In this document: positions 1-64,000 of the stretch, one piece after another | Numbering within the stretch: position 1 is the stretch's first letter | Layout of the letters: the number at the start of each line of letters is the position of its first letter | NCBI RefSeq assembly: GCF_988243305.1 | Contig: NZ_OZ547136.1 | DNA length: 64,000 bases | Strand: one strand, 5' to 3' | Made by a program: the position numbers and the translations under genes | The notes under the pieces: generated by a model | Seen by the model: the letters and a program-made list of their open reading frames with translations, nothing else | Database searches by the model: none | What the model was told of the DNA's origin: nothing

Positions 1-415
1 AGCGACAATCAATGCTCTGACACCAGTGCTGTGTGGATGGATAAGCTACTTCAGGCTGACGGAAGTCAGAGGAGTGCTGGAGGAGCTGGATGGCTGGATC
101 AAACGGAAACTGCGTTGCTTGTTGTAGCGGCAGTGGAAGAGACCGCTAACCCGGGCAAAGAACCTGCAAAGAGCAGGACTGAGTAAGGACAGGGCAATGA
201 TCTCTGCGTACAACAACCACGGGCCATGGTGGAACTCAGGGTCAAGCCATATGAATCAGGCGATAAAGAATACATGGTTCAGGAGGCAGGGTCTGATATC
301 ACTGCTGGAACAGTAGAGGCAGTTCCAGAGTTAACATGAACCGCCGTATGCGGAACCGCACGTACGGTGGTGTGAGAGGACGGCGGGAGTGATCCCGCCT
401 CCTACTCGATCAATT
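1..415 (+). mobile_element. Group II intron, 3' portion (end of intron-encoded protein ORF plus probable domains V-VI)
   Basis: Frame 2 reads ...CGWISYFRLTEVRGVLEELDGWIKRKLRCLL, then after a TAG RQWKRPLTRAKNL..., typical of a group II intron RT/maturase C-terminus; hairpin ccgtatgcgg/ccgcacgtacgg near 340-375 resembles domain V. Window starts inside the element; 3' boundary approximate. Confidence 0.55.
2..315 (+). pseudogene. Group II intron RT/maturase, C-terminal fragment interrupted by an in-frame TAG at 125-127
   Basis: Same reading frame continues across the TAG with maturase-like sequence (RQWKRP...); no database check. Confidence 0.5.
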
Positions 416-464
416 TTAAAACACCTCCTATGTAGGTGGTGATCGTTCATGTGGGGCTTTCTGA

Positions 465-640
465 CAGACTGCCTCGTCATTCCATTCGTATCGCCAGTAA
501 CTGGCGTTTGTATTGTGGCAGTTCTGGTATACGTTTCCCTGTGTATCTGCACTGGTTCAGCAAGGTTTGAAAAGGAGTATCCCTTGCAAATAACCGAAGC
601 ATTACTTTCAGAGCCGGAGCTGTTTTTGTTGCTGTGATCC
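465..640. repeat. Copy A of a roughly 180-bp conserved non-coding element (inverted relative to copy B at 7836-8030)
   Basis: By-eye alignment of 465-640 with the reverse complement of 7836-8030 gives roughly 75-80 percent identity, including shared blocks ggtttgaaaagga, gcaaataaccgaagc and ttcagagccgg. Confidence 0.5.
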
Positions 641-676
641 ATTTCAATTTTTTCGTGACAAATTATTTATAAATAT

Positions 677-1939
677 ATGATTATGTTTTTAAAAATGCAG
701 GCTGAAAGTATGAAGAATAAATACAAATTAAATGAGTTTTTGGATGTAAAACGCCTTCAGACCCTGCAGGACAACTTTTCAAAATCAATGATGATCGCGC
801 TCGTGGTTGTGGATGAGAATGGTATCCCGGTCACTAAGCCCAGCGGTTTTTCAGACTTCTGCATGCGTTCGCGTCTCAACCCGACACTGGCGCACCACTG
901 TTATGAAAGCGACAACGCTGGTGGCCGGGCCGCGATGCACGCTCGCAAACCGGTGGTTTATCGCTGCCACTGCGGTTTTGTCGAATTCGCTGTCCCAATC
1001 ATGATTAACGATCATTATCTCGGTGCTTTTATTTCCGGTCAGGTAAAAGTCGAAGAAGAGAAAGAACAGAGCATTTCCTATATTCTGAATAATAATGACG
1101 TCTGGAAAGATAATCCTTGGTTAATTAATTTGCACCAGAATACACGTCGCATGCCGTATGAGCGTTTTGAGTCTACTGCCTCGACGTTACTACACGTATC
1201 GTCTTATCTGGTCGAACAAGCGCACACCAATAATATCCAACGCGAACTTCGTAAAAAGGATCTTGCACTGGCTAATGAGTTAAGAAAACGTGTAGAGATA
1301 GAACGCTCACTACATGAAGCTGAATTTAAAGCGCTCTCTTATCAGATAAATCCGCACTTTTTATTTAACGTATTAAATACCATTGGCCGGTTAGCTTTTC
1401 TTGAAGATGCGCAGCGTACCGAAACAATGGTGCACGATTTCTCTGACATGATGCGCTATTTGTTACGTAAAAATAGTCACGGCCTGATTACTCTGCGTAA
1501 TGAAATAAATTACGTCAACAACTATATGTCGATCCAAAAAGTGCGTATGAGAGACCGTTTCGATTACCTGTGCGATATCCCGGAAAAATATCTGGATGTA
1601 GTCTGCCCGTTTTTGATCCTGCAACCGCTGGTGGAAAACTTCTTTAACTACGTAGTGGAGCCAAGGGATAGCAATAGTCATCTGCTGATCCGTGCCACGG
1701 ACGATGGCCTGAACGTGATTATTGAAGTCACTGACAATGGCGACGGCATCGCACCAGATACCATTAATCGCATTTTATCAGGCGACCAAAAATTGCAAAA
1801 AGGCAGTATTGGCATTAACAACATAAAAAATAGATTGAAGTTGTTATTTGGCGAGAGCTATGGCTTGGAAATAATGAGCCCTAACAAACCCAGGATGGGT
1901 ACAACCATTAAACTTCGGTTCCCAATGCAGGAAGCCTGA
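677..1939 (+). CDS. Cytoplasmic sensor histidine kinase with N-terminal PocR-type ligand-binding domain (LytS/YesM-type kinase core)
   Basis: 420 aa ORF; Cys/His-rich PocR-like N-terminus (CYESDNAGG...[14 protein letters not shown]), H-box NPHFLFN, C-terminal HATPase-like region; low GC. Confidence 0.7.
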
Positions 1940-1955
1940 TACAGGAAAAGGACAT

Positions 1956-3011
1956 ATGTTTACCATTGTTATCGTTGAAGATGAGCCCATCGAATTAGAA
2001 TCCCTGCGGCAGATTATCTCCCAGTGTGTGGAAAACGCTGCGATCCATGAAGCCTCAACCGGTAAAAAAGCGATTCACTTAATTGACCAACTGAGTCAAA
2101 TCGATATGATCTTAGTGGACATTAATATTCCGTTGCCGAACGGTAAACAGGTGATTGAATATCTGAAGAAAAAAAACAGCGATACTAAAATCATCGTAAT
2201 CACGGCCAATGATGACTTTGATATAGTACGCAGCATGTACAACCTTAAAGTGGATGATTATCTGCTCAAACCAGTGAAAAAATGTATCTTGACCGACACC
2301 ATCAAAAAAACCCTAGCATTCGACGAAGGAGAAAATGAAAAATCCCGCGCCCTAAAACAGAAAGTGTTCGCCATGATAGACGATTGCGATTACACCCAGT
2401 GGCACAACTTTATTTTTGACACGCTCAACGGTGCCTGTCCGGTGGATATGATAGAAGAGGATAAGCGCAAAGACGTGATCGATTTTCTGGAAATAGTTAG
2501 CCAGTATATGACCGCCAAAGGGGAAAAGTTAATGCCGACTAACCGTAAAGTCGCCGCGCTGATCAAAGACATCAACCAGTATGGCATGATGGAAAGCCGC
2601 TATTTCCGCATCATGATCAGCCTGCTGACCATTAGCGAAGAGCTGTTTGATTACGCATTAAAAGGCTATACAGGCAATATCGATTTTATCGAACGAGCGA
2701 AATTCCATATTGAGAAAAATATTCTCAGAAACTTGACGCTCGATGACGTGGCAGCAAAATCGTTTGTCAGTGCCTGCTATTTGAGCCGTACCTTTAAGAA
2801 AATTACCGGGTTCGGGTTTTCGAACTATATTGCCACGCGTAAAATTACTATCGCCAAATCGTTATTGCGGTTCAGTGACTTACAAGTAAATACCATTGCG
2901 CTGGAACTGGCATACCAGGATTCAAACTATTTTTGCCGCATCTTCAAAAAAGATACTGGCATGACCCCCTCTGATTATCGAAAAGTCGTGTCCCCGGGAA
3001 TTACACGGTGA
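1956..3011 (+). CDS. Response regulator with receiver domain and AraC-type HTH output (YesN-like)
   Basis: 351 aa; N-terminal receiver (IVEDEP...LVDINIP), C-terminal AraC HTH (YLSRTFKK...DSNYFCRIFKKDTGMTPSDYRK); start 17 nt after the kinase stop with RBS aaaagga. Confidence 0.75.
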   Translation: MFTIVIVEDEPIELESLRQIISQCVENAAIHEASTGKKAIHLIDQLSQIDMILVDINIPLPNGKQVIEYLKKKNSDTKIIVITANDDFDIVRSMYNLKVDDYLLKPVKKCILTDTIKKTLAFDEGENEKSRALKQKVFAMIDDCDYTQWHNFIFDTLNGACPVDMIEEDKRKDVIDFLEIVSQYMTAKGEKLMPTNRKVAALIKDINQYGMMESRYFRIMISLLTISEELFDYALKGYTGNIDFIERAKFHIEKNILRNLTLDDVAAKSFVSACYLSRTFKKITGFGFSNYIATRKITIAKSLLRFSDLQVNTIALELAYQDSNYFCRIFKKDTGMTPSDYRKVVSPGITR

Positions 3012-3139
3012 TGGCGTGATTTTGCATTGGCCCGATAATGAAAGCAAAATAGTCCAACACGCCCGCAAGATAGTTTACGCCCACTTGTCAGGTTCCTATC
3101 CTAAGATAGGAATAAACTTCCCAAACAAGTGGGCTCGCT

Positions 3140-4291
3140 TTGAACGATTACCTGTTTACCTCCGAATCCGTTGCCGAAGGGCATCCCGATAAAATGGCGG
3201 ACCAAATTTCTGATGCCATTTTGGATGCGATACTCCTACAGGACCCGTGGGGTAAGGTTGCCTGTGAATGCTTGGTGAAAACTGGTGCCACTATTGTTGC
3301 CGGAGAAATATCTACCCATGCCGCCGTGGATATTGAGAAGATTGTCCGCAACACCATAAAAGAGATTGGTTACGACCATTCGCGATTGGGGTTTGATGGC
3401 AATACCTGCTGTGTATTAAATATCCTTGGCAAACAGTCCGCCAATATTGCTGACGGCATTCGCGGCCACTCGATGGAAGAACTGGGGGCGGGCGATCAGG
3501 GCATCACCTTCGGTTACGCCTGTGATGAAACGTCGGAACTGATGCCCGCCACGCTGGTATACGCCCATCGTCTGATGGAGCGCCAGGCGCAGTTGCGTAA
3601 ATCCCAACGGTTACCATTTTTACTCCCTGATGCCAAAAGCCAGGTTACCCTGCGCTATCAGGATAATCGTGTTCATTCAGTAGATACCGTTGTGGTGTCT
3701 ACCCAACACAGCCCTGACGTTTCTCTGGACGCGCTACGGGAAGCGGTCATCGAAGAAATTGTTAAACCTGTGATGCCTTCGCACTGGCTCACGCCACAAA
3801 CCCGCTTTCTGGTGAACCCTGCAGGCAGTTTTGTGATTGGCGGGCCGGTGGGTGACTGCGGGCTAACGGGGCGTAAAATTATTGTTGATACCTATGGCGG
3901 CGCGGCTTGCCATGGCGGCGGCGCGTTTTCAGGCAAAGATCCGTCGAAAGTCGATCGTTCCGCCGCCTACGCTGCTCGCTATGTGGCGAAAAACATCGTC
4001 GCCGCTGGGCTTGCCTCACGCTGTGAAGTCCAGTTGGGATGGGCCATCGGCCTGCCCCGCCCTGTTTCCGTCAGGATTAACACCTTCGGTACACAAACAG
4101 TGTCATCTGAAGCGTTGCTGAGAGGCGTTAACAGCCATTTCGATCTTAGCGTGTTCGGCATCATTACTACGCTTGATCTGCTGGTCCCCCGCTATCGTAA
4201 AACAGCCTGCTATGGTCACTTTGGTCGCGACAGCTTTCCGTGGGAAGTTACGGACAAAGCGGCGCTATTATACGAAGACGTTGGACGTTAA
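3140..4291 (+). CDS. S-adenosylmethionine synthetase (methionine adenosyltransferase) paralogue
   Basis: 383 aa; MetK hallmarks [63 protein letters not shown]. Apparent TTG start with no obvious RBS; exact start uncertain. Confidence 0.8.
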
Positions 4292-4335
4292 GCCGACGAC
4301 GCGCAGCACAGTTGAATTTATTACAGGAGAAATTT

Positions 4336-4881
4336 ATGTCTGGGAAAAGTTTAGGCTTAATCGAAACCGTCGGGATGTCTGCGGCGGTAGAAGCCGCCGA
4401 TGCCGCAATGAAATCCGCTAACGTTAGTCTGGTAGGCTATGAATTGACGAAAGGCGGCGGGATGGTGACCGTGAAGCTGGAAGGGGAAGTGGGCGCAATT
4501 AACGCGGCGGTAGCGGCAGCCATCAGCGCGGCAAGCCGGGTTGGCGAGGTGTATGCCCATAAGGTGATCGCCCGCACCGCGCAGCATATCGAGCAGATTA
4601 TTCACTCTAAAGTGACCGCCGGCGTCGCAGAACCTCAACCTGAAGTGCCTGCTGCACAACCGACACTGCAGGCTGAAAACGCGCCTTCACAGACATTCCC
4701 GGTGGTTAACCTTGATACGTCAATCAGCGCATCCTGTATGGATGTCACTGATGAAACGCTGAAGTCCATGGAGCAGCATCAACCGGTTAAACCCTCAATA
4801 GAAAACACTAAACCTACAAAATCTGATGTACCGCAGGAGGCAGCAAAGAAAGGTCCTCGTTCCAGCGGCAAGAAAAAATAA
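4336..4881 (+). CDS. Bacterial microcompartment shell protein (BMC-H, PduA/EutM-like) with about 90-aa low-complexity C-terminal tail
   Basis: N-terminal 90 aa MSGKSLGLIETVGMSAAVEAADAAMKSANVSLVGYE... align with PduA/EutM; RBS aggag upstream of ATG at 4336; tail rich in P/A/Q/E/K. Confidence 0.75.
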   Translation: MSGKSLGLIETVGMSAAVEAADAAMKSANVSLVGYELTKGGGMVTVKLEGEVGAINAAVAAAISAASRVGEVYAHKVIARTAQHIEQIIHSKVTAGVAEPQPEVPAAQPTLQAENAPSQTFPVVNLDTSISASCMDVTDETLKSMEQHQPVKPSIENTKPTKSDVPQEAAKKGPRSSGKKK

Positions 4882-4899
4882 GTAAATTGCTATGACGCT

Positions 4900-4935
4900 G
4901 CCGCGATAACAATTTCTTTATCGCGGCATTTTTTT
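4900..4935 (+). terminator. Rho-independent terminator after the BMC-H gene
   Basis: Hairpin gccgcgataa / ttatcgcggc followed by a T-run. Confidence 0.6.
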
Positions 4936-5237
4936 GCTTAACAGATAAAGTAAAAAACCATCTGCATAGCGGGCGGCTTTGACACGGCCCCCTGAAAGGG
5001 GGCTTAAACACTACCCTTTCAGGCCCAGTTGTATTTGTCTTTCTTCTTCCTCTTTTGCTACCTTGTTCGAAAAGGGACGCTCGTCCTCGCCCACTGTTCT
5101 GTATGCATACCTGCTCCCACTGCAAATTATATTGCTGGGCTATGTTAACAAGCCTATATGCTATTAAAAACTCATGAGCAACATATTGATAATACCATTC
5201 TTATATATCCACGCTTAAGTAAATAACTCTTACATAA

Positions 5238-5435
5238 CTAACTATTCCATCTCACTTCTTCCTTAGCGAGTTTTCGGTATGCAATAGGAGCTATACCAAA
5301 GCGGCGAGTAAATGCCCTTGTAAATGTCTGCTGAAAATCAAACTGATATTTAAAAGTGATAGTCGTGACCGATTCAGTAGTAGAACGTAGTTCTTCTGCT
5401 GCATTTATTAATATACCTACCAATAGAAATACCAA
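5238..5435 (-). pseudogene. MarA/TetD-like AraC-family regulator, C-terminal fragment
   Basis: 65 aa ORF holds only the second HTH (KYQFDFQQTFTRAFTRRFGIAPIAYRK), similar to the TetD C-terminus; no intact N-terminal half in frame. Confidence 0.5.
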
Positions 5436-5553
5436 TGATATGTTTAAACAATTTCTGTAAATACCATTTTGAATATCCAGCTTTTTTGCCTCAATATTTA
5501 TTGAGAGTTCTACCTCAAGATTTTCATCAATTCATTTAGCAAGCTCATTGATA

Positions 5554-6225
5554 TCAGCGCTGTTTTTTATAGTAGCGTTCATTTTTATCGATGCCTGTGA
5601 AGGTTGATTGGGTCAACTCCAGTACTATGCAACCCTCTCTGAAAAGGGATTTATTATCAGGTTGCAGAATGCAACTTCGCACCACCCCCGTAAACAAAGA
5701 AAAAAGCAGGAACGCCAGAGCCTCACTACGAATTTCCGAACATATTTCTCTATATAACTTACCTTTTTCGAAAATATAACATAGTAATTTCACAAAATTA
5801 TTGACATCCACCATTTTTTGTAAGAAATTTATTCTTATATCATCCGGACATTCTTCACAAAAAAACACAATATAAATTACATTCCGTAAGTGTACATTAT
5901 ATTGTAATTTAATCAGGCTACGTGATAAGCAACGATACATCGCTTTAACCGGTTCAGAAACTCTCCCATTTTTGATGGCTGTAAGCTCATCAAATAATGA
6001 TAGTGGTACCCGCTCGATGACTTGTCGCAGAAGATCTTTTTTTTCGTTGAAATACCAGTATATGGCCCCCCGAGTACAACCTGCGCGCACCGCAATCATC
6101 TCCAGTGTCGTCTTCGAAAAGCCCGTCTCACAAAAGCAGAACTCTGCCGCATCCAGGATTTGTTTGCGGGTTTCTTCCGCTGCAAATTTTGTGTGCCGCA
6201 CCACTGTTGAAATCTCCATTGACAT
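5554..6225 (-). CDS. TetR/AcrR-family transcriptional repressor
   Basis: 223 aa; N-terminal TetR HTH (TRKQILDAAEFCFCETGFSKTTLEMIAVRAGCTRGAIYWYFNEK). Confidence 0.7.
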   Translation of the reverse strand: MSMEISTVVRHTKFAAEETRKQILDAAEFCFCETGFSKTTLEMIAVRAGCTRGAIYWYFNEKKDLLRQVIERVPLSLFDELTAIKNGRVSEPVKAMYRCLSRSLIKLQYNVHLRNVIYIVFFCEECPDDIRINFLQKMVDVNNFVKLLCYIFEKGKLYREICSEIRSEALAFLLFSLFTGVVRSCILQPDNKSLFREGCIVLELTQSTFTGIDKNERYYKKQR

Positions 6226-6324
6226 CTTATTTCAGGAAATATCTCTGGGGCATTTAGTACCAACCCAACAGCCATTTACTCAGGCGCAGTATGTTGTTTA
6301 CTGCACCTGAATATTTACTCATGC

Positions 6325-7389
6325 TTATGATTGCTCAGCTTCAGTCTTATCCGATGATTTCTTATTTCTGCGGCTGAAGAACCCGGCAATTAACATATAG
6401 AAGAGAGGAATATAAAAGATTGCCAGTATCGTAGCAGTGATCATCCCTCCAACCACACCAGTACCGATGGCATGTTTACTTCCGGAACTTGCTCCAGTCG
6501 AGACAGCCAGTGGGATAACCCCCATTACAAATGCCAGCGAAGTCATAATTATCGGTCTTAACCTCACTCTCGCCGCTTCAACAGCAGCCTCTTTAATGCT
6601 TAGTCCTTCTTTCTCATGCAATTCACGAGCAAACTCCACGATAAGTATGGCATTTTTCGCAGACAGCCCTATTGTTGTTAATAAACCGACCTGGAAAAAG
6701 ACATCGTTACCAAGGCCGCGCAACAAAGTAGCACAGACAGCCCCCAGGACACCAAGCGGAACAACCAGCATGACCGAGAAAGGAATGCTCCAGCTTTCAT
6801 ACAGTGCAGCCAGACACAGAAAGACGATCAACAGTGAAAGTGCATATAGTGCAGGAGCCTGAGAACCTGAAAGTCGTTCCTCAAAAGACAAACCTGTCCA
6901 GGAAATATGGAAACCTTCGGGAAGTCTTGCCGCAATATCCTCAATTGCTTTCATTGCATCCCCGGAACTGTATCCTGGTGCCGGTTCCCCCAGGATTTCG
7001 ACAGCAGAGATACCATTATATTGCTCCAGTTTTGGTGAGCCATAAATCCATTTGCCTGTTGCAAAAGAGGCAAAGGAAACCATGTCGCCATCACTGTTAC
7101 GGACATACCATTTATCAAAATCCTGCGGTGATATACGTGAGCCGGGTTCGCCCTAAATATAGACTTTTTTCACCCGTCCACGATCGTTAAAATCATTTAC
7201 ATACATCGAACCCCAGGCTGCTGGCATTATGTTGTCGACGTCGCTCATGCTCAGTTTAAGCGCCTGAACTTTCTCGTCATCAATCAGAATCTGGAACTGA
7301 GGCTCATCGTTCATGCCGTTAGGACGAACCATGTTTAACGCTGGACTTTTCGCCGCTTCAGCAAGAAGCTGATTTCGGGCCTGGATCAT
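6325..7389 (-). pseudogene. RND efflux transporter (AcrB/AcrF-like), C-terminal remnant, frameshifted and 5'-truncated by IS2
   Basis: ORFs 6325-7083 and 7153-7389 match the C-terminal third of AcrB-type pumps (VRPNGM...[27 protein letters not shown]...[13 protein letters not shown]) in two frames; upstream part absent, IS2 end at 7482. Confidence 0.7.
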
Positions 7390-7481
7390 TTTTTCATGGC
7401 CAGCTCCGCTACGATCCTCGAGGAACAGGTCAAACCCTGTAGCATTCCCCAGTTCTGATACGGCAGGGGGCGTTTTAAAAC

Positions 7482-7838
7482 TAGACTAGCCCCCAGAATC
7501 TCCAGACAACCAATATCACTTAAATAAGTGATAGTCTTAATACTAGTTTTTAGACTAGTCATTGGAGAACAGATGATTGATGTCTTAGGACCGGAGAAAC
7601 GCAGACGGCGTACTACACAGGAAAAGATCGCTATTGTTCAGCAGAGCTTTGAGCCGGGAATGACGGTCTCCCTTGTTGCCCGGCAACACGGTGTGGCAGC
7701 CAGCCAGTTATTTCTCTGGCGCAAGCAATACCAGGAGGGAAGTCTTACTGCTGTGGCCGCAGGAGAACAGGTCGTTCCTGCCTCTGAACTTGCTGCTGCC
7801 ATGAAGCAGATTAAAGAACTCCAGCGCCTGCTGAACAA
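7482..7838 (+). mobile_element. IS2 left end, truncated about 360 bp into the element
   Basis: tagactagcccccagaatctccagacaaccaatatcacttaaataagtgatagtc matches the IS2 left inverted repeat region; orfA (InsC) sequence diverges from IS2 after ...KELQRLL. Confidence 0.75.
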
Positions 7839-7863
7839 AACGCCGGATGTCTCCCGGCTCTGA
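7573..7863 (+). pseudogene. IS2 orfA (InsC) truncated, with a foreign 9-codon tail
   Basis: [56 protein letters not shown]... is IS2 InsC-like; the C-terminal residues do not continue as IS2. Confidence 0.7.
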
Positions 7864-8030
7864 AATTAAGGCTTCGGTTATTTGCACGAAATGTTCCTTT
7901 TCAAACCCTGTTGAATTTTGTTAAGCCGGTGCAGACACACGGAAAACGCACATCAACACCGGACGGTACGATACAAACACCAGTGACTGGCGGGACGAAG
8001 GGAATGACGAATCAGTCAGGAAATGATGAC
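7836..8030. repeat. Copy B of the roughly 180-bp conserved non-coding element (inverted relative to copy A)
   Basis: See copy A; lies between the IS2 truncation point and the small ORF/alpA. Confidence 0.5.
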
Positions 8031-8141
8031 AAACAGTTGGCAGACCAGAGGAGTCAGCAGAAAGATGAGCGGGAGTGTCGCCAGCATCGGGGACAGGGCT
8101 GATTTCCGCAATACCAGCGCCGGCATTGCAACACGTTTCAT
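8016..8141 (-). CDS. Hypothetical 41-aa hydrophobic peptide, translationally coupled to the AlpA-family gene
   Basis: MKRVAMPALVLRKSALSPMLATLPLIFLLTPLVCQLFVIIS; its ATG overlaps the alpA stop in an ATGA arrangement. Not in the ORF track (below 60 aa). Confidence 0.3.
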   Translation of the reverse strand: MKRVAMPALVLRKSALSPMLATLPLIFLLTPLVCQLFVIIS

Positions 8142-8371
8142 GCTGCTGCTCCTCGTGATTCCTCAATTCGCTGCTGCATCCACTGCTCCACTTCACTTTT
8201 GTACCAGCGGCTGCTGCGCCCCAGTTTGATGGGTTTAGGGAAATGACCTTCACTGATCAGCTTGTAAAACCATTTATCGGTCATACCGGTGAAACTGGTG
8301 ATGTAGTTCATGTCGATCAGGGGATCGTCGGCACGCAGTAACACGCTGTCGTGGCTTGTTGTGGTCAACAT
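8138..8371 (-). CDS. AlpA-family phage/island transcriptional regulator (excisionase-like HTH)
   Basis: 77 aa; ...YITSFTGMTDKWFYKLISEGHFPKPIKLGRSSRWYKSEVEQW matches AlpA-family DNA-binding proteins. Confidence 0.7.
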   Translation of the reverse strand: MLTTTSHDSVLLRADDPLIDMNYITSFTGMTDKWFYKLISEGHFPKPIKLGRSSRWYKSEVEQWMQQRIEESRGAAA

Positions 8372-8439
8372 GGTCAGAATGTCCTTTGTGAGATTTATGA
8401 AGTTTGTGCGAATGCAGGGAAAGATGCTGAACCGAGCTT

Positions 8440-9015
8440 TCAGAACGGTCCTGCAGATCCGGGATAGCCGGGATTACCGGCGAGGCAACGGGCTTCCGGA
8501 TCGCACACACCACGACGATCGCGGGCGAAATCACTGAACGCCCATATCAACTCTTTGAGGATGTTTTCACAGTCCGGTGAACGACTGTCCAGCACCACAT
8601 CCCGGGTGATCTGCTTCTGATACTGCTTTGCTTCACCCGGTGACGCGAAGCCCAGTACGTTGCTCCAGGCATCCAGAATCAGCCGGTCCAGTTCAGGGCC
8701 GTCGAAATACTCCTGTCTGACACACAGCACCACGTGGTATTCCGGCTTTTCAGGATGACGGGTCAGGAGCCAGCAGAGATCTCGTCCAGGTGTTGCATTC
8801 ATCAGCGCACTGACGGTTTCGATAAAGTCCATACCGAACCAGATCTTTCTGCTGCTGAAGGTACGGTCATATTCACATGGCAGACGAAGCAGGATCCGTC
8901 GTATCCGGGAGCCGGACTGCTCACGCAGCGCACGCTCAAGGACACCGATGATTTTGTTCTGATAAGACGGCCAGAAGGGTGCCAGGCTATAGTCGAAATA
9001 AGGGATAGCATTCAT
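8440..9015 (-). CDS. YfjJ/YagK-like (inovirus Gp2 family) island protein
   Basis: 191 aa from MNAIPYF (start trimmed from the ORF track); family assignment from memory of CP4-57-type islands. Confidence 0.45.
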   Translation of the reverse strand: MNAIPYFDYSLAPFWPSYQNKIIGVLERALREQSGSRIRRILLRLPCEYDRTFSSRKIWFGMDFIETVSALMNATPGRDLCWLLTRHPEKPEYHVVLCVRQEYFDGPELDRLILDAWSNVLGFASPGEAKQYQKQITRDVVLDSRSPDCENILKELIWAFSDFARDRRGVCDPEARCLAGNPGYPGSAGPF

Positions 9016-9272
9016 AAGATATGCTCCGTTATGCGCAGCCCACAATGCGTCCTGCCCGTGAATGAGCTGACGTGTTATAGCTTGCGGATGGGGTTGATGG
9101 AATAAGTGAAGAACCGAAGCAGAACGGGAAGATCAGGTCACCGACAAGGGACAGAACACCGGATGTGGTTAAGAGTGAATGATCTCCGTTGACTTCAGTT
9201 CACATCATTAAGCAAGGTGGTAAGGTTTTACCGACGGAATGTTTCCAGGACAGGAAGCTCAGGATTTAAGCT

Positions 9273-9839
9273 TCAGAAGTGAGGGTTACGAGGACGCCCT
9301 GCAGCAGGACGTTCAGGAACTTCATTGCAGCCGTAGGCACACAGCCCGTCTTTTTGCTCTTCTTTTGCCAGATAATGCAGGGCACCGCGAATATTATCGA
9401 TGCTTTCAGGATCGTTGTGGCGCACAGGAATGTTGATGTTGTATGTATAATGCGGCTGATATGTACAGCGGTGTGCCGAACCGCTGTTATGTGTAATAGA
9501 CCGCCAGCATTCCGTAATCCGCTCCGCAAAGGGATATATTTTTTTAACCCTCTGACGATCGATCCACAAAACCGCATGCGCATGAAAACCATGATCAGCC
9601 GTCCATTCAATCACCCAGAAGAAACCAACGATATTTTCAAATTGTTCCACCTGCTCCAGCAGCATACGCAACTGCAATTCAAGCCAGCGATGATCAGGTT
9701 GTAAGAAATCGGGCGTATCTTTCCTGTAGAAGAAATCCATCCGTAAGGCCCGCAGGCAGGAATAGCGTGCCATCATTTGATTGATGTGATTGTCAAGTAA
9801 AGCGGTAAAAAACCAGTTTGGTGTGTAAGATTTAGGCAT
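9273..9839 (-). CDS. YfjJ/YagK-like (inovirus Gp2 family) island protein
   Basis: 188 aa; HxH motif (FHAHAVLWIDRQ) as in Gp2-like proteins; adjacent paralogue at 8440-9015. Confidence 0.45.
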   Translation of the reverse strand: MPKSYTPNWFFTALLDNHINQMMARYSCLRALRMDFFYRKDTPDFLQPDHRWLELQLRMLLEQVEQFENIVGFFWVIEWTADHGFHAHAVLWIDRQRVKKIYPFAERITECWRSITHNSGSAHRCTYQPHYTYNINIPVRHNDPESIDNIRGALHYLAKEEQKDGLCAYGCNEVPERPAAGRPRNPHF

Positions 9840-10671
9840 GTTGATGACTCCTGAAAGTTAATGATGTTTTAAGCTCTGTGAACGAATTAATGCTTTCGCT
9901 CATAACGGTAATAACTTACAGATGGTATTTATCAGGCATGCTGTAGCAGAATGGATACGACGGGTTATTAACGATACGCAGCATTATGCAGAAAGAAATG
10001 GATTATCTGATGGTATTAGCTAAAGAGATGAGATAAACGAGGAGTAAAGAAAATACAGACTCAATAAAACATCACGAAATACTGTAAAATACGAGCTAAA
10101 ACCCCACTACCTGGAGATTAAGAAACATATTGCGACCAATCACATCATAAACTACAAACTTGCTCTCAGTGAGTCTGCAAAAACGTGTACAAGGCCAACA
10201 CATATCTGTAACCTGATAAAATCATACACTCTCATTTAATCTGTTAAAAACAACTCACTTCAAAACATGAGCGTTAACGGGTACACGGTACCAGAATAAA
10301 ATATACCATGGATGGATAATTTTCATTTTGTTTAACATACAAGATAATCAGAAACGAACAAATATAATCAGGAATTCACTCTGTTAATTTCATTGTTTAT
10401 CCTGCGCTGTTAAACATGACGAAATCATGGATACCTTATCAAAGAGTAAACATCCAGTTAATCAGTGATGACAGAAGTATTGATATTTACCAGAATAGTT
10501 AAAACACTTCAGGTCAACAACAATCATCGTTAAGTCAATACAGTTCATTATGGATAATGACTAAAATCAATTGCTGTTTCAGTGAAGACTGATAACAGGT
10601 AGATATTAGCAACAACGTAGTAAAATAACTTATCTGAGTATCGTATGAATTACAGTAGTTATGATTGAATG

Positions 10672-10721
10672 AAGGAGAAGGTGGAGAAGGTGGAGAAGGT
10701 GGAGAAGGTGGAGAAGGTGGA
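10672..10721. repeat. Tandem repeat, 9-bp unit GTGGAGAAG, about 5.5 copies
   Basis: Direct read: (g/a)aggagaag then gtggagaag x4 then gtgga; embedded in a purine-rich plus strand within a 1.3 kb AT-rich non-coding region. Confidence 0.9.
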
Positions 10722-11157
10722 TACCATGATAATGGTGGCAATGAAGATTAGACAAGGAAGGGAGTAAGTATAATCGGGTGAGGGTCAGAGTAATGGAATG
10801 AGTAAAGATAGAGAGTAAGTAAAAACAGAGTGAATAAAGACAAAGTGAATATAATTATAGTAATAAACCTAAATTAAAAATACTTGCGTATAATGGAAAG
10901 AAATAAGAATTAAGAATAGCGTATGAGTCGTAGTCATGACCTGGCTACAAAAAGTCATTCCATCTGGCTGTCATTCAGACACACTCCCCAAACATTCGAC
11001 TACAAAGTACTAACAGAAAATTAACTGATGTATTATTCTTCTGCCCTGAATGAACATCCGGAAGTATAATCTCCCCTAGCTTCACGTTCACCGGGAAAAA
11101 CGAAGCTATTTACTTTGATGATCGCTGACGAAAAACCGAACAGGCAGTTGCATAATC

Positions 11158-12252
11158 ATGGACAACAGAGAAAAAGAGATACTCAGGATCCTGCGTCACA
11201 ACCCACTGATCCAGCAGAATGAAATTGCTGAGATTTTACAAATCAGTCGGTCGCGTGTTGCTGCACACATTATGGATCTGATGCGCAAAGGTGCGATTAA
11301 AGGGAAAGGCTACATCCTGACAGAACAGGAATACTGTGTTGTTCTTGGGGCGATTAACATGGATATCCGTGGGGTGGCGGATATCCATTATCCACAGAAA
11401 TCCTCCAGTCCGGGCAGTATTTACTGCTCTGCCGGAGGTGTCGGACGCAACATCGCCCATAATCTCGCCCTTCTGGGCCGCAATGTGCATCTGATATCTG
11501 CTGTAGGCAATGATTTTTATGGCGAAACATTACTGGAGCAGACCCGCCTGGCCGGCGTTAATGTCACCAATTGTATTCGACTGAACGGACAAAATACTTC
11601 AACTTATGTCTCCATCGCCGACCTACAGGCAGAAACAGTGATGGCGATTAATGATACCCATATTCTGCAACAACTGACGCCGCAGTTGCTGGACGCCTCA
11701 CGTATGTTAATCCGTCACGCTGGCGTGGTGCTGGCTGACTGTAATCTGACACCTGCCGCCCTTGAATGGATCTTTACGGTCGCTGACGGCATTCCCGTTT
11801 TTATTGATACAGTGTCGAAATTTAAGGCTGTTAATGTAAAAAACTGGCTTCCGCATATCCATACCCTGAAACCCACACAAAAAGAACTGGAGATATTATG
11901 GGGTTCCCCTGTCAACAATGAGACCGATCTACTCACCGCAGTGAACGCACTACATCAGCAGGGTGTGCAACAGATTTTTGTCTGGATGGGAGATGAATCC
12001 GTTTTCTGTAGCCAAAGAGAGGGAGAACAATTTCTGCTCACACCGCCCGTTCATGCCGTTGTGGACAGCTTTGGTGCAGATGATGGCTTTATGGCAGGTC
12101 TGCTTTACAGTTTTCTGGAAGGAAGTAGTTTCCAGGAAAGTGCTCACTTTGCGATGGCATGTGCAGCACTGTCACGTGCCAGCACCAGCATCAATAACCC
12201 AACACTTTCCGTTAATAACGCGCAATATCTGTTAAAAACATCCCGGGGGTAA
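11158..12252 (+). CDS. YeiI-like protein: N-terminal winged-helix HTH fused to a PfkB-family sugar kinase domain
   Basis: 364 aa; N-terminal HTH (ILRILRHNPLIQQNEIAEILQISRSRVAAHI), PfkB motifs (GGVGRNIAHNLALLG; DSFGADDGFMAG). Confidence 0.65.
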   Translation: MDNREKEILRILRHNPLIQQNEIAEILQISRSRVAAHIMDLMRKGAIKGKGYILTEQEYCVVLGAINMDIRGVADIHYPQKSSSPGSIYCSAGGVGRNIAHNLALLGRNVHLISAVGNDFYGETLLEQTRLAGVNVTNCIRLNGQNTSTYVSIADLQAETVMAINDTHILQQLTPQLLDASRMLIRHAGVVLADCNLTPAALEWIFTVADGIPVFIDTVSKFKAVNVKNWLPHIHTLKPTQKELEILWGSPVNNETDLLTAVNALHQQGVQQIFVWMGDESVFCSQREGEQFLLTPPVHAVVDSFGADDGFMAGLLYSFLEGSSFQESAHFAMACAALSRASTSINNPTLSVNNAQYLLKTSRG

Positions 12253-12270
12253 CACCCGGGATTGTATTTT

Positions 12271-13521
12271 TTATGCCAGCCCAATGAAAAAACCAGCGAT
12301 AGTCGCACTCATCAGGTTTGACAGGGTGGCCGCCGCCAGTGCACGCATGCCCAGTTGTGCAATTTCAGGTGCACGCTGAGGTGATATGGCTGAAAAGGCA
12401 CCCACCACCACACCAATGGAGCCAAAGTTGGCAAAACCACACAGTGCAAAAGAAATAATTGCGGTGGTTTTCACATCAAGCGTACTGCCTGGCTGTAAAT
12501 AGGGTGAAAGATTGAGATAAGCAACAAATTCGTTAATTGCCAGCTTCTGACCAATCAGACTTCCTGCCAGTGAAGCATCCGCCCAGTCAACGCCCATGAT
12601 CCACGCAAGGGGAGCCAAAATCCAGCCGAAAATGCCCTCAAGGGTAATATTACCATAACCAAACCAGCCTCCGATACCACCGATTATACCGTTAATCAGA
12701 GCAATAATAGCAACAAAGGTCATCACTACCGTTGCAACTCCGACAGCGATTTTCAACCCGGTCATCGCCCCGCTGGCCACTGCTTCAATAACACTTTTGG
12801 GAGGAGTATCAGTGAAAGAAAGATTTTCAAAAGTGACTTTTGATTCTTCTGTGGCCGGACTCAGAATACGGGCAAAAAGGATCCCCCCCGGGATCGCCAT
12901 CAACGACGCCGCCAGCAAATAGTCAATCGGAACCCCCATCCCGGCATAGCCGATCATCATTGAACCGGCAATCGAAGCCATCCCACTGCAGATGACAGTA
13001 AATAATTCATTACGATTCAGACGATTAATAAACGGTTTTACAATTGCCGGGATCTCGTTTTGCCCCAGGAAAATTGTCGTTACTGCCACAAATGACTCAA
13101 CTTTACTTATGTTCAGAGCTTTCTGAAAAATCCCCCCCAGAATACGGATAAGCCCCCCCATCACTCTGATGTAGTACAGCAGACTGATAAGCGCTGTAAC
13201 AAAAATGATGGCAGGAAGTACACGGAAGGCGAAGATAAAACCCGCCCCATCGAACAGTACGTCCATTTTGTCCCCTACCAGAGAGCCAAAAATAAAGGCA
13301 CTGCCCGCATCACTGTAAGACATAATTTTATGTACGCCCAGTGCAGCCTGTTCAACCAGCCATTTCCCCGGGGGGAAATAGAGCATGATCCCACCAATCG
13401 CGATTTGAAGAACCAGTGCAGCTCCTGTGGTACGTAAACTGATACGTTTTTTATTCACTGATAGTAGAAATGCAATTATCAGCAATACTGCCATTCCCAC
13501 TATACTTCTCATGATGTCCAT
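12271..13521 (-). CDS. psuT: NupC-family nucleoside transporter (PsuT/YeiM-like)
   Basis: 416 aa polytopic membrane protein with NupC-like sequence; position next to psuG/psuK. Confidence 0.65.
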   Translation of the reverse strand: MDIMRSIVGMAVLLIIAFLLSVNKKRISLRTTGAALVLQIAIGGIMLYFPPGKWLVEQAALGVHKIMSYSDAGSAFIFGSLVGDKMDVLFDGAGFIFAFRVLPAIIFVTALISLLYYIRVMGGLIRILGGIFQKALNISKVESFVAVTTIFLGQNEIPAIVKPFINRLNRNELFTVICSGMASIAGSMMIGYAGMGVPIDYLLAASLMAIPGGILFARILSPATEESKVTFENLSFTDTPPKSVIEAVASGAMTGLKIAVGVATVVMTFVAIIALINGIIGGIGGWFGYGNITLEGIFGWILAPLAWIMGVDWADASLAGSLIGQKLAINEFVAYLNLSPYLQPGSTLDVKTTAIISFALCGFANFGSIGVVVGAFSAISPQRAPEIAQLGMRALAAATLSNLMSATIAGFFIGLA

Positions 13522-13604
13522 AATGCTCTCCCCTTATACCTGAACCAGACACGGAATCTGGTTCAGGTAATTTCGGGCGACCTCACACTGCCCGTTCATT
13601 TATA

Positions 13605-14540
13605 TCAGACAATTTGTTGATATTCTTTTGCTATCTCACAGGCCAGAACTGCGTTGTTGAATACCAGCTGAATATTTGATTTCAGACTGTCACCACCGGT
13701 TAATTCTGCCACCCGTGCCAGCAGGAACGGTGTGCTTTCTTTACCGGTAATGCCCTGCACTTCCGCTTCTTTTACGGCCTGGTCAATTGCTGCATTAATT
13801 TTCTCTTCCGCCATGGCGTAAGCTTCCGGAATCGGATTGGCAACAACCAGACCACCGTTCAGGCCGGTTTGCCATTTCACTGCCATCGCGCGGGCAATCT
13901 CTTTTGCACTGTCCAGACGTATACTGACCTCAAACGGACTGGTGCGGCAAAAAAATGCCGGCAATGATCTTGTCTGATAGCCAATTAAAGGTACACCAAA
14001 TGTTTCTAAATATTCCGTGGTTAACCCTAAATCGAGAATGGATTTCGCGCCTGCACAAACCACGGTGACATTAGTATGTGCCAGTTCCTGTAGGTCGGCT
14101 GAAATATCAAAAGTGTGTTCTGCACCGCGATGAACGCCGCCAATTCCTCCTGTGGCAAAAACTTTAATTCCGGCAAGAGCAGCAATAATCATGGTTGAAG
14201 CTACCGTTGTTGCACCATGTTTTCCTTCAGCAATAACGAAAGGTAAATCCCGGCGACTGACTTTGGTAACGTTATGTCCTTCGCGACCCAGTAATTCAAT
14301 CTCATCTTTACTTAACCCGACTTTCATTACACCGCCAATAACGGCAATGGTGGCTGGTACTGCTCCGTGTTTACGTATAGTTTCTTCGACTTCAATAGCC
14401 GTCTGAGCATTCTGAGGAAAAGGCATACCATGTGAGATAATTGTTGACTCGAGAGCAACAACAGGTTTTTTACTGTTAATGGCATCCTGTACTTCCGGTG
14501 AAATTTGCAGTAATTCAGAAGAAATGGTTATTTCAGACAT
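13605..14540 (-). CDS. psuG: Pseudouridine-5'-phosphate glycosidase (PsuG/YeiN, IndA-like)
   Basis: 311 aa; close to E. coli YeiN by memory (…VVALESTIISHGMPFPQN…GGIGGVHRG…). Confidence 0.7.
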   Translation of the reverse strand: MSEITISSELLQISPEVQDAINSKKPVVALESTIISHGMPFPQNAQTAIEVEETIRKHGAVPATIAVIGGVMKVGLSKDEIELLGREGHNVTKVSRRDLPFVIAEGKHGATTVASTMIIAALAGIKVFATGGIGGVHRGAEHTFDISADLQELAHTNVTVVCAGAKSILDLGLTTEYLETFGVPLIGYQTRSLPAFFCRTSPFEVSIRLDSAKEIARAMAVKWQTGLNGGLVVANPIPEAYAMAEEKINAAIDQAVKEAEVQGITGKESTPFLLARVAELTGGDSLKSNIQLVFNNAVLACEIAKEYQQIV

Positions 14541-15468
14541 TCTGTTTCTCCACTAAGCTTTTAACGTTAGCAACAGATAATTCAGGATTATTGGTATACT
14601 CACTGGCCAGCGCCATTGATGAACACCCCTGTGCAAATCGAATGGAATCAATAAATGGCATATTATCAACCCAGCAGGAAGCCAGCCCTGCCATCATGGC
14701 ATCCCCTGCCCCCGTAACGTTCACCACCTGTGTTTTTACTGGCGGCGACCAGCCGCTGGCTCCGTACAGTTCGCTGTAATAAACTCCATCCCCCCCCATG
14801 CTGAGCACAAGGCGATTCAGACCATGTGTATGGAACCATACCGCCACTTTTTCAGCATCATTCCGATCTGAAAGCGAAATACCACTGAGTGTTTCTGCTT
14901 CAAGCCGGTTGGGCTTGAGAGTATGAATTTGTGCTAAATGTTCACGAATTTTGACACACTTCCATGCAGATACCGGGTCAACAAATACCGGAACCTTACC
15001 TGCATTATTCAGTAGCCAGACAAGTGTTGACTCACTGATATTACAGTCTGCAACAATAACCTTCGCTCCCTGAATAAAATCAATATGCTGTGATAAAAAC
15101 TCAGCTGAAATATGTTCACTAATCGTCATGTCATTTATTGCCACCAACATTTCACCGGTTTTATCGAGAAGTGATAAATAACTTGAGGTATTTTCTCCAT
15201 TAACAATCAGACATTTATCAACATTAACGCCGGACTGAGTCGTTTGTGCTAATAATGATTGCCCGTAGAAATCATCTCCCACAGCTGACATCAGCCATGA
15301 GTTTTTACCCAGCAGAGCAAGATTATGTGCAATATTACGCCCCACACCTCCGGGCGTGAATTTAATCTTCCCCGGGTTAGAATCAGCATAATTTAAGGAG
15401 GCATACGAATATCCGGCTATATCTATATTGGCAGAGCCAATTGTGATGATGTATTCCTTATCACACAT
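14533..15468 (-). CDS. psuK: Pseudouridine kinase (PsuK/YeiC, PfkB family)
   Basis: 311 aa from MCDKEY with RBS aggag; PfkB motifs GGVGRNIAHNLALLG and GAGDAMMAG; overlaps psuG start by 8 nt. Confidence 0.7.
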   Translation of the reverse strand: MCDKEYIITIGSANIDIAGYSYASLNYADSNPGKIKFTPGGVGRNIAHNLALLGKNSWLMSAVGDDFYGQSLLAQTTQSGVNVDKCLIVNGENTSSYLSLLDKTGEMLVAINDMTISEHISAEFLSQHIDFIQGAKVIVADCNISESTLVWLLNNAGKVPVFVDPVSAWKCVKIREHLAQIHTLKPNRLEAETLSGISLSDRNDAEKVAVWFHTHGLNRLVLSMGGDGVYYSELYGASGWSPPVKTQVVNVTGAGDAMMAGLASCWVDNMPFIDSIRFAQGCSSMALASEYTNNPELSVANVKSLVEKQNV

Positions 15469-16003
15469 GGCACATCTCCTGACATTTAAAAACACAAAAA
15501 TAATAAATCTGTATTTCTATTCGACCACGCAGATAGAGTTGAACATATATTCAAAATCAAACATGTGTTCACTTTATGCCTGTTTTTAGAAATGTAAATA
15601 CCAGTCCAGAATCAAAAAGTGAAAAATGAAAACAGGATCACAATTTTTATCGTTAATCCATGTTGTCCTTATCCGGTTTTATGGCGTTGCCCTGTTTCAT
15701 CAGGTTATTTGCATGAACGGAATAAATACCGGAGATGACAGGAAACACCATAAGATATTCAGGATGTTACGATGAATTTCATGAGGATCGCTAAAAATGA
15801 GCCTGTTTAATAATTTTATGCAAACACCTTATACCAGGGCTTCCCTTCGGAGATATCAATGACCCCGACAGCGCTCTCACTGCCCTGGTTGCTGGTTTCC
15901 GATATCCTCTTAACTTGCAGGCTCATCCCGCATTTCACTCATGGTGAATAAGGCACATAATGGTCTGGAGTCAATTCTGGCTTACGATTTGTAAATATAA
16001 TAA

Positions 16004-16456
16004 TTAAAGCGTTCTCAAAAGTCTGGCTGGATTACCGGCATACACGCCTTTTACCAGCACGGGCTTTGTAACCACACTACCAGCCCCAATCACTGCTCCA
16101 CTGCAAATTTCTGTTGTTAAAATAGTCGCTCCGCTACCCACTGTTACAGTGTTACCTAATACGATACGTATCCAGCTTTCTGCAGAGGCATCGGGACCAC
16201 CACACTTAAAAAGATCATTAGCAAAAGTTACGCCATGACCGATGAAACAGCCATCACCTAAAATGACGTTCTCACAGATGAAACTGTGGGACTGAATTCG
16301 GCTCCGCTTGCCAATGATGCATCCCTTCTGTATTTCCACAAAGGGACCGATAAAAACATCATCCCCCAGTTCACATTCATAGAGGTTTACTGGCATGACG
16401 ACTTTCACATTTTCACCAAATTTCACATCACGAATGCCGCTGTTAATAACGTGCAT
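16004..16456 (-). CDS. Hexapeptide-repeat (left-handed beta-helix) acyl/acetyltransferase
   Basis: 150 aa with repeated [LIV]G-x-x-x-x hexapeptides (IGKRSRIQSHSFICENVILGDGCFIGHGVTFAND...VTVGSGATIL). Confidence 0.55.
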   Translation of the reverse strand: MHVINSGIRDVKFGENVKVVMPVNLYECELGDDVFIGPFVEIQKGCIIGKRSRIQSHSFICENVILGDGCFIGHGVTFANDLFKCGGPDASAESWIRIVLGNTVTVGSGATILTTEICSGAVIGAGSVVTKPVLVKGVYAGNPARLLRTL

Positions 16457-16976
16457 ATCCGTTGTATCCTCCCTCAGGATGATTCTTATCAGAACATTTC
16501 ACCTGTCAGAATATTCCCGGTAATGCGATACAAGATCCTGTCTCACCGGGTACCACGTGTTATTGCCCGTATCCTTTTGCCCGTTACGAGTGTACAACCG
16601 GTTTTGTATTTTGCAATCCAGGCCTGTTACACCAGAGCATCCTCCCACTGCCCCCTCACTGCTCAGTCCGGGATTCAAAGTCATCTTCCAGCACTAAACC
16701 TCATACCAGTTCTGAACCTTCCCTCGCCAGCAGTCAGGATCGTACGGTTCACCACTATCCTCTTCCGTGAATGGCAGTAAGTGAGCAGCACCAAAATAAA
16801 TCGGTACTTCCAATGACAGACAGTGAAAGTGTAAGGGGAAATATGAACATGAGAATGGAAGCAGATAAAAATACCGTTTCATGACTTCAGGGCGATTATC
16901 AGAAAACGAGCTAAGGGCGTCAGCCAACGTCCTGACCGTGGTATACGCTCAGGCACCGGATGCTGTTTTACCGGGT

Positions 16977-17708
16977 TCACCTGCCATCCAGTAGACGCCC
17001 CGGCCCACGACTGCAACCATAATTACGTTGCCCGGAACCGTCATGCTGCTTCGTCTCATATTTCACGAGATAACTGGCTCTGTTCCGGGCTTTCTGCAGC
17101 GCTTCCACATCACCACGCTTGATCCAGAGCACAGCGGCTTCACCTGGCTTTTTGTCTGAAGCCTTCCTGGTATCAGAACATCCACCCGACAAAGGCGTGT
17201 CATCGGAAGAAGGGCGAGCATCAGACGATGTCGGTTTACGGGAAGGCGTCCACCTGGAAAAATGGACCAGGCCATCGCCTTGCCAGGGCTCAAGATGCAG
17301 GGCGCTGCACCATGCCTCCTGGATCATCGTCGCCAGCGAAGACGGTTCGCTGAAATCCCCGAGCGAGCACCAGGTATCTTTGTTGAGCAGTAATATCACG
17401 TGATAATGTTTCCTGCCATACATCTTGCCGAACTCCCGGCACCAGAAATAACGCAGGCTGGTTGCATGCACACGCTGATTGGCCCATCTTTTTTTCCGCT
17501 GGTAAGCCTGAATTTTGGCTTTCAGGGATGCGAAAAAACGGGAAATCACCGCTGAATCCGGATCGGGATCCATGATGGTGACAGGCATATACTCAGGGAA
17601 ACGTAAATCCACCCGGATTAACGAGACGGCACGGTGTTGCACCAGGGCACTGTTGAGAATACTTTCAAAACGGGATAACCAGTAATCATTGTGTATTGGT
17701 TGATTCAT
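16977..17708 (-). CDS. YfjJ/YagK-like (inovirus Gp2 family) island protein, third paralogue
   Basis: 243 aa; HYHVILLLNKDTW motif; resembles the proteins at 8440 and 9273. Confidence 0.45.
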   Translation of the reverse strand: MNQPIHNDYWLSRFESILNSALVQHRAVSLIRVDLRFPEYMPVTIMDPDPDSAVISRFFASLKAKIQAYQRKKRWANQRVHATSLRYFWCREFGKMYGRKHYHVILLLNKDTWCSLGDFSEPSSLATMIQEAWCSALHLEPWQGDGLVHFSRWTPSRKPTSSDARPSSDDTPLSGGCSDTRKASDKKPGEAAVLWIKRGDVEALQKARNRASYLVKYETKQHDGSGQRNYGCSRGPGRLLDGR

Positions 17709-18377
17709 GATGAGAGATCTCCGTTGATTTGGATTGACTTCACATCATTAATCACTGCGGTAAAACTTTACGGCATCCCGCCATTGAGCAACGCCAATGG
17801 CTCCTGATTAAAACAGAATGAATCGTCCCGTAACGAAAAGATAATCCTGCACACGACAGCAAAACGTAAAACAACAGCATGAATGAGCTAAATGTCTAAA
17901 GAAAAACTGCCTTTTCACATTATTTTTCAGCGAGTAATCATACCAGCATCCCTAACATACGAAATCGCATCGTGATCGATCGCTGATTCGCCGAACAACT
18001 GATCGAATACACCGGAATCTGCACTAACATCCTGATGGGTAACGGAAGACTAAAAAACCAGTGTTCTATTGATTGCACGGAATGCCTGTGCGCTGGCCTG
18101 ACCAGTAAGCACAATTCTACGAGTAGTAAGATATCTACTCCAAAACCATGCGCAGTAGCCACCATATGTTGCCAGGGTGAAAAATAAGCTCAGAGCTATA
18201 GGGGAGTAATTCCCGTTAATGTCATCGCCGTACCTCAATCAGCTCACAAACTGGCTGAAACGTTAAGCTGAGGCCTTTATTCTTCAGATGTATTTTCCGG
18301 TTTACCTGTAAATTATCTTCTGATATTTATCACATTAGTAATTGTGCTGATTATCTACATACTTCAAGGTCTGAAAT

Positions 18378-18908
18378 ATGAAGCTAACAGAAGAAAGTCT
18401 GAATCTAGTCATTGACATCCTGAATGATTTGATCTGTGAAGGAAAAATGCTGAACGATGTGGAGCGCAGATCTCTGCTCAATGCAGTTATGGCAATTACA
18501 GCGGTAAAAGAACGTTCTGTCGTATCTGTATCATCCCGAAAAGAGCAAAGTAAGAAGGAGAAGAAGGAAAGAGAGATCGATCCTCGTTTCCCAAATGCTG
18601 GTGTGGCATGGAATGAGGCAGACGAGAGTTTATTGCGAGATGTTCTGGAGGATGTACCGGACGATGAAATTGGTAAACACCTTTTCTGGCTAGCAGAGAA
18701 ACTAGGGCGAACCCCGTACAGTGTAGCCTGTAAAGTCAGACAAATTAAGAAATTACCTGCAGAATGGAAGGATCAATTTCGTAAAATCTCTGACAGGATC
18801 CGTAGTTCTGGAATGTCAGTCAGTGAATATCTACAACGCCAGGGACTGTTAAGCCCAGAGTCAGGGGAAGAAAACAATCCTGTCAGTCATAACAACAATG
18901 TAGCTTAA
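18378..18908 (+). CDS. Hypothetical protein, 176 aa, lysine/glutamate-rich linker
   Basis: ORF on coding-like sequence bounded by AT-rich non-coding DNA; no recognisable motif. Confidence 0.45.
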   Translation: MKLTEESLNLVIDILNDLICEGKMLNDVERRSLLNAVMAITAVKERSVVSVSSRKEQSKKEKKEREIDPRFPNAGVAWNEADESLLRDVLEDVPDDEIGKHLFWLAEKLGRTPYSVACKVRQIKKLPAEWKDQFRKISDRIRSSGMSVSEYLQRQGLLSPESGEENNPVSHNNNVA

Positions 18909-20070
18909 TCCTGAAGAAGATGAACAGTTTATACTCTTTAAACTGTTCCCTTAATTTTAGAAAAACAGTTTGTGTAAGTGCATGCTCCAACATTCTGAAG
19001 GCGTTATTTCTTACAATACATCATAATCATTGGCAGATCCTCATCTGAATCAAAACACCACAACCAATCATCACACTTTTTCTGAAAAGAGCCTTATGAT
19101 GAAGATAATCACCTTACGCTGAGAAAAAACACCAGGGCCAGTTAATCACCTTATCAATCTCGCCGTTACAAAATCATCCATAAGCCATTTAACAGTGTTA
19201 TCGCAAACTCACAGTAAATCGCATCAGGTTACCTCAATCGGATTTGAGTTAATTCACTGGGCTTTACGTAAAGATACTTTTCTCAGGTTAACGACTAAAA
19301 CACGAAAACTCAGAAAAGGTTAAACACAGGTTCAGTAAAATCGAATATCATCTTGATTGCTTAAACAGGACAGAGGGTTTTGTAGTGAGGTTAACTGATT
19401 TTAGCGATCGTAAAAAAAGGACTAACAAATTTACTAAACTGGATGTGTTTCAGACAAAGCAATGTGTACAGCAATGCTTAATGAAAATACTTGTATGATT
19501 GTCTATGAAAATGCGTGTATAACACTTAGTGAAGATATGTCTGTATAATACGTATATAGTACCATTCCCGACATTCTCAATATCTTCAGACATCCATGCA
19601 GACTGAGTGTTGATTTCAGTTTTTCACGGCCAGCATGGATCTTTACTGGTCAAAAAACAGACAGGTTTACTCTGGAATTATTTTTTTGATTCCGTCTTCA
19701 GAACAACAAAAACTCGTGATAACTCTACAACAAACTATCGTAATTGGCTTCTGTAACCCCGTCACTTTTCCTAAGAAACGTGCCCCCATATGATGCGGGA
19801 GAGATAAGTCATCGTATACAGGAAACACTGCCAATCATAATATGGCGTCATTCAGTAATTTTTATCCATAATCAGATTAGCATATCATGATTATTGAATA
19901 TTATGATATATAGCTCATATGAATGTGTTATTATCTGTAAGCGTTAAGCATCACATTGCATAACCATACTAAGCTGGCTAATCATCAACATTTTTATATG
20001 TAACTCATTGAAATTAATTATATGTTTTTTGTGAATAATTAATATGTAATGTGAAATTAATATTTTTACA

Positions 20071-21294
20071 TCATGAGCGCCATTTAAAATTACCATCCTG
20101 AATATCATATGACAATATATTTTCACTAAAGCATGAATTGTATATGTCTATTAACTCTGGAAAATTATCAGGATTCACCTTCAAATTCACTTGAATGTTA
20201 CGCTTAATTTCACCCAGCAGTTCTTCATGTGTGGATTTTATTATCCCTTTCTCATAATCGATAAATACACACATGTTCTTTATGAATTCAAAACCTTTTC
20301 CTGTATACAGTTTAATGAATGCCACCAGAGCAAACATTTCAAGATATAGCCATAATGCCACGTTAGTTTTTTGCAAAGTATAAAAAATTGAATTCGCCAC
20401 TCTTTTACTTATTGCTCTTTTATACTGTGATCGAGCAAGATTCAGTAGCGGAAGCTCTCGTTCAATAAATGAATGTGAAAAGACTGGATAAATTGATGTA
20501 GGAAACCTTTCAGGTCTTATGATATTTTCTATTTCCACCATAAATCTATCCATAGAAAGAAAGTCACTTTCTTTTTTTATTCTGGTATAGAGACCGCCTT
20601 TATTTCTTTCTGAGGTTTGTTTTCGTGCTATCCCCCCCAACACTTTCTCTAATTGTTTATTTATCTTCGTATAATTAAATACAACCATTCTTCTTATCAT
20701 CCTCGGAAGGATAATAATATCAGTGCTTGAATCACTTGAGCGGCAATTATTATTTATCCATGCAACTTCAAGTTGCAGTATCGGAACATTAACTTTTCTG
20801 GGGTGAATATCTCTCTGATATCGTTTTTTGTATGCGTTTTCATTAAGATATTCTCTGCTGTAGAGAAACTTATAGCAATATAATCTGATAATATCTTTTA
20901 TGTAAAATTTAAATAGTTCACCTGTAACAGATATATGTTTTCTGCTCAGTAACTCCTGTGTATTAAGCCATTCCCGTGACCGAAGCACACCCTTGTGAAA
21001 ACTTTTTCTTACTTGCTTTGAAGCACGCCATTGATGTAATATTTTTGCGTCCTCAATAATTCTCTTTCCCGTTTTATTTTTTGCAGCATCTCTTACTCTA
21101 TAAAATATCTCCCAGTCCAGACTTTTGTCATATCTACTAATTATACGACAAATATTCCTGACCCGACGATTCTCTTTATTTCGCTTCCATAGCTTATAAT
21201 GATCATCGCATAACCTTAAGGCATTTGCCTCATCAAATTCTGAAACAGGATTACTGCATTTTTTATTCCGACAGATACCTTTGTTTTTAGCCAT
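20071..21294 (-). CDS. Hypothetical basic protein, 407 aa, N-terminal Cys/His cluster (CRNKKCSNPV...CDDH), very AT-rich gene
   Basis: Long uninterrupted ORF in AT-rich DNA, divergent from the GTPase gene; no family recognised. Confidence 0.5.
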   Translation of the reverse strand: MAKNKGICRNKKCSNPVSEFDEANALRLCDDHYKLWKRNKENRRVRNICRIISRYDKSLDWEIFYRVRDAAKNKTGKRIIEDAKILHQWRASKQVRKSFHKGVLRSREWLNTQELLSRKHISVTGELFKFYIKDIIRLYCYKFLYSREYLNENAYKKRYQRDIHPRKVNVPILQLEVAWINNNCRSSDSSTDIIILPRMIRRMVVFNYTKINKQLEKVLGGIARKQTSERNKGGLYTRIKKESDFLSMDRFMVEIENIIRPERFPTSIYPVFSHSFIERELPLLNLARSQYKRAISKRVANSIFYTLQKTNVALWLYLEMFALVAFIKLYTGKGFEFIKNMCVFIDYEKGIIKSTHEELLGEIKRNIQVNLKVNPDNFPELIDIYNSCFSENILSYDIQDGNFKWRS

Positions 21295-21394
21295 ACTCTT
21301 CTTCCCGTCAATGGAAAAATTTTCACACCCATATTACCTGAATGATAAACCGGATTAGTGTGATCCGGTTCAGTGAAATCAACAGGATACCGGT

Positions 21395-22279
21395 ATGCCA
21401 TTCAGCAATTCTTCCCTCTCCGCGCAAGTGAAATCATATCTGACGTTTCTTCCTGAAGAAATTCGCCAGAAAATCCTTGAACATCTCCACGGTGTTATTC
21501 ATTACGAGCCCGTGATTGGCATTATGGGTAAATCCGGCACCGGCAAAAGCAGTCTGTGTAATGCCATTTTTCAGTCCCGTATCTGCGCCACGCATCCCCT
21601 GAACGGCTGCACCCGCCAGGCTCATCGCCTCACCCTGCAGATTGGTGAACGCAGAATGACGCTGGTCGATCTGCCCGGCATTGGTGAGACACCGCAGCAT
21701 GATCAGGAATACCGGGAGCTTTACCGTCAGTTACTGCCGGAACTGGATCTGATTATCTGGATCCTGCGGGCTGATGAACGTGCGTATGCTGCCGATATTG
21801 CCATGCATCAGTTTTTACTGAATGAAGGTGCAGATCCCTCGCGTTTTCTGTTTGTTCTCAGCCATGCCGATCGCGTGTTTCCTGCTGAAGAATGGAATGC
21901 CACAGAAAAATGCCCATCCCGTCACCAGGAACTCTCACTGGCAACTGTTACAGCCAGGGTGGCAACCCTGTTCCCGTCATCATTTCCGGTACTCCCCGTT
22001 GCTGCGCCTGTCGGCTGGAATCTTCCGGCGTTTGTGTCGCTGATGATCCACGCCCTGCCACCGCAGGCAACCAGTGCGGTTTATTCACATATCCGGGGGG
22101 AAAACCGCTCTGAACAGGCCCAGAAACACGCACAACAGACTTTTGGTGACGCCATCGGGAAAAGTTTTGACGACGCCGTTGCCCGGTTCACTTTTCCGGT
22201 CTGGATGTTACAGCTTCTGCGTAAAGCCCGGGACCGCATTATCCGCCTGCTAGAAACACTGTGGGATCGTCTGTTCTGA
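21395..22279 (+). CDS. YeeP/YfjP/YkfA-family GTPase (CP4-type island)
   Basis: 294 aa; P-loop GIMGKSGTGKSSL and DLPGIGE motif. Confidence 0.7.
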   Translation: MPFSNSSLSAQVKSYLTFLPEEIRQKILEHLHGVIHYEPVIGIMGKSGTGKSSLCNAIFQSRICATHPLNGCTRQAHRLTLQIGERRMTLVDLPGIGETPQHDQEYRELYRQLLPELDLIIWILRADERAYAADIAMHQFLLNEGADPSRFLFVLSHADRVFPAEEWNATEKCPSRHQELSLATVTARVATLFPSSFPVLPVAAPVGWNLPAFVSLMIHALPPQATSAVYSHIRGENRSEQAQKHAQQTFGDAIGKSFDDAVARFTFPVWMLQLLRKARDRIIRLLETLWDRLF

Positions 22280-22481
22280 CACACTCACGCCGACAGGATG
22301 TGTCGCTGGATTAATGAGTATTCTTCTTTTTATGAAATCATCATTAAAAATCAGATAATTAAAGGAATATTTTTTCTGCTGCATTTTATTCCTGATTATT
22401 CAGATACGACACATCCTTTCAACACCATGAGGCATAATAACATCATGAAATAAAAGATGTTTTCTTACGGAGTGCACATCT

Positions 22482-23162
22482 ATGTCTGATAATCGTTCCC
22501 GGCATGATCGCCTGGCGGTTCGCTTATCACTCATTATCAGCCGACTGATGGCCGGAGAATCTCTGTCACTAAAAACACTGTCAGATGAATTTGGCGTTAC
22601 AGAACGTACTTTACAGCGCGATTTTCATCAGCGTCTGGTTCACCTGGATTTAGAGTACAGAAATGGCAGGTACAGCCTCAGACGACAGAGCAGCCCAGGT
22701 GCGATCCCTGAAATGCTTTCTTTTATACAGAATACCGGGATCGCACGGATACTTCCGCTCCGGAACGGACGACTGATAACCTGTCTTACCGACAACCAGG
22801 AGCCCTCTCCCTGCCTTATCTGGCTACCGGCGCCGAATATCACTGCAACGTTCCCCGAGTGTTTCTCGCAACTCATCCTGGCAATAAGACAGTGTATCCA
22901 CATCTCTCTGATGACTGAGCGATGGTATCCGTCACTGGAGCCCTGCCGGCTCATTTATTACAGCGGTAGCTGGTATCTGATCGCGTTACAGAAGGGAAAA
23001 CTGCAGGTCTTTCCTCTGGCAGATATCAAATCAGTCAGCCTGACATCAGAACGGTTTGAACGGAGAGGCCACATCCACAGTCTGGTCGCTGAAGAGCGTT
23101 TTATCTCCGCCCTGCCACATTTCTCTTTCATCCATAAACTTATCAACACCTTTAACCTGTGA
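22482..23162 (+). CDS. WYL-domain transcriptional regulator (YfjR-like)
   Basis: 226 aa; N-terminal HTH (LKTLSDEFGVTERTLQRDF), C-terminal WYL-like (YYSGSWYLIAL). Confidence 0.6.
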   Translation: MSDNRSRHDRLAVRLSLIISRLMAGESLSLKTLSDEFGVTERTLQRDFHQRLVHLDLEYRNGRYSLRRQSSPGAIPEMLSFIQNTGIARILPLRNGRLITCLTDNQEPSPCLIWLPAPNITATFPECFSQLILAIRQCIHISLMTERWYPSLEPCRLIYYSGSWYLIALQKGKLQVFPLADIKSVSLTSERFERRGHIHSLVAEERFISALPHFSFIHKLINTFNL

Positions 23163-23309
23163 TCGCCGGCCTGCCAAAGCCGTCCCGACAGGTATGGAGA
23201 CAATATGTTGAACAGAAAACTAAATATACGGCTACGTCATTCCCTGAACAGTCACTGCATACCTTCCATCATTATCAATAACACCGTACGTTCATTTCAG
23301 AGGTCAGTC

Positions 23310-23987
23310 ATGAATACCAGAGCTCTTTTTCCCCTGCTGTTCACTGTGGCATCATTCTCCGCCTCCGCCGGCAACTGGGCTGTCAAAAACGGCTGGTGTC
23401 AGACCATGACGGAAGATGGTCAGGCGCTGGTAATGCTGAAAAATGGCACGATTGGTATTACCGGCCTGATGCAGGGATGCCCGAATGGCGTACAGACGCT
23501 CCTGGGCAGCCGTATCAGTATTAACGGTAACCTGATCCCCACATCACAAATGTGTAATCAGCAGACGGGATTCAGGGCTGTTGAGGTGGAAATCGGACAG
23601 GCGCCGGAAATGGTCAAAAAAGCCGTTCACTCCATAGCAGAGCGTGATGTGTCCGTTTTACAGGCATTTGGTGTACGAATGGAATTCACCCGCGGTGATA
23701 TGCTGAAGGTCTGTCCGAAATTTGTCACATCACTTGCCGGTTTTTCCCCGAAACAGACGACCACTATTAATAAAGACTCCGTCCTGCAGGCTGCCCGGCA
23801 GGCATACGCCCGGGAATATGACGAGGAAACAACAGAAACCGCTGATTTTGGCTCTTACGAAGTAAAAGGCAATAAGGTTGAGTTTGAAGTATTCAATCCT
23901 GAAGACCGTGCGTACGACAAAGTGACCGTCACGGTTGGTGCTGACGGTAATGCCACCAGTGCCAGCGTTGAATTTATCGGAAAATAG
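23310..23987 (+). CDS. Secreted hypothetical protein (signal peptide)
   Basis: Start set at [20 protein letters not shown] (signal-peptide-like, ASA cleavage motif); 225 aa. Confidence 0.5.
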
Positions 23988-23992
23988 CCGGT

Positions 23993-24226
23993 ATGTCGGA
24001 CTGTCACCCTGTTTTATTGCCCGAAGGCCCTTTCTCACGCAAACAGGCAATGGCTGCCACAACAGCTTACCGCAATGTGCTTATTGAAGATGACCATGGA
24101 ACGCATTTCCTGCTGGTTATCCGCAATGCCGAAGGGCAGCTACGCTGGCGGTGCTGGAATTTTGAGTCTGACGCCGGAAAACAGCTAAATTCGTACCTCG
24201 CCAGTGAGGGAATTCTCAGGCAATAA
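23993..24226 (+). CDS. Small CP4-type island protein (DUF905-like, YkfF-like)
   Basis: 77 aa; position and size match ykfF-like genes; family from memory. Confidence 0.4.
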
Positions 24227-24315
24227 ACGTCTTCATTTCATCCATCAGGCCGCGTCTTCTCCGGGAGACGCGGCCTTTTCGTTTATACCGCTAATTCATT
24301 CATAAGGAGCAAAGT

Positions 24316-25134
24316 ATGCAATTAGCCAGTCGTTTTGGTCATGTAAATCAGATCCGTCGGGAGCGCCCACTGACACGCGAAGAACTGATGTACCACGTCC
24401 CGAGTATTTTTGGAGAAGACCGGCACACCTCCCGCAGTGAACGGTATGCGTACATTCCCACCATCACCGTCCTGGAAAATCTGCAGCGGGAAGGCTTTCA
24501 GCCGTTCTTCGCCTGCCAGACCCGTGTGCGCGACCAGAGCCGCCGGGAATATACCAAACATATGCTGCGTCTGCGGCGGGCCGGACAGATAACCGGTCAG
24601 CATGTGCCTGAAATTATTCTGCTCAACTCCCATGACGGTTCATCCAGCTACCAGATGTTACCCGGATATTTTCGTGCCATTTGTACCAATGGCCTGGTCT
24701 GCGGTCAGTCGCTGGGAGAAGTCCGGGTGCCACACCGGGGAAACGTGGTGGACAGGGTCATAGAAGGTGCTTACGAAGTGGTGGGCGTGTTTGACCGGAT
24801 TGAGGAAAAGCGTGATGCCATGCAGTCGCTGGTCCTGCCGCCACCGGCACGCCAGGCGCTGGCACAGGCGGCGCTGACTTACCGTTATGGTGATGAACAT
24901 CAGCCCGTCACCACTACCGACATTCTGACGCCACGACGCCGGGAGGATTACGGTAAGGACCTGTGGAGTACTTATCAGACCATCCAGGAGAATATGCTGA
25001 AAGGCGGAATTTCCGGTCGCAGTGCCAGAGGAAAACGTATCCACACCCGTGCCATTCACAGCATCGACACCGACATTAAGCTCAATCGCGCATTGTGGGT
25101 GATGGCAGAAACGCTACTGGAGAGCCTGCGCTGA
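24316..25134 (+). CDS. DUF932-family protein (YfjQ/YafZ-like)
   Basis: 272 aa; conserved position before klcA in CP4-type modules; family from memory. Confidence 0.5.
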   Translation: MQLASRFGHVNQIRRERPLTREELMYHVPSIFGEDRHTSRSERYAYIPTITVLENLQREGFQPFFACQTRVRDQSRREYTKHMLRLRRAGQITGQHVPEIILLNSHDGSSSYQMLPGYFRAICTNGLVCGQSLGEVRVPHRGNVVDRVIEGAYEVVGVFDRIEEKRDAMQSLVLPPPARQALAQAALTYRYGDEHQPVTTTDILTPRRREDYGKDLWSTYQTIQENMLKGGISGRSARGKRIHTRAIHSIDTDIKLNRALWVMAETLLESLR

Positions 25135-25399
25135 TGCAATCTGTCCCTGAAGGCGTGATTCAGGCACCAGAATCACCCGACGCCCCGGAGAACTCAGTCT
25201 GTGCAGACTGAGTACAGGCAATGGCATCTTCTGGCCATCCGTCTGTGACCGGAACGGTTACGCGTACGGCTGTCCGGAATTTCAGCCGAATATCATTCAT
25301 CCCTGATATTGCCGGGTCTCACGGTCAGTGATGAACGTGATGTTGTCAGCCCCCGGCCTTTATTTCCTCTCATTTATACACATTGTAAGGATTTCACTC

Positions 25400-25879
25400 A
25401 TGAAAATCGTTTCTCAGAACACAACTGCTCTTTCTTCAGCCACAGCACCAGGGAATAACCAGCCCCAACTGGTTGCTACTCCCGTCCCTGATGAACAACG
25501 TATCAGCTTCTGGCCGCAGCATTTTGGCCTCATTCCACAGTGGGTGACCCTGGAGCCCCGTGTCTTCGGCTGGATGGACCGTCTGTGTGAAGACTACTGC
25601 GGTGGTATCTGGAATCTGTACACCCTGAACAACGGCGGGGCATTTATGGCACCCGAACCGGATGACGATGATGACGAAACATGGGTACTGTTCAATGCCA
25701 TGAACGGTAACCGCGCTGAAATGAGTCCGGAAGCTGCCGGCATTGCTGCCTGTCTGATGACGTACAGTCATCATGCCTGTCGTACGGAGTGTTATGCCAT
25801 GACGGTCCATTATTACCGGCTGCGGGATTACGCCCTGCAGCATCCGGAATGCAGCGCCATTATGCGCATCATCGACTGA
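25400..25879 (+). CDS. Antirestriction protein KlcA/ArdB-like (YfjX/YafX family)
   Basis: 159 aa from MKIVSQNTTA...; acidic stretch PEPDDDDDETW; typical klcA position. Confidence 0.65.
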   Translation: MKIVSQNTTALSSATAPGNNQPQLVATPVPDEQRISFWPQHFGLIPQWVTLEPRVFGWMDRLCEDYCGGIWNLYTLNNGGAFMAPEPDDDDDETWVLFNAMNGNRAEMSPEAAGIAACLMTYSHHACRTECYAMTVHYYRLRDYALQHPECSAIMRIID

Positions 25880-25894
25880 ATGGAGAGAAGTACA

Positions 25895-26371
25895 ATGCAA
25901 CAGCTTTCCTTTCTGCCCGGAGAGATGACGCCCGGCGAGCGCAGCCTCATTCAACGGGCCCTGAAAACCCTGGACCGCCATCTTCATGAACCCGGCGTGG
26001 CCTTCACCTCCACCCGTGCGGCACGAGAATGGCTGATTCTGAACATGGCGGGACTGGAGCGTGAAGAGTTCCGGGTGCTGTATCTGAACAACCAGAATCA
26101 GCTGATTGCCGGTGAAACCCTCTTCACCGGCACCATCAACCGCACGGAAGTCCATCCCCGTGAAGTGATTAAACGCGCCCTGTATCACAATGCCGCTGCT
26201 GTGGTGCTGGCACACAATCACCCGTCCGGTGAAGTCACACCCAGCAAGGCAGACCGCCTTATCACGGAACGTCTGGTACAGGCACTGGGCCTGGTGGATA
26301 TCCGGGTGCCGGACCATCTGATAGTCGGTGGCAGCCAGGTTTTCTCCTTTGCCGAACATGGTCTGCTTTAA
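25895..26371 (+). CDS. RadC-like JAB-domain protein (YeeS/YfjY/YkfG family)
   Basis: Start at MQQLSFLPGE with RBS ggagag; JAMM-like motif HNHPSGEVTPSKAD. Confidence 0.7.
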   Translation: MQQLSFLPGEMTPGERSLIQRALKTLDRHLHEPGVAFTSTRAAREWLILNMAGLEREEFRVLYLNNQNQLIAGETLFTGTINRTEVHPREVIKRALYHNAAAVVLAHNHPSGEVTPSKADRLITERLVQALGLVDIRVPDHLIVGGSQVFSFAEHGLL

Positions 26372-26433
26372 CCCGTCACAACCACATCACACCTGTTTTC
26401 ACTTTTATCTTCTGTCTTCAGAGGTATCCCACC

Positions 26434-26655
26434 ATGAAAATCATCACCCGTGGCGAAGCCATACATATTCACCGTCAGCATCCGGCATCCCGTCTTTTTC
26501 CGTTCTGTACCGGCAAATACCGCTGGCACGGCAGTGCTGAAGCGTATACCGGTCGTGAAGTGCAGGATATTCCCGGTGTGCTGGCCGTGTTTGCAGAACG
26601 CCGTAAGGACAGTTTTGGTCCGTATGTCCGGCTGATGAGCGTCACCCTGAACTGA
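26434..26655 (+). CDS. DUF987 protein (YeeT/YkfH-like)
   Basis: 73 aa; conserved position between radC-like and the antitoxin gene. Confidence 0.5.
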   Translation: MKIITRGEAIHIHRQHPASRLFPFCTGKYRWHGSAEAYTGREVQDIPGVLAVFAERRKDSFGPYVRLMSVTLN

Positions 26656-26817
26656 TGTTCCGTCACCCGGAAAACGAGTACGACTGGCTGAGCTCAGACG
26701 CCGCTGTGGATGAGGTCCTGCTCATCAACGAATACACCTTTACCGAAGCCGGTCTGCGCGCCGGCTGACCCGTCATCGTTAAACTATCATTCACCGATTT
26801 TCTGTGAGGATTTTATC

Positions 26818-27186
26818 GTGTCAGACACACTTTCCGGGACAACGCATCCCGATGACAATGACGACCATCCCTGGTGGGGACTACCCTGCACAGTGACGCC
26901 CTGTTTCGGCGCCCGTCTGGTGCAGGAGGGTAACCGGTTGCATTACCTTGCCGACCGTGCCGGTATCAGAGGCCGGTTCAGAGATGCGGATGCGTACCCT
27001 CTGGACCAGGCCTTTCCGCTGCTGATGAAACAACTGGAATTAATGCTCACCAGTGGTGAACTGAATCCCCGCCATCAGCATACCGTGACACTGTATGCGA
27101 AGGGGCTGACCTGTGAAGCCGACACCCTCGGCTCCTGTGGTTACGTTTATCTGGCTGTTTATCCGACACCTGAAACGAAAAAGTAA
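26818..27186 (+). CDS. Type IV antitoxin of the CbeA/YeeU family
   Basis: GTG start with RBS gagga; [13 protein letters not shown]...[31 protein letters not shown]... matches YeeU/CbeA. Confidence 0.7.
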
Positions 27187-27275
27187 ACCACCGGAATAAC
27201 CTTCTGCTCCGGCCTGGTGTTTTCACCACGCCACTGTCCCATTTTTTATCTCTGCATATCAGGAAAATCTTCAGT

Positions 27276-27597
27276 ATGAAAACATTACCCGACACGCATG
27301 TACGGGAGGTATCGTGCTGCCCGTCTCCCGTCACCATCTGGCAGACACTGCTCACCCGGTTACTGGACCAGCATTACAGCCTTACGCTGAATGACACACC
27401 GTTCGCCGATGAACGTGTGATTGAGCAGCATATTGAGGCAGGTATTGCACTGTGTGATGCGGTGAACTTTCTCGTGGAAAAATACGCACTGGTACGAACC
27501 GACCAGCCGGGATTCAGCGCAGGAACTTCGTCGCAGTTAATCAACAGCATTGATATTCTCCGGGCACGCCGGGCAACAGGTCTGATGACCCGCAGCA
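27276..27597 (+). pseudogene. Type IV toxin of the CbtA/YeeV family, 3' end cut by Tn10
   Basis: [46 protein letters not shown]... is CbtA-like; from 27598 the frame reads into the IS10 outside end; the original 3' end resumes after Tn10 at 35053. Confidence 0.7.
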
Positions 27598-28923
27598 CTG
27601 ATGAATCCCCTAATGATTTTTATCAAAATCATTAAGTTAAGGTAGATACACATCTTGTCATATGATCAAATGGTTTCGCCAAAAATCAATAATCAGACAA
27701 CAAGATGTGCGAACTCGATATTTTACACGACTCTCTTTACCAATTCTGCCCCGAATTACACTTAAAACGACTCAACAGCTTAACGTTGGCTTGCCACGCA
27801 TTACTTGACTGTAAAACTCTCACTCTTACCGAACTTGGCCGTAACCTGCCAACCAAAGCGAGAACAAAACATAACATCAAACGAATCGACCGATTGTTAG
27901 GTAATCGTCACCTCCACAAAGAGCGACTCGCTGTATACCGTTGGCATGCTAGCTTTATCTGTTCGGGCAATACGATGCCCATTGTACTTGTTGACTGGTC
28001 TGATATTCGTGAGCAAAAACGACTTATGGTATTGCGAGCTTCAGTCGCACTACACGGTCGTTCTGTTACTCTTTATGAGAAAGCGTTCCCGCTTTCAGAG
28101 CAATGTTCAAAGAAAGCTCATGACCAATTTCTAGCCGACCTTGCGAGCATTCTACCGAGTAACACCACACCGCTCATTGTCAGTGATGCTGGCTTTAAAG
28201 TGCCATGGTATAAATCCGTTGAGAAGCTGGGTTGGTACTGGTTAAGTCGAGTAAGAGGAAAAGTACAATATGCAGACCTAGGAGCGGAAAACTGGAAACC
28301 TATCAGCAACTTACATGATATGTCATCTAGTCACTCAAAGACTTTAGGCTATAAGAGGCTGACTAAAAGCAATCCAATCTCATGCCAAATTCTATTGTAT
28401 AAATCTCGCTCTAAAGGCCGAAAAAATCAGCGCTCGACACGGACTCATTGTCACCACCCGTCACCTAAAATCTACTCAGCGTCGGCAAAGGAGCCATGGG
28501 TTCTAGCAACTAACTTACCTGTTGAAATTCGAACACCCAAACAACTTGTTAATATCTATTCGAAGCGAATGCAGATTGAAGAAACCTTCCGAGACTTGAA
28601 AAGTCCTGCCTACGGACTAGGCCTACGCCATAGCCGAACGAGCAGCTCAGAGCGTTTTGATATCATGCTGCTAATCGCCCTGATGCTTCAACTAACATGT
28701 TGGCTTGCGGGCGTTCATGCTCAGAAACAAGGTTGGGACAAGCACTTCCAGGCTAACACAGTCAGAAATCGAAACGTACTCTCAACAGTTCGCTTAGGCA
28801 TGGAAGTTTTGCGGCATTCTGGCTACACAATAACAAGGGAAGACTTACTCGTGGCTGCAACCCTACTAGCTCAAAATTTATTCACACATGGTTACGCTTT
28901 GGGGAAATTATGAGGGGATCTCC

Positions 28924-28926
<3 letters not shown>
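27598..28926 (+). mobile_element. IS10-left
   Basis: IS10 outside end and 402-aa transposase; the last few bases of the inside end differ from the canonical terminus. Confidence 0.85.
27705..28913 (+). CDS. IS10 transposase (IS4 family)
   Basis: 402 aa MCELDILHDSLYQFCPELHLKRLNSLTLACHALLDC... Confidence 0.9.
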   Translation: MCELDILHDSLYQFCPELHLKRLNSLTLACHALLDCKTLTLTELGRNLPTKARTKHNIKRIDRLLGNRHLHKERLAVYRWHASFICSGNTMPIVLVDWSDIREQKRLMVLRASVALHGRSVTLYEKAFPLSEQCSKKAHDQFLADLASILPSNTTPLIVSDAGFKVPWYKSVEKLGWYWLSRVRGKVQYADLGAENWKPISNLHDMSSSHSKTLGYKRLTKSNPISCQILLYKSRSKGRKNQRSTRTHCHHPSPKIYSASAKEPWVLATNLPVEIRTPKQLVNIYSKRMQIEETFRDLKSPAYGLGLRHSRTSSSERFDIMLLIALMLQLTCWLAGVHAQKQGWDKHFQANTVRNRNVLSTVRLGMEVLRHSGYTITREDLLVAATLLAQNLFTHGYALGKL

Positions 28927-29926
<1,000 letters not shown>

Positions 29927-29941
29927 CTAATTTTTGTTGAC

Positions 29942-29991
29942 ACTCTATCATTGATAGAGTTATTTTACCACTCCCTATCAGTGATAGAGAA
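29942..29991. promoter_or_regulatory. tet operators O1/O2 in the divergent tetR-tetA promoter region
   Basis: Palindromes actctatcattgatagagt and tccctatcagtgatagaga between tetR and tetA. Confidence 0.9.
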
Positions 29992-29998
29992 AAGTGAA

Positions 29999-31204
29999 AT
30001 GAATAGTTCGACAAAGATCGCATTGGTAATTACGTTACTCGATGCCATGGGGATTGGCCTTATCATGCCAGTCTTGCCAACGTTATTACGTGAATTTATT
30101 GCTTCGGAAGATATCGCTAACCACTTTGGCGTATTGCTTGCACTTTATGCGTTAATGCAGGTTATCTTTGCTCCTTGGCTTGGAAAAATGTCTGACCGAT
30201 TTGGTCGGCGCCCAGTGCTGTTGTTGTCATTAATAGGCGCATCGCTGGATTACTTATTGCTGGCTTTTTCAAGTGCGCTTTGGATGCTGTATTTAGGCCG
30301 TTTGCTTTCAGGGATCACAGGAGCTACTGGGGCTGTCGCGGCATCGGTCATTGCCGATACCACCTCAGCTTCTCAACGCGTGAAGTGGTTCGGTTGGTTA
30401 GGGGCAAGTTTTGGGCTTGGTTTAATAGCGGGGCCTATTATTGGTGGTTTTGCAGGAGAGATTTCACCGCATAGTCCCTTTTTTATCGCTGCGTTGCTAA
30501 ATATTGTCGCTTTCCTTGTGGTTATGTTTTGGTTCCGTGAAACCAAAAATACACGTGATAATACAGATACCGAAGTAGGGGTTGAGACGCAATCGAATTC
30601 GGTATACATCACTTTATTTAAAACGATGCCCATTTTGTTGATTATTTATTTTTCAGCGCAATTGATAGGCCAAATTCCCGCAACGGTGTGGGTGCTATTT
30701 ACCGAAAATCGTTTTGGATGGAATAGCATGATGGTTGGCTTTTCATTAGCGGGTCTTGGTCTTTTACACTCAGTATTCCAAGCCTTTGTGGCAGGAAGAA
30801 TAGCCACTAAATGGGGCGAAAAAACGGCAGTACTGCTCGGATTTATTGCAGATAGTAGTGCATTTGCCTTTTTAGCGTTTATATCTGAAGGTTGGTTAGT
30901 TTTCCCTGTTTTAATTTTATTGGCTGGTGGTGGGATCGCTTTACCTGCATTACAGGGAGTGATGTCTATCCAAACAAAGAGTCATCAGCAAGGTGCTTTA
31001 CAGGGATTATTGGTGAGCCTTACCAATGCAACCGGTGTTATTGGCCCATTACTGTTTGCTGTTATTTATAATCATTCACTACCAATTTGGGATGGCTGGA
31101 TTTGGATTATTGGTTTAGCGTTTTACTGTATTATTATCCTGCTATCGATGACCTTCATGTTAACCCCTCAAGCTCAGGGGAGTAAACAGGAGACAAGTGC
31201 TTAG
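29999..31204 (+). CDS. tetA: Tetracycline efflux MFS transporter TetA (class B)
   Basis: 401 aa from MNSSTKIALVITLLDAMGIGLIMPVLPTLLREF... Confidence 0.95.
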   Translation: MNSSTKIALVITLLDAMGIGLIMPVLPTLLREFIASEDIANHFGVLLALYALMQVIFAPWLGKMSDRFGRRPVLLLSLIGASLDYLLLAFSSALWMLYLGRLLSGITGATGAVAASVIADTTSASQRVKWFGWLGASFGLGLIAGPIIGGFAGEISPHSPFFIAALLNIVAFLVVMFWFRETKNTRDNTDTEVGVETQSNSVYITLFKTMPILLIIYFSAQLIGQIPATVWVLFTENRFGWNSMMVGFSLAGLGLLHSVFQAFVAGRIATKWGEKTAVLLGFIADSSAFAFLAFISEGWLVFPVLILLAGGGIALPALQGVMSIQTKSHQQGALQGLLVSLTNATGVIGPLLFAVIYNHSLPIWDGWIWIIGLAFYCIIILLSMTFMLTPQAQGSKQETSA

Positions 31205-31316
31205 TTATTTCGTCACCAAATGATGTTATTCCGCGAAATATAATGACCCTCTTGATAACCCAAGAGGGCATTTTTTACGATAAAGAAGATTTAGCTTCAA
31301 ATAAAACCTATCTATT

Positions 31317-31910
31317 TTATTTATCTTTCAAGCTCAATAAAAAGCCGCGGTAAATAGCAATAAATTGGCCTTTTTTATCGGCAAGCTCTTTTAGGTTTTT
31401 CGCATGTATTGCGATATGCATAAACCAGCCATTGAGTAAGTTTTTAAGCACATCATCATCATAAGCTTTAAGTTGGTTCTCTTGGATCAATTTGCTGACA
31501 ATGGCGTTTACCTTACCAGTAATGTATTCAAGGCTAATTTTTTCAAGTTCATTCCAACCAATGATAGGCATCACTTCTTGGATAGGGATAAGGTTTTTAT
31601 TATTATCAATAATATAATCAAGATAATGTTCAAATATACTTTCTAAGGCAGACCAACCATTTGTTAAATCAGTTTTTGTTGTGATGTAGGCATCAATCAT
31701 AATTAATTGCTGCTTATAACAGGCACTGAGTAATTGTTTTTTATTTTTAAAGTGATGATAAAAGGCACCTTTGGTCACCAACGCTTTTCCCGAGATCTCA
31801 TCTATTGAAACAGCTTGATAGCCTTTTTCAACAAACAATATTCGTGCTGAGTTAACCAGTGATTGATAGGTACTCTTAAAATTTTCTTGTTGATGATTTT
31901 TATTTTCCAT
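31317..31910 (-). CDS. tetC: Tn10 TetC (TetR-like transcriptional regulator)
   Basis: 197 aa from MENKNHQQ; conserved position between tetA and tetD. Confidence 0.8.
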   Translation of the reverse strand: MENKNHQQENFKSTYQSLVNSARILFVEKGYQAVSIDEISGKALVTKGAFYHHFKNKKQLLSACYKQQLIMIDAYITTKTDLTNGWSALESIFEHYLDYIIDNNKNLIPIQEVMPIIGWNELEKISLEYITGKVNAIVSKLIQENQLKAYDDDVLKNLLNGWFMHIAIHAKNLKELADKKGQFIAIYRGFLLSLKDK

Positions 31911-31997
31911 GATAGATTTAAAATAACATACCGTCAGTATGTTTATGGTATCATGATGATGTGGTCGTGACAATCTTAAGAACATTTAGGTTATTTT

Positions 31998-32414
31998 ATG
32001 TATATTGAACAGCATTCTCGCTATCAAAATAAAGCTAATAACATCCAATTAAGATATGATGATAAGCAGTTTCATACAACGGTTATCAAAGATGTTCTAT
32101 TATGGATTGAACATAATTTAGATCAGTCTTTACTGCTTGATGATGTGGCGAATAAAGCGGGTTATACCAAGTGGTATTTTCAGCGGCTGTTCAAAAAAGT
32201 AACAGGGGTCACACTGGCTAGCTATATTCGTGCTCGTCGTTTGACGAAAGCGGCTGTTGAGTTGAGGTTGACGAAAAAAACTATCCTTGAGATCGCATTA
32301 AAATATCAATTTGATTCCCAACAATCTTTTACACGTCGATTTAAGTACATTTTTAAGGTTACACCAAGTTATTATCGGCGTAATAAATTATGGGAATTGG
32401 AGGCAATGCACTGA
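31998..32414 (+). CDS. tetD: Tn10 TetD (MarA/SoxS-like AraC-family regulator)
   Basis: 138 aa; two AraC HTH units; stop codon lies in the IS10-right inside end as in Tn10. Confidence 0.85.
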   Translation: MYIEQHSRYQNKANNIQLRYDDKQFHTTVIKDVLLWIEHNLDQSLLLDDVANKAGYTKWYFQRLFKKVTGVTLASYIRARRLTKAAVELRLTKKTILEIALKYQFDSQQSFTRRFKYIFKVTPSYYRRNKLWELEAMH

Positions 32415-32632
32415 GAGATCCCCTCATAATTTCCCCAAAGCGTAACCATGTGTGAATAAATTTTGAGCTAGTAGGGTTGCAGCCACGAGTAAGTCTTCCC
32501 TTGTTATTGTGTAGCCAGAATGCCGCAAAACTTCCATGCCTAAGCGAACTGTTGAGAGTACGTTTCGATTTCTGACTGTGAACCGCCCCGGGAATCCTGG
32601 AGACTAAACTTCCTGAGAAAGAGGTAAACAGG

Positions 32633-32959
32633 ATGACTAAAAATACTCGTTTTTCCCCCGAAGTCCGTCAACGGGCAGTCCGTATGGTTCTGGAAAGTCA
32701 GAGCGAATATGACTCACAATGGGCGACAATTTGTTCCATTGCTCCAAAGATTGGCTGTACGCCGGAGACTCTGCGTGTCTGGGTTCGCCAGCATGAGCGG
32801 GATACCGGGGGCGGTGATGGAGGGCTCACCACCGCTGAACGTCAGCGTCTGAAAGAGCTGGAACGTGAAAATCGTGAACTGCGCCGCAGTAACGATATCC
32901 TTCGCCAGGCTTCCGCTTATTTTGCGAAGGCGGAGTTCGACCGCCTCTGGAAAAAATGA
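32633..32959 (+). CDS. IS629-like OrfA (IS3-family transposase N-terminal protein)
   Basis: [60 protein letters not shown]... Confidence 0.8.
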
Positions 32960-33846
32960 TGCCACTGCTGGATAAGCTGCGTGAGCAGTACGGGGTCGGA
33001 CCGCTATGCAGCGAACTGCATATTGCCCCGTCAACGTATTACCACTGTCAGCAACAGCGACATCATCCGGATAAACGCAGTGCCCGTGCGCAGCGCGATG
33101 ACTGGCTGAAGAAAGAGATACAGCGCGTATACGATGAAAATCACAAGGTATACGGTGTGCGTAAAGTCTGGCGTCAGTTGTTACGGGAAGGTATCAGAGT
33201 GGCCAGATGCACTGTGGCACGTCTCATGGCGGTTATGGGACTTGCCGGTGTTCTCCGGGGTAAAAAGGTCCGTACGACCATCAGCCGGAAAGCCGTTGCC
33301 GCAGGCGACCGCGTAAACCGTCAGTTCGTGGCAGAACGACCTGACCAGCTGTGGGTGGCTGATTTTACTTACGTCAGCACATGGCGGGGCTTCGTCTATG
33401 TGGCGTTCATCATTGATGTGTTTGCCGGATACATCGTGGGGTGGCGGGTCTCATCGTCCATGGAAACGACATTCGTGCTGGATGCACTGGAGCAGGCGTT
33501 ATGGGCCCGTCGACCGTCCGGCACGGTCCATCACAGTGATAAAGGTTCTCAGTATGTATCGCTGGCCTACACACAGCGGCTTAAGGAAGCCGGATTACTG
33601 GCATCAACAGGAAGTACAGGCGACTCGTATGACAACGCGATGGCGGAGAGCATCAATGGTCTTTACAAAGCGGAGGTAATACACCGTAAGAGCTGGAAAA
33701 ACCGTGCAGAAGTGGAACTGGCCACACTCACGTGGGTGGACTGGTATAACAATCGACGATTGCTGGAAAGGCTGGGCCATACTCCTCCGGCAGAAGCAGA
33801 AAAAGCTTATTATGCTTCCATCGGAAACGATGATCTGGCAGCCTGA
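32956..33846 (+). CDS. IS629-like OrfB (DDE integrase/transposase core; normally expressed as OrfAB by -1 frameshift)
   Basis: 296 aa with DDE-type core (…WVADFTYV…HHSDKGSQY…DNAMAES…). Confidence 0.8.
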
Positions 33847-34945
33847 GTTCACAGATAAAACACTCTCCAGGAAACCCGGGGCGGTTCACTGTGTTAGCCT
33901 GGAAGTGCTTGTCCCAACCTTGTTTCTGAGCATGAACGCCCGCAAGCCAACATGTTAGTTGAAGCATCAGGGCGATTAGCAGCATGATATCAAAACGCTC
34001 TGAGCTGCTCGTTCGGCTATGGCGTAGGCCTAGTCCGTAGGCAGGACTTTTCAAGTCTCGGAAGGTTTCTTCAATCTGCATTCGCTTCGAATAGATATTA
34101 ACAAGTTGTTTGGGTGTTCGAATTTCAACAGGTAAGTTAGTTGCTAGAACCCATGGCTCCTTTGCCGACGCTGAGTAGATTTTAGGTGACGGGTGGTGAC
34201 AATGAGTCCGTGTCGAGCGCTGATTTTTTCGGCCTTTAGAGCGAGATTTATACAATAGAATTTGGCATGAGATTGGATTGCTTTTAGTCAGCCTCTTATA
34301 GCCTAAAGTCTTTGAGTGACTAGATGACATATCATGTAAGTTGCTGATAGGTTTCCAGTTTTCCGCTCCTAGGTCTGCATATTGTACTTTTCCTCTTACT
34401 CGACTTAACCAGTACCAACCCAGCTTCTCAACGGATTTATACCATGGCACTTTAAAGCCAGCATCACTGACAATGAGCGGTGTGGTGTTACTCGGTAGAA
34501 TGCTCGCAAGGTCGGCTAGAAATTGGTCATGAGCTTTCTTTGAACATTGCTCTGAAAGCGGGAACGCTTTCTCATAAAGAGTAACAGAACGACCGTGTAG
34601 TGCGACTGAAGCTCGCAATACCATAAGTCGTTTTTGCTCACGAATATCAGACCAGTCAACAAGTACAATGGGCATCGTATTGCCCGAACAGATAAAGCTA
34701 GCATGCCAACGGTATACAGCGAGTCGCTCTTTGTGGAGGTGACGATTACCTAACAATCGGTCGATTCGTTTGATGTTATGTTTTGTTCTCGCTTTGGTTG
34801 GCAGGTTACGGCCAAGTTCGGTAAGAGTGAGAGTTTTACAGTCAAGTAATGCGTGGCAAGCCAACGTTAAGCTGTTGAGTCGTTTTAAGTGTAATTCGGG
34901 GCAGAATTGGTAAAGAGAGTCGTGTAAAATATCGAGTTCGCACAT
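33728..34945 (-). pseudogene. IS10-right transposase, C-terminus replaced by read-through into IS629
   Basis: Identical to the IS10-left transposase for about 350 residues, then diverges (…ANTVNRPGFPGECF…) at the IS629 junction. Confidence 0.8.
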
Positions 34946-35113
34946 CTTGTTGTCTGATTATTGATTTTTGGCGAAACCATTTGATCATATGACAAGATGT
35001 GTATCTACCTTAACTTAATGATTTTTACCAAAATCATTAGGGGATTCATCAGCCCGCAGCAACTACAGAACGGTAAATAACATTACCCGGGGGAAGCATC
35101 CGGAGGCGAAACA

Positions 35114-35536
35114 ATGAAACTGGCCCTGACGCTGGAAGCCGACAGCATTAACGTGCAGGCACTGAACATGGGGCGCATTGTCGTTGACGTCGATGGTGTT
35201 AATCTCGCTGAACTGTTTAATAAAGTCGCGGAAAATGGTTATTCACTCCGCGTGGTGGATGAGCGTGTCACTACCGAAACACCGGCGACCTCTGCCAGCC
35301 CTCATCAGTTGCCGGAAGACAATACAGTGATACAGAGCGTAATGCCATTAGCCACAGAAACGGCGCTGGATATTCTGATTGTGTGGCTGCAGGACAATAT
35401 CGACTGCGAATCGGGGATTATCTTCGACAACGATGAGGATAAAACGGATTCGGCAGCACTGTTGCCCTGCATTGAACAGGCCAGGGAAGATATCCATACC
35501 CTGCGCCAACTACAGCTTCTGCACCAGAACCGGTAA
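35114..35536 (+). CDS. Hypothetical protein in the position downstream of cbtA (YeeW-like position)
   Basis: 140 aa ORF beginning 53 nt after the Tn10 right end; family not verified. Confidence 0.4.
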   Translation: MKLALTLEADSINVQALNMGRIVVDVDGVNLAELFNKVAENGYSLRVVDERVTTETPATSASPHQLPEDNTVIQSVMPLATETALDILIVWLQDNIDCESGIIFDNDEDKTDSAALLPCIEQAREDIHTLRQLQLLHQNR

Positions 35537-35620
35537 ATATTACTCACCATACTTCATTCCACTGACGCCAGCCTGAACAGGGCTGGCGTTTTCATTTATC
35601 TGCAAAAAGGAAAAACGATT

Positions 35621-36463
35621 ATGTCTGAAATCACAGTCTCCCGTCCGGAAGTGGTCAACGGACATACGGACGTTATCTGCTCAACCTCAGTCAGCCACAT
35701 TCTGGCTGTACGAAAGAGTACACTGTTGCAAATCGACATACTTATCCGGCAACTGGCTGAAATCTCAGCAATGACAGAAAGTATTGGCGGTAAAACCGCA
35801 CTGGACTGGGCCATGAAACAGGATTTTCGCTGCGGCTGCTGGCTCATGGAGAAACCTGAAACGGCAATGAAAGCCATTACCCGCAACCTTGACCGTGAAA
35901 TCTGGCGTGACCTGATGCAACGCTCCGGGATGCTGTCATTAATGGATGCGCAGACCCGTGATACATGGTACCGGTCACTGGAGTACGATAATTTTCCGGA
36001 AATCAGTGAAGCGAACATTATGAGCACATTTGAACAACTGCACCAGAATAAGGATGAGGTGTTTGAGCGGGGAGTGATTAACGTCTTCAGGGGACTGAGC
36101 TGGAATTATAAAACCAACTCTCCCTGTAAATTTGGCAGTAAAATTATCGTCAACAATCTGGTGAGATGGGGCCGGTGGGGATTTCATCTTATCACCGGAC
36201 CACAGACTGACCGGGTTGCCGACCTGGAAAGGATGCTGCATCTCTTCAGTGGCATCCCCACTCCCGACAACCGGGAAAATATCATAATTCGTCTGGATGA
36301 GCATATCCGGTCTGTTCAGGGTAAAGAGTACTATGAAGACGAAATGTTTATCATTAAATACTTTAAGAAGGGATCTGCACACATCACTTTCAAAAGGCTG
36401 GAACTGATTGACAGAATTAACGATATAATAGTCAGGCACTTTCCTTCTGTGCTCTCAGCCTGA
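35621..36463 (+). CDS. Conserved hypothetical island-distal protein (possibly DUF4942-like; uncertain)
   Basis: 280 aa ORF with RBS aaaagga; last gene before the island boundary. Confidence 0.4.
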   Translation: MSEITVSRPEVVNGHTDVICSTSVSHILAVRKSTLLQIDILIRQLAEISAMTESIGGKTALDWAMKQDFRCGCWLMEKPETAMKAITRNLDREIWRDLMQRSGMLSLMDAQTRDTWYRSLEYDNFPEISEANIMSTFEQLHQNKDEVFERGVINVFRGLSWNYKTNSPCKFGSKIIVNNLVRWGRWGFHLITGPQTDRVADLERMLHLFSGIPTPDNRENIIIRLDEHIRSVQGKEYYEDEMFIIKYFKKGSAHITFKRLELIDRINDIIVRHFPSVLSA

Positions 36464-36573
36464 TCCCGAGTGTGATTCCCTTTCGATATCAAAAGGGACT
36501 GCGGGTATAATTGAGGGTACATTTTTAATCAAACCAAACAAATCAGATTAATATCAATATGATAAAAGAAATT

Positions 36574-36595
36574 TTCGATTCCGAGTCCGGCACCA
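36574..36595 (+). other. Island right junction (attR-like): direct repeat of the tRNA-Phe 3' end, one G missing
   Basis: ttcgattccgagtccgg-cacca matches the T-arm/acceptor 3' end of E. coli tRNA-Phe (TTCGATTCCGAGTCCGGGCACCA); not a complete tRNA. Confidence 0.7.
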
Positions 36596-36609
36596 CTAAT
36601 TCTTAAGAA

Positions 36610-36631
36610 CCCGCCCACAAGGCGGGTTTTT
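36610..36631 (+). terminator. Rho-independent terminator (native tRNA-Phe downstream terminator)
   Basis: cccgcc cacaa ggcggg followed by ttttt. Confidence 0.6.
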
Positions 36632-36743
36632 GCTTTTGGATCTGACAATAACCTTCACGAAAAAACTTAGCTTATAAGGTCTGGGGGAATTACTCTCGCC
36701 ACGTTAACGAGAGTAATTTTATTGATATTAATCTCCTGATACT

Positions 36744-37280
36744 TTACCCCCGTCCAAACTCCAGCCGCTGCACATTCACCATCCCAGGCTTCTCAGCAGC
36801 ACTGACATCAATTTGTGTCACCCGCAGCGCATATTTTTCATCCAGTGCGTTTAACCATTTCAGAAGGTCATTAAACACCACAGGTTCTATCCAGACCTGA
36901 ATATTCTCCCCACGCTCGGCTATCCGCTTGATGACCACCGAGTGCGCGGAAGCACTGTCACTGATGACCCGCGATACCTGCGCAGGCGTTGTTGTGGCAG
37001 ATTTTCGCGCTGCAATAATATCCGGCGCGGCGCTCTTCAGTCGGGTGTTCATTGCCACCAGCTGCTGCAACATCGTCTCCTGTTGTTCTATCCGTTCGCT
37101 CAACGGCTGCCAGATGAGGACGTAATATCCGGCGCTAAACAGGAACACCGCCGCTGCCAGTAACATGCCTTTTTCACGCGGAGAACGCCCCGCCAGGTGT
37201 TGTGTCAGCCAGTGTTCGCCACGGCTTAACTGGCGTTCACGCCATTGCTGAAAATAGTGAATAAATTTATCGCGTAACAT
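36744..37280 (-). CDS. gspM: T2SS inner-membrane protein GspM
   Basis: 178 aa, last gene of a collinear gsp operon; single TM segment. Confidence 0.75.
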   Translation of the reverse strand: MLRDKFIHYFQQWRERQLSRGEHWLTQHLAGRSPREKGMLLAAAVFLFSAGYYVLIWQPLSERIEQQETMLQQLVAMNTRLKSAAPDIIAARKSATTTPAQVSRVISDSASAHSVVIKRIAERGENIQVWIEPVVFNDLLKWLNALDEKYALRVTQIDVSAAEKPGMVNVQRLEFGRG

Positions 37281-37281
37281 G

Positions 37282-38460
37282 TTATTTCCTCCGCAACGTT
37301 ACGCCGCCGGAAACCGCATCACCCTCTTTCTGTAACGCGTCCTGTTGCACAACATAATCTGCCGCCAGTGCGCTACGCAGTTTGTCGAAGCTGGCAAAGT
37401 TTGCAGCCCGTAGCTGAAGGTGAAGCGTCTGGCGTTTTTGATCAAAGGTGAAACCACGCATTTCGATGTCGGTAAGTGACGCTGATTTCAGGGTACTGGC
37501 GATCGCTGACAATTCTGCGAGCAGCCGGGTATCGTCGGCCTGCGGGCGATATTTTTTCAGCGCCATCGTCACCTGGGAACGCAAATTCACAATCCGCTTC
37601 TGCTCCGGGAACAGTGTTAAGAACTTTTTTTCCGCCTGGGTGCGGCTTTGCGCCACCTGTTCGCTGACGCTCCATAACGTCACGCCCCGTTCCACTACCA
37701 GCGCAACCAGAATCAGCAATATCGGCAGAATCATCACCCGCCAGCGCGCCCACTGTTTTCGGTAGCTGACACGAGGCTGCCACGGCCCTGTTAGCAGGTT
37801 CCCTTCCGGTTCGCCATAAGTGGTAATGGCTGGCAGAGCCGTAACGGTCAGGCGTTCGGCGTCCGCACCAGCCCATGCAGATAGTTCTTCCGGTGCAATG
37901 CCGACCACGGTTAGCGAAAGCGGTAAATTCTGCTCATTGAGCTGTGCACGGAACATGACCGGAGCCAGCGCCCGCCCGGCGCTCCATCCCCGGCATTCAT
38001 CGATGCGGCAGATAACCCGTTGCGCATCGCCAGCCATAAACCCACAAGGAATGGACATCCAGTCTGGCGCGACGGTAGCGCGGGTGATGCCGTTTGCCTG
38101 CAACCATTGCGCAATGTTGCGCATATGCTGCTGGTGAATCACAGCTACGGTTGCCAGTTGCTGGTCGATTTTCAACGGGGCGAAATGCAGTTCATCGATA
38201 TCCTGGTTCAGCTCTTCTTCCAGCAAGGCGGGCAGAATCGTCGGTATCTGCTTACGGGGCACATCAGGCAGTTCAACCTGCCAGACGCTGATCCATTCGC
38301 CGGGAATATAGAGTCGAATCGCATCAGTTTGCAGCCATTGCTGGAGACATTCATCAGCAACGTCAGGCCAGATGCCGCACTCCACGTCGGGTGTACGGCG
38401 CTGCCAGCGGATGGGATCAGCGGCGCAAAGCGGGAAAAAAATCTCAAGCATGGAACTCAC
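37282..38460 (-). CDS. gspL: T2SS protein GspL
   Basis: 392 aa, operon position and size. Confidence 0.75.
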   Translation of the reverse strand: MSSMLEIFFPLCAADPIRWQRRTPDVECGIWPDVADECLQQWLQTDAIRLYIPGEWISVWQVELPDVPRKQIPTILPALLEEELNQDIDELHFAPLKIDQQLATVAVIHQQHMRNIAQWLQANGITRATVAPDWMSIPCGFMAGDAQRVICRIDECRGWSAGRALAPVMFRAQLNEQNLPLSLTVVGIAPEELSAWAGADAERLTVTALPAITTYGEPEGNLLTGPWQPRVSYRKQWARWRVMILPILLILVALVVERGVTLWSVSEQVAQSRTQAEKKFLTLFPEQKRIVNLRSQVTMALKKYRPQADDTRLLAELSAIASTLKSASLTDIEMRGFTFDQKRQTLHLQLRAANFASFDKLRSALAADYVVQQDALQKEGDAVSGGVTLRRK

Positions 38461-39434
38461 TCACTTTCTCCTGTCTGATGCCAGAGAACAGAAAAGTGTT
38501 GTGGGCCCATGCGGACAATTAACGAATTCATCGTCAGTTCAATCTCATTCACGGTGATATCTGAACGCAGCCAGAAGTAATTGCTGTCCACGCTCAGGAC
38601 GGTTTTTAGCTGTTTTTTAGTACGCTCATCGACGTCTGCAAGTAGCGGCTGAGCAAGAAACTGATCGACATCTTCCCAGCCCTTCGCCGGACGTTGTTGT
38701 AATAATGCCCGCGCCTGAACAGGGCTTAACCACGGGTCAAACAGCGCCTCAAGAATCACACTTTGCGTGACGTCTAAGGTATTGATGTTGATTTGCTGGC
38801 GGGTCATCGGCAGCGCACAGACCAGCGGTTTCAGTTTTTGATAAAGTCCGGCGTCCATTCCCTGCACCACGCGCATCTCGCTGATATCCGCCAGCGGTTG
38901 ATTAGCGGCGTAGAACGGCACCGAGCGGGCGAGATACTCGCTGTCTTCACGACCCAGACGCGTCTGCACGCTGCGGTCTTCGTCAATAAACTCCCACAGG
39001 CTTTCGGCTATCAGTTCGGCCCGATAAGCAGGTACATCAAGGCGCGAGATCAGGGCAATCAGTTGTTGTACCGCGAGCGGACGCGACGCCGTCGTCGGCT
39101 GAGCGAGGGCATTCAGGTTAAAGCAGGCCTGTGCGTCACGCAGAGTGACGGCGATTTGCCCCTGCGGCAGTGGGAAAAAACGAGGGCCGGAAGCCCACGG
39201 CTGCGCCAGATGCACGCGCTTTTCATTTTTCAGGCTCAGACTGAGTGCGCTCAACGCCAGGCTTTCTGCACTGGCGCTGTACCACAGCGCCTGCTGGTAC
39301 TCCTGCTGGCTGCGGGTTCGCCCAAGTTGTTGCTGCATCCGCCCGGAAAGCGTGATGGTTACCAGCATCATAACCGCCAGCAATACCAGCACCACAACCA
39401 GTGCCATTCCGCGTTTTGGTGGTGAGGTGATCAT
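38457..39434 (-). CDS. gspK: T2SS minor pseudopilin GspK
   Basis: 325 aa; N-terminal hydrophobic segment MALVVVLVLLAVMMLVTITLSG. Confidence 0.75.
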   Translation of the reverse strand: MITSPPKRGMALVVVLVLLAVMMLVTITLSGRMQQQLGRTRSQQEYQQALWYSASAESLALSALSLSLKNEKRVHLAQPWASGPRFFPLPQGQIAVTLRDAQACFNLNALAQPTTASRPLAVQQLIALISRLDVPAYRAELIAESLWEFIDEDRSVQTRLGREDSEYLARSVPFYAANQPLADISEMRVVQGMDAGLYQKLKPLVCALPMTRQQININTLDVTQSVILEALFDPWLSPVQARALLQQRPAKGWEDVDQFLAQPLLADVDERTKKQLKTVLSVDSNYFWLRSDITVNEIELTMNSLIVRMGPQHFSVLWHQTGESE

Positions 39435-40036
39435 GATAATTGCGGCCCGCGTAACAACCAGATGCGTTCAATTTCGCCCCATTGCAGCGAATGCAGGGTT
39501 ATGCGTACCGCCACGGGGATCGCCTGTACTGACGACCAGCTCTCCTGCCAGCGCGTGCCGTCGTAGAACTGCAAACGGAGCGAATCCGCCGGAATCAACT
39601 TTTGCATTGTCGGCTTCACGCTGCCTGCTGCGTCGGTCAGCGGCCAGGCTAACCGTTCGAGATAACCGTCATGAATGCGGTAACCGACGGTGAGCAGATT
39701 ACTGCGCGGCAGACGCATCAACGGATTAACCACACCGCCGCGCACAAAGCGCATCCCTTCACTCTCAGACGCCAGTACGCCAGCGCCCGCCAGTAACGCT
39801 GGTTCACGCTGGCCCTGATTGCCTCTTACCGGACGCGGCATCATTTGTGTCAGATCGTGGGTCAGAAAACTCATCGTTTGCTGCATGAGGTTTAGTTTTT
39901 GATCGTGTCCGGCGACGGCGCTATTCACGCGTGTGACGCCGTTAGTCACCTGCTGCGCCATCAGTGCCAGCGAGGCAAAAATGGCAATTGCCACCAGCAT
40001 TTCCAGTAACGTGAAACCAGCGCGAGCCCTTCTCAC
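39431..40036 (-). CDS. gspJ: T2SS minor pseudopilin GspJ
   Basis: 201 aa; prepilin-type N-terminus AGFTLLEMLVAIAIF. Confidence 0.8.
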   Translation of the reverse strand: MRRARAGFTLLEMLVAIAIFASLALMAQQVTNGVTRVNSAVAGHDQKLNLMQQTMSFLTHDLTQMMPRPVRGNQGQREPALLAGAGVLASESEGMRFVRGGVVNPLMRLPRSNLLTVGYRIHDGYLERLAWPLTDAAGSVKPTMQKLIPADSLRLQFYDGTRWQESWSSVQAIPVAVRITLHSLQWGEIERIWLLRGPQLS

Positions 40037-40404
40037 TGTTGGCCTCCCACGGCGCTAAACCAGGCGCGTCGTGACTGAATAACCGGCGAAAAATCTTCGT
40101 GACGGCTGACTTCAATATCCACCGCCTGAAGTAGCGCGTTACCTGTATTCAGCGGTGTGGTTCGCCAGTACCAGCGGCTTCCTGCCATATCGCTCTCGCC
40201 CTGATGGCTGACCGCCCGCTGCTCGCGGGTCATCAGGTAGAGCAGCGCGGTCTGGTTTTCAGCCACCCACCCCGCTACCGTTTTTTCCTCAAGAACGTGC
40301 TGATTACTCAGCGCGCCGCTGGCAATCTGTAACACCGCCGTGGCAGCCAGCGCAAAAATCGCCAGCGCGAGCATCACTTCCAGCAAGGTAAATCCACGCT
40401 TCAT
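40033..40404 (-). CDS. gspI: T2SS minor pseudopilin GspI
   Basis: 123 aa; MKRGFTLLEVMLALAIF. Confidence 0.8.
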   Translation of the reverse strand: MKRGFTLLEVMLALAIFALAATAVLQIASGALSNQHVLEEKTVAGWVAENQTALLYLMTREQRAVSHQGESDMAGSRWYWRTTPLNTGNALLQAVDIEVSRHEDFSPVIQSRRAWFSAVGGQQ

Positions 40405-40964
40405 GGCATCCTCTCATCACATTGACTGAGGGATAACGCGCCATCGTGTGCCAGTTTTACCGCCCAACATGCGTTTTGCGCCGCCGAGTAGAAGCGCAGC
40501 GTAAACGGCGTGGCGGGTTCAAAAGGCGAAAAACGGATCTGCGGCGTCTTCTTTTTCGCCTCTTTTTGCAGCTCCAGTTCAATATCGTGCAGCGTCAGGC
40601 GACGACGCTGCAGTTCCAGCGCATACTCCTTCTGCCAGATATCACTGCCGGGTTGTAACAGCATCTGCACCTGTTTTGGCACCGTAACCTGTGCCGATAA
40701 GCGGGTCGCAGAAACGGGCAACCACTGCCCGTGACGACGCTGCATAAACTGATAGCCAGGAGGATCGATTAGTACACCGAGTGTTTGCCCTTCGATCACT
40801 GCCCTGTCCTTAAACTGCGCAAAGCGAGTCAGAAAATCCTGCGCCACTTTTTTCGCAGGCGGCTCTGAAGCGGTCGCAAACGTCTGTACCACGCCCGCAC
40901 TGGCAAGGCCGATAAGGAAAATCACCAGCATGATTTCCAGAAGTGTGAATCCGCGTTCAGGCAC
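40401..40964 (-). CDS. gspH: T2SS minor pseudopilin GspH
   Basis: 187 aa; ERGFTLLEIMLVIFLIGL. Confidence 0.8.
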   Translation of the reverse strand: MPERGFTLLEIMLVIFLIGLASAGVVQTFATASEPPAKKVAQDFLTRFAQFKDRAVIEGQTLGVLIDPPGYQFMQRRHGQWLPVSATRLSAQVTVPKQVQMLLQPGSDIWQKEYALELQRRRLTLHDIELELQKEAKKKTPQIRFSPFEPATPFTLRFYSAAQNACWAVKLAHDGALSLSQCDERMP

Positions 40965-40967
40965 TGA

Positions 40968-41423
40968 TTACTGAAACTCCTGCAAATTCCAGTTACCGAT
41001 ATCTGCGCCAGCGCCCTCCCCGTTTTCCTGACCATCTGCCCCCAGGGTATAAACATCAAACAGCCCTTTTTCACCCGGGCTGAGATACTGATAATCATTG
41101 CCCCACGGATCTTTTGGCAGTCGTTTAATGTATCCACCAGTACGGTAGTTGCGGGAGTCCGCCATATTGGCCGGTTGCTGGATCAGCGCCTCCAGCCCCT
41201 GTTCTGTGGTCGGATAACGCCCGTTATCCAGTCGGTACATATCCAGCGCGTTCTCCAGCGCCACGATATCGCTGATGGCTTTTTGCCGATCCGCTTTCTC
41301 TTTATTGCCCAACAGGTTAGGCACCACCAGACTTGCCAGGACGCCAAGAATAACAATCACCACCATCACTTCCAGCAGGGTAAAACCTGCCCGTGGTTTT
41401 TGTGTGCGGGATAACGAATTCAT
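40968..41423 (-). CDS. gspG: T2SS major pseudopilin GspG
   Basis: Start trimmed to MNSLSRTQKPRAGFTLLEVMVVIVILGVLASLVVPN with RBS ggag; 151 aa. Confidence 0.85.
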   Translation of the reverse strand: MNSLSRTQKPRAGFTLLEVMVVIVILGVLASLVVPNLLGNKEKADRQKAISDIVALENALDMYRLDNGRYPTTEQGLEALIQQPANMADSRNYRTGGYIKRLPKDPWGNDYQYLSPGEKGLFDVYTLGADGQENGEGAGADIGNWNLQEFQ

Positions 41424-41439
41424 GTGATAACTCCGTAAA

Positions 41440-64000: not shown

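Follow-up and report, generated by a model that had tools for sequence, protein, structure and literature searches.

A very probable E.c.I6, a class C group II intron with a decayed reverse transcriptase gene, in the grp genomic island of Escherichia coli

Class C group II introns are described in PMC1702495 as able to self-splice in vitro. One such intron, which carries the Zimmerly-database name E.c.I6, was catalogued in E. coli by Leclercq and Cordaux (2012, PLoS One 7:e52268, PMC3522654, supplementary tables), who list copies of 1807 bp, assigned to class C and situated 'in PAI SelC-Island', in both CFT073 (E.c.I6-1a, NC_004431 4320108-4321914) and APEC O1 (E.c.I6-1b, NC_008563 4726907-4728713, minus strand). 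The ORF was recorded as disrupted in the E.c.I6 copies (n=4), which were suggested in the same study to have perhaps been acquired already inactivated. Both E.c.I6 and its disrupted ORF are, then, already known from the literature.

The window analysed here is a 64,000 nt stretch of contig NZ_OZ547136.1 (RefSeq assembly GCF_988243305.1), the first 410 nt of which are the final 410 nt of a group II intron. Domains V and VI were detected by the Rfam model RF00029 (Intron_gpII) at 339-410, with a score of 50.4 bits against a gathering threshold of 40 and an E value of 6e-7 for the whole window. The remainder of the element lies upstream of the window and was studied at a reference locus in NZ_CP029973.1 (L001), where 6000 is subtracted from each position to give that in the window (window 1-700 being L001 6001-6700). 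In that genome, a GUGCG start at L001 4604 is followed by matches to two models of domains I to IV, RF02001 (L001 4713-4882; 140.5 bits, gathering threshold 32) and RF01998 (L001 4917-5001; 73.8 bits, gathering threshold 35), and the reverse transcriptase (RT)/maturase reading frame extends from L001 5039 to 6316, between these matches and domain V. A sequence-only reading of the window had identified the 3' end of a group II intron, the rest of which should lie upstream; both points are borne out, although the feature had been drawn as 1-415, and so overshoots the end of the intron by five nucleotides.

The borders of the element are sharp, with homology between copies breaking exactly at both ends: all copies finish in CTACTCGAT and then diverge, and the 3' end of the intron, ...CUCGAU, places the 3' splice site between 410 and 411. 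These limits rest on the comparison of copies with one another and on the published coordinates, rather than on an unoccupied allele. On the 5' side, grpO extends to L001 4553, then comes AAAAAGCCAGCAG-TGTCTGC-CTGCTGGCTTTTTGTTAT, and directly after this the intron begins, just past the grpO terminator hairpin; on the 3' side, the border is 266 nt upstream of grpP. The insertion therefore lies between grpO and grpP in the grp genomic island, that of a glycyl-radical propanediol microcompartment, and the ligated-exon junction derived from the intron borders would be GGCTTTTTGTTAT joined to CAATTTTAAAAC. CFT073 and APEC O1 share the order grpO-intron-grpP, their introns having identities of, respectively, 99.9% and 99.1% with the window copy, and the match to the 3' exon in NC_008563 (4726557-4726908, minus strand) abuts the published E.c.I6-1b interval. 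Given this agreement in locus, interval and sequence, together with the published length of 1807 bp, the element is very probably E.c.I6, a bacterial class C (IIC) group II intron that is now an immobile fossil in the grp island. Its features are listed in Table 1.

Table 1. Features of the intron, its reading frame and its 3' flank. Positions are those of the window unless marked L001 (NZ_CP029973.1); IEP, intron-encoded protein.
Feature	Position	Strand	Remarks
Intron E.c.I6, entire	L001 4604-6410 (window -1396 to 410)	+	1807 nt
In-frame deletion of 87 bp between GCAGGCG repeats	after L001 5430		29 residues lost, including SYGFRPGR
Nonsense mutation, AGA to TGA, at Arg209	L001 5576		In-frame, 183 codons upstream of the TAG at 125-127
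Substitution, CCG to CTG	L001 5648		Pro233Leu in the PQGG motif
Deletion of 6 bp	after L001 5827		Two residues lost
Tail of second IEP fragment, maturase (X/GIIM) domain	1-124	+	Annotated 'reverse transcriptase domain-containing protein', L001 5606-6127
Amber TAG, ancestrally TGG	125-127	+	Trp394 of the intact relative; G-to-A at 126; cuts GIIM
Post-TAG IEP remnant	128-313	+	C-terminal region of group IIC reverse transcriptases
Second amber, CAG to TAG	314-316	+	Six codons ahead of the ancestral stop, TAA at 332-334
Domain V (CCGCCGUAUGCGGAACCGCACGUACGGUGG)	341-370	+	CGC at the position of the catalytic AGC triad; RF00029 alignment
Domain VI	373-410	+	Bulged A at 404, inferred branch point; structure line of RF00029 alignment
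3' flank ('3' exon')	411-676	+	Non-coding spacer to annotated grpP start at 677
Copy of approximately 150 nt repeat	466-622	+	About 80% similar to the reverse complement of ~7854-8005; not part of intron or target

The CGC found at the triad position of domain V is typical of IIC introns, and the encoded protein points the same way. The 462 aa IEP of a related copy in NZ_CP023388.1 (L002) was compared with solved structures, and matched those of class IIC best: the GsI-IIC RT (6ar1) at 1e-138 over its full length, the E. rectale IIC RNP (7uim) at 3e-106 and the IIC maturases 5hhj and 5hhl at around 1e-84, as against 1e-42 for LtrA (IIA) and 5e-32 for a IIB maturase. This protein scores 402 bits with the NCBIfam model TIGR04416 (cut-off 300). 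Its only Pfam domains are RVT_1 (110-316) and GIIM (332-410), with no endonuclease (HNH) domain detected by Pfam, and the other 52 residues align to the C-terminus of the GsI-IIC RT.

Five independent insertion sites of the family were compared: the grpO terminator, the plasmid bcsB locus, two IS-rich chromosomal loci and that of a truncated relative (L011). A strong hairpin ends 0-8 nt before the splice site in all five, and the 5' exons terminate in TTAT, TTGT, GTAT, GTAT and TTAT. At four of the sites the 45 nt upstream fold with energies of -20 to -27 kcal/mol, when random 45-mers from the window average -7.9 kcal/mol (sd 4.1) and only 0.03-0.5% of them fold as well. The L011 site, CCCCTGTAAGTTTTTTACAGGGGTTTTTTTAT/GTGCG, is a textbook terminator, with an 8-bp stem followed by T7 and TTAT/GTGCG; its hairpin has an energy of -15.2 kcal/mol, the scoring against random controls having covered the other four sites. 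At grpO, the target reads ...GCCAGCAG-TGTCTGC-CTGCTGGCTTTTTGTTAT/GUGCG, and a consensus terminator scan left this hairpin uncalled on the plus strand, flagging it on the minus strand only; on the basis of its sequence and folding energy it is a putative terminator. Class C introns recognise their exons through EBS1 and EBS3, having no EBS2 and a short IBS1. The AUAA at L001 4862-4865 we take, by analogy, to be a candidate EBS1, although a 4-mer of this kind is expected by chance. Classes IIA and IIB were ruled out by the ranking of solved structures and the target-site pattern. Terminator targets, the ranking of IIC proteins, the lack of an endonuclease and the published table together assign E.c.I6 to class C, as judged from sequence comparison.

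The coding part of the intron enters the window in frame 2 of the plus strand, where positions 2-316 translate as ATINALTPVLCGWISYFRLTEVRGVLEELDGWIKRKLRCLL, a stop at the TAG of 125-127, then RQWKRPLTRAKNL...LLEQ and a further stop; the residues immediately before the TAG are ...GWIKRKLRCLL. Pfam searches with the ORF fragments detected RVT_1 and GIIM, the latter being cut by the TAG at profile position 62 of 80. The 41 residues preceding the TAG are identical to the L002 protein at 39 positions, as are 58 of the 62 that follow it, and these 62, when searched alone, match residues 353-412 of the GsI-IIC RT (E value 1.3e-4). Random 62-codon frames in the window lack a stop in 19% of cases; the continuity of the frame across the TAG is real because it is homologous on both sides, and not because of its open length. 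The sequence-only reading was hence correct in regarding this as the frame of an intron-encoded RT/maturase that runs straight through the TAG. It had also concluded that the protein was either inactivated or in need of read-through, and of these two options only the first stands.

The lesions in the reading frame were listed from DNA and protein alignments of the window copy with the 462 aa ltrA gene of L002, to which it is approximately 95% identical at the DNA level, and with six other copies. The codon at 125-127 is TGG in all five copies from outside the grp island and TAG in all three within it, so that the amber is missing from every non-grp relative. Were the TAG to be suppressed by a tRNA or bypassed by programmed recoding, a functional full-length maturase might be made, and the 62 open and homologous codons beyond it, along with the YADD active-site motif retained in the window copy, are what would be expected. 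However, recoding would call for one conserved stop within an ORF that is otherwise intact and under selection, whereas three nonsense codons and two deletions were found. With a TGA upstream and the SYGFRPGR motif of the RT deleted, suppression of the TAG would not restore a working protein, and the Pro233Leu change, the second amber, the four of 62 downstream residues that differ from L002 and the lack of any tRNA gene within the window also argue against read-through, which we regard as extremely improbable. The TAG is a plain inactivating mutation in a pseudogene and not a recoding signal.

The question of whether the TAG might be an error of sequencing or assembly, raised by the sequence-only reading, could be answered from the distribution of the sequence. 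That it involves just one base, TGG to TAG, is all that speaks for an artefact. Against this, the 30 complete E. coli genomes that match window 1-700 best, obtained from independent strains by independent laboratories, all agree with it at 100% identity, and 465 records reach at least 99%; the same TAG was seen directly in the CFT073 and APEC O1 copies. The mutation is genuine, with almost no chance left to an error.

The window, CFT073 and APEC O1 copies have in common the 87-bp deletion, the TGA, the Pro233Leu substitution, the 6-bp deletion and the TAG at 125-127, and hence these five ORF lesions predate the spread of the island. The amber at 314-316 is found in the window copy and CFT073; as the codon is CAG in APEC O1, and likewise in all non-grp copies, this mutation is younger than the others. 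E.c.I6 consequently lacks the intact, translatable IEP that is needed for mobility and for splicing in vivo, and its largest IEP fragment reaches 154 bits with TIGR04416, under the cut-off of 300. Substitutions specific to the grp lineage in the ORF comprise 13 that are synonymous and 14 that are non-synonymous, three of the latter being stops. The resulting pN/pS of 0.33, rather than a value of around 1, implies that part of the divergence accrued under selection on the ORF, and would be a mixture of earlier constraint and later drift.

In the ribozyme, the 94 nt 3' segment with domains V and VI has acquired no substitutions specific to the grp lineage. Across all ribozyme segments there are six such changes in 529 nt, against 27 in the 1278 nt ORF, a difference that is not significant (Fisher p = 0.18). 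The grp copies have also lost 19 nt (GCGCCGGGCATGGCGCGTA) directly after the 5' GUGCG (L001 4604-4625), a loss common to all three and so likewise older than the spread of the island. This segment is kept in L002 (1480-1520), in three further copies (L004, L007 and L008) and in the most diverged, L011 (~2478-2520), and thus the long form is ancestral; in minimum free energy folds of domain I, computed for both forms, the long one appears as a single extended hairpin. The segment nearly duplicates the 19 nt that come after it. The same loss is seen in the plasmid copy pSCLS1 (L003) but not in its same-locus relatives L007 and L008, suggesting either recurrent slippage or an assembly error.

The state of the ribozyme bears on the idea that only the protein gene is dead, with the RNA still self-splicing, or with a related copy in the same cell supplying in trans the maturase for its splicing or mobilisation. 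The intact domains V and VI, the strong scores of the D1-D4 models, the in vitro self-splicing of class C introns described in PMC1702495 and the presence in some genomes of up to five places matching the family could all be accommodated by such activity. However, the 19 nt after GUGCG are lost in the grp copies, the intron lies behind a terminator, where transcription should be low, and a fully intact IEP was found in none of the nine family copies inspected. Nor is there any sign of movement: the junction between the grpO terminator and the intron was found in 536 of 5426 complete E. coli genomes, a number close to the 548 records in which the intron is at least 99% identical, as is consistent with one immobile copy per island. 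An active ribozyme is accordingly judged unlikely, and an immobile fossil remains the preferred reading.

No empty site, searched for as joined exons (350 + 350 nt, at least 80% coverage), was found in the 5426 complete E. coli genomes. The exact 25-nt empty-site junction had no match in species-representative genomes or metagenome contigs, and the 3' exon alone had none in species-representative genomes. This constant presence might be taken to indicate that the host has put the decayed intron to use, for instance as a structured element that spaces or insulates the grp structural operon from grpPQ, and the lower number of lineage substitutions in the ribozyme would fit with such a role. Yet the difference in substitution density is the non-significant one given above, an island of single ancestry would be expected to carry the intron throughout, and the copy was perhaps inactivated before its arrival (Leclercq & Cordaux, PMC3522654); co-option is therefore thought very unlikely. 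Similarly slim is the chance that the intron, being present in every grp island seen and unchanged in domains V and VI, is retained for what its RNA or its position does for the host, such as residual hydrolytic self-splicing or a structured insulator that shapes read-through from the grp structural operon into the virulence-linked grpPQ two-component genes. GrpP and GrpQ are expressed and functional in CFT073 (PMC11724981), and hence the intron does not prevent their expression.

The proposal of the sequence-only reading that the 3' exon is the repeated island element is imprecise: the ~55 nt directly downstream of the splice site (411-465) occur only once in the window, and the repeat covers ~466-622. 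An inverted repeat (I3) links 556-617 with 7854-7915 at 85% identity, and pairwise alignment extends it to the limits in Table 1. The 62-nt core is found in further E. coli genomes too, where it is annotated as a 'hypothetical' or 'phage-derived' protein. Within the repeat is a terminator-like hairpin, CGCCAGTAACTGGCG then TTTGTATTGT (window 492-516), which from its sequence looks like an unoccupied class C homing site. The target determinant of E.c.I6 itself is the upstream grpO terminator and not this repeat.

The E.c.I6 family matches approximately 1600 places in E. coli. Among the nine inspected copies, that of L002 (1938-3326, annotated ltrA) is the only one with an uninterrupted 462 aa ORF; it has YADG in place of the catalytic YADD, and by this change its product is probably inactive too. 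The defects elsewhere are a split ORF in L004, a frameshift in L003, internal stops in L007 and L008 and a 29 aa deletion in L010. The last of these copies retains YADD, and its 29-codon (87-bp) in-frame deletion, located in the maturase domain and flanked by ALT...ALT repeats, is of the same size as that of the grp copy but unrelated to it. The lack of any fully intact IEP in the nine copies fits the extinction dynamics described in PMC3522654.

A history can be proposed that draws on the established biology of class C introns. An active ancestor would have recognised a terminator stem-loop and a short IBS1 (3-4 nt, here UUAU), the known class C mode, and reverse-spliced just downstream of the grpO terminator; as the IEP has no endonuclease domain, priming would presumably have been from nascent DNA at the replication fork. 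Such retrohoming we infer by analogy. The RT/maturase gene then decayed, through lesions that include the 87-bp deletion flanked by microhomology, five ORF lesions arising before the three grp copies diverged and the CAG-to-TAG change at 314-316 following later. Behind a terminator and ahead of grpP, the intron may rarely be transcribed and its splicing would not be needed by host genes, making it nearly neutral while it decayed in place, which would explain how it has hitch-hiked in every grp island seen.

The two short ORFs annotated as 'hypothetical protein' and 'reverse transcriptase domain' in hundreds of genomes are consequently fragments of a single pseudogene. The lesions that the grp copies have in common mark the island cleanly as one of single ancestry, within which the amber at 314-316 separates CFT073-type copies from the APEC O1-type copy, and the family in E. 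coli illustrates the extinction of a group II intron. Beyond such bookkeeping the significance is small, the intron having been catalogued, and its disrupted ORF published, previously.

Several other features of the window were observed. At 27598-35052, two inverted arms of 1165 nt, 100% complementary and each with an RNA-OUT match (IS10), flank around 5.1 kb that includes an IS3-type ALIL frameshift pseudoknot (32914-33030). Judging by a shift of ~7.5 kb in the positions of features, this ~7.4-kb block appears to be missing from the locus in NZ_CP029973.1, which otherwise matches, and it looks like a Tn10-like composite insertion specific to the lineage of this strain. At 39976-41387 a 43-nt motif occurs in four direct copies, which have 63-77% identity to the reference copy, are spaced by 377-557 nt and fall at the N-terminal ends of the minus-strand genes gspJ, gspI, gspH and gspG (from annotation shifted by ~7.46 kb); this position at the N-termini of pseudopilins indicates an ordinary, conserved prepilin N-terminal segment. 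The gspE gene of the reference strain is annotated with an internal stop. The C0719 sRNA (RF00117, 299 bits) was detected at 55481-55702, in the glcA-glcB spacer according to the reference annotation, and hence the window spans the grp island, a CP4-like island segment, the gsp/sslE type II secretion cluster and the core glc region.

In comparison with the published description of E.c.I6, the element is alike in length (1807 bp), locus, class, disrupted ORF and carriage on a genomic island; whilst the paper gives the ORF as disrupted only, the list of lesions, the 19-nt deletion and the relative age of the ambers are added here. The E.c.I6-like copies of ~1.9 kb, such as the ltrA-bearing one in NZ_CP023388.1 (WP_001608718.1) and those on plasmids by bcsB, have 93-96% DNA identity to it over the whole intron and similarly use terminator-type targets, yet (the pSCLS1 case above aside) they keep the 87 bp, the 6 bp, the 5' 19 nt and the Arg209 and Trp394 codons, and have separate defects of their own, in the form of YADG, a frameshift, an internal stop or a split ORF. 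Set beside the class C introns B.h.I1 of Bacillus halodurans, GsI-IIC and E. rectale IIC, which are active elements, E.c.I6 would be a pseudogene-bearing fossil, known here from its sequence, that nevertheless shares with them targets resembling terminator hairpins, a compact size of 1.8-1.9 kb, an RT and maturase without an endonuclease and the CGC of domain V.

What the first reader, a model, noticed from the sequence alone, without database searches (positions are those of the whole stretch)
465..8030. Two diverged copies of a roughly 180-bp element in inverted orientation bracketing a 7.2-kb segment
Copy A (465-640) and copy B (7836-8030, opposite strand) share about 75-80 percent identity by eye. 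Together they bracket the kinase/regulator/metK/BMC cassette, the decayed efflux genes and the IS2 fragment. Copy B abuts the IS2 truncation point and the alpA gene; copy A abuts the intron 3' end. They may be relics of att sites or island ends from tandem or nested integration, or a conserved leader or small-RNA locus.
Basis: seen in the sequence. Interest (0 to 1): 0.55.

Follow-up and report, generated by a model that had tools for sequence, protein, structure and literature searches.

The report
Two relics of an island gene start
The two inverted 160-bp copies are real, but they are leftover front ends (upstream spacer plus first 11-21 codons) of a gene that is repeated in the backbone of E. 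coli genomic islands; they are scars of DNA patchwork, not attachment sites or a new RNA.

Summary
The inverted repeat is real. Window 467-617 (+) matches 8017-7854 (-), 123 of 165 columns identical, local score 123 against 17.9 +/- 2.3 for shuffles.

It is not a free-standing element. Each copy is the intergenic spacer, ribosome-binding site and first codons (MQITEAL(L/I)SEP) of a 170-182-aa UCP030791/PF27752 gene. That gene is a diverged member of the YagK/YfjJ ("inovirus Gp2") superfamily, found in the backbone of CP4-like, tRNA-linked E. coli islands.

The sequence occurs in about 3,500-3,750 of 5,426 complete E. coli genomes, up to 8 places per genome. It always lies upstream of that gene, after either an AlpA-like gene or two zinc-ribbon genes.

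Copy B is in place, with its gene cut at codon ~18-21 by a microhomology joint to the inside of IS2. Copy A is a solitary 157-bp fragment lying next to one joint (411/412) of the rearrangement that made the common E. coli grp locus co-directional. In five other genera and in E. coli strain L73, grpPQRS is convergent with grpO.

I found no att similarity, no Rfam match, no convincing covariation and no inversion isomers among 536 carriers.

Verdict: ordinary mosaic-island scars. The modest point of interest is the history of the grp locus.

The parts
461..617 (+). Copy A: a solitary relic of the upstream spacer plus the first 11 codons of a UCP030791/PF27752 gene. It carries conserved block 1 (TCGTCATTCCATTCGT), a terminator-like hairpin at 492-506, SD AAGGAG at 572-577 and a TTG start at 584-586, reading LQITEALLSEP.
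   Evidence: The left edge at 461 comes from alignment to zinc-ribbon-type copies and from a hit starting at 461. The right edge at 617 is where all family homology stops.
7854..8020 (-). Copy B, shared part: the same spacer in its normal place, downstream of the AlpA-like gene and a 41-codon ORF, with a terminator-like hairpin at 7992-7978.
   Evidence: Intact counterparts are L002, L003 and L007.
7824..7887 (-). Remnant of the UCP030791/PF27752 gene belonging to copy B: GTG start at 7887, [21 protein letters not shown]. It contains a hairpin plus T-run at 7858-7842.
   Evidence: RefSeq marks it as an incomplete CDS (L001 12259-12342). The N-terminus matches P0071 and P0096.
7482..7832 (+). 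IS2 fragment (left end plus the 5' part of insA). It is joined to the UCP gene remnant inside a 13-of-14-nt microhomology, CAGCAGGCG(G/C)TGGA, at 7820-7832.
   Evidence: IS2 hits cover query 2883-3233 and island hits start at query 3221. Sequence.
8016..8141 (-). 41-codon hydrophobic ORF overlapping the stop of the AlpA-like gene. Its stop codon lies in the first bases of the conserved spacer.
   Evidence: A counterpart 43-codon ORF follows the zinc-ribbon genes in L006. blastx contexts are.
8138..8371 (-). AlpA-like / excisionase-family HTH gene of the backbone module.
   Evidence: phrog_2790, E 6e-10.
412..460 (.). 49-bp filler between the grpO terminator/intron and copy A. Read on the minus strand it is a hairpin (CACCACCTACATAGGAGGTG) followed by TTTTAAAATT.
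   Evidence: It has no counterpart in related grp loci. There is an 87.5% match downstream of dpdD in another island.
1..411 (+). 3' part of a group II intron, inserted 5 nt after the T-run of the grpO terminator (GTTAT^C). Domains V/VI lie at 339-410.
   Evidence: Other intron copies match up to 410-414.
623..4960 (+). The grpP-grpQ-grpR-grpS block with 87 bp of native grpP upstream sequence and the grpS terminator. It is inverted relative to grpA-O when compared with all related loci.
   Evidence: blastn gives 81% to L133 and 91% to L143 over exactly these limits.
5070..7480 (-). Decayed efflux cargo (HTH fragment, TetR gene, RND permease pseudogene) lying between the grp block and the IS2 fragment.
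   Evidence: An intact version is present in strain STO_Bone1B (L144, 87%).

Best explanation
Both copies are non-functional remnants of the 5' region of paralogous copies of one island-backbone gene, and they mark backbone/cargo joints. They are not a unit that acts together.

The intact unit reads: [AlpA-like gene, or two zinc-ribbon genes] - small hydrophobic ORF - about 130-nt spacer - Shine-Dalgarno - a 170-182-aa UCP030791/PF27752 gene. That gene is a YagK/YfjJ ("inovirus Gp2"-type, Rep-like fold) paralogue lacking an obvious HUH motif. This module is repeated in the CP4-like, tRNA-linked islands of E. coli.

In this pheV island two such modules were cut by illegitimate recombination when cargo was joined in:
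- Copy B stayed next to its AlpA-like gene. It lost its gene after codon ~18-21 through a microhomology joint to the interior of IS2.
- Copy A kept only 157 bp (spacer plus 11 codons). It now lies between the grpO terminator and grpP, 50 bp to the right of one joint of the inversion that turned the ancestral convergent grpPQRS -> <- grpO arrangement into the co-directional grpA-S locus common in E. coli.

Shown: the sequence identity of the two copies, their contexts, the truncation points, and the derived gene order. Inferred: the order of events, and the claim that neither copy has a function today. grpP keeps 87 bp of its own upstream sequence, including a motif conserved in other genera, so copy A is not needed to explain grpP expression.
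For: Identity of the element:
- Copy B is followed by [19 protein letters not shown], the N-terminus of a protein family with 337 database relatives, all carrying PF27752.
- Copy A carries the same SD and start, and LQITEALLSEP.

Distribution:
- The sequence matches in 3,492-3,756 of 5,426 complete E. coli genomes, with up to 8 places per genome.
- In 124 copies from E. coli genomes and gut metagenomes, the upstream neighbour is either AlpA plus a 41-aa ORF or zinc-ribbon genes plus a 43-aa ORF.
- In every one of those copies the downstream sequence is the UCP gene or a visible disruption of it. Only the window's copy A has grpP downstream.

The protein:
- The AF2 model has pLDDT 89.
- Foldseek matches YagK/YfjJ / inovirus-Gp2-annotated proteins at E 1e-6 to 1e-13.

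The joints:
- IS2 and UCP homologies overlap at 7820-7832.
- Homology of grpP to relatives starts at 623, and homology of the grpO side ends at 411.
- Six related loci have grpPQRS convergent with grpO or grpN: a metagenome relative (L133/L134), Buttiauxella (L135), Pectobacterium (L140), Mixta (L141), Vibrio (L142) and E. coli L73 (L143).
- grpP keeps the conserved upstream motif TGTGA(C/T)CCATTTCAAT.
Against: - The spacer is more conserved than one might expect for plain intergenic DNA. Block 1 and an inverted repeat, GCCGGTG..N25-27..CACCGGC, recur across variants that have different upstream genes, so it may carry a cis-acting site I cannot identify.
- Part of that conservation was imposed by my search pattern.
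- The exact sequence of events that put copy A beside the grp joint cannot be reconstructed. No intermediate genome was found.
- Whether copy A influences grpPQ transcription was not tested. It contains a terminator-like hairpin and lies 90 bp upstream of the ATG at 710.
Confidence: 0.82

Rival explanations
1. The two copies are substrates of a homologous-recombination inversion: the 7.2-kb segment between them flips, or flipped once, and this produced the present grp gene order.
For: The copies are in inverted orientation and bracket grpPQRS, and grpPQRS is indeed inverted relative to related loci.
Against: - Identity is only about 75%, with a longest identical run of 16 nt. From my own knowledge, that is below the roughly 20-30 nt RecA needs.
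- All 536 near-identical matches to 455-660 are full length, and 515-527 genomes carry the same right-hand arrangement, so no isomer was seen.
- The real breakpoints of the inverted block are 411/412 (or 622/623) and 4960/4961, not 617/618 and 7853/7854.
- Undoing an A-B inversion leaves grpS separated from the grpO terminator.
- Copy B is uniformly AlpA-type along its whole length. It differs from the intact L077 copy by one indel and two substitutions over the shared stretch, and shows no chimerism with copy A.
Confidence: 0.04
2. The copies are relics of attachment sites or island termini left by tandem integration of two islands.
For: They lie in a pheV island that is clearly composite, and the backbone modules to which they belong are duplicated.
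Against: - There is no similarity to tRNA-Phe beyond 5-7 nt chance words.
- The true direct repeat of the tRNA 3' end is at 36574-36596.
- In other genomes the sequence is always internal to the module, between AlpA or zinc-ribbon genes and the UCP gene, in one orientation relative to them.
- The flanks do not form a target duplication: tggggcttt to the left of A versus gaaatgatg to the right of B.
Confidence: 0.03
3. The conserved spacer is a functional cis element of the module. It could be a transcription attenuator or leader controlling read-through from the AlpA-small-ORF operon into the UCP gene, or an operator or origin-like site for the Rep-fold YagK/YfjJ-family proteins. If so, the copies retain that activity.
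For: - Terminator-like hairpins occur in both copies, found 1 and 3 times against 0.2 and 0.8 expected from shuffles.
- A second hairpin plus T-run lies in codons 10-18.
- The inverted repeat GCCGGTG/CACCGGC is paired in 92.5% of cells, with a few double changes.
- No sigma-70-like promoter was found in the copy B spacer, which fits co-transcription with upstream genes.
- The neighbouring proteins have a Rep-like fold.
Against: - The first hairpin is absent in about 9 of 23 non-redundant variants; two of its pairs are broken in 9-14 of 23.
- The RNAalifold covariation term is only -1.92 kcal/mol.
- Shuffle controls are not exceeded for pair and type counts.
- Folding z-scores are -0.7 to -1.3, and there is no Rfam match.
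- The UCP protein lacks the HUH motif at the expected strand.
- Only 42 of 124 copies still have an intact gene.
Confidence: 0.11

Closest known systems
Backbone modules of CP4-57/CP4-6-type cryptic islands of E. coli (AlpA, YfjJ/YagK, YfjI, YeeP-CbtA/CbeA-type distal genes) and pheV/pheU/selC pathogenicity islands
   Same: The same gene families flank copy B: a YagK/YfjJ-domain protein with PF23343/PF11726 hits, an AlpA-like HTH, a GTPase, CbtA/YeeU, and DUF4942 at the distal end. The island is tRNA-Phe linked and has a tyrosine integrase.
   Different: The UCP030791/PF27752 gene and its spacer are a separate, little-annotated paralogue. It has no hit in the local Pfam-A, NCBIfam or PHROGs libraries, and I found no paper naming it.
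Gene-fragment scars at illegitimate-recombination joints in mosaic islands (pseudogene relics)
   Same: Both copies end inside a coding sequence at joints with unrelated DNA, one of them with 13-of-14-nt microhomology. RefSeq already labels the copy B remnant as an incomplete CDS.
   Different: Here two paralogous fragments happen to lie in inverted orientation 7.2 kb apart, which imitates a bracketing inverted repeat.
grp (glycyl-radical 1,2-propanediol) microcompartment locus of UPEC CFT073, with GrpP/GrpQ (c4545/c4546)
   Same: The window carries grpP-S with the same products. PMC11724981 reports that grpP and grpQ are co-transcribed, are induced by D-serine and by 1,2-propanediol, and contribute to virulence.
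   Different: That paper does not discuss the locus architecture. This analysis shows that the co-directional E. coli order is derived. It also shows that a 157-bp island-gene fragment, a 49-bp hairpin and a group II intron fill the grpO-grpP joint.
Inverted-repeat-bounded invertible or composite elements (IS-flanked composite transposons, invertible segments)
   Same: Two inverted copies flank a multi-gene segment.
   Different: There is no transposase or invertase tied to the repeats, no target duplication, no isomers, and only 75% identity. Elsewhere the sequence is single-copy per module with a fixed relation to its gene.

Membership tests
5' region of a UCP030791/PF27752 (YagK/YfjJ-superfamily) island gene | The sequence is followed in frame by the family's N-terminus, M/V/L-QITEAL(L/I)SEPG, after a Shine-Dalgarno. 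| tested here: met
   Copy B reads GTG 7887 + [20 protein letters not shown]. Copy A reads TTG 584 + QITEALLSEP, then diverges.
5' region of a UCP030791/PF27752 (YagK/YfjJ-superfamily) island gene | It lies downstream of an AlpA-like gene or zinc-ribbon genes plus a small ORF in the island backbone. | tested here: met
   Met for copy B and for about 120 other copies. Copy A has lost its upstream partner; its block 1 is of the zinc-ribbon-linked type.
tRNA-island attachment site (attL/attR direct repeat) | Identity to the 3' end of the target tRNA gene. | tested here: not met
   The best shared words with tRNA-Phe are 5-7 nt. The real repeat, TTCGATTCCGAGTCCGG-CACCA, is at 36574-36596.
tRNA-island attachment site (attL/attR direct repeat) | Located at the island boundary, in direct orientation with the tRNA copy. 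| tested here: not met
   The copies are internal to the island, 28 kb from the distal repeat, and inverted relative to each other.
Terminal inverted repeats of a transposable or composite element | Target-site duplication outside the repeats, with the repeats occurring as pairs at other loci. | tested here: not met
   The flanks differ. Elsewhere the sequence occurs singly per module.
Described structured RNA (Rfam family, leader or sRNA) | A match to a covariance model, or a conserved structure with covariation. | tested here: not met
   No Rfam hit at E<=1 apart from the intron. The covariation term is -1.92 kcal/mol. Pair and type counts do not exceed shuffles. Folding z-scores are -0.7 to -1.3.
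Described structured RNA (Rfam family, leader or sRNA) | A discrete transcript. | not testable with these tools
   No expression data are available here.
Rho-independent terminator | A G+C-rich hairpin followed by a T-run, conserved in the family. | tested here: inconclusive
   The pattern is present in both copies (492-506; 7992-7978). It is replaced by non-pairing sequence in about 9 of 23 variants.
HUH Rep / inovirus G2P-type replication initiator (for the downstream gene) | Rep-like palm/ferredoxin fold. | tested here: met
HUH Rep / inovirus G2P-type replication initiator (for the downstream gene) | HUH metal-binding motif and catalytic tyrosine. | tested here: not met
   The family alignment has (C/x)R(M/C)LLL where YfjJ has HAHAV, and there is no invariant His pair. 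The only invariant residue is F50. hhalign to the window's YfjJ-like protein is not significant.

The most novel reading that the evidence does not exclude
The roughly 130-nt spacer with the first codons of PF27752 genes may be a cis-acting boundary element of CP4-like islands, for example an operator, attenuator or origin-like site for the Rep-fold YagK/YfjJ-family proteins. It may also act as a preferred breakpoint where cargo is joined to the backbone.

This would explain two things: why block 1 and the GCCGGTG/CACCGGC inverted repeat persist behind two unrelated upstream gene sets, and why at least six different disruptions fall within about 70 bp of the start codon. Those disruptions are the IS66 end, the IS2-internal joint, the grp joint, a 50-nt deletion, a 57-nt insertion and a codon-2 nonsense mutation.
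Probability: 0.1. Interest if true: 0.5.

Novelty: new member of a known kind. Interest (0 to 1): 0.22.

Why it matters
As an element it matters little. It is a pair of gene-start fragments of the kind that mosaic genomic islands accumulate, and recognising that prevents it from being mistaken for an att site, an invertible bracket or a new RNA.

The useful by-product concerns the grp locus, whose GrpP/GrpQ system has been linked to uropathogenic virulence (PMC11724981). The widespread E. coli version, in about 536 of 5,426 complete genomes, is a derived and nearly clonal rearrangement of a locus that is convergent in five other genera and in one E. coli strain.

grpP kept only 87 bp of its native upstream DNA. 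Foreign fragments (an island-gene relic, a hairpin and a group II intron) now sit between grpO and grpP. Anyone mapping the grpPQ promoter or read-through from grpA-O should know this.

Tried and rejected
1. Exact-pattern scan of genome contigs (TCGTCATTCCNTTCGTN{45,75}TCTGCAC). It gave only two chance hits in unrelated MAGs, with about 1 expected.

2. Viral contigs gave one IS66-cut copy. The phage collection gave no protein match. The module is therefore not a recognisable phage or satellite gene.

3. Homologous-recombination inversion between A and B: rejected (see rival explanations).

4. att-site relic: rejected.

5. Small RNA or structured leader: no support.

6. Sequence-level link of the UCP protein to YfjJ: BLASTP and hhalign were negative. 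The link rests on structure only and on source annotations.

7. Origin of the 412-460 filler: only a 40-nt, 87.5% match to a hairpin after dpdD in another island.

8. Search for a pre-rearrangement intermediate of the common E. coli grp locus: none found. 4961-5560 occurs almost only in grp-positive genomes, and at 87% in an intact efflux cluster of about 8 genomes.

9. Recombination between two inverted copies of the group II intron as the cause of the inversion: considered because the intron sits 1 nt from the joint. There is no second intron copy at 4960/4961, and ancestral sequence continues about 16 nt past the intron site on the grpS side, so this is unsupported.


Full report
**1. The observation**

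The repeat finder reports two collinear inverted pairs, 556-617/7854-7915 (85%) and 467-516/7968-8017 (84%). A gapped local alignment joins them into 467-617 (+) versus 8017-7854 (-). It has 123 identical positions in 165 columns and three indels. Its score is 123, against 17.9 +/- 2.3 (maximum 28) for 500 dinucleotide-preserving shuffles. MAFFT gives 78% column identity. No further copy exists in the window. The repeat is real.

**2. What the sequence is**

The window matches E. coli M217 (NZ_AP019189.1) at 99.7-99.9% over 1-27593, so RefSeq annotation could be transferred. On the minus strand the order is:
- a YagK/YfjJ-domain gene (9839-9273; PF23343 REP_ORF2-G2P and PF11726);
- a 201-aa gene;
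- an AlpA-like HTH gene (8371-8138);
- a 41-codon ORF (8141-8016);
- copy B;
- a CDS remnant that RefSeq marks "incomplete, missing C-terminus".

In genomes where this module is intact (L002, L003, L007), copy B's counterpart is the spacer in front of a 182-aa gene. That gene is annotated "UCP030791 family putative phage-derived protein" or "hypothetical", and begins [18 protein letters not shown].

Copy B has GTG at 7887 followed by exactly this N-terminus. Copy A has AAGGAG (572-577), TTG (584-586) and QITEALLSEP, then diverges at 617/618.

So each "element" is the intergenic spacer, the ribosome-binding site and the first 11 (A) or about 18-21 (B) codons of one gene family.

**3. Distribution and context**

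- blastn finds the sequence in 3,492 (copy A query) and 3,756 (copy B query) of 5,426 complete E. coli genomes, with up to 8 places per genome, almost all chromosomal.
- A pattern scan of metagenome contigs gave 120 more stretches.
- Among 124 copies analysed, the upstream neighbours are of two kinds: the AlpA-like gene plus 41-aa ORF, or two zinc-ribbon genes plus a 43-aa ORF.
- The downstream sequence is always the UCP gene or a visible disruption of it. Only the window's copy A is followed by grpP.

The state of the 124 copies:

| Copies | State |
|---|---|
| 42 | intact ORF |
| 42 | IS66 end inserted at the start codon |
| 12 | CAA-to-TAA nonsense at codon 2 |
| 16 | shortened ORF |
| 3 | 50-nt deletion removing the SD and the first 8 codons |
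| 3 | the IS2 joint of copy B |
| 1 | 57-nt insertion |
| 1 | copy A's grp joint |
| 4 | unclassified: 3 ORFs run off the contig, 1 has no start motif |

The family is mosaic. Copy A's left half resembles the zinc-ribbon-linked type and its right half the AlpA-linked types.

**4. The protein**

- PF27752 is precomputed for all 120 listed homologues, and some sources call them "inovirus Gp2 family".
- The local Pfam-A, NCBIfam and PHROGs libraries gave nothing.
- The family is small: 56 representatives at 50% identity among 1.84 billion proteins.
- It is absent from the phage collection and rare on plasmids.
- An AF2 model built from a 22-sequence alignment has pLDDT 89.
- Foldseek links it to YagK/YfjJ / inovirus-Gp2-annotated proteins of many genera (E 1e-6 to 1e-13).
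- The HUH motif seen in the window's YfjJ-like protein (HAHAV) is replaced by xR(M/C)LLL.
- Sequence-level comparison with YfjJ is not significant.

**5. Is the spacer a structured RNA or an att site?**

RNA:
- Rfam finds only the group II intron.
- RNAalifold gives -14.4 kcal/mol, with a covariation term of -1.92.
- For the two stems I named, hairpin 1 (CGCCAG/CTGGYG) is paired in 77% of cells, and two of its pairs are broken in 9-14 of 23 variants.
- The inverted repeat GCCGGTG/CACCGGC is paired in 92.5% of cells. It is nearly invariant, and its 3' arm was part of my search pattern.
- Pair and type counts do not exceed shuffles.
- Folding z-scores are -0.7 to -1.3 on either strand.
- Both copies contain a terminator-like hairpin.
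- No sigma-70-like promoter was found in copy B's spacer, which fits co-transcription with the upstream genes.

att site:
- The copies share only 5-7-nt words with tRNA-Phe.
- The true direct repeat of the tRNA 3' end is at 36574-36596.
- pheV and the integrase lie upstream of the window start.

**6. The truncation points**

Copy B: IS2 homology covers 7482-7832, and island/UCP homology starts at 7820. The overlap is CAGCAGGCG(G/C)TGGA, shared by insA and the UCP gene. So the joint is a microhomology-mediated deletion inside IS2, not an IS end.

Copy A: homology to every other family member stops at 617. From 623 onwards the sequence is homologous to the grpP upstream region of related loci (81% to L133, 91% to L143). 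That region includes the motif TGTGA(C/T)CCATTTCAAT, conserved in four other loci.

To the left, copy A begins at 461. Bases 412-460 are a 49-bp filler with a hairpin, and 1-411 are the 3' part of a group II intron. The intron is inserted 5 nt after the T-run of the grpO terminator. From my own knowledge, insertion after terminators is typical of bacterial class C introns.

**7. Copy A sits at a rearrangement joint**

In the closest GrpP relatives, grpPQRS is convergent with grpO or grpN. These are a metagenome relative at 89% (L133/L134), Buttiauxella, Pectobacterium, Mixta and Vibrio salinus. In Dryocola the gene after grpS is not grpO.

One E. coli genome, strain L73, carries a grp locus 90-91% identical to the common type and with this convergent order. 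Against L143:
- the window's 623-4960 aligns as one block;
- the grpO side aligns up to 411;
- the two alignments overlap by about 15 nt around GATAAC-AAAAAGCCA.

The common E. coli locus (grpA-O then grpP-S, all co-directional) is therefore derived by inversion of 623-4960, or of 412-4960. Its joints are at 411/412 and 4960/4961. Copy A and the 49-bp hairpin fill the left joint.

To the right of 4960 come 109 bp of unknown origin. After that comes a decayed efflux cluster (5070-7480) that is intact in strain STO_Bone1B. The IS2 fragment and copy B follow.

The arrangement is nearly clonal:
- 536 genomes carry 455-660 at 95% identity or more, all full length;
- 525 carry the intron joint;
- 515-527 carry the right-hand part.

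**8. Does the pair act as a bracket?**

No evidence supports this.
- The longest identical run is 16 nt.
- No isomer exists among the carriers.
- The inversion breakpoints inferred from the relatives are not at the copies' inner edges.
- Copy B is uniformly of the AlpA-linked type (about three differences from the intact L077 copy) rather than chimeric.

If the inverted block was 412-4960, the two copies were direct repeats before the inversion. Each would have been a backbone module cut by cargo. That is the simplest reading of the history, but it is inference.

**9. Verdict**

It is wrong about att sites and island ends, and unsupported about a small RNA.

The feature is an ordinary by-product of island mosaicism. 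It deserves low interest, apart from what it reveals about the derived architecture of the virulence-linked grp locus.

A minority reading remains open: that the spacer is a cis-acting site of the YagK/YfjJ-type modules, or a preferred breakpoint. I put this at about 0.1.

Noticed in passing
window 27594-35052: A 7.5-kb segment absent from the otherwise collinear M217 genome. It is a Tn10-like tetracycline-resistance transposon inside the pheV island: IS4-family (IS10-type) transposase genes at 27705-28913 and 33728-34945 (minus strand), tetR 29294-29920 (minus strand), tet(B) 29951-31204, tetC 31317-31985 (minus strand), and an IS3-family transposase at 32956-33846.
   Followed up: partly
window 36574-36596: TTCGATTCCGAGTCCGG-CACCA is a 22-nt copy of the 3' end of tRNA-Phe with one G missing. 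It is the distal direct repeat of the pheV island, next to the yghD/gsp cluster.
   Followed up: yes
L143 (E. coli strain L73, NZ_CP033378.1 688382-707047): A second type of grp locus in E. coli, 90-91% identical to the common one. grpPQRS is convergent with grpO, as in other genera, IS1 lies upstream of grpP, and the locus sits in a different island (YfjI, AlpA-like and inovirus-Gp2-family genes nearby).
   Followed up: partly
window 411/412 and L001 21542: The group II intron is inserted at GTTAT^C, one nucleotide from the point where homology of the grpO side to related loci ends. On the grpS side, ancestral sequence continues about 16 nt past the same site (to 4960), so about 15-17 nt appear at both joints in inverted orientation. 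I could not decide whether the intron or the terminator hairpin played a part in the inversion.
   Followed up: partly
L005 4323-5006 and L138 (strains B-JRPT-4119 and O15_8X); window 456-459: Two genomes carry an inversion plus a 738-bp deletion inside the intron. One breakpoint is at window 456-459, only 2-5 nt from the left edge of copy A.
   Followed up: partly
window 5070-7480; L144: The HTH fragment, TetR gene and RND permease pseudogene are a decayed copy of an efflux cluster. The cluster is intact, at 87% identity, in about 8 genomes including strain STO_Bone1B: SLC13 permease, HTH, TetR, a 3,135-bp RND permease, an adaptor, and a second TetR.
   Followed up: partly
L002 6711-7293, L003 6814-7159, L007 3682-4186: A ProQ/FinO-family gene lies convergent to the UCP030791 gene in intact modules. 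It is annotated as frameshifted in all three genomes examined.
   Followed up: no
window 677 versus 710: RefSeq starts grpP at 677 (420 aa). All homologues outside the common E. coli type are 407-414 aa and align from the ATG at 710, which is preceded by a conserved GCAGGCTGAAAGT. The shorter start is more likely.
   Followed up: partly
L008, L009, L012 and 42 metagenome or genome copies: One particular disruption is very widespread: an IS66-family end (GTAAGCGT...) inserted exactly at the start codon of the zinc-ribbon-linked copy of the gene. It occurs in the 2013C-4187 genome and in many gut-metagenome contigs.
   Followed up: partly

Follow-up and report, generated by a model that had tools for sequence, protein, structure and literature searches.

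The grpPQRS cassette, which pairs a SAM synthetase paralogue with a shell protein, very probably belongs to the known grp microcompartment locus of extraintestinal Escherichia coli as its regulatory and accessory end

Why should a single bacterial microcompartment (BMC) shell gene share a cassette with a second S-adenosylmethionine (SAM) synthetase and a two-component pair? The question is raised by a 64-kb stretch of DNA (contig NZ_OZ547136.1; hereafter the window), for which an earlier note had described four co-directional genes with short gaps, followed by a terminator. This layout was borne out, with gaps of 16, 128 and 44 bp between the four ORFs, and profile searches of all four proteins (Pfam, and NCBIfam TIGR01034 for MetK) upheld the domain assignments. 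The cassette comprises the following elements:

677-1939, + strand: grpP, a soluble sensor histidine kinase with PocR, His_kinase (LytS-type) and HATPase_c domains
1956-3011, + strand: grpQ, response regulator whose DNA-binding domain is of the AraC type
3140-4291, + strand, TTG start: grpR, methionine adenosyltransferase, MetK paralogue
4336-4881, + strand (start as in RefSeq; longest possible ORF from 4240): grpS, BMC-H shell protein
4899-4938, + strand: intrinsic terminator closing grpRS (hairpin at 4899-4928 with an 11-bp stem, 6 G-C pairs and an 8-nt loop, then TTTTTTT)

The locus is not a new discovery: the four genes are already named and partly characterised. Their RefSeq names are grpP for the PocR sensor kinase, grpQ for the REC-AraC regulator, grpR for the methionine adenosyltransferase and grpS for the shell protein of the BMC-H type. 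The cassette is present in 538 of 5,426 complete E. coli genomes, with at least 99% identity in 535 of these and 100% for the best matches, and a 15-gene block, grpA-grpO, was found in 536 E. coli genomes. This block lies directly upstream of grpP-S in NZ_CP029973 and in the uropathogenic E. coli (UPEC) strain CFT073, and it was complete upstream of the cassette in every annotated genome inspected. Positions 1-700 of the window are 100% identical to NZ_CP029973 DNA that starts 1.45 kb downstream of grpO; base 1 of the window, that is, corresponds to a site about 1.45 kb past this gene. From the identity of the flank to other genomes and the co-occurrence of block and cassette, we infer that grpA-O would also be located upstream in the source genome. 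grpS looks orphaned because the other 15 grp genes lie just past the left edge, and the window can serve as a calibration case, in which an edge falling 1.45 kb short of the main operon made the ordinary end of a locus seem an orphan. Very probably, positions 677-4935 form the end with regulatory and accessory genes of an already known BMC locus of extraintestinal E. coli, grp (glycyl-radical propanediol; GRM3-type), the label GRM3-type spanning the sub-classes GRM3 and GRM3b.

The genes upstream of the cassette provide the remainder of an organelle. In NZ_CP029973 and CFT073, grpM (glycyl-radical diol dehydratase) and grpN (radical-SAM activase) are located 4-7 kb upstream of grpP, outside the window; a glycyl-radical enzyme (GRE; PF02901 plus PF01228) encoded in one locus with a radical-SAM activase is a hallmark of GRM3 loci. 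Four shell genes are annotated upstream, grpE (vertex), grpH, grpI and grpK, and grpS is the fifth. BMC-H/T (PF00936) and BMC-P (PF03319) shell genes at most 20 kb apart are assigned to a single BMC locus (Axen 2014, PMC4207490), and the distance between grpK and grpS in the annotated locus is 11 kb. The earlier observation of a single BMC-H gene is therefore correct within the window and an edge effect beyond it, given the four further shell genes in matching genomes. A degraded or satellite microcompartment locus, with a lone shell gene left beside unrelated genes, had been suggested on this basis, and it would also fit the flanking mobile debris, which consists of an RND pump pseudogene, an IS fragment and what is left of a group II intron. 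However, the upstream 15-gene block, the grpS-grpK distance within the 20-kb limit and the integrity of all four cassette genes, with two of the four proteins sharing their accession with CFT073, make such decay extremely improbable, and for the annotated genomes it is refuted. Nor does grpS belong to a satellite or orphan locus as defined by Axen 2014 (contiguous, separate, with an insufficient shell complement), as it shares its locus with four other shell genes.

The metabolosome core is annotated as grpJ, grpB and grpA, encoding aldehyde dehydrogenase, phosphotransacylase and alcohol dehydrogenase, respectively. The ancillary genes listed for GRM3 loci are a SAM synthetase, a PocR two-component pair, a flavoprotein, a peptidase and a DUF336 protein (Axen 2014, PMC4207490), and this set is complete in the grp locus, with grpR, grpP/Q, grpD (flavoprotein), grpL (peptidase, DJ-1/PfpI) and grpF (DUF336, HbpS-like). 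The view that no locus combining a methionine adenosyltransferase with a shell protein had been described was thus mistaken; the rationale offered in Axen 2014 for the SAM synthetase of GRM3 loci is SAM supply for glycyl-radical activation. GRM3 loci in general (Axen 2014; Zarzycki 2017; Ferlez 2019), for example, that of Rhodopseudomonas palustris BisB18, share with the E. coli grp locus the ancillary set, the metabolosome core and a GRE diol dehydratase that comes with its activase, but, unlike many of them, the latter has no annotated Fe-S protein of the GrpU, PduS or PduT kind. The grp locus of CFT073 has the same genes, order and flanks as the one studied here. The accessions of its GrpQ and GrpR are those of the genomes matching the window at 100%, whereas those of GrpP and GrpS differ, indicating allelic variants. 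Lundin 2020, in the summary given in PMC13210347, describes a co-directional cluster of 21 genes with five shell proteins and, as cited in PMC11724981, 1,2-propanediol-dependent induction and function of the CFT073 locus. The pdu locus of Salmonella, with its PocR regulator and the shell proteins PduA/PduJ, is similar in its substrate, the aldehyde-sequestering logic, the PocR ligand-sensing domain and the BMC-H tiles. However, the pdu diol dehydratase is B12-dependent, the PocR domain of the grp locus is fused to a histidine kinase, with the AraC domain on a separate response regulator, and cofactor support consists of SAM synthesis (GrpR) rather than cobalamin synthesis and recycling.

The earlier remark that PocR sensors accompany microcompartment loci was right. 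GrpP contains PocR (2.2e-44), His_kinase (5.8e-27) and HATPase_c (4.1e-07) domains in Pfam, and no 19-residue segment exceeded 1.32 on the Kyte-Doolittle scale. Its homologues comprise 407-413 amino acids compared with 420 here, and translation may in fact begin at Met7 (695) or Met12 (710). GrpQ matches Response_reg (4.1e-20) and HTH_18 (6.9e-18), and its receiver carries an acidic pocket (VEDEP) as well as an Asp in the motif ILVDINIP. The fusion of PocR to a kinase core, with the gene for the cognate REC-AraC regulator adjacent, is the arrangement that characterises PocR two-component systems. Indeed, phosphotransfer from GrpP to GrpQ and co-transcription of grpPQ have been reported (PMC11724981), the two proteins being c4545/c4546 in CFT073 (Li et al. 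2025). Induction of grp depends on GrpPQ, and the grpR transcript drops in a grpP/grpQ deletion mutant grown anaerobically with 1,2-propanediol (PMC11724981). The earlier proposal of a SAM synthetase gene under the control of this sensor pair fits these data, and a conserved operator-like repeat also lies ahead of grpR.

GrpR itself is apparently catalytically intact, as the earlier note had supposed. All three S-AdoMet synthetase domains are present (1.8e-41 to 3.7e-64), the protein scores 588 bits against TIGR01034 (metK; cut-off, 309.4), and its identity to E. coli MetK is 63.6% across 379 positions aligned without gaps. In the ungapped alignment to PDB 7LL3, it keeps 14 of 14 catalytic and binding residues checked, which we take to be, in E. 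coli numbering, H14, D16, K17, E42, E55, Q98, D118, K165, D238, R244, K245, K265, K269 and D271. The closer relatives of GrpR (70-96% identity) are all locus-associated. Control of grpR in the manner of a SAM riboswitch-controlled metK was considered and rejected, as its leader matches no Rfam riboswitch, and the Rfam search of window positions 1-5300 returned no RNA element at E <= 1 apart from the group II intron.

The 128-bp spacer between grpQ and grpR contains three elements:

3019-3050, + strand: inverted repeat directly downstream of the grpQ stop codon, ATTTTGC...GCAAAAT, seen in the alignment
3044-3070, + strand: candidate GrpQ operator 70 bp ahead of the grpR start, consisting of direct repeats in tandem with a period of 21 bp, GCAAAATAGTCC-N9-GCAAGA
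3102-3107, + strand: -10-like hexamer TAAGAT, putative activator-dependent grpRS promoter

The exact repeat pattern occurs twice in the E. coli grp locus (0.04 matches expected), and with up to three mismatches it occurs four times (0.15 expected), before grpA, grpB, grpH and grpR; the pattern was defined after two E. coli copies had been seen, and the independent tests are the remaining copies and the other genera. In five other genera, the orthologous spacers carry the repeat as well. The looser pattern also had one off-target match in Rahnella, within a glycosyl hydrolase gene. These observations suggest that the tandem repeat is a GrpQ site. The published GrpQ footprint on fimS was considered as additional support, but has only the CAAAAA core in common with the repeat, which is too weak to use. 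The T, A, A and T of TAAGAT are invariant in six genera, and, relative to the tandem repeat, the hexamer may be placed as a -10 element would be. A scan for the sigma-70 consensus gave 10 promoter-like sites compared with 7.6 in shuffled sequence, i.e., no excess. With such a promoter and operator, grpRS would be a separate GrpQ-dependent transcription unit. The inverted repeat behind grpQ may be the terminator hairpin of grpPQ or an extra half-site; it has longer, G+C-rich stems in Raoultella and Pectobacterium, and is visible by eye, although RNAalifold found 0 consensus pairs in the alignment of this region.

The dependence of grpR expression on GrpPQ (PMC11724981) and the conserved operator-like site before grpR could also be read as a stand-alone ligand-sensing unit that mainly regulates cellular SAM synthesis, independently of any BMC. 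Such a unit is highly improbable, however: the same repeat precedes grpA, grpB and grpH, GrpR differs from the housekeeping MetK and has close relatives only at such loci, and the module adjoins a GRE locus in all five other genera sampled. Atlantibacter, Pectobacterium, Vibrio, Raoultella and Rahnella, whose neighbourhoods were the five retrieved outside E. coli, all have P-Q-R-S in the same order and beside genes for a GRE, an activase and shell proteins (a GrpR relative from Buttiauxella with no contig on record was left out), and these genera carry the same metabolosome-core Pfam families as grpJ/grpB/grpA. Among these five neighbourhoods, no P-Q-R module was seen apart from a glycyl-radical enzyme locus. 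The suggestion of a composite origin, derived from the difference in GC content between grpPQ (0.428) and grpRS (0.532), is rejected: the contrast recurs in all four genera measured (Atlantibacter, Pectobacterium, Raoultella and Vibrio) and therefore gives no sign of a recent composite origin, and grpRS match the locus body (0.513).

A further possibility is that, in E. coli, GrpP/GrpQ are mainly a D-serine-sensing virulence regulator that activates type 1 fimbriae, with grpR and grpS being incidental. GrpQ does have a second, D-serine-responsive role at fimS, where it leaves a footprint, and grpP/grpQ are reported to be activated in a D-serine-dependent manner, to be enriched in UPEC and to cause an invasion defect when mutated (PMC11724981). 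The same study, however, also confirms the 1,2-propanediol- and anaerobiosis-dependent control of grpR, so that fimbrial activation appears as an additional role, and the module is kept in plant- and environment-associated genera, where a uropathogenic function is presumably unlikely. As the main function, virulence regulation is somewhat unlikely.

GrpS consists of a single BMC domain (PF00936, 1.7e-22; about residues 1-92), and its best PDB matches are BMC-H hexamers that cover only residues 1 to about 105. Five genera all keep K26, N29 and R80; we take them to be the equivalents of PduA K26, N29 and R79, edge residues for hexamer tiling. The domain is followed by a C-terminal tail of 89 residues, rich in Pro, Ala, Ser and Lys, with a basic tip at its end and no detectable domain. 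Across genera, the length and the basic tip are kept, whereas the sequence is variable and includes one poorly conserved Cys. Residues 72-181 mostly have a pLDDT below 50 in an AlphaFold2 model built from a shallow alignment of five sequences, which is weak evidence that the tail might be disordered. EutK and PduK similarly combine a canonical BMC-H domain with a long extension, and residues 5-110 of GrpS give a sub-threshold NCBIfam match to EutK. EutK has a helix-turn-helix domain. For PduK, a tetracysteine motif is described in Ferlez 2019. The GrpS tail, in contrast, lacks a detectable domain or predicted fold.

In the resulting model, the PocR domain of GrpP responds to 1,2-propanediol under anaerobiosis, and GrpP phosphorylates GrpQ, an AraC-type activator, which then switches on the grp promoters, presumably via the tandem repeat. 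GrpR would convert ATP and methionine to SAM for GrpN, the activase that equips the diol dehydratase GrpM with its glycyl radical, and GrpS is the fifth shell protein of the organelle. The role of GrpR would thus be local SAM supply. A more specific version, in which grpR and grpS form a GrpQ-dependent unit (repeat at 3044-3070) with paired products, in which the GrpS tail, disordered, basic-tipped and of conserved length, would bring GrpR or the substrates of GrpR to the shell, is improbable, although the strict adjacency of grpR and grpS in six genera would be compatible with a pairing of their products. If it were true, SAM for the activase would be made at the organelle, and a cofactor-synthesis enzyme would be tethered to a BMC shell protein. 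The additions to the described locus are modest, namely, the operator candidate (four promoters, six genera), the putative separate grpRS promoter, the conserved tail of GrpS and the inverted orientation that the module has in E. coli, but they could guide work on the regulation and SAM supply of this uropathogen-associated organelle.

The cassette is surrounded by the following mobile-element remnants and repeats:

1-127, + strand: 3' end of a reverse-transcriptase/maturase ORF fragment, from a degenerate group II intron that separates grpO from grpP
339-410, + strand: group II intron domain V/VI, the 3' end of the intron RNA (Rfam RF00029, 50.4 bits, E 5e-08; gathering score, 40)
556-617, no strand assigned: left arm of an inverted repeat (62 nt, 85% complementary to 7854-7915)
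7854-7915, no strand assigned: right arm, partner of 556-617

In E. coli, the P-Q-R-S module is inverted and lies behind the intron remnant. A reverse transcriptase domain-containing protein is annotated at 19007-19528 of locus L001, in which window position 1 corresponds to 19402, and in CFT073 a 'maturase' and an RT-domain protein are annotated at the matching site, also between grpO and grpP. The two repeat arms bracket a 7.2-kb segment with grpPQRS, a TetR gene, the RND pump pseudogene and the IS fragment, and homology to the region upstream of grpP in other genera (Atlantibacter block) begins at 619, right after the left arm. The repeat family of the arms is dispersed in E. coli islands and is present in 3492 of 5426 genomes. 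Further downstream, the island differs from that of CFT073, as Tn10 lies in the window, which borders on the type II secretion/sslE region.

The four genes of the cassette are oriented in one direction, with intergenic gaps of 16, 128 and 44 bp; their Pfam domains and RefSeq names are listed together with the closing element.

677-1939, + strand: ORF 1, grpP; PocR, His_kinase and HATPase_c domains; propanediol utilization sensor histidine kinase
1956-3011, + strand: ORF 2, grpQ; Response_reg and AraC-type HTH domains; response regulator transcription factor
3140-4291, + strand: ORF 3, grpR; three S-adenosylmethionine synthetase domains; methionine adenosyltransferase
4336-4881, + strand: ORF 4, grpS; single BMC domain; shell hexameric protein
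4899-4928: strong terminator-like hairpin, then T7

The domain calls that an earlier note had made from the sequence alone were thus upheld for each gene, as were the co-directional ORFs with short gaps and the terminator. Window 600-5000 was found by megablast in 538 of 5,426 complete E. coli genomes, and the cassette matches were at least 99% identical in 535 of the 538, many of them 100%.

Extraintestinal E. coli has an already known grp/GRM3 microcompartment locus, and the cassette forms its end. The 15 genes grpA-grpO of NZ_CP029973 are located directly 5' of the cassette on the same strand and include those for alcohol dehydrogenase, phosphotransacylase, propionate kinase, aldehyde dehydrogenase, the glycyl-radical diol dehydratase GrpM with the activase GrpN, a permease, the vertex protein GrpE, and GrpH, GrpI and GrpK of the shell. 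Window 1-700 is 100% identical to NZ_CP029973 DNA starting 1.45 kb past the grpO stop codon. The uropathogenic strain CFT073 has the same gene arrangement, and its GrpQ and GrpR share their protein accessions with window-matching genomes. The view of grpS as an orphan BMC gene does not hold, given grpE, grpH, grpI and grpK upstream in NZ_CP029973 and the 11 kb between grpS and grpK. Axen et al. (2014; PMC4207490) define a satellite locus as one set apart from the main locus, with a shell gene set that is contiguous and insufficient; on that definition, grpS is part of the main locus. Its orphan look is an artefact of the position at which the window starts. A degraded microcompartment locus, also considered earlier, is contradicted by the presence of the grpA-O block in 536 genomes (at least 80% coverage), compared with 538 with the cassette. 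In the CFT073 reference (NC_004431.1; 21812-22095 of locus L008), RefSeq flags a frameshift in the first hexameric shell gene, grpH, although the organelle was characterised in this very strain; the frameshift may be a sequencing error of the old assembly.

The statement of the earlier note that no described locus combines a methionine adenosyltransferase with a shell protein was wrong, because such a locus is described by Axen et al., by Li et al. (2025; PMC11724981) and, as related in a 2026 review (PMC13210347), by Lundin (2020). Axen et al. noted PocR-domain regulators in GRM3 loci and a SAM synthetase supplying the cofactor for glycyl-radical chemistry. The review's summary of Lundin (2020) gives 21 co-directional genes and five shell proteins, and the gene count agrees with grpA-O, two intron ORFs and grpP-S. 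In CFT073, GrpP (c4545) autophosphorylates and passes the phosphate to GrpQ (c4546), and grpP and grpQ are co-transcribed (Li et al., 2025). Anaerobic induction of the grp genes by 1,2-propanediol depends on both proteins, according to Li et al. (2025), citing Lundin et al. (2020). The suggested control of the SAM synthetase gene by the sensor pair is borne out by the lower grpR transcript level in a grpP/grpQ double mutant with 1,2-propanediol under anaerobic conditions; GrpQ additionally binds fimS and responds to D-serine (Li et al., 2025). The remaining novelty is modest and comprises a candidate operator, a putative separate grpRS promoter, a plausible inversion in E. coli, and the tail of GrpS.

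The MetK and BMC-H assignments also hold under profile search (Pfam), with GrpR scoring 588 bits on the NCBIfam metK equivalog (cut-off 309). GrpR and E. coli MetK share only 63.6% identity, and all 14 catalytic and binding residues that were checked are retained in GrpR. Its nearest relatives (70-96% identical) are found in Enterobacter, Atlantibacter, Leclercia, Silvania, Buttiauxella, Pectobacterium, Brenneria, Rahnella, Raoultella, Klebsiella and Vibrio. Five neighbourhoods were retrieved (Atlantibacter, Pectobacterium, Vibrio, Raoultella and Rahnella), and in all five the four genes recur in the same P-Q-R-S order, with a BMC-H of 157-192 aa, next to genes for a glycyl-radical enzyme and its activase and to shell and core genes. 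The grpR-grpS pairing is therefore a conserved module, and a chance juxtaposition is ruled out. The GC contrast pointed out in the earlier note is real (0.428 for grpPQ and 0.532 for grpRS), but the composite origin derived from it is not supported, since grpPQ is lower in all four other genera measured: Atlantibacter (0.49 and 0.60), Pectobacterium (0.41 and 0.51), Vibrio (0.35 and 0.42) and Raoultella (0.48 and 0.61). The E. coli locus body has a GC content of 0.513, which grpRS matches and from which grpPQ deviates. This contrast has long been a property of these genes and does not signal recent assembly.

The 128-bp grpQ-grpR spacer is conserved in six genera and harbors a tandem repeat, with an invariant TA..AT about 30 bp past it, placed like a -10 hexamer.

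Window 3044-3070, grpQ-grpR spacer: tandem direct repeat GCAAAATAGTCC-N9-GCAAGA, 21-bp period
L001 (NZ_CP029973 locus) 3820-3846, 5079-5105 and 9565-9591: GCAARAWAGTCC-N9-GCAARA copies before grpA, grpB and grpH; orthologous spacers in L002-L005 and L007 (other genera)

AraC-family activators typically use tandem repeats two helical turns apart. Because of this spacing, we propose the repeat as a candidate GrpQ operator and a GrpQ-dependent putative promoter of grpRS' own. Across the 44-kb E. coli locus, GCAARA-N15-GCAARA has two exact matches (0.04 expected), which lie ahead of grpH and grpR. The fuller pattern, with up to three mismatches allowed, has four (0.15 expected), ahead of grpA, grpB, grpH and grpR, all on the coding strand and in the four widest gaps between genes. 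Two E. coli copies had already been seen when the pattern was defined; independent evidence comes from the further E. coli copies and from the other genera. In those genera, each 21-kb locus has exactly two copies of the repeat: one lies in the Q-R spacer, and the second precedes the grpH homologue in Atlantibacter, Pectobacterium, Raoultella and Rahnella and falls in the ADH-PTAC gap in Vibrio. It has only a CAAAAA core in common with the fimS footprint of GrpQ (Li et al., 2025). No earlier description of the repeat was found in the grp literature searched, and an Rfam search revealed no SAM riboswitch.

The module faces the operon ending in activase and transporter genes convergently in Atlantibacter, Pectobacterium, Raoultella and Rahnella; its co-directional orientation in E. 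coli is an E. coli-specific rearrangement, near which several elements lie.

1-127, + strand: tail of an RT/maturase ORF fragment of a degenerate group II intron between grpO and grpP
339-410, + strand: group II intron domain V/VI (Rfam RF00029, 50.4 bits)
556-617 and 7854-7915: arms of a 62-nt inverted repeat, 85% complementary, with similarity over about 170 nt

Homology to the Atlantibacter module starts at 619, directly past the left arm, and the repeat encloses a 7.2-kb segment with grpPQRS, a TetR gene, an RND pump pseudogene and an IS fragment. The intron remnant, the homology start and the arm may be related to the orientation of the module in E. coli, which was plausibly inverted through the two arms. 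The repeat family is dispersed, occurring in 3,492 of the 5,426 E. coli genomes. The intron remnant is also present in CFT073.

GrpP is most likely a cytoplasmic sensor, because no segment is hydrophobic enough for a membrane helix (maximum 19-residue Kyte-Doolittle mean 1.32). The annotated grpP start (677) yields 420 aa, compared with 407-413 aa in homologues of five genera; the true start may be Met7 (695) or Met12 (710), in which case the gene would begin downstream of the sigma-70-like hexamers at 655-684. In GrpS, a canonical BMC-H domain, whose tiling residues K26, N29 and R80 are invariant in five genera, is followed by an 89-residue tail (residues 93-181, window 4612-4878) with a high content of Pro, Ala, Ser and Lys. 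Tail length and the basic C-terminal tip are conserved, and the tail sequence is variable; the tail contains no known domain, had no match among solved structures, and yielded no confident fold in a prediction from a shallow alignment.

Further features lie in the window beyond the cassette.

5238-7863, opposite strand to the cassette: decayed cargo with an AraC-family C-terminal fragment and an RND efflux permease pseudogene with an internal stop, ending in a truncated + strand transposase fragment that, we presume, resembles IS2 InsC
5554-6225, opposite strand to the cassette: intact TetR/AcrR gene
about 11150-15500: sugar kinase, NupC-family nucleoside transporter, pseudouridine-5'-phosphate glycosidase and pseudouridine kinase, same island
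about 27600-35050: Tn10-like element with two inverted IS10 copies (RNA-OUT at 27643-27712, -, and 34938-35007, +) on either side of tetR(B) (29294-29920, -) and tetA(B) (29951-31204), and with an IS3-family insertion (ALIL pseudoknot, 32914-33030)
about 36000-64000: CP4-like island end (antirestriction, YeeU/CbtA toxin-antitoxin, DUF4942), then the type II secretion gsp-beta/sslE region and the C0719 sRNA (55481-55702)

The window contains no tRNA gene and diverges from other grp-island genomes exactly at the Tn10-like element. In NZ_AP022049, the same island adjoins cadC instead of the gsp-beta/sslE region, and thus the chromosomal junction varies between strains. The NupC-family transporter is frameshifted in NZ_CP029973 and intact in NZ_AP022049.

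Follow-up and report, generated by a model that had tools for sequence, protein, structure and literature searches.

The 128-nt gap between grpQ and grpR probably serves, in the main, to control an internal promoter that drives grpR-grpS and depends on an activator, and it is overlaid by a hairpin that may hide the grpR ribosome site in read-through RNA. This reading is drawn from sequence and spacing conserved among orthologous loci. The initial annotation of this DNA had treated the gap as a structured leader and a candidate cis-regulatory RNA, with SAM-responsive riboswitches and attenuators as its models. The SAM riboswitch or attenuator interpretation does not hold, and there is no sign of ligand sensing.

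The window, meaning the whole 64,000-nt stretch of DNA that was analysed, matches, with 100% identity, the locus for glycyl-radical propanediol utilisation (grp). The grp locus is found in 538 of 5426 complete E. coli genomes. What the window holds is the tail of the E. coli locus, with grpP, grpQ, the gap, grpR and grpS all on the + strand according to RefSeq. GrpQ is the one DNA-binding regulator of the locus, and Pfam assigns Response_reg and HTH_18/HTH_AraC domains to its orthologues. The relevant features, in order of position, are as follows.

677-1939, + strand: grpP, a PocR-type histidine kinase (RefSeq)
1956-3011, + strand: grpQ, a response regulator with an AraC-type HTH (translation, RefSeq annotation)
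3013-3025, - strand: left, inverted and degenerate copy of the motif, with its TTTTGC core at 3020-3025; 5' arm of the first inverted repeat
3044-3057, + strand: putative operator repeat R1, GCAAAATAGTCCAA, PWM score 19.2 bits; 3' arm of the first inverted repeat
3065-3078, + strand: putative operator repeat R2, GCAAGATAGTTTAC, PWM score 23.8 bits; position invariant in 21 loci
3079-3088, + strand: 5' arm of the outer stem, GCCCACTTGT (inverted-repeat search and MFE structures)
3093-3112, + strand: inner hairpin, TTCCTATC-CTAA-GATAGGAA (inverted-repeat search)
3102-3107, + strand: predicted -10 hexamer, TAAGAT, within a CTAnnAT conserved in 21 of 21 loci
3113-3115, + strand: predicted transcription start, placed 6-8 nt after the -10 hexamer
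3125-3134, + strand: 3' arm of the outer stem, ACAAGTGGGC, which pairs with 3079-3088 and covers GUGG at 3129-3132
3140-4291, + strand: grpR, a methionine adenosyltransferase and MetK paralogue with a TTG start (translation, RefSeq CDS)
Downstream of grpR, + strand: grpS, a shell protein (RefSeq)

How widely is this arrangement conserved? A genome scan with GrpR as the query mostly recovered housekeeping MetK, at 62-65% identity, together with two true orthologues. Using GrpQ as the query instead added two Rahnella megaplasmids and 19 metagenomic loci. The grpQ-gap-grpR arrangement occurs in 22 loci, the window included, with gaps of 118-164 nt; the conserved pattern described below comes from the 21 that can be aligned, in which GrpQ identity is 58-88%. 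The leaders were sorted by sequence into four clades, a grouping of our own, plus one outlier (L102). Clade 1 is E. coli-like, clade 2 comprises L091, L092 and L103, clade 3 is Rahnella-like, and clade 4 is the group with GTG starts. Two further leaders were considered for covariation and set aside. The first, from E. coli HH97 (L082, NZ_CP116409.1), was the one inspected among three matches at 90-95% identity and is frameshifted throughout. In this copy, 91.7% identical, grpP, grpQ, grpR and grpS are each annotated as frameshifted with internal stops, and the divergence looks like assembly error rather than true divergence. The second, from Rahnella aquatilis H145, was unusable because most of grpR is lost and the leader is decaying. 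On the H145 plasmid (L084, 5054-5361), grpR has been almost wholly deleted from between grpQ and grpS, its start codon now reads TTC instead of TTG, and the leader hairpin is in decay; the promoter repeats are retained.

The case for a promoter begins with a 14-bp motif, GCAAnAwAGTyyAC. All 21 alignable loci carry two direct copies of it at a spacing of exactly 21 bp. R2 is the best PWM match in the 64-kb window, and R1 and R2 together are the top two. In the 7-9 kb homologous loci, they are likewise the sole strong matches, two chance ones aside. These two, in L002 (8231) and L067 (5702), were rejected since one lies inside a coding region and the other after a terminator. Of the 13 loci whose stored segment reaches that far, 12 have a GCAAAA-type core on the minus strand 19-20 nt before R1, with low PWM scores for the inverted copy (-5.1 to +10). 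The first inverted repeat noted in the initial annotation (ttttgc...gcaaaa; 3019-3028 and 3041-3050, complementary at nine of ten positions) is a putative operator formed by two inverted motif copies rather than an RNA stem. In the clade 4 gaps of L096, L098, L099 and L100, this repeat outgrows the motif cores and reaches stems of 11-14 bp, for example TTTCTTGCGCTTAC / GTAAGCGCAAGAAA in L100. A single difference between L099 and L100 in this stem converts a G.T to a C-G pair.

Downstream of the repeats, CTAnnAT is found at R2+35 (R2+36 in E. coli) in all 21 loci. T1, A2, A5 and T6 of the hexamer are invariant, and positions 3 and 4 vary (TAAGAT, TAAAAT, TAGAAT, TACCAT). This pattern of fixed and free positions is the information profile of a sigma-70 -10 hexamer, and the conserved bases within the large hairpin (3079-3134, below) thus behave like a -10 element. 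The 22 bp between the end of R2 and the -10-like hexamer are the most variable stretch of the gap in sequence; the rigid spacing from R2 to TAnnAT points to a constraint that acts on DNA. The distance from hexamer to start codon varies by 2 nt among the 21 loci, and a rigid R1-R2-hexamer array followed by flexible hexamer-to-start spacing is the pattern expected of a promoter and a ribosome site. A transcription start at about 3114 would leave a 5' UTR of about 26 nt and would place the centre of R2 at about -41.5 and that of R1 at about -62.5. A simple consensus scan of 2800-3300 found no full sigma-70 promoter, and there is no -35 consensus. The missing -35 is expected of an activator-dependent promoter, and it is not positive evidence for one. 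Other regulatory sites were compared by eye and rejected. A possible sigma-54 promoter (TGGC..N..TTGCA, 3012-3026) has a GG-to-GC spacing too short by one base and lacks conservation in the other loci, and no match was found to the CRP, FNR, NarL and IHF consensus sites.

Which protein would act on these sites? The repeats and the hexamer most likely constitute a candidate GrpQ operator and promoter. Similar modules precede other grp genes. E. coli, Rahnella, L112 and L113 each have an inverted site, an R1-like site and a second site at +21 upstream of grpA, and in all four lineages a -10-like hexamer (TAGGTT or CACCAT) stands at R1+57, the same distance as in grpR. Since grpA has no co-oriented gene upstream of it, the repeats there must be promoter elements rather than parts of an mRNA leader. 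The module is also found upstream of grpH in four lineages and in the grpA-grpB gap. In E. coli (L083), the modules lie at 6800-6900 (upstream of grpA), 8090-8160 (grpA-grpB gap) and 12550-12640 (grpG-grpH gap). The geometry is not uniform, as the -10-like hexamer of the grpH and grpB modules is 5-11 bp nearer to the repeats than in grpR and grpA. A PWM scan found no strong motif site upstream of grpP, and so grpPQ seemingly falls outside this control. The published footprint of GrpQ on fimS is unlike the motif, with a best PWM score of -7.3. Genetic data tie the regulator to the locus: when grpP or grpQ is deleted, 1,2-propanediol no longer induces grp genes, and anaerobic grpR mRNA falls in a grpP grpQ double mutant (PMC11724981). 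In the mechanism proposed here, GrpP would phosphorylate GrpQ on 1,2-propanediol under anaerobiosis, and GrpQ would then bind the operator repeats. Centred at -62.5 and -41.5, the repeats would have the classical geometry of an activator that contacts RNA polymerase.

The closest known counterparts are the promoters of AraC/XylS-family activators with class I and class II geometry, namely araBAD (araI1-I2), Pm (XylS) and rhaBAD (RhaS). In both cases, the regulator has an AraC-type HTH, expression depends on the regulator, and there is no -35 consensus. The 14-bp direct repeats are 21 bp apart, in keeping with the 14-17 bp sites of AraC-type promoters, and the proximal one abuts the -35 region. 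There are also differences. GrpQ is a response regulator controlled by phosphorylation (a receiver plus an AraC HTH) and not a ligand-binding protein, grpR has a third, inverted copy upstream, and the spacing to the hexamer differs among the four grp modules.

What would such an operator imply? First, GCAAnAwAGTyyAC in modules of two or three copies is a testable candidate operator for the GrpP/GrpQ two-component system. Second, the locus is predicted to hold at least four regulated promoters, those of grpA, grpB, grpH and grpR. This two-component system governs the glycyl-radical propanediol microcompartment and has been linked to the virulence of uropathogenic E. coli.

The apparent TTG start of grpR named in the initial annotation is well founded, as it is the sole in-frame start after a stop codon at 3113-3115 and is also the RefSeq start. 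Read from this codon, GrpR has an N-terminus collinear with that of E. coli MetK. Of 22 orthologous loci, 21 keep a TTG or GTG start. The impression that there is no clear ribosome-binding site also stands, with a canonical Shine-Dalgarno (SD) sequence absent from the grpR leader. What all 21 alignable loci have is G[TC]GG exactly 11 nt before the start codon (-11), and GUGG at 3129-3132 is the only SD-like element. Its pairing with the 3' end of 16S RNA is weak: 13 of 14 leaders fall between -2.8 and -5 kcal/mol and the remaining one reaches -7.8, compared with -13.5 kcal/mol for a consensus SD. Given its TTG or GTG start codon and the weakness of its ribosome site, grpR appears to be built for low translation. 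Transcripts from the internal promoter would carry a short, unstructured leader of ~26 nt and would be poorly translated by design, through GUGG and TTG. Metagenome gene callers place the start of grpR at an internal ATG in two loci (L110, 8859-9956, and L111, 3094-4191), giving a protein of 365 aa. This call cuts off the conserved N-terminus, including the GHPDK motif, and automatic annotation misses the TTG/GTG start.

The nested inverted repeats reported in the initial annotation are present, every one of them. The outer stem is perfect and, at 10 bp, one pair longer than the 9 bp claimed; its 3' arm does lie close to the start codon, at a distance of 5-6 nt from the TTG instead of 8. Inside it, 3093-3100 and 3105-3112 form a perfect 8-bp stem with a 4-nt loop (CTAA), an inner hairpin that is specific to E. 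coli in its present form. The large hairpin (3079-3134) spans the predicted transcription start, and the 5' arm of its outer stem falls in the predicted promoter spacer, upstream of that start, a region that differs between clades. Folding, one of the checks proposed with the annotation, gave an RNA (3012-3160) more stable than its dinucleotide shuffles: its MFE is -44 kcal/mol, against -29.3 +/- 3.7 for the shuffles (z = -4.0), and none of 200 shuffles folds equally well. For the hairpin region by itself, z is -6.5. Across 19 loci, the mean z of the hairpin region is -2.3, with values below -1.6 in 14 of them.

Does this structure bear on translation? Masking was measured as the energy needed to open -14..+4 around the start codon with the natural 36 nt upstream of the predicted transcription start, as compared with dinucleotide-shuffled upstream sequence. 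In E. coli, opening takes 20.4 kcal/mol with the natural upstream sequence and 8.8 +/- 2.0 kcal/mol with shuffled sequence. Excess masking is found in all five clade 1 loci (z 4.3-6.3) and all three clade 3 loci (z 3.0-3.8). In clade 4, it is significant in L002 (z 2.7) and L096 (z 3.7) and is marginal in L097 (z 2.0) and L099 (z 1.7). No excess was found in clade 2 (L091, L092, L103) or in L067, L098 and L100. In three of four clades, clade 4 in part (four of seven loci), the natural 36 nt upstream thus hide the grpR ribosome site more strongly than their shuffled counterparts do. The mean opening energy is 13.4 kcal/mol for long transcripts and 8.4 kcal/mol for short ones.

The pairing partner of the invariant AGUGG changes from lineage to lineage. 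Clade 1 uses CCACUUGUCUGG, directly after R2; clade 3 uses ACGUUG or GCCGC; and clade 4 uses GGCCGCU, directly before the hexamer. Stem variants that compensate each other include GGGCC/GGCCC, UAACC/GGUUC, GCGCC/GGCGC, and UCUGG/CCAGA versus UCGGG/CCCGA. There are also G.U and A-U alternatives, CCGCU or CCACU with AGUGG, which are valid in + strand RNA only and hence point to that RNA. The initial view of the gap as a structured leader therefore survives in part. Complementarity to the weak ribosome region of grpR is found in several lineages, and no single structure is conserved among them. Pairing with the ribosome-site region looks to have been favoured, with no one structure kept.

Since the 5' arm lies upstream of the predicted transcription start, the hairpin should be confined to RNA that runs in from grpPQ; the grpQ-grpR interval has no predicted terminator. 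In grpPQ read-through RNA, both arms would be present and would pair, hiding the grpR ribosome site. RNA started at the internal promoter would have no 5' arm, would stay open and so would be translated. Such fold-back occlusion, silencing read-through transcripts of grpPQ, is a tentative suggestion drawn from modelled folding, somewhat more apt to be wrong than right, and it is the least certain part of the interpretation. Data from RNA-seq in LB argue against occlusion: the grp cluster was undetected, although GrpPQ are functional, and read-through should accordingly be low. The lineages with no excess masking also count against it, as does a clade 1 stem position that takes all four bases. 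A further step would be to regard the hairpin across the inducible promoter as a gate that shuts out constitutive read-through RNA, kept by the repeated recruitment of new upstream partners for the invariant GUGG. We consider this further step rather unlikely. If true, the gate would be a promoter-embedded fold-back switch, an example from outside transposons.

The precedent for such a switch comes from insertion sequences. In 1985, Davis, Simons and Kleckner reportedly described how fold-back in read-through transcripts inhibits the translation of IS10/IS50 transposase. As in IS10/IS50, the 5' arm at grpR lies upstream of the gene's own predicted promoter start, the 3' arm lies on the ribosome-binding region, and only transcripts from outside would be silenced. 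Unlike IS10/IS50, grp is a metabolic operon and not a transposon, the grpR start codon is outside the stem, and lineages differ in the pairing partner, which some of them lack.

Could the hairpin instead have no function of its own? It may have arisen as a by-product of template switching in an unconstrained promoter spacer, with an incidental overlap of the ribosome site. We consider this a serious alternative, albeit one with the odds against it. The inner stem of E. coli is derived, because its closest relatives carry TTGCC-CC in place of TTCCTATC, and four clustered changes make this E. coli segment the exact reverse complement of GATAGGAA, 4 nt off. Clustered changes that perfect a nearby inverted repeat are the signature of template-switch mutation (PMC8794818, PMC5941160), and the perfection of the inner stem may be partly mutational in origin. 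The likeness to described template-switch hairpins (PMC8794818) is close, as a cluster of substitutions and one insertion have produced a perfect 8-bp stem beside its template. The same idea would account for the absence of a family-wide RNAalifold consensus structure, for stem positions that drift freely, and for several loci with no excess structure (L067, L091, L099 and L100, z about 0 to +1). However, template switching covers the inner stem of E. coli only and does not account for the ribosome-site masking that recurs in other clades. Three clades with differing partners all have significantly raised masking, and the hairpin z values over 19 loci are low; both would be hard to obtain by drift alone.

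The promoter interpretation leaves little room for the ligand-sensing RNA of the initial annotation. The covariance-model scan proposed at that time found no Rfam family in the gap, even at E = 10: cmscan of 2500-3700 at E <= 10 returned three chance-level matches, all outside the gap. At the Rfam gathering score, nothing was found in the Q-R gap in the whole window and 12 orthologous loci. A lack of conserved structure or covariation among homologous leaders had been named in advance as the outcome that would speak against the idea, and at the family level this is essentially what the alignment gave. RNAalifold predicted no pairs for 18 distinct orthologous leaders. The E. coli-type helix can pair in 50.8% of cells versus 46.5% after shuffling, and the clade-4-type helix in 64.2% versus 61.3%. 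Even in clade 1, all four bases (A, C, G and U) are found at one stem position that faces an invariant U. Attenuation fares no better, as no terminator-like stem followed by a U-run was found in 2800-3300, and the sequence after each of the two hairpins is A-rich or mixed. Without an Rfam match, a terminator or a consensus structure, the candidate cis-regulatory RNA is unsupported as a riboswitch, an attenuator or a SAM sensor, and a false lead has been removed.

The resemblance that suggested a SAM riboswitch is easily stated. As with metK SAM riboswitches, there is a structured region before a gene for SAM synthetase, and the ribosome site lies in a helix, as in the SMK box. Unlike the classes compared (SAM-I, SAM-II, SAM-III/SMK, SAM-IV, SAM-V, SAM-VI and SAM/SAH), the grpR gap has no covariance-model match at any threshold and no conserved core, and its conserved bases are explained by the operator, -10 and ribosome-site elements.

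A regulatory RNA of some other kind would require transcription to start upstream of 3079, for example from GATAGT in R2, such that the whole hairpin lies in a genuine 5' UTR and prevents translation until it is opened by a protein, a small RNA, a change in temperature or a ligand (SAM, SAH or methionine). This is improbable. There is a strong hairpin that covers the SD-like GUGG, GATAGT, GATAAT and TATAGT within R2 are also -10-like, and in clades 1-3 a conserved CUAAGAU falls within the apical loop or beside it. Against these points, there is no match to any Rfam family, every SAM class in Rfam included, and no conserved helix or junction that could make a ligand pocket. The GATAGT-like bases are also present in R1 and in repeats at other grp promoters, which makes them part of the repeated motif. 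Moreover, a start 7 nt after GATAGT would remove the 5' arm used in clade 3, and the rigid spacing between R2 and TAnnAT is, again, a constraint on DNA.

A last alternative, that grpPQRS is one transcript in which the first repeat is a 3'-end stabiliser of grpPQ and the second an RNase III site or a 5' stabiliser of grpRS, would fit the terminator-free grpQ-grpR interval, the 11-14 bp first-repeat stems of clade 4 that reach past the motif cores, and the stacking of the E. coli outer and inner stems into roughly 20 bp, but it is very improbable given that stem length and position are not conserved and that the first-repeat cores are found again at true promoters, such as that of grpA, which have no gene upstream.

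The surroundings of the gap contain several other elements. A match to group II intron RNA (RF00029, 50.4 bits) lies at 339-410 (+) of the window, just upstream of grpP, and split maturase and reverse-transcriptase fragments lie between grpO and grpP (L001, 8140-9228). The grpPQRS genes are collinear with grpA-O in E. coli, and converge on the main operon in Rahnella, L108 and L110. The E. coli grp locus seems to have undergone a rearrangement, with an intron remnant at the junction. Further along the window, there are two inverted copies of RNA-OUT, the IS10 antisense RNA, at 27643-27712 (-) and 34938-35007 (+), with 99.5 bits each. They are about 7.3 kb apart, and an ALIL pseudoknot, a frameshift signal of the IS3 family, lies between them at 32914-33030 (+). 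The pair suggests a Tn10-like composite element. Finally, the C0719 sRNA family has a full-length match at 55481-55702 (+) of the window, with 299 bits.

Follow-up and report, generated by a model that had tools for sequence, protein, structure and literature searches.

A decayed efflux locus ending at an IS2 fragment in a genomic island of Escherichia coli

Does a short stretch of an E. coli genomic island, in which sequences related to an efflux pump, a TetR-family regulator and a MarA-like activator lie next to one another, still encode a working or regulatory system, or is it what remains of one? The stretch occupies positions 5238 to 7481 of the window, by which is meant the whole stretch of 64,000 nucleotides that was analysed. 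On the minus strand, read from 7472 down to 5238, an RND permease fragment, a TetR-family gene and an AraC-type HTH ORF are arranged collinearly (Table 1), and all three are also annotated by RefSeq/PGAP in a genome that is nearly identical. The initial annotation described a decayed efflux locus ending at IS2, and this description is borne out by profile matches, by the alignment to IS2 and by the PGAP annotation. Taken together, the stretch is very probably what is left, in nonfunctional form, of the 3' part of an accessory efflux operon acquired by horizontal transfer, and it is carried in an island beside the yghD/gsp/sslE/glc genes. A scan of the window for tRNA genes detected none, and the attachment tRNA therefore lies outside the window. 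There were no Rfam matches at the gathering threshold in positions 4000-12000, and a search of the literature on this specific locus found nothing.

Table 1. Features of the decayed efflux locus, with positions in the window
Feature	Position	Strand	Basis or remarks
MarA/RamA/SoxS-like pseudogene (AraC family, DNA-binding domain only)	5238..5582	-	nucleotide alignment
14-bp deletion between HTH1 and HTH2	5412..5413	-	common to window-type and CFT073-type lineages
1-bp deletion in homopolymer (coding strand A7->A6; T-run on + strand)	5482..5487	-	frameshifts first HTH
Nonsense change W17->TGA in MarA-like gene	5532..5534	-	alignment; window-type lineage only
TetR/AcrR-family regulator, intact 223-codon ORF	5554..6225	-	Pfam TetR_N, alignments
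Hairpin with 15-bp stem in RND-TetR intercistronic spacer, no U-tail	6277..6313	-	RNA fold
3' remnant of RND permease (HAE-1, MexB/AcrB-type)	6325..7472	-	residues ~663-1044 of 1044; Pfam ACR_tran, blastn, PGAP
Premature stop Q769->TAG	7153..7155	-	alignment; window-type lineage
9-bp spacer TTTTAAAAC (+ strand) between RND homology and IS2 terminus	7473..7481		alignments
IS2 left-end fragment (terminal inverted repeat and truncated orfA), 351 bp	7482..7832	+	megablast, Pfam HTH_Tnp_1, PGAP

Of 5426 complete E. coli genomes, 538 carry the remnant, 529 of them at 99% identity or more and the other nine at 90-95%, and at least 80% of its length was matched in 528 independent complete genomes. The window is E. 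coli chromosome: many complete genomes matched a 3.1-kb query spanning the locus at 99.9% identity, and positions 1-10,255 of the window differed from strain 51008369SK1 at only two sites (5228 and 7224). The locus is a common decaying accessory relic, present in about one-tenth of E. coli genomes, and the pseudogene status of both its pump and its IS is already recorded in RefSeq.

The pump gene is represented by its 3' part. Significant matches to Pfam ACR_tran were obtained for the ORFs at 6325-7083 (E 1.6e-93, profile positions 787-1020 of 1021) and 7153-7389 (E 2.3e-16, profile positions 686-762), and PGAP describes 6325-7470 as 'efflux RND transporter permease subunit; internal stop; incomplete; missing N-terminus'. 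With 382 of 1044 codons left (~37%), the description of a surviving C-terminal third is accurate, and the full-length protein of ~1040 aa, with 12 TM helices and two periplasmic loops, is not encoded. The two ORFs had been taken to lie in two frames, which proved incorrect: translation of 6325-7482 and alignment place both in the same frame, split by a single CAG->TAG change. A frameshift in the remnant was ruled out, as the end coordinates of both ORFs are multiples of three and translation is continuous with one stop. The window, E118 and NCTC86EC have TAG as codon 769; the codon is CAG in CFT073, UPEC129, WP3-W18, JCM20135, EC24, strain 51489 and Citrobacter koseri (C. koseri). The label 'AcrB-like' is correct at the level of the family; among solved structures, however, MexB scored higher (1587 bits) than AcrB (1400 bits). 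The RND protein is 85% identical to a chromosomal pump of Pectobacterium. One carrier, H26, has an IS1 inserted within the RND remnant. Judging by these reading frames, no functional pump could be made from the window locus.

The hairpin in the spacer between the RND remnant and the TetR gene has a predicted stability of -34.3 kcal/mol (z -3.4; 0 of 200 shuffles equally stable). Its inverted repeat has an equivalent in the intact E. coli locus, and also in C. koseri with wobble-compatible changes.

At the 5' side of the remnant, the blastn match with L008, the intact locus of E. coli, stops at 7472, nine bases that belong neither to RND homology nor to IS2 follow (7473-7481), and the left end of IS2 begins at 7482. 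The RND/IS2 junction was identical in all eight carriers of at least 99% identity that were aligned through the breakpoint. By megablast, positions 7482-7832 share 95-98% identity, terminal inverted repeat included, with copies that carry the annotation 'IS3-like element IS2 family transposase'; Pfam HTH_Tnp_1 matched with E 1.3e-19, and PGAP labels the fragment 'transposase; missing C-terminus'. The initial annotation held that the 5' side of the pump gene had been replaced by an IS2 end, and this stands as regards the position of the left end, but the IS2 is itself a fragment. Its matches to IS2, an element of the IS3 family, run from the terminal repeat through most of orfA and end at 7832, and the element is therefore a stub of 351 bp, compared with 1331 bp for the full-length element. 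Relative to a complete IS2, with both ends and orfAB, it lacks orfB and the other inverted repeat, and because these are missing the stub is immobile. Outward transcription of the remnant driven by IS2 is not backed by any promoter-like site, and the stub faces in the opposite direction.

The extent of the deletion was mapped by alignment to intact loci, in which the order is a divergent TetR gene, a palindrome-bearing promoter region, a membrane-fusion-protein (MFP) gene (374 aa), an RND gene (1044 aa), a TetR gene (221 aa) and a MarA/RamA-like gene (115-119 aa). C. koseri has this arrangement with a MarA-like protein of 115 aa and an adjoining integrase, while Pectobacterium has the same gene order with a last gene for a full-length Rob-like protein (301 aa), whose N-terminal domain shares 53% identity with the MarA-like protein of E. 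coli. Four of the 5426 complete E. coli genomes, among them STO_Bone1B, carry the operon intact; its place in the chromosome is that of the window remnant, and it has the same flanks (sugar kinase / NupC / psuG / psuK). In four further E. coli genomes (e.g. 51489) a different IS3-family element cuts the RND gene at about codon 55, and the TetR and MarA-like genes are intact. Two blocks of synteny with L008 were identified by blastn, the first between window 5070-7472 and L008 15323-12903 (91.9% identity) and the second between window 11123-15647 and L008 7140-2616. L008 7141-12902 (5.8 kb) has therefore been replaced by window 7473-11122, which consists of the IS2 stub and an AlpA/YfjJ-type island module. 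No full-length RND frame is recoverable: RND codons 1-662, the MFP gene (present in the intact loci L008, L004 and L007) and the divergent TetR gene are physically missing, as is the promoter. Alignment to intact loci thus placed the deletion and showed a nonsense codon where a frameshift had been expected.

For the MFP of the intact operon the best NCBIfam model was MexA, and all pump and regulator scores fell below the equivalog cut-offs (AcrB 1541 vs 2150; MexA 486 vs 750), so that the pump and regulator proteins are not orthologues of AcrB, AcrD, MexB, OqxB, AcrR, RamA, SoxS or MarA. There is no outer-membrane factor gene in the intact operon, and the pump therefore presumably uses TolC. 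When plasmids were searched with the whole intact operon, the one notable match was a 73%-identical Klebsiella plasmid pump, and carriage on plasmids is unsupported.

The MarA-like gene is a pseudogene. Aligned with its intact counterparts in E. coli 51489 (119 aa) and C. koseri (115 aa), it is recognisable over its whole length, from an ATG at 5580-5582, which overlaps the 3' end of the TetR gene, to a stop at 5238-5240; the overlap between the TetR gene and the MarA-like start is 23 nt in L008 and 11 nt in C. koseri. Only a 65-codon ORF (5238-5435) remains open. This ORF covers HTH2 and matches just the second half of the Pfam HTH_18 profile (E 3e-9). It had been suggested that the gene retains only its second HTH; this is not the case at the level of the DNA, as the first-HTH sequence KKAGYSKWYLQKLFKHIIGISIGRY is still present at ~5413-5490, out of frame. 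Both the window and CFT073 lack the 14 bp at 5412/5413, which E. coli 51489 and C. koseri retain. The plus-strand base at 5532 is T in the window, E118 and NCTC86EC and C (TGG on the coding strand) in the other five genomes aligned. Two HTH motifs in a single frame of ~105-130 aa are found in the intact 119-aa homologue and not in the window. Against solved structures, the intact activator matched RamA (7bef, E 1e-29), Rob (1e-28), SoxS (2e-27) and MarA (1e-24), and the UniRef label for the MarA-like protein is 'Tn10 TetD protein'. On the evidence of these lesions, no functional activator could be made from the window locus.

The age of the decay relative to the divergence of the alleles was assessed from substitution patterns. 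Comparison of the pump remnant with intact alleles gave a dN/dS of 0.086, against a baseline of 0.072 between intact RND genes, and comparison of the TetR gene with the intact allele gave 0.31, against a baseline of 0.33 between intact TetR genes. As the dN/dS of the remnant is near the baseline, purifying selection was acting while the 8% divergence from the intact E. coli allele built up, and the gene was inactivated recently compared with the divergence of the alleles. Between the window and CFT073 there were no synonymous and three nonsynonymous differences in the RND gene, plus the nonsense codon, and one synonymous and three nonsynonymous differences in the TetR gene, plus a frameshift. 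These recent differences would be consistent with neutral drift, the counts being too small for statistics.

The distribution of the lesions among lineages suggests an order of events. In the common ancestor of the window-type and CFT073-type lineages, an IS2-associated rearrangement would have deleted the divergent TetR gene, the promoter/operator, the MFP gene and RND codons 1-662, leaving the 351-bp IS2 left-end stub at the break. This truncation, together with the 14-bp deletion in the activator gene, would form the first step, both changes being common to the two lineages. In a second step, the window lineage would have acquired Q769* in the pump gene and, in the activator gene, W17* and the loss of 1 bp, and in a third the TetR frameshifts would have arisen in the CFT073-type lineage. 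The TetR gene of the window has kept an open frame but lost the operon promoter and the presumptive operator, and is probably not expressed.

A wider interpretation, which we consider unlikely, places the emphasis on the parent operon. The intact unit would be an uncharacterised island-borne cassette of an efflux system and a global activator, moving among Pectobacteriaceae, C. koseri and E. coli and inactivated at least twice independently in E. coli, once in the window and CFT073 types, by IS2 at codon 663, and once in the 51489 type, by the other IS3-family element at about codon 55; residually, the window TetR would act as an orphan regulator in ST410-like lineages.

The initial annotation stated that the TetR-family gene looks intact, which is correct for the window, and proposed that it may now be an orphan repressor. 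TetR_N (PF00440), the HTH domain, was matched at residues 23-69 (E 6e-14), and the open frame has the full length of a two-domain protein (~200-220 aa). The 221-aa intact-locus proteins are collinear with it, and identity to the protein of the intact E. coli locus is 91%. The closest structures were SmeT, TtgR and NalD; residues 9-209 align to residues 2-201 of SmeT (2w53; E 4e-25), and TtgR is likewise aligned over its full length. The protein family is narrow: beyond E. coli it has members in C. koseri, at 76% identity, and in Pectobacterium and Brenneria, at ~50%. A scan of genome contigs of species representatives with the TetR protein gave no confirmed relative, these representatives apparently being without the island.

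That this protein has been kept as a functional repressor of other genes, for example of another efflux operon by cross-binding, is quite improbable. The integrity of the frame and of the HTH, the intact state of the gene in the majority allele and the absence of any excess of damaging change in the comparison with intact alleles would all fit such a role, but the gene has been frameshifted independently elsewhere. In CFT073 there is a frameshift in the G-tract at 5679-5684, giving a product of 187-191 aa, and three more CFT073-type genomes (UPEC129, WP3-W18-CRE-03 and JCM 20135) have in common an extra base (+1) at the 5858 T-run, in addition to deletions in the G-tract, and their products are annotated as 121-130 aa long. 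E118 has a -1 at 6066 and NCTC86EC a -1 at 6037. The NCTC86EC change may be an assembly error, as the other NCTC86 assembly bears the label of the full-length form, and long-read errors in homopolymers could account for some of the single-base indels seen in other assemblies. In an evenly spaced sample of carriers, ~40% had the label 'TetR family', and the product was truncated in five of five labelled genomes checked. From these annotation labels and eight checked sequences, the proportion of carriers with a fully intact TetR ORF is estimated at roughly 55-60%. The recent changes in the gene, three nonsynonymous to one synonymous, also speak against a retained repressor.

Intact loci from three species share an invariant 20-bp block with the palindrome TAGTATGAATATACTA in the divergent promoter, and this palindrome is plausibly a TetR operator. 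It had no matches in the window at up to three mismatches, and a 46-bp probe containing it matched E. coli genomes only in the four with an intact operon. Neither a candidate cognate operator nor a regulated operon is found in the window, the promoter region and the palindrome, to which the operator role is provisionally assigned, having been deleted. A consensus scan of 4850-8200 returned seven promoter-like sites, against 5.7 +/- 2.4 in shuffled sequences, which is chance level, and none of the seven falls within the 99 bp that precede the TetR gene. The suggestion of an orphan repressor is thus unsupported, given the frameshifts elsewhere, the deleted palindrome and promoter-like sites at chance level. 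The window TetR gene is most likely a pseudogene-in-waiting that has not yet been hit and would be drifting neutrally.

Two further explanations can be dealt with briefly. It is scarcely credible that the C-terminal RND fragment or the 65-aa HTH2 ORF is an expressed new small protein with its own function: PGAP calls the 65-aa ORF a CDS, and, by the topology of AcrB/MexB, the product of ORF 6325-7083 would have five or six transmembrane helices, but MarA-type proteins need both HTHs, as is established for MarA, Rob and SoxS, promoter and start-site signals are not above chance, the ORF boundaries vary between lineages and the RND remnant of H26 is interrupted by IS1. Equally implausible is that the truncation and the stops are sequencing or assembly artefacts of a working pump gene, a general possibility, one of the MarA-like lesions lying in a homopolymer run; sequencing error is excluded because the remnant occurs in 538 of 5426 genomes with the same breakpoint wherever this was sequenced through, unrelated island DNA stands in place of RND codons 1-662 and the MFP gene, whole lineages have the substitutions that created the nonsense codons, and the 528 genomes with at least 80% coverage are independent.

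The reading as a nonfunctional relic of an acquired operon makes this locus a textbook case of gene decay in a mosaic genomic island, with little weight for biology at large. The IS2 breakpoint and the Q769*, W17* and TetR frameshift changes provide clean phylogenetic markers of the history of the island across E. coli lineages. The rare intact version, in four of 5426 E. coli genomes and in C. koseri, combines a MexAB-like pump with a RamA-like activator that are normally missing from E. coli; this cassette could be relevant to acquired efflux resistance and is a mildly interesting by-product of the analysis.

Comparison with known systems places both the parent operon and the relic. Like MexAB of Pseudomonas aeruginosa and AcrAB of E. 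coli, the intact parent pairs an MFP with an RND permease of 1044 aa, which aligns end to end with MexB and AcrB at the bit scores given above; in contrast to MexAB, it has no OprM-like gene. The window copy differs from MexB and AcrB in consisting of residues ~663-1044 with a premature stop, and is a pseudogene. In smeT-smeDEF and ttgR-ttgABC a divergent TetR-type gene lies beside a palindrome, and the intact locus likewise has a divergent TetR gene beside its palindrome. The surviving TetR of the window aligns with SmeT, TtgR and NalD over nearly its whole length; unlike these proteins and AcrR, it is the second TetR of its locus, encoded downstream of the pump and in the same orientation, and its operon is gone. 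As in marRAB and ramR-ramA, a repressor is paired in the intact locus with a small two-HTH AraC-type activator, whereas here the repressor is of the TetR type, its gene overlaps the start of the activator gene and the pair is located at the 3' end of a pump operon. The intact-locus activator scores below all of the equivalog cut-offs for RamA, SoxS and MarA, and compared with these activators the window copy is dead.

The parent of the relic is an uncharacterised efflux operon, found intact in E. coli, C. koseri and Pectobacterium. Its gene order comprises a divergent TetR gene followed by genes for an MFP, a MexB-like RND pump, a second TetR and an overlapping MarA/RamA-like activator, with a full-length Rob-like protein as the last gene in Pectobacterium. 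Intact copies are rare in E. coli (4 of 5426 complete genomes), and two different IS elements mark independent truncations of it within this species.

Features of the window and of the intact loci. Pseudogenes are those that RefSeq annotates in strain 51008369SK1, which is nearly identical to the window.
Feature	Locus	Coordinates	Strand	Remarks
Intact efflux operon	L008 (E. coli STO_Bone1B)	9045-15155
Intact efflux operon	L004 (C. koseri)	4893-11003
Intact efflux operon	L007 (Pectobacterium)	4921-11528
RND-TetR hairpin	Window	6277-6313	-	15-bp stem; directly 3' of RND stop codon; no U-tail
Tandem repeat	Window	10674-10721		Perfect, 9 bp, GGAGAAGGT x5.3; non-coding island DNA
NupC/NupG nucleoside transporter	Window	12253-13501		Frameshifted
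GTPase-family gene	Window	21375-22258		Frameshifted
gspE (T2SS-beta cluster)	Window	35178-36671		Internal stop

The divergent promoter has largely diverged between the three genera, except for an identical 20-bp block, TAGTATGAATATACTAGAAT (L008 9726-9745 and equivalent positions in L004 and L007). Within this block, a probable TetR operator, lies a perfect 6-4-6 palindrome. The intact E. coli locus also has the hairpin between the RND and TetR genes, which is stable (z -3.4) and recurs in C. koseri with G-U-compatible changes. Lying between pump and regulator genes, it may act as an intercistronic mRNA stabiliser or attenuator.

Within the MarA-like gene, an A7 run (window 5482-5488) has been hit by distinct 1-bp deletions in two lineages, inside the run in the window type and at the adjacent base in WP3-W18-CRE-03. 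Either deletion regains the frame lost through a downstream 14-bp deletion; in WP3-W18-CRE-03 this leaves a 114-aa ORF open, its first HTH scrambled. This pairing of deletions is probably a chance event at a homopolymer.

Strain EC24 has the same RND breakpoint as the window, followed by two IS2 left ends of ~41 bp each in a palindromic, head-to-head arrangement (L014, the EC24 relic locus, ~4300-4390), with sialate-esterase and nanR genes beyond them. These features suggest that the relic underwent additional rearrangement mediated by IS2. At its other end, the EC24 relic breaks within the TetR gene and adjoins a TerB-domain pseudogene.

The relic lies directly downstream of grpN-grpS, a glycyl-radical propanediol-utilisation microcompartment cluster (window 1-4881 and DNA upstream of it; L001 1-7982). 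In intact-operon genomes, the place of this cluster is taken by an SLC13 permease and a two-component system. The cluster holds reverse transcriptase/maturase fragments, a group II intron remnant. The 9-bp tandem repeat probably behaves as a VNTR, as positional matching with strain 51008369SK1 is lost from 10704, within the repeat. A CP4-type integrative-element module (window 7833-11122) has replaced the 5' portion of this operon in the relic; it runs from the IS2 stub to a sugar-kinase gene and encodes AlpA-like, hypothetical and YagK/YfjJ-family proteins.

Follow-up and report, generated by a model that had tools for sequence, protein, structure and literature searches.

Results

An alpA gene and an overlapping small ORF in a decayed island module

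The window analyzed here is a stretch of 64,000 nucleotides (contig NZ_OZ547136.1 of assembly GCF_988243305.1). The locus of interest in this window comprises the following features.

7573..7863, plus strand: fragment of an IS transposase accessory gene that truncates the module (PF01527 HTH_Tnp_1, E 1.3e-19; incomplete pseudogene in PGAP)
7822..7887, minus strand: 5' remnant of a UCP030791 / YagK-YfjJ-like gene (GTG start at 7887, ~22 codons; the intact gene encodes 182 aa)
8001..8022, minus strand: conserved non-coding motif TTCCTGACTGATTCGTCATTCC with stops in two frames, within which ORF41 ends (allele alignment)
8016..8141, minus strand: ORF41, a chimeric frameshift ORF of 41 aa, MKRVAMPALVLRKSALSPMLATLPLIFLLTPLVCQLFVIIS (sequence and allele comparison)
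8054..8125, minus strand: out-of-frame zinc-ribbon remnant CRRWYCGNQPCPRCWRHSRSSFC, ending at a stop (ORF list entry 8054..8134; comparison with the undeleted allele)
8127..8128, no strand: deletion junction (allele alignments; the exact site is ambiguous by a few bases owing to a repeat)
8138..8371, minus strand: gene for an AlpA-family winged-helix regulator or excisionase-like protein of 77 aa (Pfam, PGAP, AF2)
8149..8154, minus strand: Shine-Dalgarno (SD) sequence GAGGAG within the 3' end of alpA, 7 nt 5' of the small-ORF ATG
8440..9045, minus strand: gene for a hypothetical protein upstream of alpA (191 aa in PGAP; longest ORF 201 aa; position conserved in E. coli)
9273..9839, minus strand: YagK/YfjJ gene (inovirus Gp2-like, Rep_ORF2-G2P-like), the first of the module (sub-threshold Pfam matches to PF23343 and PF11726; PGAP)

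The 77-aa protein matches the Pfam family Phage_AlpA (PF05930) over residues 22-65 with 40.8 bits and an E-value of 2e-10, and thereby passes the gathering threshold of 21 bits. PGAP names it helix-turn-helix transcriptional regulator WP_000958492.1, and its AF2 model shows a beta-alpha-alpha-beta-alpha fold with a pLDDT of ~85. On the minus strand, the ATG of the small ORF (8141-8139) overlaps the TGA of alpA (8140-8138). The plus-strand tetranucleotide tcat at 8138-8141 thus reads ATGA, a start/stop overlap of 4 nt, which confirms the 41-aa hydrophobic ORF that a first-pass annotation of the window had described at this position. The predicted product is indeed strongly hydrophobic (GRAVY +1.43), and the ORF is already present in the PGAP annotation of the identical E. 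coli M217 locus as hypothetical protein WP_001342704.1. The length of ORF41 alone is not beyond chance expectation: the window has 636 ATGA sites, 30% of which are followed by at least 41 open codons, and its six frames contain 400 ORFs of at least 41 aa. A 68-aa ORF on the plus strand (8023-8229), which is antisense to ORF41 and the 3' end of alpA, has no Pfam match at E-values up to 0.1 and is presumably fortuitous.

The minus-strand module is ordered YagK/YfjJ (inovirus Gp2-like), a hypothetical protein of ~190 aa, the AlpA-like protein, ~270 nt, and the UCP030791 / YagK-YfjJ-like protein of 182 aa. The locus is found in 2,732 of 5,426 complete E. coli genomes, with 1-8 copies in each, nearly all of which are chromosomal. 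The whole window is devoid of tRNA genes, and the ~12.6 kb surrounding the module contain no annotated integrase. Since, in addition, the last gene is cut by the IS fragment, the module in the window is a decayed island remnant, and the surrounding module genes are often pseudogenes at other loci too. The patchwork nature of this decayed, acquired DNA is also apparent directly to the left of the IS fragment, where an RND efflux permease pseudogene, truncated and interrupted by an internal stop (~6325-7470; L001 4466-5611), adjoins an intact TetR/AcrR regulator gene (5554-6225; L001 3695-4366). On the other side, the ~1.3 kb that separate the YagK/YfjJ gene from a sugar kinase gene are unannotated and AT-rich (34-35% GC), and they contain a perfect 9-bp tandem repeat (GGAGAAGGT, 5.3 copies, 10674-10721).

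The flanks of TTCCTGACTGATTCGTCATTCC vary across 15 E. coli alleles, whereas the motif itself hardly changes (single substitutions in 4 of the 15). A hairpin CCGGTG…CACCGG (7926-7962) precedes the ribosome-binding site of the next gene. The motif or the hairpin could be a binding site, or a regulatory element that serves the UCP030791-like gene. Folding of the sequence between the zinc-ribbon stop codon and the start of the next gene gave no structured-RNA signal (z = −0.42), and Rfam had no match between 7400 and 8800 at E-values up to 1. Between 7700 and 9900 the promoter scan returned no promoter-like site, and the three terminator-like hairpins found there did not exceed the shuffled expectation.

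A 26-nt deletion behind ORF41

Alignment of E. coli alleles revealed that the window copy lacks, right behind the fourth codon of the small ORF, a block of 26 columns, (ATGCCGG)TACGCTGGCAATGTGCAAA. In the undeleted allele, which reads GTGTTGTG-ATGCCGG-TACGCTGGCAATGTGCAAA-ATGCCGG-CGCTGG, this segment is flanked by 7-bp direct repeats. The loss therefore comprises one copy of the 7-bp repeat and the intervening 19 nt. In its extended form, ATGCCGG(TA)CGCTGG / ATGCCGGCGCTGG, the repeat matches at 13 of 15 bases. The gap is found in the window and at loci L004 and L052-L056, and the segment is present at L002, L003, L005-L009 and L057. The reverse polarity, in which the 26 nt are a derived insertion, was rejected on the grounds that the full first knuckle is found in all other genera.

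With the 26 nt kept, the same ATG opens a 37-codon ORF, MKRVVMPVRWQCAKCRRWYCGNQPCPWCWRHYRSSSC, which encodes a basic peptide with two CxxC knuckles. The deletion takes out Pro7 to Lys14, including the first Cys, and with them part of the first zinc knuckle. Codons 1-4 of ORF41 (MKRV) are the native N-terminus of this zinc-ribbon peptide, codon 5 spans the junction, and the rest is the −1 frame of the zinc-ribbon remnant and its 3' flank. The remnant itself (8125..8054) is cut off from its start codon; the first Cys of knuckle 1 is gone and knuckle 2 reads PRC, not PWC. This W-to-R change in the second knuckle is accompanied by an extra 1-nt deletion in the window type, both of which are to be expected once a gene has been inactivated. 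The hydrophobicity of ORF41 arises because Cys, Arg and Trp codons are read one base off frame: the −1 shift converts TGC, CGN and TGG into CTG, GCN and GTN, and hence Cys/Arg/Trp into Leu/Ala/Val, as exemplified by A-TGC-CGG-CGC-TGG-TAT-TG, which becomes ATG-CCG-GCG-CTG-GTA-TTG and encodes MPALVL.

The zinc-ribbon ORF is conserved next to alpA in other enterobacteria

We fetched 44 loci with AlpA relatives from contigs that represent one genome per species. At the loci with the closest AlpA proteins (65-97% identity), which belong to Citrobacter, Superficieibacter, Siccibacter, Yokenella, Tenebrionibacter, Hafnia, Kosakonia, Rosenbergiella and Serratia, a Cys-rich ORF lies directly 3' of alpA. 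This ORF has 37-61 codons and encodes a basic peptide with two CxxC knuckles and the pattern W-x-C-x2-C-x-R-x-[YF]-x-G-x3-C-x2-C. Representative peptides are listed below.

MKKWNNVKSGSIPPRWICERCRRQYCGEKPCPFCWRVISRM: zinc-ribbon peptide of Citrobacter sp. and an unclassified Enterobacteriaceae isolate
MEKRRRTQPWKIPPRWTCPRCRRQYCGARPCPVCFRPSGASAQP and close variants: zinc-ribbon peptide of Superficieibacter, Siccibacter, Yokenella, Tenebrionibacter and Hafnia
MKSTGQHRFRKTVNCISLCWQCEHDKRRYCDGKPCPVCIRKS: zinc-ribbon peptide of Serratia, with the first CxxC displaced by three residues but retained

The four knuckle cysteines are conserved, while the peptides of different genera are only ~27-49% identical. 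The junction with alpA is ATGA in E. coli, and TGATG, TAATG or a 17-nt gap in other lineages; a GAGGAG-like SD sequence or purine run is located 7-12 nt 5' of the small-ORF start in all lineages examined. A start that overlaps or abuts the alpA stop, with its SD sequence inside alpA, is the layout predicted for a coupled gene pair. The coupled arrangement proposed in the first-pass annotation is therefore retained with respect to the start, the SD sequence and the linkage to alpA, all of which are conserved, but not with respect to the hydrophobic 41-aa frame. Lack of a conserved reading frame in related islands had been named there as grounds for refutation, and this is what was observed: undeleted E. 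coli alleles and the islands of other genera encode the Cys-rich peptide in another frame. Next to the more distant AlpA homologues (L023-L046) the small ORF was absent.

Gene finders almost never call the zinc-ribbon ORF: it is represented by 10 proteins among 5.8 billion, and among 1.84 billion cluster representatives a profile search recovered only 22 relatives. No PGAP annotation is present at this ORF in L002, L003, L005, L006, CFT073 or EDL933. The 22 relatives include stand-alone forms of 46-61 aa and one in-frame AlpA-ZnR fusion, the 96-aa protein P0040 (L059:30-320, JGI metagenome contig Ga0487874_00184). Although this is a single instance, such a natural fusion hints, in the Rosetta-stone sense, at a functional link between the two proteins. 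Three relatives were traced to their contigs, and all three lie in the order YagK/YfjJ - AlpA - ZnR - DUF7828/Zn_ribbon_11. Tandem pairs of proteins that each combine DUF7828 with Zn_ribbon_11, an uncharacterised paralogous family, accompany the AlpA module at L012:2507-3345, L011:2477-3123 and L007:3937-4726; in other genera they follow the module, and in one E. coli island they precede it.

Two further observations concern individual records. In E. coli O157:H7 EDL933 (NZ_CP008957.1 ~1,111,700; L062 ~2430-2470) a short tandem duplication of ~18 nt (GAAGTGGAGCAGTGGA…) shortens the alpA homologue to 65 aa, and the zinc-ribbon ORF downstream of it is intact and unannotated; the same allele is present at L009. 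Secondly, L009 and L021, which are labelled as a Collinsella MAG and Chryseobacterium sp., carry alpA modules of the Enterobacteriaceae type, and these labels are likely to reflect mis-binning or contamination of public records.

The zinc-ribbon frame is the frame under selection

The three reading frames were compared over a 24-codon core in 21 unique nucleotide sequences, which had been retrieved with an open core motif.

Zinc-ribbon frame: entropy at codon positions 1/2/3 of 0.54/0.57/1.18; pN/pS 0.36 (bootstrap 95% CI 0.22-0.52)
ORF41 frame (zinc −1): entropy 1.18/0.54/0.57; pN/pS 1.05 (bootstrap 95% CI 0.80-1.51)
Zinc +1 frame: entropy 0.57/1.18/0.60; pN/pS 1.27 (bootstrap 95% CI 0.84-2.06)

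The zinc-ribbon frame is thus most variable at position 3 and the ORF41 frame at position 1. No stop codons were found in the zinc-ribbon core of the 21 sequences, a set that was retrieved with an open core motif. Together, the codon-position entropy, the pN/pS values and the lack of stops identify the zinc-ribbon frame as the coding frame, which is under purifying selection, and show that the ORF41 frame is not a coding frame. Dual coding was also considered, as an alternative frame is open over 61-97 codons in several genera; this was rejected in view of pN/pS values of ~1.05-1.27 in both alternative frames.

The relatives of ORF41 itself fit this picture. Among 5.8 billion proteins ORF41 retrieved 24 clusters, all confined to E. 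coli, which have the N-terminus MKRV(A/V)MPALVLRKSALS… in common. Their lengths range from 39 to 71 aa and their C-termini diverge (…PLVCQLFVIIS, …PSGQPADYRPFLT…, …SPVSQQIVALS), and some are alternative-frame calls on undeleted alleles (MCKMPALVL…). Between L054 and the window, M-to-I, L-to-P and V-to-A changes fall inside the 'hydrophobic' segment. None of these sequence comparisons suggests a maintained peptide. ORF41 has no Pfam, NCBIfam, PHROG or PADLOC family. Neither the ORF41 nor the zinc-ribbon peptide string turned up in 8 million full texts, or in the text and available supplements of two studies of enterobacterial smORFs, the Sakai RIBOseq and the 'cryptic microproteome' paper.

The deletion is common and recurrent in E. 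coli

Complete E. coli genomes contain the deletion junction at 961 places (918 genomes) and the undeleted first knuckle at 2,571 places (2,015 genomes), so that the deleted form accounts for ~27% of the copies. In 60 evenly spaced records, the full ORF without net indel was found in 43 and the deletion type in 13. The identical deletion is present on three haplotype backgrounds and is thus recurrent. L056, which carries the deletion, does not differ from the undeleted L006 in either flank (0/229 and 0/171); the deleted loci L004 and L052 are nearest to L005 and L002 (4/229 and 2-3/174 differences); and the window type is nearest to L003 downstream (8/184), at 51-61/185 from the other two haplotypes. 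Repeat-mediated slippage explains this recurrence, and gene conversion between paralogous islands may contribute to the spread of the deletion. Unrelated frameshifts of the microgene were observed in P0006 and P0008-P0010, and at L010, L016, L017 and L019. As the zinc-ribbon ORF is often disrupted, selection on it is evidently not strong everywhere.

The ancestral peptide resembles the Zn_ribbon_11 domain

The best Pfam match of the microgene product is Zn_ribbon_11 (PF11682), with 20.5 bits for the Citrobacter-type peptide, which is below the gathering threshold of 24. The Superficieibacter-type peptide scored 10.1 bits, the E. coli and Serratia types had no match to PF11682, and P0047 has a weak precomputed match. 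No Pfam family above threshold, and no NCBIfam, PHROG or PADLOC family, could be assigned to the zinc-ribbon peptide. The microprotein alignment is nevertheless in register with the C-terminal zinc ribbon of two adjacent Zn_ribbon_11 proteins (W.C..C...Y.G...C..C), and hhalign gave E-values of 1.3e-4 (probability 53%) and 3.4e-3 for the two comparisons. AF2 predicts a beta-hairpin with strands at residues 9-11 and 18-20 and a helix at 26-34 (pLDDT 72, core 78-85), with the cysteines at the places expected for a zinc-ribbon or treble-clef fold and the second CxxC at the N-terminus of the helix. A Foldseek search of this model against the PDB gave nothing significant; the best hit had an E-value of 2.3 and only small zinc proteins were returned. 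A tblastn search of 50,697 phage records with the small-ORF peptide yielded no match. We read the ancestral peptide as a stand-alone, divergent Zn_ribbon_11-like microprotein.

Zn_ribbon_11, described as a 'probable zinc-ribbon', forms the C-terminal domain in DUF7828 proteins whose genes lie in the same islands, and the spacing W-x-C-x2-C-x3-Y-x-G-x3-C-x2-C is common to this domain and the microgene peptide. The two kinds of protein are also encoded in the same neighbourhood, directly adjacent in L011, L012, L059 and L061, and have the same taxonomic range, namely the Enterobacterales. Unlike the Zn_ribbon_11 proteins, however, the microgene peptide is a stand-alone product of 37-61 aa without DUF7828 domain and with a sub-threshold Pfam score; it is always coupled to alpA, is more basic, and has a conserved R-x-Y. 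The microgene may have been derived from the zinc ribbon of the proteins that combine DUF7828 and Zn_ribbon_11. In the literature on DUF3279, PF11682, DUF7828 and YagK/YfjJ we found nothing functional.

Discussion

In our view, ORF41 is very probably not a gene of its own, but a pseudogene by-product: the out-of-frame product of a 26-nt deletion in a conserved zinc-ribbon microgene. In enterobacterial genomic islands, the zinc-ribbon ORF is located directly 3' of a subfamily of alpA-like genes, with the stop and start usually overlapping or abutting. In the window copy, the loss of 26 nt between the ATGCCGG repeats after codon 4 leads the ribosome into the −1 frame and gives rise to a Leu/Ala/Val-rich, apparently 'membrane-like' product that ends at the next chance stop. 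As its SD sequence and start codon have stayed intact and coupled to alpA, translation of alpA may well entail that of ORF41, as an unselected by-product. The function of the zinc-ribbon peptide would be lost in the window, which is consistent with the decayed state of the module.

Alternatively, the deletion might have been selected because the host profits, or the island is immobilised, when the zinc ribbon is lost and perhaps the hydrophobic peptide gained; in that case ORF41 would be the sign of an adaptive switch and not of neutral decay. The occurrence of an identical event on three haplotypes (L056/L006; L004 and L052 near L005 and L002; the window near L003), and the ~27% of copies that carry it, would fit such a scenario. 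However, the direct repeats (7 bp; 13/15 when extended) provide a purely mutational cause for the recurrence, the deletion could spread by gene conversion between the paralogous copies, of which each genome has 1-8, other and different frameshifts are found in the microgene as well, and the neighbouring module genes are often pseudogenes. We therefore regard selection for the deletion as unlikely. A more far-reaching version is, to our mind, decidedly improbable: it would make the zinc-ribbon peptide an obligatory co-translated partner of AlpA in a two-protein regulator or excision factor of YagK/YfjJ-type islands, and the 26-bp deletion a recurrent, selected 'domestication' that locks the islands, with a translated hydrophobic neo-peptide in place of the zinc ribbon.

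The first-pass annotation had raised the possibility that the small ORF encodes a membrane toxin or regulator. Hok, Ldr, Ibs and TisB are type I toxins or membrane microproteins of E. coli, which are small and hydrophobic, and ORF41 resembles type I toxins in these two properties. A functional small membrane peptide that is translationally coupled to alpA would also agree with the intact SD sequence and ATG, the GRAVY of 1.43, the annotation by PGAP and the occurrence in ~900 E. coli genomes. Yet the hydrophobicity is what frame-shifted Cys/Arg/Trp codons are expected to produce, and, unlike type I toxins, ORF41 has neither a conserved frame nor a match to a Pfam, NCBIfam, PHROG or PADLOC family, nor an antisense or other RNA family in Rfam, and originates from a deletion in another gene. 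Its frame is not conserved beyond the E. coli deletion alleles, has a pN/pS of 1.05 with codon position 1 as the most variable, and encodes products of 39-71 aa with variable C-termini and L-to-P changes. We found no evidence for a toxin or regulator and consider this function very unlikely. Least probable of all is that neither ORF is a gene: alpA and the next gene would then be separated by a non-coding 3' UTR or by a regulatory element acting as RNA or DNA, and the Cys-rich ORF would be a coincidence. In favour of this reading, gene finders almost never call the ORF (10 of 5.8 billion proteins; 22 of 1.84 billion representatives), and it is closely followed by a conserved non-coding motif and a hairpin. 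Against it, the substitutions show a three-base periodicity with a pN/pS of 0.36 in one frame only, the ORF remains open with four cysteines across genera at ~27-49% peptide identity, its SD sequence and start are correctly placed, the peptide shows in-register homology to a protein domain, Rfam is empty and the RNA fold z-score is −0.42.

The real feature at this locus is thus the conserved zinc-ribbon microgene, which is mostly missed by annotation, and its product is a new stand-alone member of a known, uncharacterised kind of protein. AlpA / Xis-type regulators and recombination directionality factors are encoded by P4-like elements, PICIs and genomic islands (PMC2704930, PMC8844411, PMC11773190). 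Like these systems, the alpA of the window is a bona fide member of Phage_AlpA in an island setting with Rep-like YagK/YfjJ genes. We found no description of a coupled zinc-ribbon partner of AlpA proteins in the literature, and to our knowledge no such partner is known. Ogr and Delta of P2 and P4 are small zinc-finger transcription activators of mobile elements that also encode AlpA-like proteins. The microgene peptide, however, has no sequence match to Ogr/Delta even at E-values up to 10, is about half their length and differs in its Cys spacing. Because of the constant coupling to AlpA, the one fusion, the basic/aromatic composition and the Rep-like neighbours, we tentatively suggest that the peptide might be a zinc-dependent accessory of the AlpA-like DNA-binding protein that acts in the regulation or excision of the island, although we hold this to be somewhat less than an even chance. 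AF2 modelling of an AlpA-(G4S)4-ZnR chain with 14 paired sequences (pTM 0.40, pLDDT not raised) neither supported nor excluded a complex.

The case of ORF41 calls for caution, since an ATGA start, a good SD sequence, a hydrophobic product and even a RefSeq accession can all stem from a frameshifted pseudogene. RefSeq annotates the by-product, yet mostly misses the 37-codon gene in the ~2,000 undeleted E. coli genomes, which include CFT073 and EDL933. The 26-bp deletion, in itself, illustrates cleanly how microhomology-mediated gene inactivation recurs in nature. With the ancestral gene, a conserved zinc-ribbon microprotein joins the unannotated small proteins of the regulatory modules of pathogenicity islands, and the invariable linkage of this gene to AlpA, together with one natural fusion, provides a testable lead on island regulation.

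Follow-up and report, generated by a model that had tools for sequence, protein, structure and literature searches.

Three genes of an E. coli chromosomal island, designated P1, P2 and P3, probably (at about 0.6) encode small single-domain HUH Rep-like proteins of the YagK/YfjJ family that are ancient paralogues of one another, and they belong to the conserved backbone of this widespread island. To judge from the aligned motif columns, the family splits into motif-intact lineages and conserved motif-dead lineages. The genes and the features discussed below lie in the window, i.e. the whole stretch of 64,000 nucleotides that was analysed:

17716-17771, minus strand: 56-nt block directly upstream of P3 that reaches the ribosome-binding site region; P1 has a homologous upstream block
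16977-17708, minus strand: P3, a canonical YagK/YfjJ ('inovirus Gp2 family') protein of 243 aa (PF11726, PF23343 and PHROG matches)
11158-16456, no strand assigned: cargo between P3 and the P2 leader (RefSeq annotation; slot variable between strains)
9840-10900, minus strand: non-coding, AT-rich leader of P2, ~1 kb long with ~35% GC (composition, alignment, pattern search)
9273-9839, minus strand: P2, a diverged 'inovirus-type Gp2' paralogue of 188 aa (profile comparison, motifs)
9181-9231, minus strand: spacer block between P2 and P1 with homology to the block in front of P3 (alignment, pattern search)
8440-9015, minus strand: P1, a degenerate YagK/YfjJ paralogue of 191 aa (profile comparison, motif columns, dN/dS)
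8138-8371, minus strand: alpA-type HTH regulator/excisionase-like gene (PF05930, E 2e-10; tblastn)
7822-7887, minus strand: fourth degenerate paralogue, UCP030791/PF27752-like, first ~21 codons only (collinearity, translations, HMM)
7573-7839, plus strand: IS3-family transposase fragment that cuts the module and the fourth paralogue (RefSeq annotation, ORF list)

The three open reading frames are present in the ORF list on the minus strand exactly where the first-pass annotation had placed them, and they agree with the RefSeq gene calls, which were taken from the identical E. coli chromosome segment NZ_AP022049.1. The RefSeq products are 'hypothetical protein' for P1 (WP_001564054), 'YagK/YfjJ domain-containing protein' for P2 (WP_001126810) and 'inovirus Gp2 family protein' for P3 (WP_001075495). 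When all ORFs of the 64 kb window were scanned with HMMs, no further full-length family copies turned up. The initial count of three is therefore right for full copies, but it overlooked the truncated fourth paralogue at 7822-7887. P2 and P1 had been described as adjacent behind alpA. They are adjacent, but alpA, the sole alpA in the window according to tblastn, follows P1 on the same strand, so that the order of transcription is P2, P1, alpA. As proposed, the third copy lies beyond the pseudouridine module: P2 and P3 are separated by this module (11158-15495) and an acyltransferase gene.

P3 is the clearest member of the family. It passes the PF11726 gathering score by a wide margin (123.7 bits vs. 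a cut-off of 25.8, E 9.4e-36), matches PF23343 (E 5.6e-9) with similarity around the HUH strand as well as PHROG replication-initiation families, and is 36% identical to YfjJ and 34% identical to YagK of K-12. P2 scores just under the gathering scores of both PF11726 (22.8 bits, E 9.8e-5) and PF23343 (24.8 bits, E 2.8e-5). Precomputed matches to both Pfam families are present on close P2 relatives, and the comparison of the P2-family profile with the P3-family profile gave 95% (E 3.5e-8, 180 columns).

P1 has no direct match in Pfam, NCBIfam or PHROG, pairwise BLASTP yielded E values of only 0.02-0.035, its profile comparison with P2 was not significant, and with E. coli sequences alone its profile matches the P3 family at just 43%. 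Most of these observations would fit a protein unrelated to P2 and P3 whose resemblance is due to chance or composition. The broader comparisons argue against this. When the distant relatives P0303 and P0309 (31-36% identity) were added to the P1 profile, the match to the P3 family rose to 97.3% (E 1.8e-11). P0303 itself scores 41.8 bits against PF11726 and thus exceeds the curated cut-off of 25.8, while another relative, P0006, attains 11.9 bits. The P1 HMM matches K-12 YfjJ at E 2.8e-11 over nearly the full length, and the full-length alignment of P1 with the family is collinear. In addition, the topology predicted for P1, whose model rests on an alignment that took in P3-family sequences, is compatible with the HUH fold. 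Profile, HMM and alignment evidence together effectively refute an unrelated P1, which we consider extremely improbable. At the level of sequence, common ancestry of P1, P2 and P3 within the YagK/YfjJ superfamily (PF11726, HUH Rep-like) is thus established. The profile searches did not assign the three proteins to unrelated families, and the YfjJ/Gp2-like assignment of the first-pass annotation holds for all of them, for P3 by its Pfam match and for P2 and P1 via profile comparison. Pairwise identities among the paralogues do not exceed 20%, which indicates an ancient diversification.

The motifs divide the three proteins. HxH motifs had been ascribed to all of them; they are found in P3 (H101-Y-H103) and P2 (H86-A-H88, on a predicted strand of the P2 model), but not in P1, which reads E92-Y-H94 at this position and whose relatives read C-Y-H or F-Y-H. 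The Tyr motif is Y213-L-V-K-Y217-E-T-K in P3 and Y156-L-A-K-E-E-Q-K in P2. The corresponding P1 helix is W158-A-F-S161-D162-F-A-R-D-R, and none of the aligned members of the P1 subfamily has a Tyr at the Y-L-x-K position. Both P2 motifs are unchanged in 20 of 20 relatives from Enterobacterales. Taking these 20 together with the intact P3-type relatives, HUH and Tyr show little or no variation down to 37-42% identity; the HUH motif is kept in every intact relative aligned, with a frameshifted sequence as the lone exception. P3 additionally carries a Ser/Pro/Asp-rich insertion of ~45 aa (roughly residues 150-195) that is missing from aligned relatives of 189-208 aa. The dN/dS values are 0.33-0.39 for P3, 0.17-0.28 for P2 and 0.13 for P1, the latter indicating purifying selection. 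By its motif columns, P1 is a member of a conserved, degenerate subfamily, predicted to be non-catalytic, apart from the motif-bearing copies.

The fourth paralogue, like P1, lacks an intact HUH motif and the Tyr-Leu-x-Lys helix. It is intact (~180 aa) in UTI89 and in L006, whereas collinearity with L006 stops at position 7820 of the window, and RefSeq calls a pseudogene at 7804-7887 over the remnant. The UCP HMM detects the L006 protein (E 1.9e-13), the UTI89 protein (E 2.5e-11) and P3 (E 2.3e-7). To the left of the IS3 fragment, an RND-permease pseudogene and a TetR gene are found. The island ends at ~29.5 kb of the window by cadC, and the integrase gene next to cadC is annotated by RefSeq as a fragment. 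Since the fourth paralogue is destroyed and the integrase gene is a fragment, the present island copy may be immobile.

Among 5426 complete E. coli genomes, 1985 contain P1, 1572 P2 and 1878 P3 (29-37%). The surroundings consistently comprise alpA, GTPase, DUF932, antirestriction and toxin-antitoxin genes, as known from CP4-57-type islands. The cargo slot between P3 and the P2 leader varies: here it comprises genes for an HTH-sugar kinase, a NupC-type transporter, pseudouridine-5'-phosphate glycosidase, pseudouridine kinase and an acyltransferase, in L006 a TIR-domain gene, and in UTI89 and P24_WM1 a stretch of ~26 kb with restriction, cut-microcompartment and dsdCXA genes. UTI89, P24_WM1 and a MAG show the gene order found here as well: P3, variable cargo, AT-rich leader, P2, P1, alpA, fourth paralogue. 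The distant lineages L003 and L005 likewise hold tandem sets of one catalytic-type and one or two degenerate paralogues. The order is alpA, P2-type gene, two other genes, P1-like gene, UCP030791 in L003; alpA, YagK (P3-type), P1-like gene, UCP030791 in L005; and P2, P1, alpA, UCP-like gene in L006 and UTI89. This means that a P1-like gene and a motif-intact paralogue share a module in three independent lineages, directly following it in two and two genes apart in the third. Motif-dead lineages were always found in the company of an intact one. Many simple islands encode a single motif-intact paralogue and no P1-like partner; hence, the partner is dispensable.

An inverted repeat, GTAA-N4-TTACC, precedes each of the three genes. 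It occurs at exactly three sites in the 64 kb (0.30 expected; none of 100 shuffles attained three): as GTAAAGTTTTACC (17759-17771) at the start of the block upstream of P3, as GTAAGTTATTACC (9907-9919) in the P2 leader, which is ~88% conserved with L006, and as GTAAAACCTTACC (9219-9231) in the P2-P1 spacer block. The blocks 17716-17771 and 9181-9231 are identical at 41 of 56 positions (local score 39; 500 shuffles gave 23 at most). The repeat is kept in L006, UTI89 and P24, homologues from other genera lack it in their upstream regions, and the stem comprises just 4-5 bp. The first-pass annotation, which had proposed a check for nicking-site-like repeats, missed this shared element. Origin-like hairpins or iterons were not detected, and DNA folding z-scores ranged from -0.63 to +0.55. 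GTAA-N4-TTACC is the sole candidate cis-element for nicking.

The closest known systems are K-12 YfjJ (CP4-57) and YagK (CP4-6), which share the HUH and Y-x-x-K motifs with P3 and are about as long; the YfjJ island likewise contains alpA and a P4-type integrase. Compared to them, P3 has the additional low-complexity insertion, P2 forms a separate, more distant subfamily below the Pfam cut-off, and P1 is devoid of the first His and the Tyr. Furthermore, the K-12 islands have one copy each vs. a set of three or four here. P3 and P2 resemble plectro-/inovirus ORF2/G2P (PF23343) and the PHROG 'replication initiation protein' around the HUH strand, whereas P1-P3 are single-domain proteins of roughly 190-240 aa encoded in an integrase/alpA island, and P1 has no detectable match. 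In structure searches, the best or best-named matches were HUH Reps (SIRV1 ORF119, parvovirus NS1, AAV Rep, microvirus Rep, inovirus Gp2). With the solved HUH Rep domains of SIRV1 ORF119 (2x3g), bocavirus/MVM/B19 NS1 and AAV5 Rep (1m55), identity is just 8-15%, and the scores overlap those of generic ferredoxin-like folds. P1 is devoid of the residues on which catalysis by these enzymes depends. In Pseudomonas transducible islands, Gp2-like and AlpA genes are treated as core genes; the islands I23, I44 and I55 at the tmRNA site encode an integrase, RadC and variable defence/cargo genes and are transferred by a jumbo phage (10.1101/2024.08.29.610337). They differ from the present island in host and attachment site, and they have one Gp2-like gene per element, with no degenerate paralogues described (10.1101/2024.08.29.610337). 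Their 'inovirus Gp2-like' gene immediately before alpA at one end is reminiscent of P2-P1-alpA. To our knowledge, nothing comparable to jumbo-phage transfer has been reported for this E. coli island. Filamentous-phage gpX and phiX174 A* are shorter, non-initiating products that modulate Rep, gpX acting on gpII. They offer a loose analogy to P1, as a non-catalytic relative and presumed modulator encoded beside the initiator, but they originate in frame from inside the initiator gene itself, whereas P1 is a separate, anciently diverged gene.

P3 and P2 would be metal-dependent enzymes that nick and join single-stranded DNA. They might act on the island once AlpA and integrase have driven its excision, by initiating rolling-circle replication or as relaxases in mobilisation. 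P1 and the fourth paralogue could be non-catalytic DNA-binding or partner subunits that modulate P3/P2 activity, and the shared inverted repeat may be an operator or recognition site common to the gene set, by which its members are co-regulated. Alternatively, the whole family might be non-cutting and consist of small DNA-binding regulators of transcription or silencing of island genes, with the repeats as operators. The literature searched contains no demonstrated activity of any PF11726 member, the proteins are single-domain and lack a helicase, degenerate copies persist under selection, and the fact that each gene has its own upstream repeat suggests autoregulation. We nevertheless regard such an alternative as unlikely, since HUH/Tyr invariance down to such low identities is hard to explain without catalysis. 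According to the product name, the genes could also be remnants of integrated filamentous prophages. The PF23343 and PHROG replication-initiator matches and one viral structural match named 'Inovirus Gp2' are in line with this, but the neighbours are those of CP4-57-type islands, and no inovirus coat, Zot-like, morphogenesis or ssDNA-binding genes are annotated across the whole island. Such a phage origin can be practically dismissed.

The first-pass annotation had attributed the multiple copies to fusion of island modules or to paralogue diversification. Diversification is borne out; a fusion specific to this strain is not, because the same gene order occurs elsewhere with different cargo. 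An old merger of the P3 module with the P2-P1-alpA module is possible. Two once-separate control modules, P3 with GTPase/DUF932/antirestriction genes and P2-P1-alpA-fourth paralogue, would have accreted in an ancient, not strain-specific event, with the cargo marking the former junction. Simple islands of Enterobacter, Klebsiella, Xenorhabdus and Morganellaceae indeed have one Gp2/YagK and one alpA gene at the backbone/cargo border, P3 occupies this canonical position yet without an alpA of its own, and P2-type, P1-like and UCP030791 genes form a self-contained module in L003. Accretion as the source of the copy number is still somewhat doubtful. The whole arrangement is kept across E. coli lineages despite differing cargo. 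Moreover, the direct tandem of P3-type, P1-like and UCP genes in L005, the greater closeness of P1 to the P3 type than to P2 in profile comparisons and the 56-nt upstream block common to P1 and P3 tie P1 to P3 by duplication and not to a separate P2 module. Anciently diverged paralogues of one HUH Rep-like family are the reading retained here.

The motif-intact P3 and P2 bracket the highly variable cargo slot. It is conceivable, albeit quite improbable, that both nick at the repeats and thereby set off a rolling-circle type of copying or an exchange of the cargo, or else the replication of the island once it is excised, with P1 and the fourth paralogue as dedicated specificity or regulatory subunits. 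If true, cargo turnover in CP4-57-type islands would involve a multi-paralogue HUH machine of a hitherto undescribed kind. The window is mostly ordinary: a known family in a known island type, in which IS insertion has caused some decay, and one modest detail that is new. However, YagK/YfjJ-type genes are among the commonest uncharacterised genes in enterobacterial islands, each of those studied here being present in about one third of the complete E. coli genomes, and the 'hypothetical protein' family of WP_001564054 can now be given a family name. The motif split, the pairing of dead and intact copies and the shared repeat point to residues, DNA and partners for experiments.

Three related genes, P1, P2 and P3, lie on the minus strand within a large composite island. 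According to the RefSeq annotation of NZ_AP022049.1, the end of this island adjoins cadC, at a window position of about 29.5 kb. The first-pass annotation had located these open reading frames correctly. Since alpA is situated downstream of P1, the transcription order is P2, P1, alpA.

7822-7887 (approximate): remnant of a fourth paralogue, first ~21 codons; pseudogene fragment in RefSeq
8138-8371: alpA (PF05930, E 2e-10)
8440-9015, minus strand: P1, 191 aa; 'hypothetical protein' in RefSeq
9273-9839, minus strand: P2, 188 aa; 'YagK/YfjJ domain-containing protein' in RefSeq
11158-16456: cargo slot between P2 and P3 with a pseudouridine kinase, glycosidase and transporter module
16977-17708, minus strand: P3, 243 aa; 'inovirus Gp2 family protein' in RefSeq

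The pseudouridine module reported between P2 and P3 is indeed present and is accompanied by an acyltransferase gene. Over 7500-19000, the window shows 100% identity to numerous complete chromosomes of E. coli, e.g. NZ_AP022049.1, and at least 80% of the length of this 11.5 kb stretch is present in 375 genomes. In the RefSeq annotation, the module is flanked on the left by a glycyl-radical propanediol microcompartment operon, a TetR gene, an RND-permease pseudogene and an IS3 fragment. On the right, genes for a GTPase, DUF932, antirestriction, RadC-like and CbtA/YeeU proteins follow, a set typical of CP4-57/CP4-44-type islands. The left junction (5554-7863) is decayed: The TetR gene is intact, the RND efflux permease pseudogene (6325-7470) has an internal stop and lacks its N-terminus, and the IS3-family transposase fragment (7573-7839) cuts off the fourth paralogue. 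Divergently from P3, a 176-aa hypothetical protein is encoded on the plus strand (18378-18908). Its residues 132-157 resemble the relaxosome accessory protein NikA (PF21983) weakly and below threshold (E 0.011), which is notable given the relaxase hypothesis but may be a chance resemblance. An HMM scan of every ORF of the 64 kb window found no further full-length paralogue, and no second alpA or zinc-ribbon remnant is located close to P2 or P3.

P1, P2 and P3 are of common descent, and the family assignment made in the first-pass annotation holds for all three. Judged by its sequence, P3 is a clear member of the YagK/YfjJ family: In the Pfam scan, it matches PF11726 with an E-value of 9.4e-36 and PF23343 with 5.6e-9, and it shares 36% identity with YfjJ and 34% with YagK of strain K-12. 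A PDB sequence search with P3 yielded no relatives. P2 scores slightly under the cut-offs of both Pfam families. Its relatives from across the Enterobacterales go by the name Gp2-type and frequently contain PF11726/PF23343 domains, and a P2 profile (20 sequences) matches a P3 profile (19 sequences) at 95% over 180 columns (E 3.5e-8). For P1, direct profile scans of Pfam, NCBIfam, PHROGs and PADLOC gave no match. A word-indexed homologue search detected E. coli sequences only (identity at least 60%), and the profile built from them matched P3 at 43%. As this set is too shallow for profile work, an exhaustive search of representatives was needed. It uncovered two full-length distant relatives, P0303 and P0309, with 36% and 31% identity, respectively, the former above the curated PF11726 cut-off (41.8 vs. 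25.8 bits, E 1.4e-10). When both are included, the match between the P1 profile and the P3 family rises to 97.3% (E 1.8e-11). The P1-family HMM matches K-12 YfjJ over nearly its entire length (E 2.8e-11), and 31 sequences can be aligned collinearly from the N-terminal helix through the C-terminus. With these two relatives added, the profile evidence argues strongly for homology of P1 to the family. The comparison of the P1 and P2 family profiles is not significant, so P1 joins the family via the P3 type only. When GTDB genomes were scanned with the alignment of P1, a single locus was returned. A recent duplication of P1, P2 and P3 is ruled out by pairwise protein identities of at most 20%. An origin from a filamentous prophage is rejected, as the annotation of the island shows no filamentous-phage genes.

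The proposal that all three proteins share HxH motifs applies to P2 and the P3 type but fails for P1. In P2 relatives, H-x-H (H86, H88 in P2) and Y156-[LM]-x-K are invariant, and all intact P3 relatives keep H-[YF]-H and Y-L-x-K. In the P1 subfamily, the HUH position reads E-Y-H, C-Y-H or F-Y-H, and the tyrosine helix has the sequence W-x-x-S-D-x-x-R-D-R, with tyrosine in no member. Despite these lost motifs, P1 is not decaying but under purifying selection: Compared with the alleles from UTI89 and a metagenome-assembled contig (locus L006), its dN/dS is 0.13 at a dS of 0.36-0.43. The corresponding ratios are 0.17-0.28 for P2, 0.33-0.39 for P3 and 0.07 for alpA. In the same comparisons of the window with UTI89 and L006, the dS of P1 exceeds that of neighbouring P2 (0.07-0.14) by a factor of three to five, a contrast that suggests allelic mosaicism or recombination within the module. 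The E. coli P3 clade carries an insertion of ~45 aa rich in Ser, Pro, Asp and Lys (residues ~150-195) that follows the last strand and precedes the tyrosine helix. This insertion is missing in the 189-208 aa relatives from other genera and in K-12 YfjJ and YagK, and some P3 alleles in the databases have a frameshift inside it. In a viral model library, the named matches are microvirus replication initiators, parvovirus NS1 and 'Inovirus Gp2'. This fold evidence is consistent with an HUH protein but not decisive.

A fourth paralogue once belonged to the module. Collinearity of the window with L006 (88%) extends from 10677 to 7820 and breaks off at the IS3 fragment. In L006 and UTI89, alpA is followed by a gene for a ~180-aa protein (WP_001534800 in UTI89). 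A PF27752/UCP030791-type HMM matches these proteins (E 1.9e-13 in L006, 2.5e-11 in UTI89) as well as P3 (E 2.3e-7), and one UCP030791 protein matches PF11726 (E 9.3e-5). Together, these matches link the ~180-aa protein to the family. Its HUH position is degenerate, e.g. M-R-C. In intact modules, genes for conserved hypothetical proteins of 207 aa and 77 aa (6980-7603 and 6649-6882 in UTI89 locus L016) come after the fourth paralogue, and cdiBA comes next. Both proteins are absent from the window; neither matches the paralogue HMMs, and the 207-aa protein has no match in PADLOC.

Multiple copies had been attributed either to the fusion of several island modules or to paralogue diversification. 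UTI89 and P24_WM1 display the order GTPase backbone, P3, ~26 kb of cargo, AT-rich leader, P2, P1, alpA, fourth paralogue, cdiBA. Their cargo (7900-32700 in locus L017) comprises a restriction enzyme, a choline microcompartment and dsdCXA, and the slot in L006 (3895-4650) contains a TIR-domain gene. As the same order recurs with unrelated cargo, the layout with three or four paralogues represents a conserved backbone in which a variable slot separates P3 from the P2 leader, and not an accident of one strain. Among 5426 complete E. coli genomes, P1 was found in 1985, P2 in 1572 and P3 in 1878. In distant lineages, too, paralogue kinds co-occur in the module: Locus L005 has the order zinc-ribbon gene, alpA, YagK with intact motifs, P1-like gene, UCP030791, and locus L003 the order alpA, P2-type gene, two intervening genes, P1-like gene, UCP030791. 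Simple islands in Enterobacter, Klebsiella, Xenorhabdus and Morganellaceae have one intact Gp2/YagK gene adjoining alpA, with the GTPase/DUF932 backbone on one side and defence cargo on the other, and no hidden degenerate copies were detected in them. Paralogue diversification is better supported than a strain-level fusion, since the layout recurs with other cargo. The nearest published context is that of Pseudomonas islands moved by a jumbo phage, where a Gp2-like gene adjoins alpA (10.1101/2024.08.29.610337). A literature search found no experimental work on the YagK/YfjJ family.

A check for nicking-site-like repeats upstream of the three genes had been suggested. Generic searches contributed little. 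The leader upstream of P2 (9840-10900) is a ~1 kb non-coding stretch with ~35% GC, without an ORF or Rfam match, and its conservation with L006 (~88%) equals that of the flanking genes. It may serve as a promoter, H-NS target or origin. At 10674-10727, it contains a 9-bp unit (GGAGAAGGT) repeated about five times in tandem; the L006 counterpart has one unit, so array length differs among strains. Apart from this array and weak palindromes, the upstream repeat search found nothing. Rfam yielded no family above threshold and one sub-threshold chance match, promoters and terminators were no more numerous than in shuffled sequences, and folding of five upstream DNA segments revealed no unusually stable hairpins (z-scores -0.63 to +0.55). 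Inspection of these folds uncovered a shared element: The P2-P1 spacer (9181-9231) and the bases directly preceding P3 (17716-17771) are identical at 41 of 56 positions, with a local score of 39, compared with 23 at most in 500 shuffles. The inverted repeat GTAA-N4-TTACC stands at the start of both blocks and occurs a third time 68-80 nt upstream of P2. These are the only three sites in 64 kb (0.30 expected; count reached in 0 of 100 shuffles). In L006, UTI89 and P24, the orthologous genes have kept the repeat upstream, and a variant precedes the P1-like gene of L005. Homologues in K-12 or in other genera are not preceded by it. We read it as a probable shared operator or recognition site; that it acts as a nick site is conceivable but has no support.

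Two of the three genes were already annotated as family members in RefSeq. Three points are new: P1 is a conserved paralogue with dead motifs, a fourth copy is present in truncated form, and the genes share an upstream repeat. In addition, the integrase adjoining cadC is a fragment in the RefSeq annotation. With this integrase fragmentary and the fourth paralogue destroyed, the island copy in the window may be inert. P3 and P2 are predicted to be HUH-type single-strand nicking-joining enzymes that would serve island replication or mobilisation after excision by AlpA and the integrase. P1 and the fourth paralogue would be putative non-catalytic partners or regulators.

Follow-up and report, generated by a model that had tools for sequence, protein, structure and literature searches.

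A polymorphic 9-bp tandem array within the conserved gene-free backbone of an Escherichia coli island

Introduction

Intergenic short-unit VNTRs of Escherichia coli are used in MLVA typing. HUH enzymes normally have a nearby DNA site as their target. The origin of the Ff phage lies in the intergenic region that immediately precedes gene II, iterons stand beside the nick hairpin in geminivirus and circovirus Rep systems, and pMV158 has its bind locus. Here we describe a gene-free stretch of island DNA that carries a short-unit tandem array and adjoins the gene of a probable HUH endonuclease.

A comparable gene order is reported for the tmRNA-associated genomic islands of Pseudomonas, in which a Gp2-like gene and then alpA are core genes at one end of the island (PMC12595487). 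Literature searches returned no functional study of the YagK/YfjJ family, to which the Gp2-type protein of our locus belongs, and the repeat sequence has no match in the searchable literature; the array appears not to be a described marker, and the locus itself appears undescribed. An oriT upstream of a MOB_M relaxase was considered as a model and set aside, because the MOB_M class is tyrosine-recombinase-like (preprint 10.64898/2026.01.13.699239) and unrelated to the Gp2-type protein. Knowledge from K-12 could not be transferred, since neither the stretch nor the Gp2-type gene shares DNA similarity with its CP4-6 and CP4-57 elements. The stretch likewise matched no record in the phage collection by sequence.

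Results

The window, by which we mean the whole 64-kb stretch of DNA analysed, contains between positions 9840 and 11157 a gene-free region that by its sequence is E. coli DNA and that lies, according to RefSeq annotation, in an integrative island. Its G+C content is 35.5%, compared with 49.0% over the window, which agrees with an earlier sequence-only reading that had called it AT-rich and non-coding. Within the window, just 3.8% of 1-kb windows equal this horizontally acquired DNA in AT-richness (64.5% A+T), and TpA steps occur in it at 1.9 times the window mean; the density of A-tracts is unremarkable. The longest entry of the ORF list inside the stretch is 68 aa, lies on the minus strand and crosses the repeat as a Pro/Ser run, the remaining entries are of at most 41 aa, and alignments found none of them conserved in diverged copies. 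The earlier judgement that no credible ORF is present therefore stands, as does its description of the yeiI-like gene as divergently oriented: the flanking genes run leftwards on the left (188 aa, 9273-9839, minus strand) and rightwards on the right (364 aa, 11158-12252, plus strand). The complete stretch is found in 376 of 5,426 complete E. coli genomes, and about 1,200 more have it in part.

The left-hand neighbour encodes a Gp2-type protein (YagK/YfjJ, 'inovirus Gp2') in which the HxH and YxxK motifs are invariant. A confident model of this protein has as its best structural matches the Rep nucleases SIRV1 ORF119, parvovirus NS1 and AAV Rep, and its relatives are named 'rolling circle replication-associated protein' in the sources; motifs and predicted fold make it a probable HUH nuclease. 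The same operon contains a 201-aa hypothetical gene (8440-9045, minus strand), which is annotated in every module copy and whose protein has no Pfam or NCBIfam match, and ends the module with a gene for an AlpA-family regulator (8138-8371, minus strand; Pfam Phage_AlpA, E 2e-10). On the other side, the yeiI-like protein, an HTH plus PfkB sugar kinase (Pfam PfkB and HTH_24), scores 732 bits against NCBIfam PRK09954, for which the cut-off is 561, and its gene heads a pseudouridine-utilisation-like cargo block. Related islands encode H-NS paralogues nearby.

Alignments divide the stretch into two joined pieces. Similarity to diverged copies runs from the Gp2 start codon to about position 10885 (...CCTAAATTAAAA), and beyond it the window has its own sequence. 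About 1,045 bp are thus island backbone and just about 270 bp go with the yeiI-like gene; the sequence-only reading had omitted that most of the stretch, from 9840 to about 10885, is backbone tied to the left-hand Gp2-type/AlpA operon. This AT-rich backbone piece, upstream of the Gp2-type/201-aa/AlpA operon, is 80-95% identical to its counterparts in UTI89, strain H3, Res13, a MAG and the plasmid pNDM5_LS003, with a divergent block at 10200-10400. The flanking genes show similar identity to the diverged copies, so that the piece is conserved but not above its surroundings. In UTI89, H3, Res13, the MAG and pNDM5_LS003, which is an IncI plasmid, the Gp2-type/hypothetical/AlpA module is followed in the same way by 960-1,600 bp of gene-free DNA, and the right-hand partner of the left piece varies by strain, being dsdA, IS1414, IS3, a YfjI-family gene or psu-like genes. 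The remaining piece (10886-11157, plus strand) is the cargo-specific upstream region of the yeiI-like gene and includes a TATAAT hexamer at 10890-10895 on the plus strand, a candidate promoter element.

A hairpin search identified two small inverted repeats that are conserved, without covariation, and one strong hairpin that is not maintained. Between 40 and 63 nt before the Gp2 start codon lies an operator-like palindrome (TGAGCGAA-N8-TTCG(T/C)TCA; 9879-9902, minus strand), which UTI89 has in perfect form and which is kept in six of six copies. Further into the backbone, at 10003-10036, stands the inverted repeat TTATCTGAT-N16-ATGAGATAA, whose conserved arms are invariant in five diverged copies and whose spacer varies in Res13, a weak signal in that the surrounding sequence is also conserved. 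Both look like candidate operator sites.

Towards the distal end of the backbone, Tandem Repeats Finder detects the array (GGAGAAGGT)x5.3 at 10674-10721 on the plus strand (period 9, 5.3 copies, 100% matches, no indels, score 96). Its units stand head to tail, and it is the top-scoring tandem repeat of the entire 64-kb window. An earlier count of about 5.5 copies at 10672-10721 was fair: in the register used there (GTGGAGAAG), the array consists of four perfect units and two partial ones. The array is at least 48 bp long and does not lie between -35 and -10 elements; its distance to the nearest start codon is some 835-880 bp on the Gp2 side and about 440 bp on the yeiI-like side. When a 27-mer of the repeat was searched in metagenomes, 115 of the 120 matches came from unrelated organisms, mostly within long ORFs, so the repeat unit is not diagnostic of the island.

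Copy number differs between strains. Full-length E. coli matches to a 361-bp query around the array were compared by span, and the spans among the matches listed were 343, 352, 361, 370, 379, 388 and 406 bp, in steps that are multiples of 9. Units were read directly in one genome fetched per span length, which gave 3, 4, 5, 6, 7, 8 and 10 perfect units with identical flanks. A zero-copy query, in which the left flank was fused to the right flank, located the site in 370 of the 5,426 complete genomes (about 7%); its match spans correspond to 2 to 10 units, or nine alleles among the matches listed, the 2- and 9-unit alleles being deduced from match spans. By subtraction, about 238 of these 370 genomes have 3 units. 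Seven fall in the 2-unit band, whose single sampled member has 2 units, and the other 125 carry 4 or more (sampled rows: 4, 4, 5, 6, 6, 6, 7, 8, 8, 9, 9 and 10). In five metagenome contigs the same flanks enclose 3, 3, 6, 6 and 7 units. The between-strain variation predicted by the sequence-only reading is thereby confirmed, with alleles of 2 to 10 units in place of an invariant array.

The DNA around the array is nearly constant. Outside it, the 1,316 bp between the start codons differ by just 0-3 SNPs among seven alleles. One SNP haplotype includes arrays of 4, 5 and 6 units with 0 SNPs in those 1,316 bp, a second includes 7, 8 and 10 units, and a third has 3 units. Because several array lengths occur per SNP haplotype, the array changes faster than its 1.3-kb flank gains point changes; fast change by whole units (multiples of 9, with three alleles per haplotype) is a signature of replication slippage. 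Among the matches listed, the 3-unit allele occurs at the same chromosomal position in many unrelated isolates.

Other lineages have at most one unit of the repeat at the array site. The copy on pNDM5_LS003 has a single unit (TGGAGAAGGTGGATACC), and no tandem repeat was detected in it; in UTI89 and H3 the one unit present is degenerate (GAAGGAAGTGGATA); and Res13, L011 and pSCU106 read TGGAGTG(G/A)ATA. A single or degenerate unit elsewhere indicates that the array arose from a purine-rich seed by lineage-specific expansion. In our account, a single GGAGAAGGT seed, in a purine-rich and C-poor segment of the backbone, expanded to a perfect head-to-tail array in the window's lineage. Replication slippage now adds and removes whole 9-bp units, outpacing point mutation in the surrounding 1.3 kb, and duplication and deletion reshape the purine-rich segment near the distal end of the backbone in every lineage.

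That segment is a C-depleted, purine-rich tract (10660-10866, plus strand) that is rich in indels between lineages. The 200 nt from position 10667 are 77.5% purine (A 42%, G 35%, T 19%, C 4%), the most extreme value of about 63,800 200-nt windows. What had been described as a roughly 200-nt polypurine tract does have the strongest purine skew in the window; it is not truly polypurine, however, as T breaks it up about every 5 nt and every uninterrupted purine run in it falls short of 15 nt. The length and content of the tract differ in every lineage between conserved bracketing blocks. A 66-bp block (about 10766-10830) is missing from UTI89 and H3, and Tandem Repeats Finder detects a second repeat in the tract, of a 15-bp unit in 2.7 copies (10812-10851). 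To the right of the array, the purine-rich segment behaves as if it were duplication-prone.

Discussion

Several readings would give the stretch a function of its own. That the purine-rich tract acts through non-B DNA, either triplex H-DNA or a G-quadruplex, we regard as extremely improbable. The strong purine/pyrimidine asymmetry between its strands would suit such a role, as would two weak two-tetrad GG motifs inside the array, but the tract lacks both the uninterrupted, mirror-symmetric homopurine-homopyrimidine run of H-DNA and any G3+ quadruplex motif, and a search of it for mirror repeats whose arms reach 8 nt found none. With no long purine run either, canonical H-DNA or G4 is unlikely, and the earlier suggestion that the tract can adopt non-B DNA finds no support, except that the slipped-strand potential common to any tandem array remains. 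It is also very unlikely that the stretch encodes a small product, whether a small protein over the repeat (the ORF beginning MKEKVEKV..., or the 13-codon ORF MIMVAMKIRQGRE) or a small RNA. PGAP does annotate 41-47-aa 'hypothetical proteins' over longer arrays, but it calls the array ORF only where there are 8 or more units, so that these calls depend on array length alone. The 32-aa ORF across the array in the window (10669-10767, plus strand) has no visible Shine-Dalgarno sequence before its ATG, differs from the UTI89 version mostly by non-synonymous changes and is missing from the Res13/L011/pSCU106 type, in which the start codon is lost; we judge it not to be a gene. The 13-codon ORF follows a good Shine-Dalgarno-like sequence, AAGGTGGA, which stands 5 nt before its ATG; three lineages share this ORF, those of the window, of pNDM5_LS003 and of UTI89 and H3, and the others lack it. 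Neither ORF has a family match, and in neither case is the ORF with its protein conserved across the diverged copies. For RNA, a fold z-score scan of both strands returned as its sole outlier a long imperfect hairpin at 10300-10435 (minus-strand RNA, -36.9 kcal/mol, z = -3.8). Natural recombinant haplotypes with mixed hairpin arms fold near background, however, so that this hairpin is probably not selected, and within the conserved blocks RNAalifold detected no covariation (terms of +0.31 and +0.40); a conserved structured leader or sRNA was rejected on these grounds. A known RNA family was rejected too, as Rfam at a permissive E-value gave nothing credible, just two sub-threshold snoRNA matches, and promoter-like and terminator-like sites in the stretch occur at chance frequency. 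Searches by tblastn with the window's module proteins and with proteins encoded next to Gp2-type genes in distant relatives matched no remnant in the stretch, and a decayed gene was rejected on these queries. We conclude that the sequence evidence supports no encoded product.

Two further readings concern regulation and replication. The array might be a contingency (tuning) locus: unit number would alter the 5' end of a long leader, or else the number or spacing of protein-binding sites, thereby setting the expression of Gp2/AlpA, and hence island excision, or that of the yeiI-like gene. The hypervariability of the array relative to its flanks, its nine alleles and its place between two divergent genes would suit this role; each 9-bp step would shift helical phase by roughly 50 degrees, and from a weak minus-strand promoter-like site (10755 to 10726) transcription would begin at the array edge. 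That site, however, is one of 4 found where 6.2 are expected by chance, and the array is far from both start codons and outside any -35/-10 spacer. A 9-bp unit also preserves the reading frame and so provides no on/off frameshift, and the array is spanned by no conserved ORF. Within clonal groups the alleles look stable, and many unrelated isolates share 3 units. We therefore hold a tuning role to be unlikely. HUH enzymes act on nearby DNA, which makes it worth stating the other reading: that the stretch is a cis-acting origin or nick-and-bind site of the adjacent HUH-type Gp2 protein, at which nicking would replicate or mobilise the excised island, the direct repeats being binding repeats. 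The motifs, structural matches and named relatives of the Gp2-type protein speak for it, and the stretch is AT-rich, has direct repeats and is co-inherited with the gene, even on a plasmid. Yet the array is absent from all other lineages, so the repeats do not accompany the Rep gene wherever it occurs. Nor does the stretch: in relatives of about 50% identity the genes run AlpA, 197-aa gene, Gp2 without an AT-rich gap, most distant relatives and K-12 lack the gap, and the sole distant relative that has one lacks the array. No conserved nick hairpin was found, and an iteron-like GAGTRA series, enriched when tested as a chosen motif, was not significant in an unbiased 6-mer multiplicity test (P = 0.11). 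An origin or nick site seems to us a doubtful prospect on this analysis, with about as little in its favour as tuning. The fuller proposal, in which the stretch is the Gp2 target for island replication or mobilisation, is coupled transcriptionally to AlpA-controlled excision and has a repeat that tunes the number of protein copies bound, is quite improbable; if true, it would give a mechanism for the core module of many enterobacterial islands and, to judge from PMC12595487, of Pseudomonas islands as well.

We consider it probable that the stretch, foreign in composition, serves as upstream regulatory or spacer DNA and contains a near-neutral VNTR driven by slippage. The backbone piece would provide the Gp2/AlpA operon with a promoter, a regulatory region or a spacer; as AT-rich foreign DNA it would probably be silenced by an H-NS-type mechanism, and the length of the array would have little or no functional consequence. 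The composition of the stretch (35.5% G+C, TpA at 1.9 times the mean) fits silenced foreign DNA, as does its raised A+T in a horizontally acquired island, among the lowest 3.8% of 1-kb windows in G+C. The H-NS high-affinity motif (TCGATAAATT-like) is not enriched, with one 2-mismatch match in the stretch and a whole-window count at chance, and for this reason the motif scan was rejected as support. Some observations run counter to our preferred account. Lineages that are 10-20% apart retain about 1 kb of gene-free DNA here, more than a simple promoter usually takes up, and this conserved length leaves room for an unrecognised cis-acting function. Besides the unenriched H-NS motif, there is no convincing sigma-70 promoter for the Gp2 operon in the stretch, and the neighbour is a probable HUH nuclease.

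VNTRs are a well-known kind of feature, of which this array is a real and unusually clean example. With nine alleles it is a highly polymorphic marker that could discriminate strains carrying the island; it is also a likely site of short-read assembly errors, and it yields spurious 'hypothetical protein' calls that depend only on array length. More interest lies around the repeat than in it: about 1 kb of gene-free DNA is co-inherited with a probable HUH nuclease and AlpA, and this backbone module persists across islands and a plasmid with differing cargo. Were the stretch the site of action of the nuclease, a reading that the evidence does not favour, it would bear on the replication and movement of the island.

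Set beside the described systems, the locus shares with the Pseudomonas islands of PMC12595487 a Gp2-like gene followed by alpA at one island end. The genus is different, the likeness is one of gene order, and the paper describes no long gene-free stretch or repeat upstream of the Gp2-like gene. H-NS-silenced xenogeneic DNA resembles the stretch in being foreign and TpA-rich (here island DNA of 35.5% against 49% G+C), but the stretch shows no enrichment of the high-affinity motif and an ordinary density of A-tracts. With the origins of HUH Rep proteins (the Ff intergenic region, the iterons by the nick hairpin of geminiviruses and circoviruses, and the pMV158 bind locus), it has in common gene-free, AT-rich, repeat-bearing DNA beside a probable HUH nuclease gene; unlike them, it has no nick hairpin that we could identify, and its repeats are not conserved across lineages or relatives. 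The simple-sequence contingency loci of Neisseria and Haemophilus also change repeat number by slippage near genes, whereas the present unit is of 9 bp and frame-neutral, lies outside any gene or promoter spacer and hundreds of base pairs from the start codons, and is known to vary between strains. Although this array sits in accessory island DNA and is found in about 7% of complete genomes (370 of 5,426), it has the properties of the MLVA-type VNTRs of E. coli: perfect head-to-tail short units, conserved flanks, stepwise change by whole units and many alleles.

Array, hairpin and palindrome in the gene-free stretch

The array of 9-bp units in the AT-rich gene-free stretch (window 9840–11157) is overlapped in some strains by annotated 'hypothetical proteins' (WP_157908324.1 and WP_258228948.1), which PGAP calls only where at least eight units are present. 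These calls (3830–3973 in comparison locus L002 and 1650–1775 in L007, the locus of strain 405) correspond to window 10669–10767, and both entries are probably a product of repeat length alone. Outside this setting, the exact 27-mer (GGAGAAGGT)x3 is shared by unrelated environmental contigs, at least 115 among metagenome contigs L022–L141, in which the unit number reaches 11. There it lies mostly within long open reading frames, with a median open frame of 269 codons, and these environmental arrays are presumably coding low-complexity repeats.

Further to the left, a long imperfect hairpin occupies window 10300–10435 on the minus strand (RNA, −36.9 kcal/mol; z = −3.8). It is built from two arms, for each of which two haplotypes are known. 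In the single example examined of each combination, folding is good for the matched arms, with −41 and −31 kcal/mol, and close to background for the two recombinants that occur naturally. Closer to the Gp2-type gene, 12 bp (AATCAGATCTAA) present in all other lineages are missing from the window's lineage at about position 9904; the site lies upstream of that gene, 65 bp from its start codon, and adjoins the palindrome TGAGCGAA-N8-TTCGYTCA.

Related sequences and composition elsewhere in the window

A second Gp2-family gene, encoding 243 aa, is located on the minus strand at window 16977–17708, 7 kb from the first, of which it is a distant relative (22% identity across the HUH region). It too has gene-free DNA upstream, 669 bp at window 17709–18377, in which neither the array nor the inverted repeats of 9879–10036 are present. 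The longest pure purine run of the window (25 nt, 18552–18576) falls inside an ORF at 18378–18908, outside the 9840–11157 region, and the most AT-rich kilobase is window 19916–20915, at 30.7% G+C. The latter contains a degenerate 22-bp tandem repeat (20009–20061) just upstream of an ORF at 20071–21294. Despite the island content, ARAGORN detected no tRNA or tmRNA gene in window 1–64000, which places the integration site outside our view.

Carriage on plasmids and in related islands

The right-hand part of the stretch alone, equivalent to window ~10502–10882, is carried by plasmid pSCU-106-1 (L020 4001–4312) and seven similar plasmids, all IncK/IncI-type conjugative plasmids. On these, it is truncated by IS66-family elements and has ireA, a siderophore receptor gene, as its neighbour. 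The annotation of strain 405, a carrier of the 8-unit allele, shows a frameshift in the Gp2-type gene (L007 255–820); the stretch and the array can thus persist when this gene is lost. Related islands themselves encode H-NS-family proteins a few kilobases from the module of Gp2-type and AlpA genes (L004 6100–6318; L005 6900–7250). The gene order of this module differs among relatives. Whereas window 8138–9839 runs from Gp2 through a 201-aa protein to AlpA, the order is inverted in Citrobacter, Salmonella diarizonae, Enterobacter and Mixta (L012–L017), where AlpA is followed by a well-conserved protein of 197–207 aa, unrelated to the 201-aa protein, and then by Gp2.
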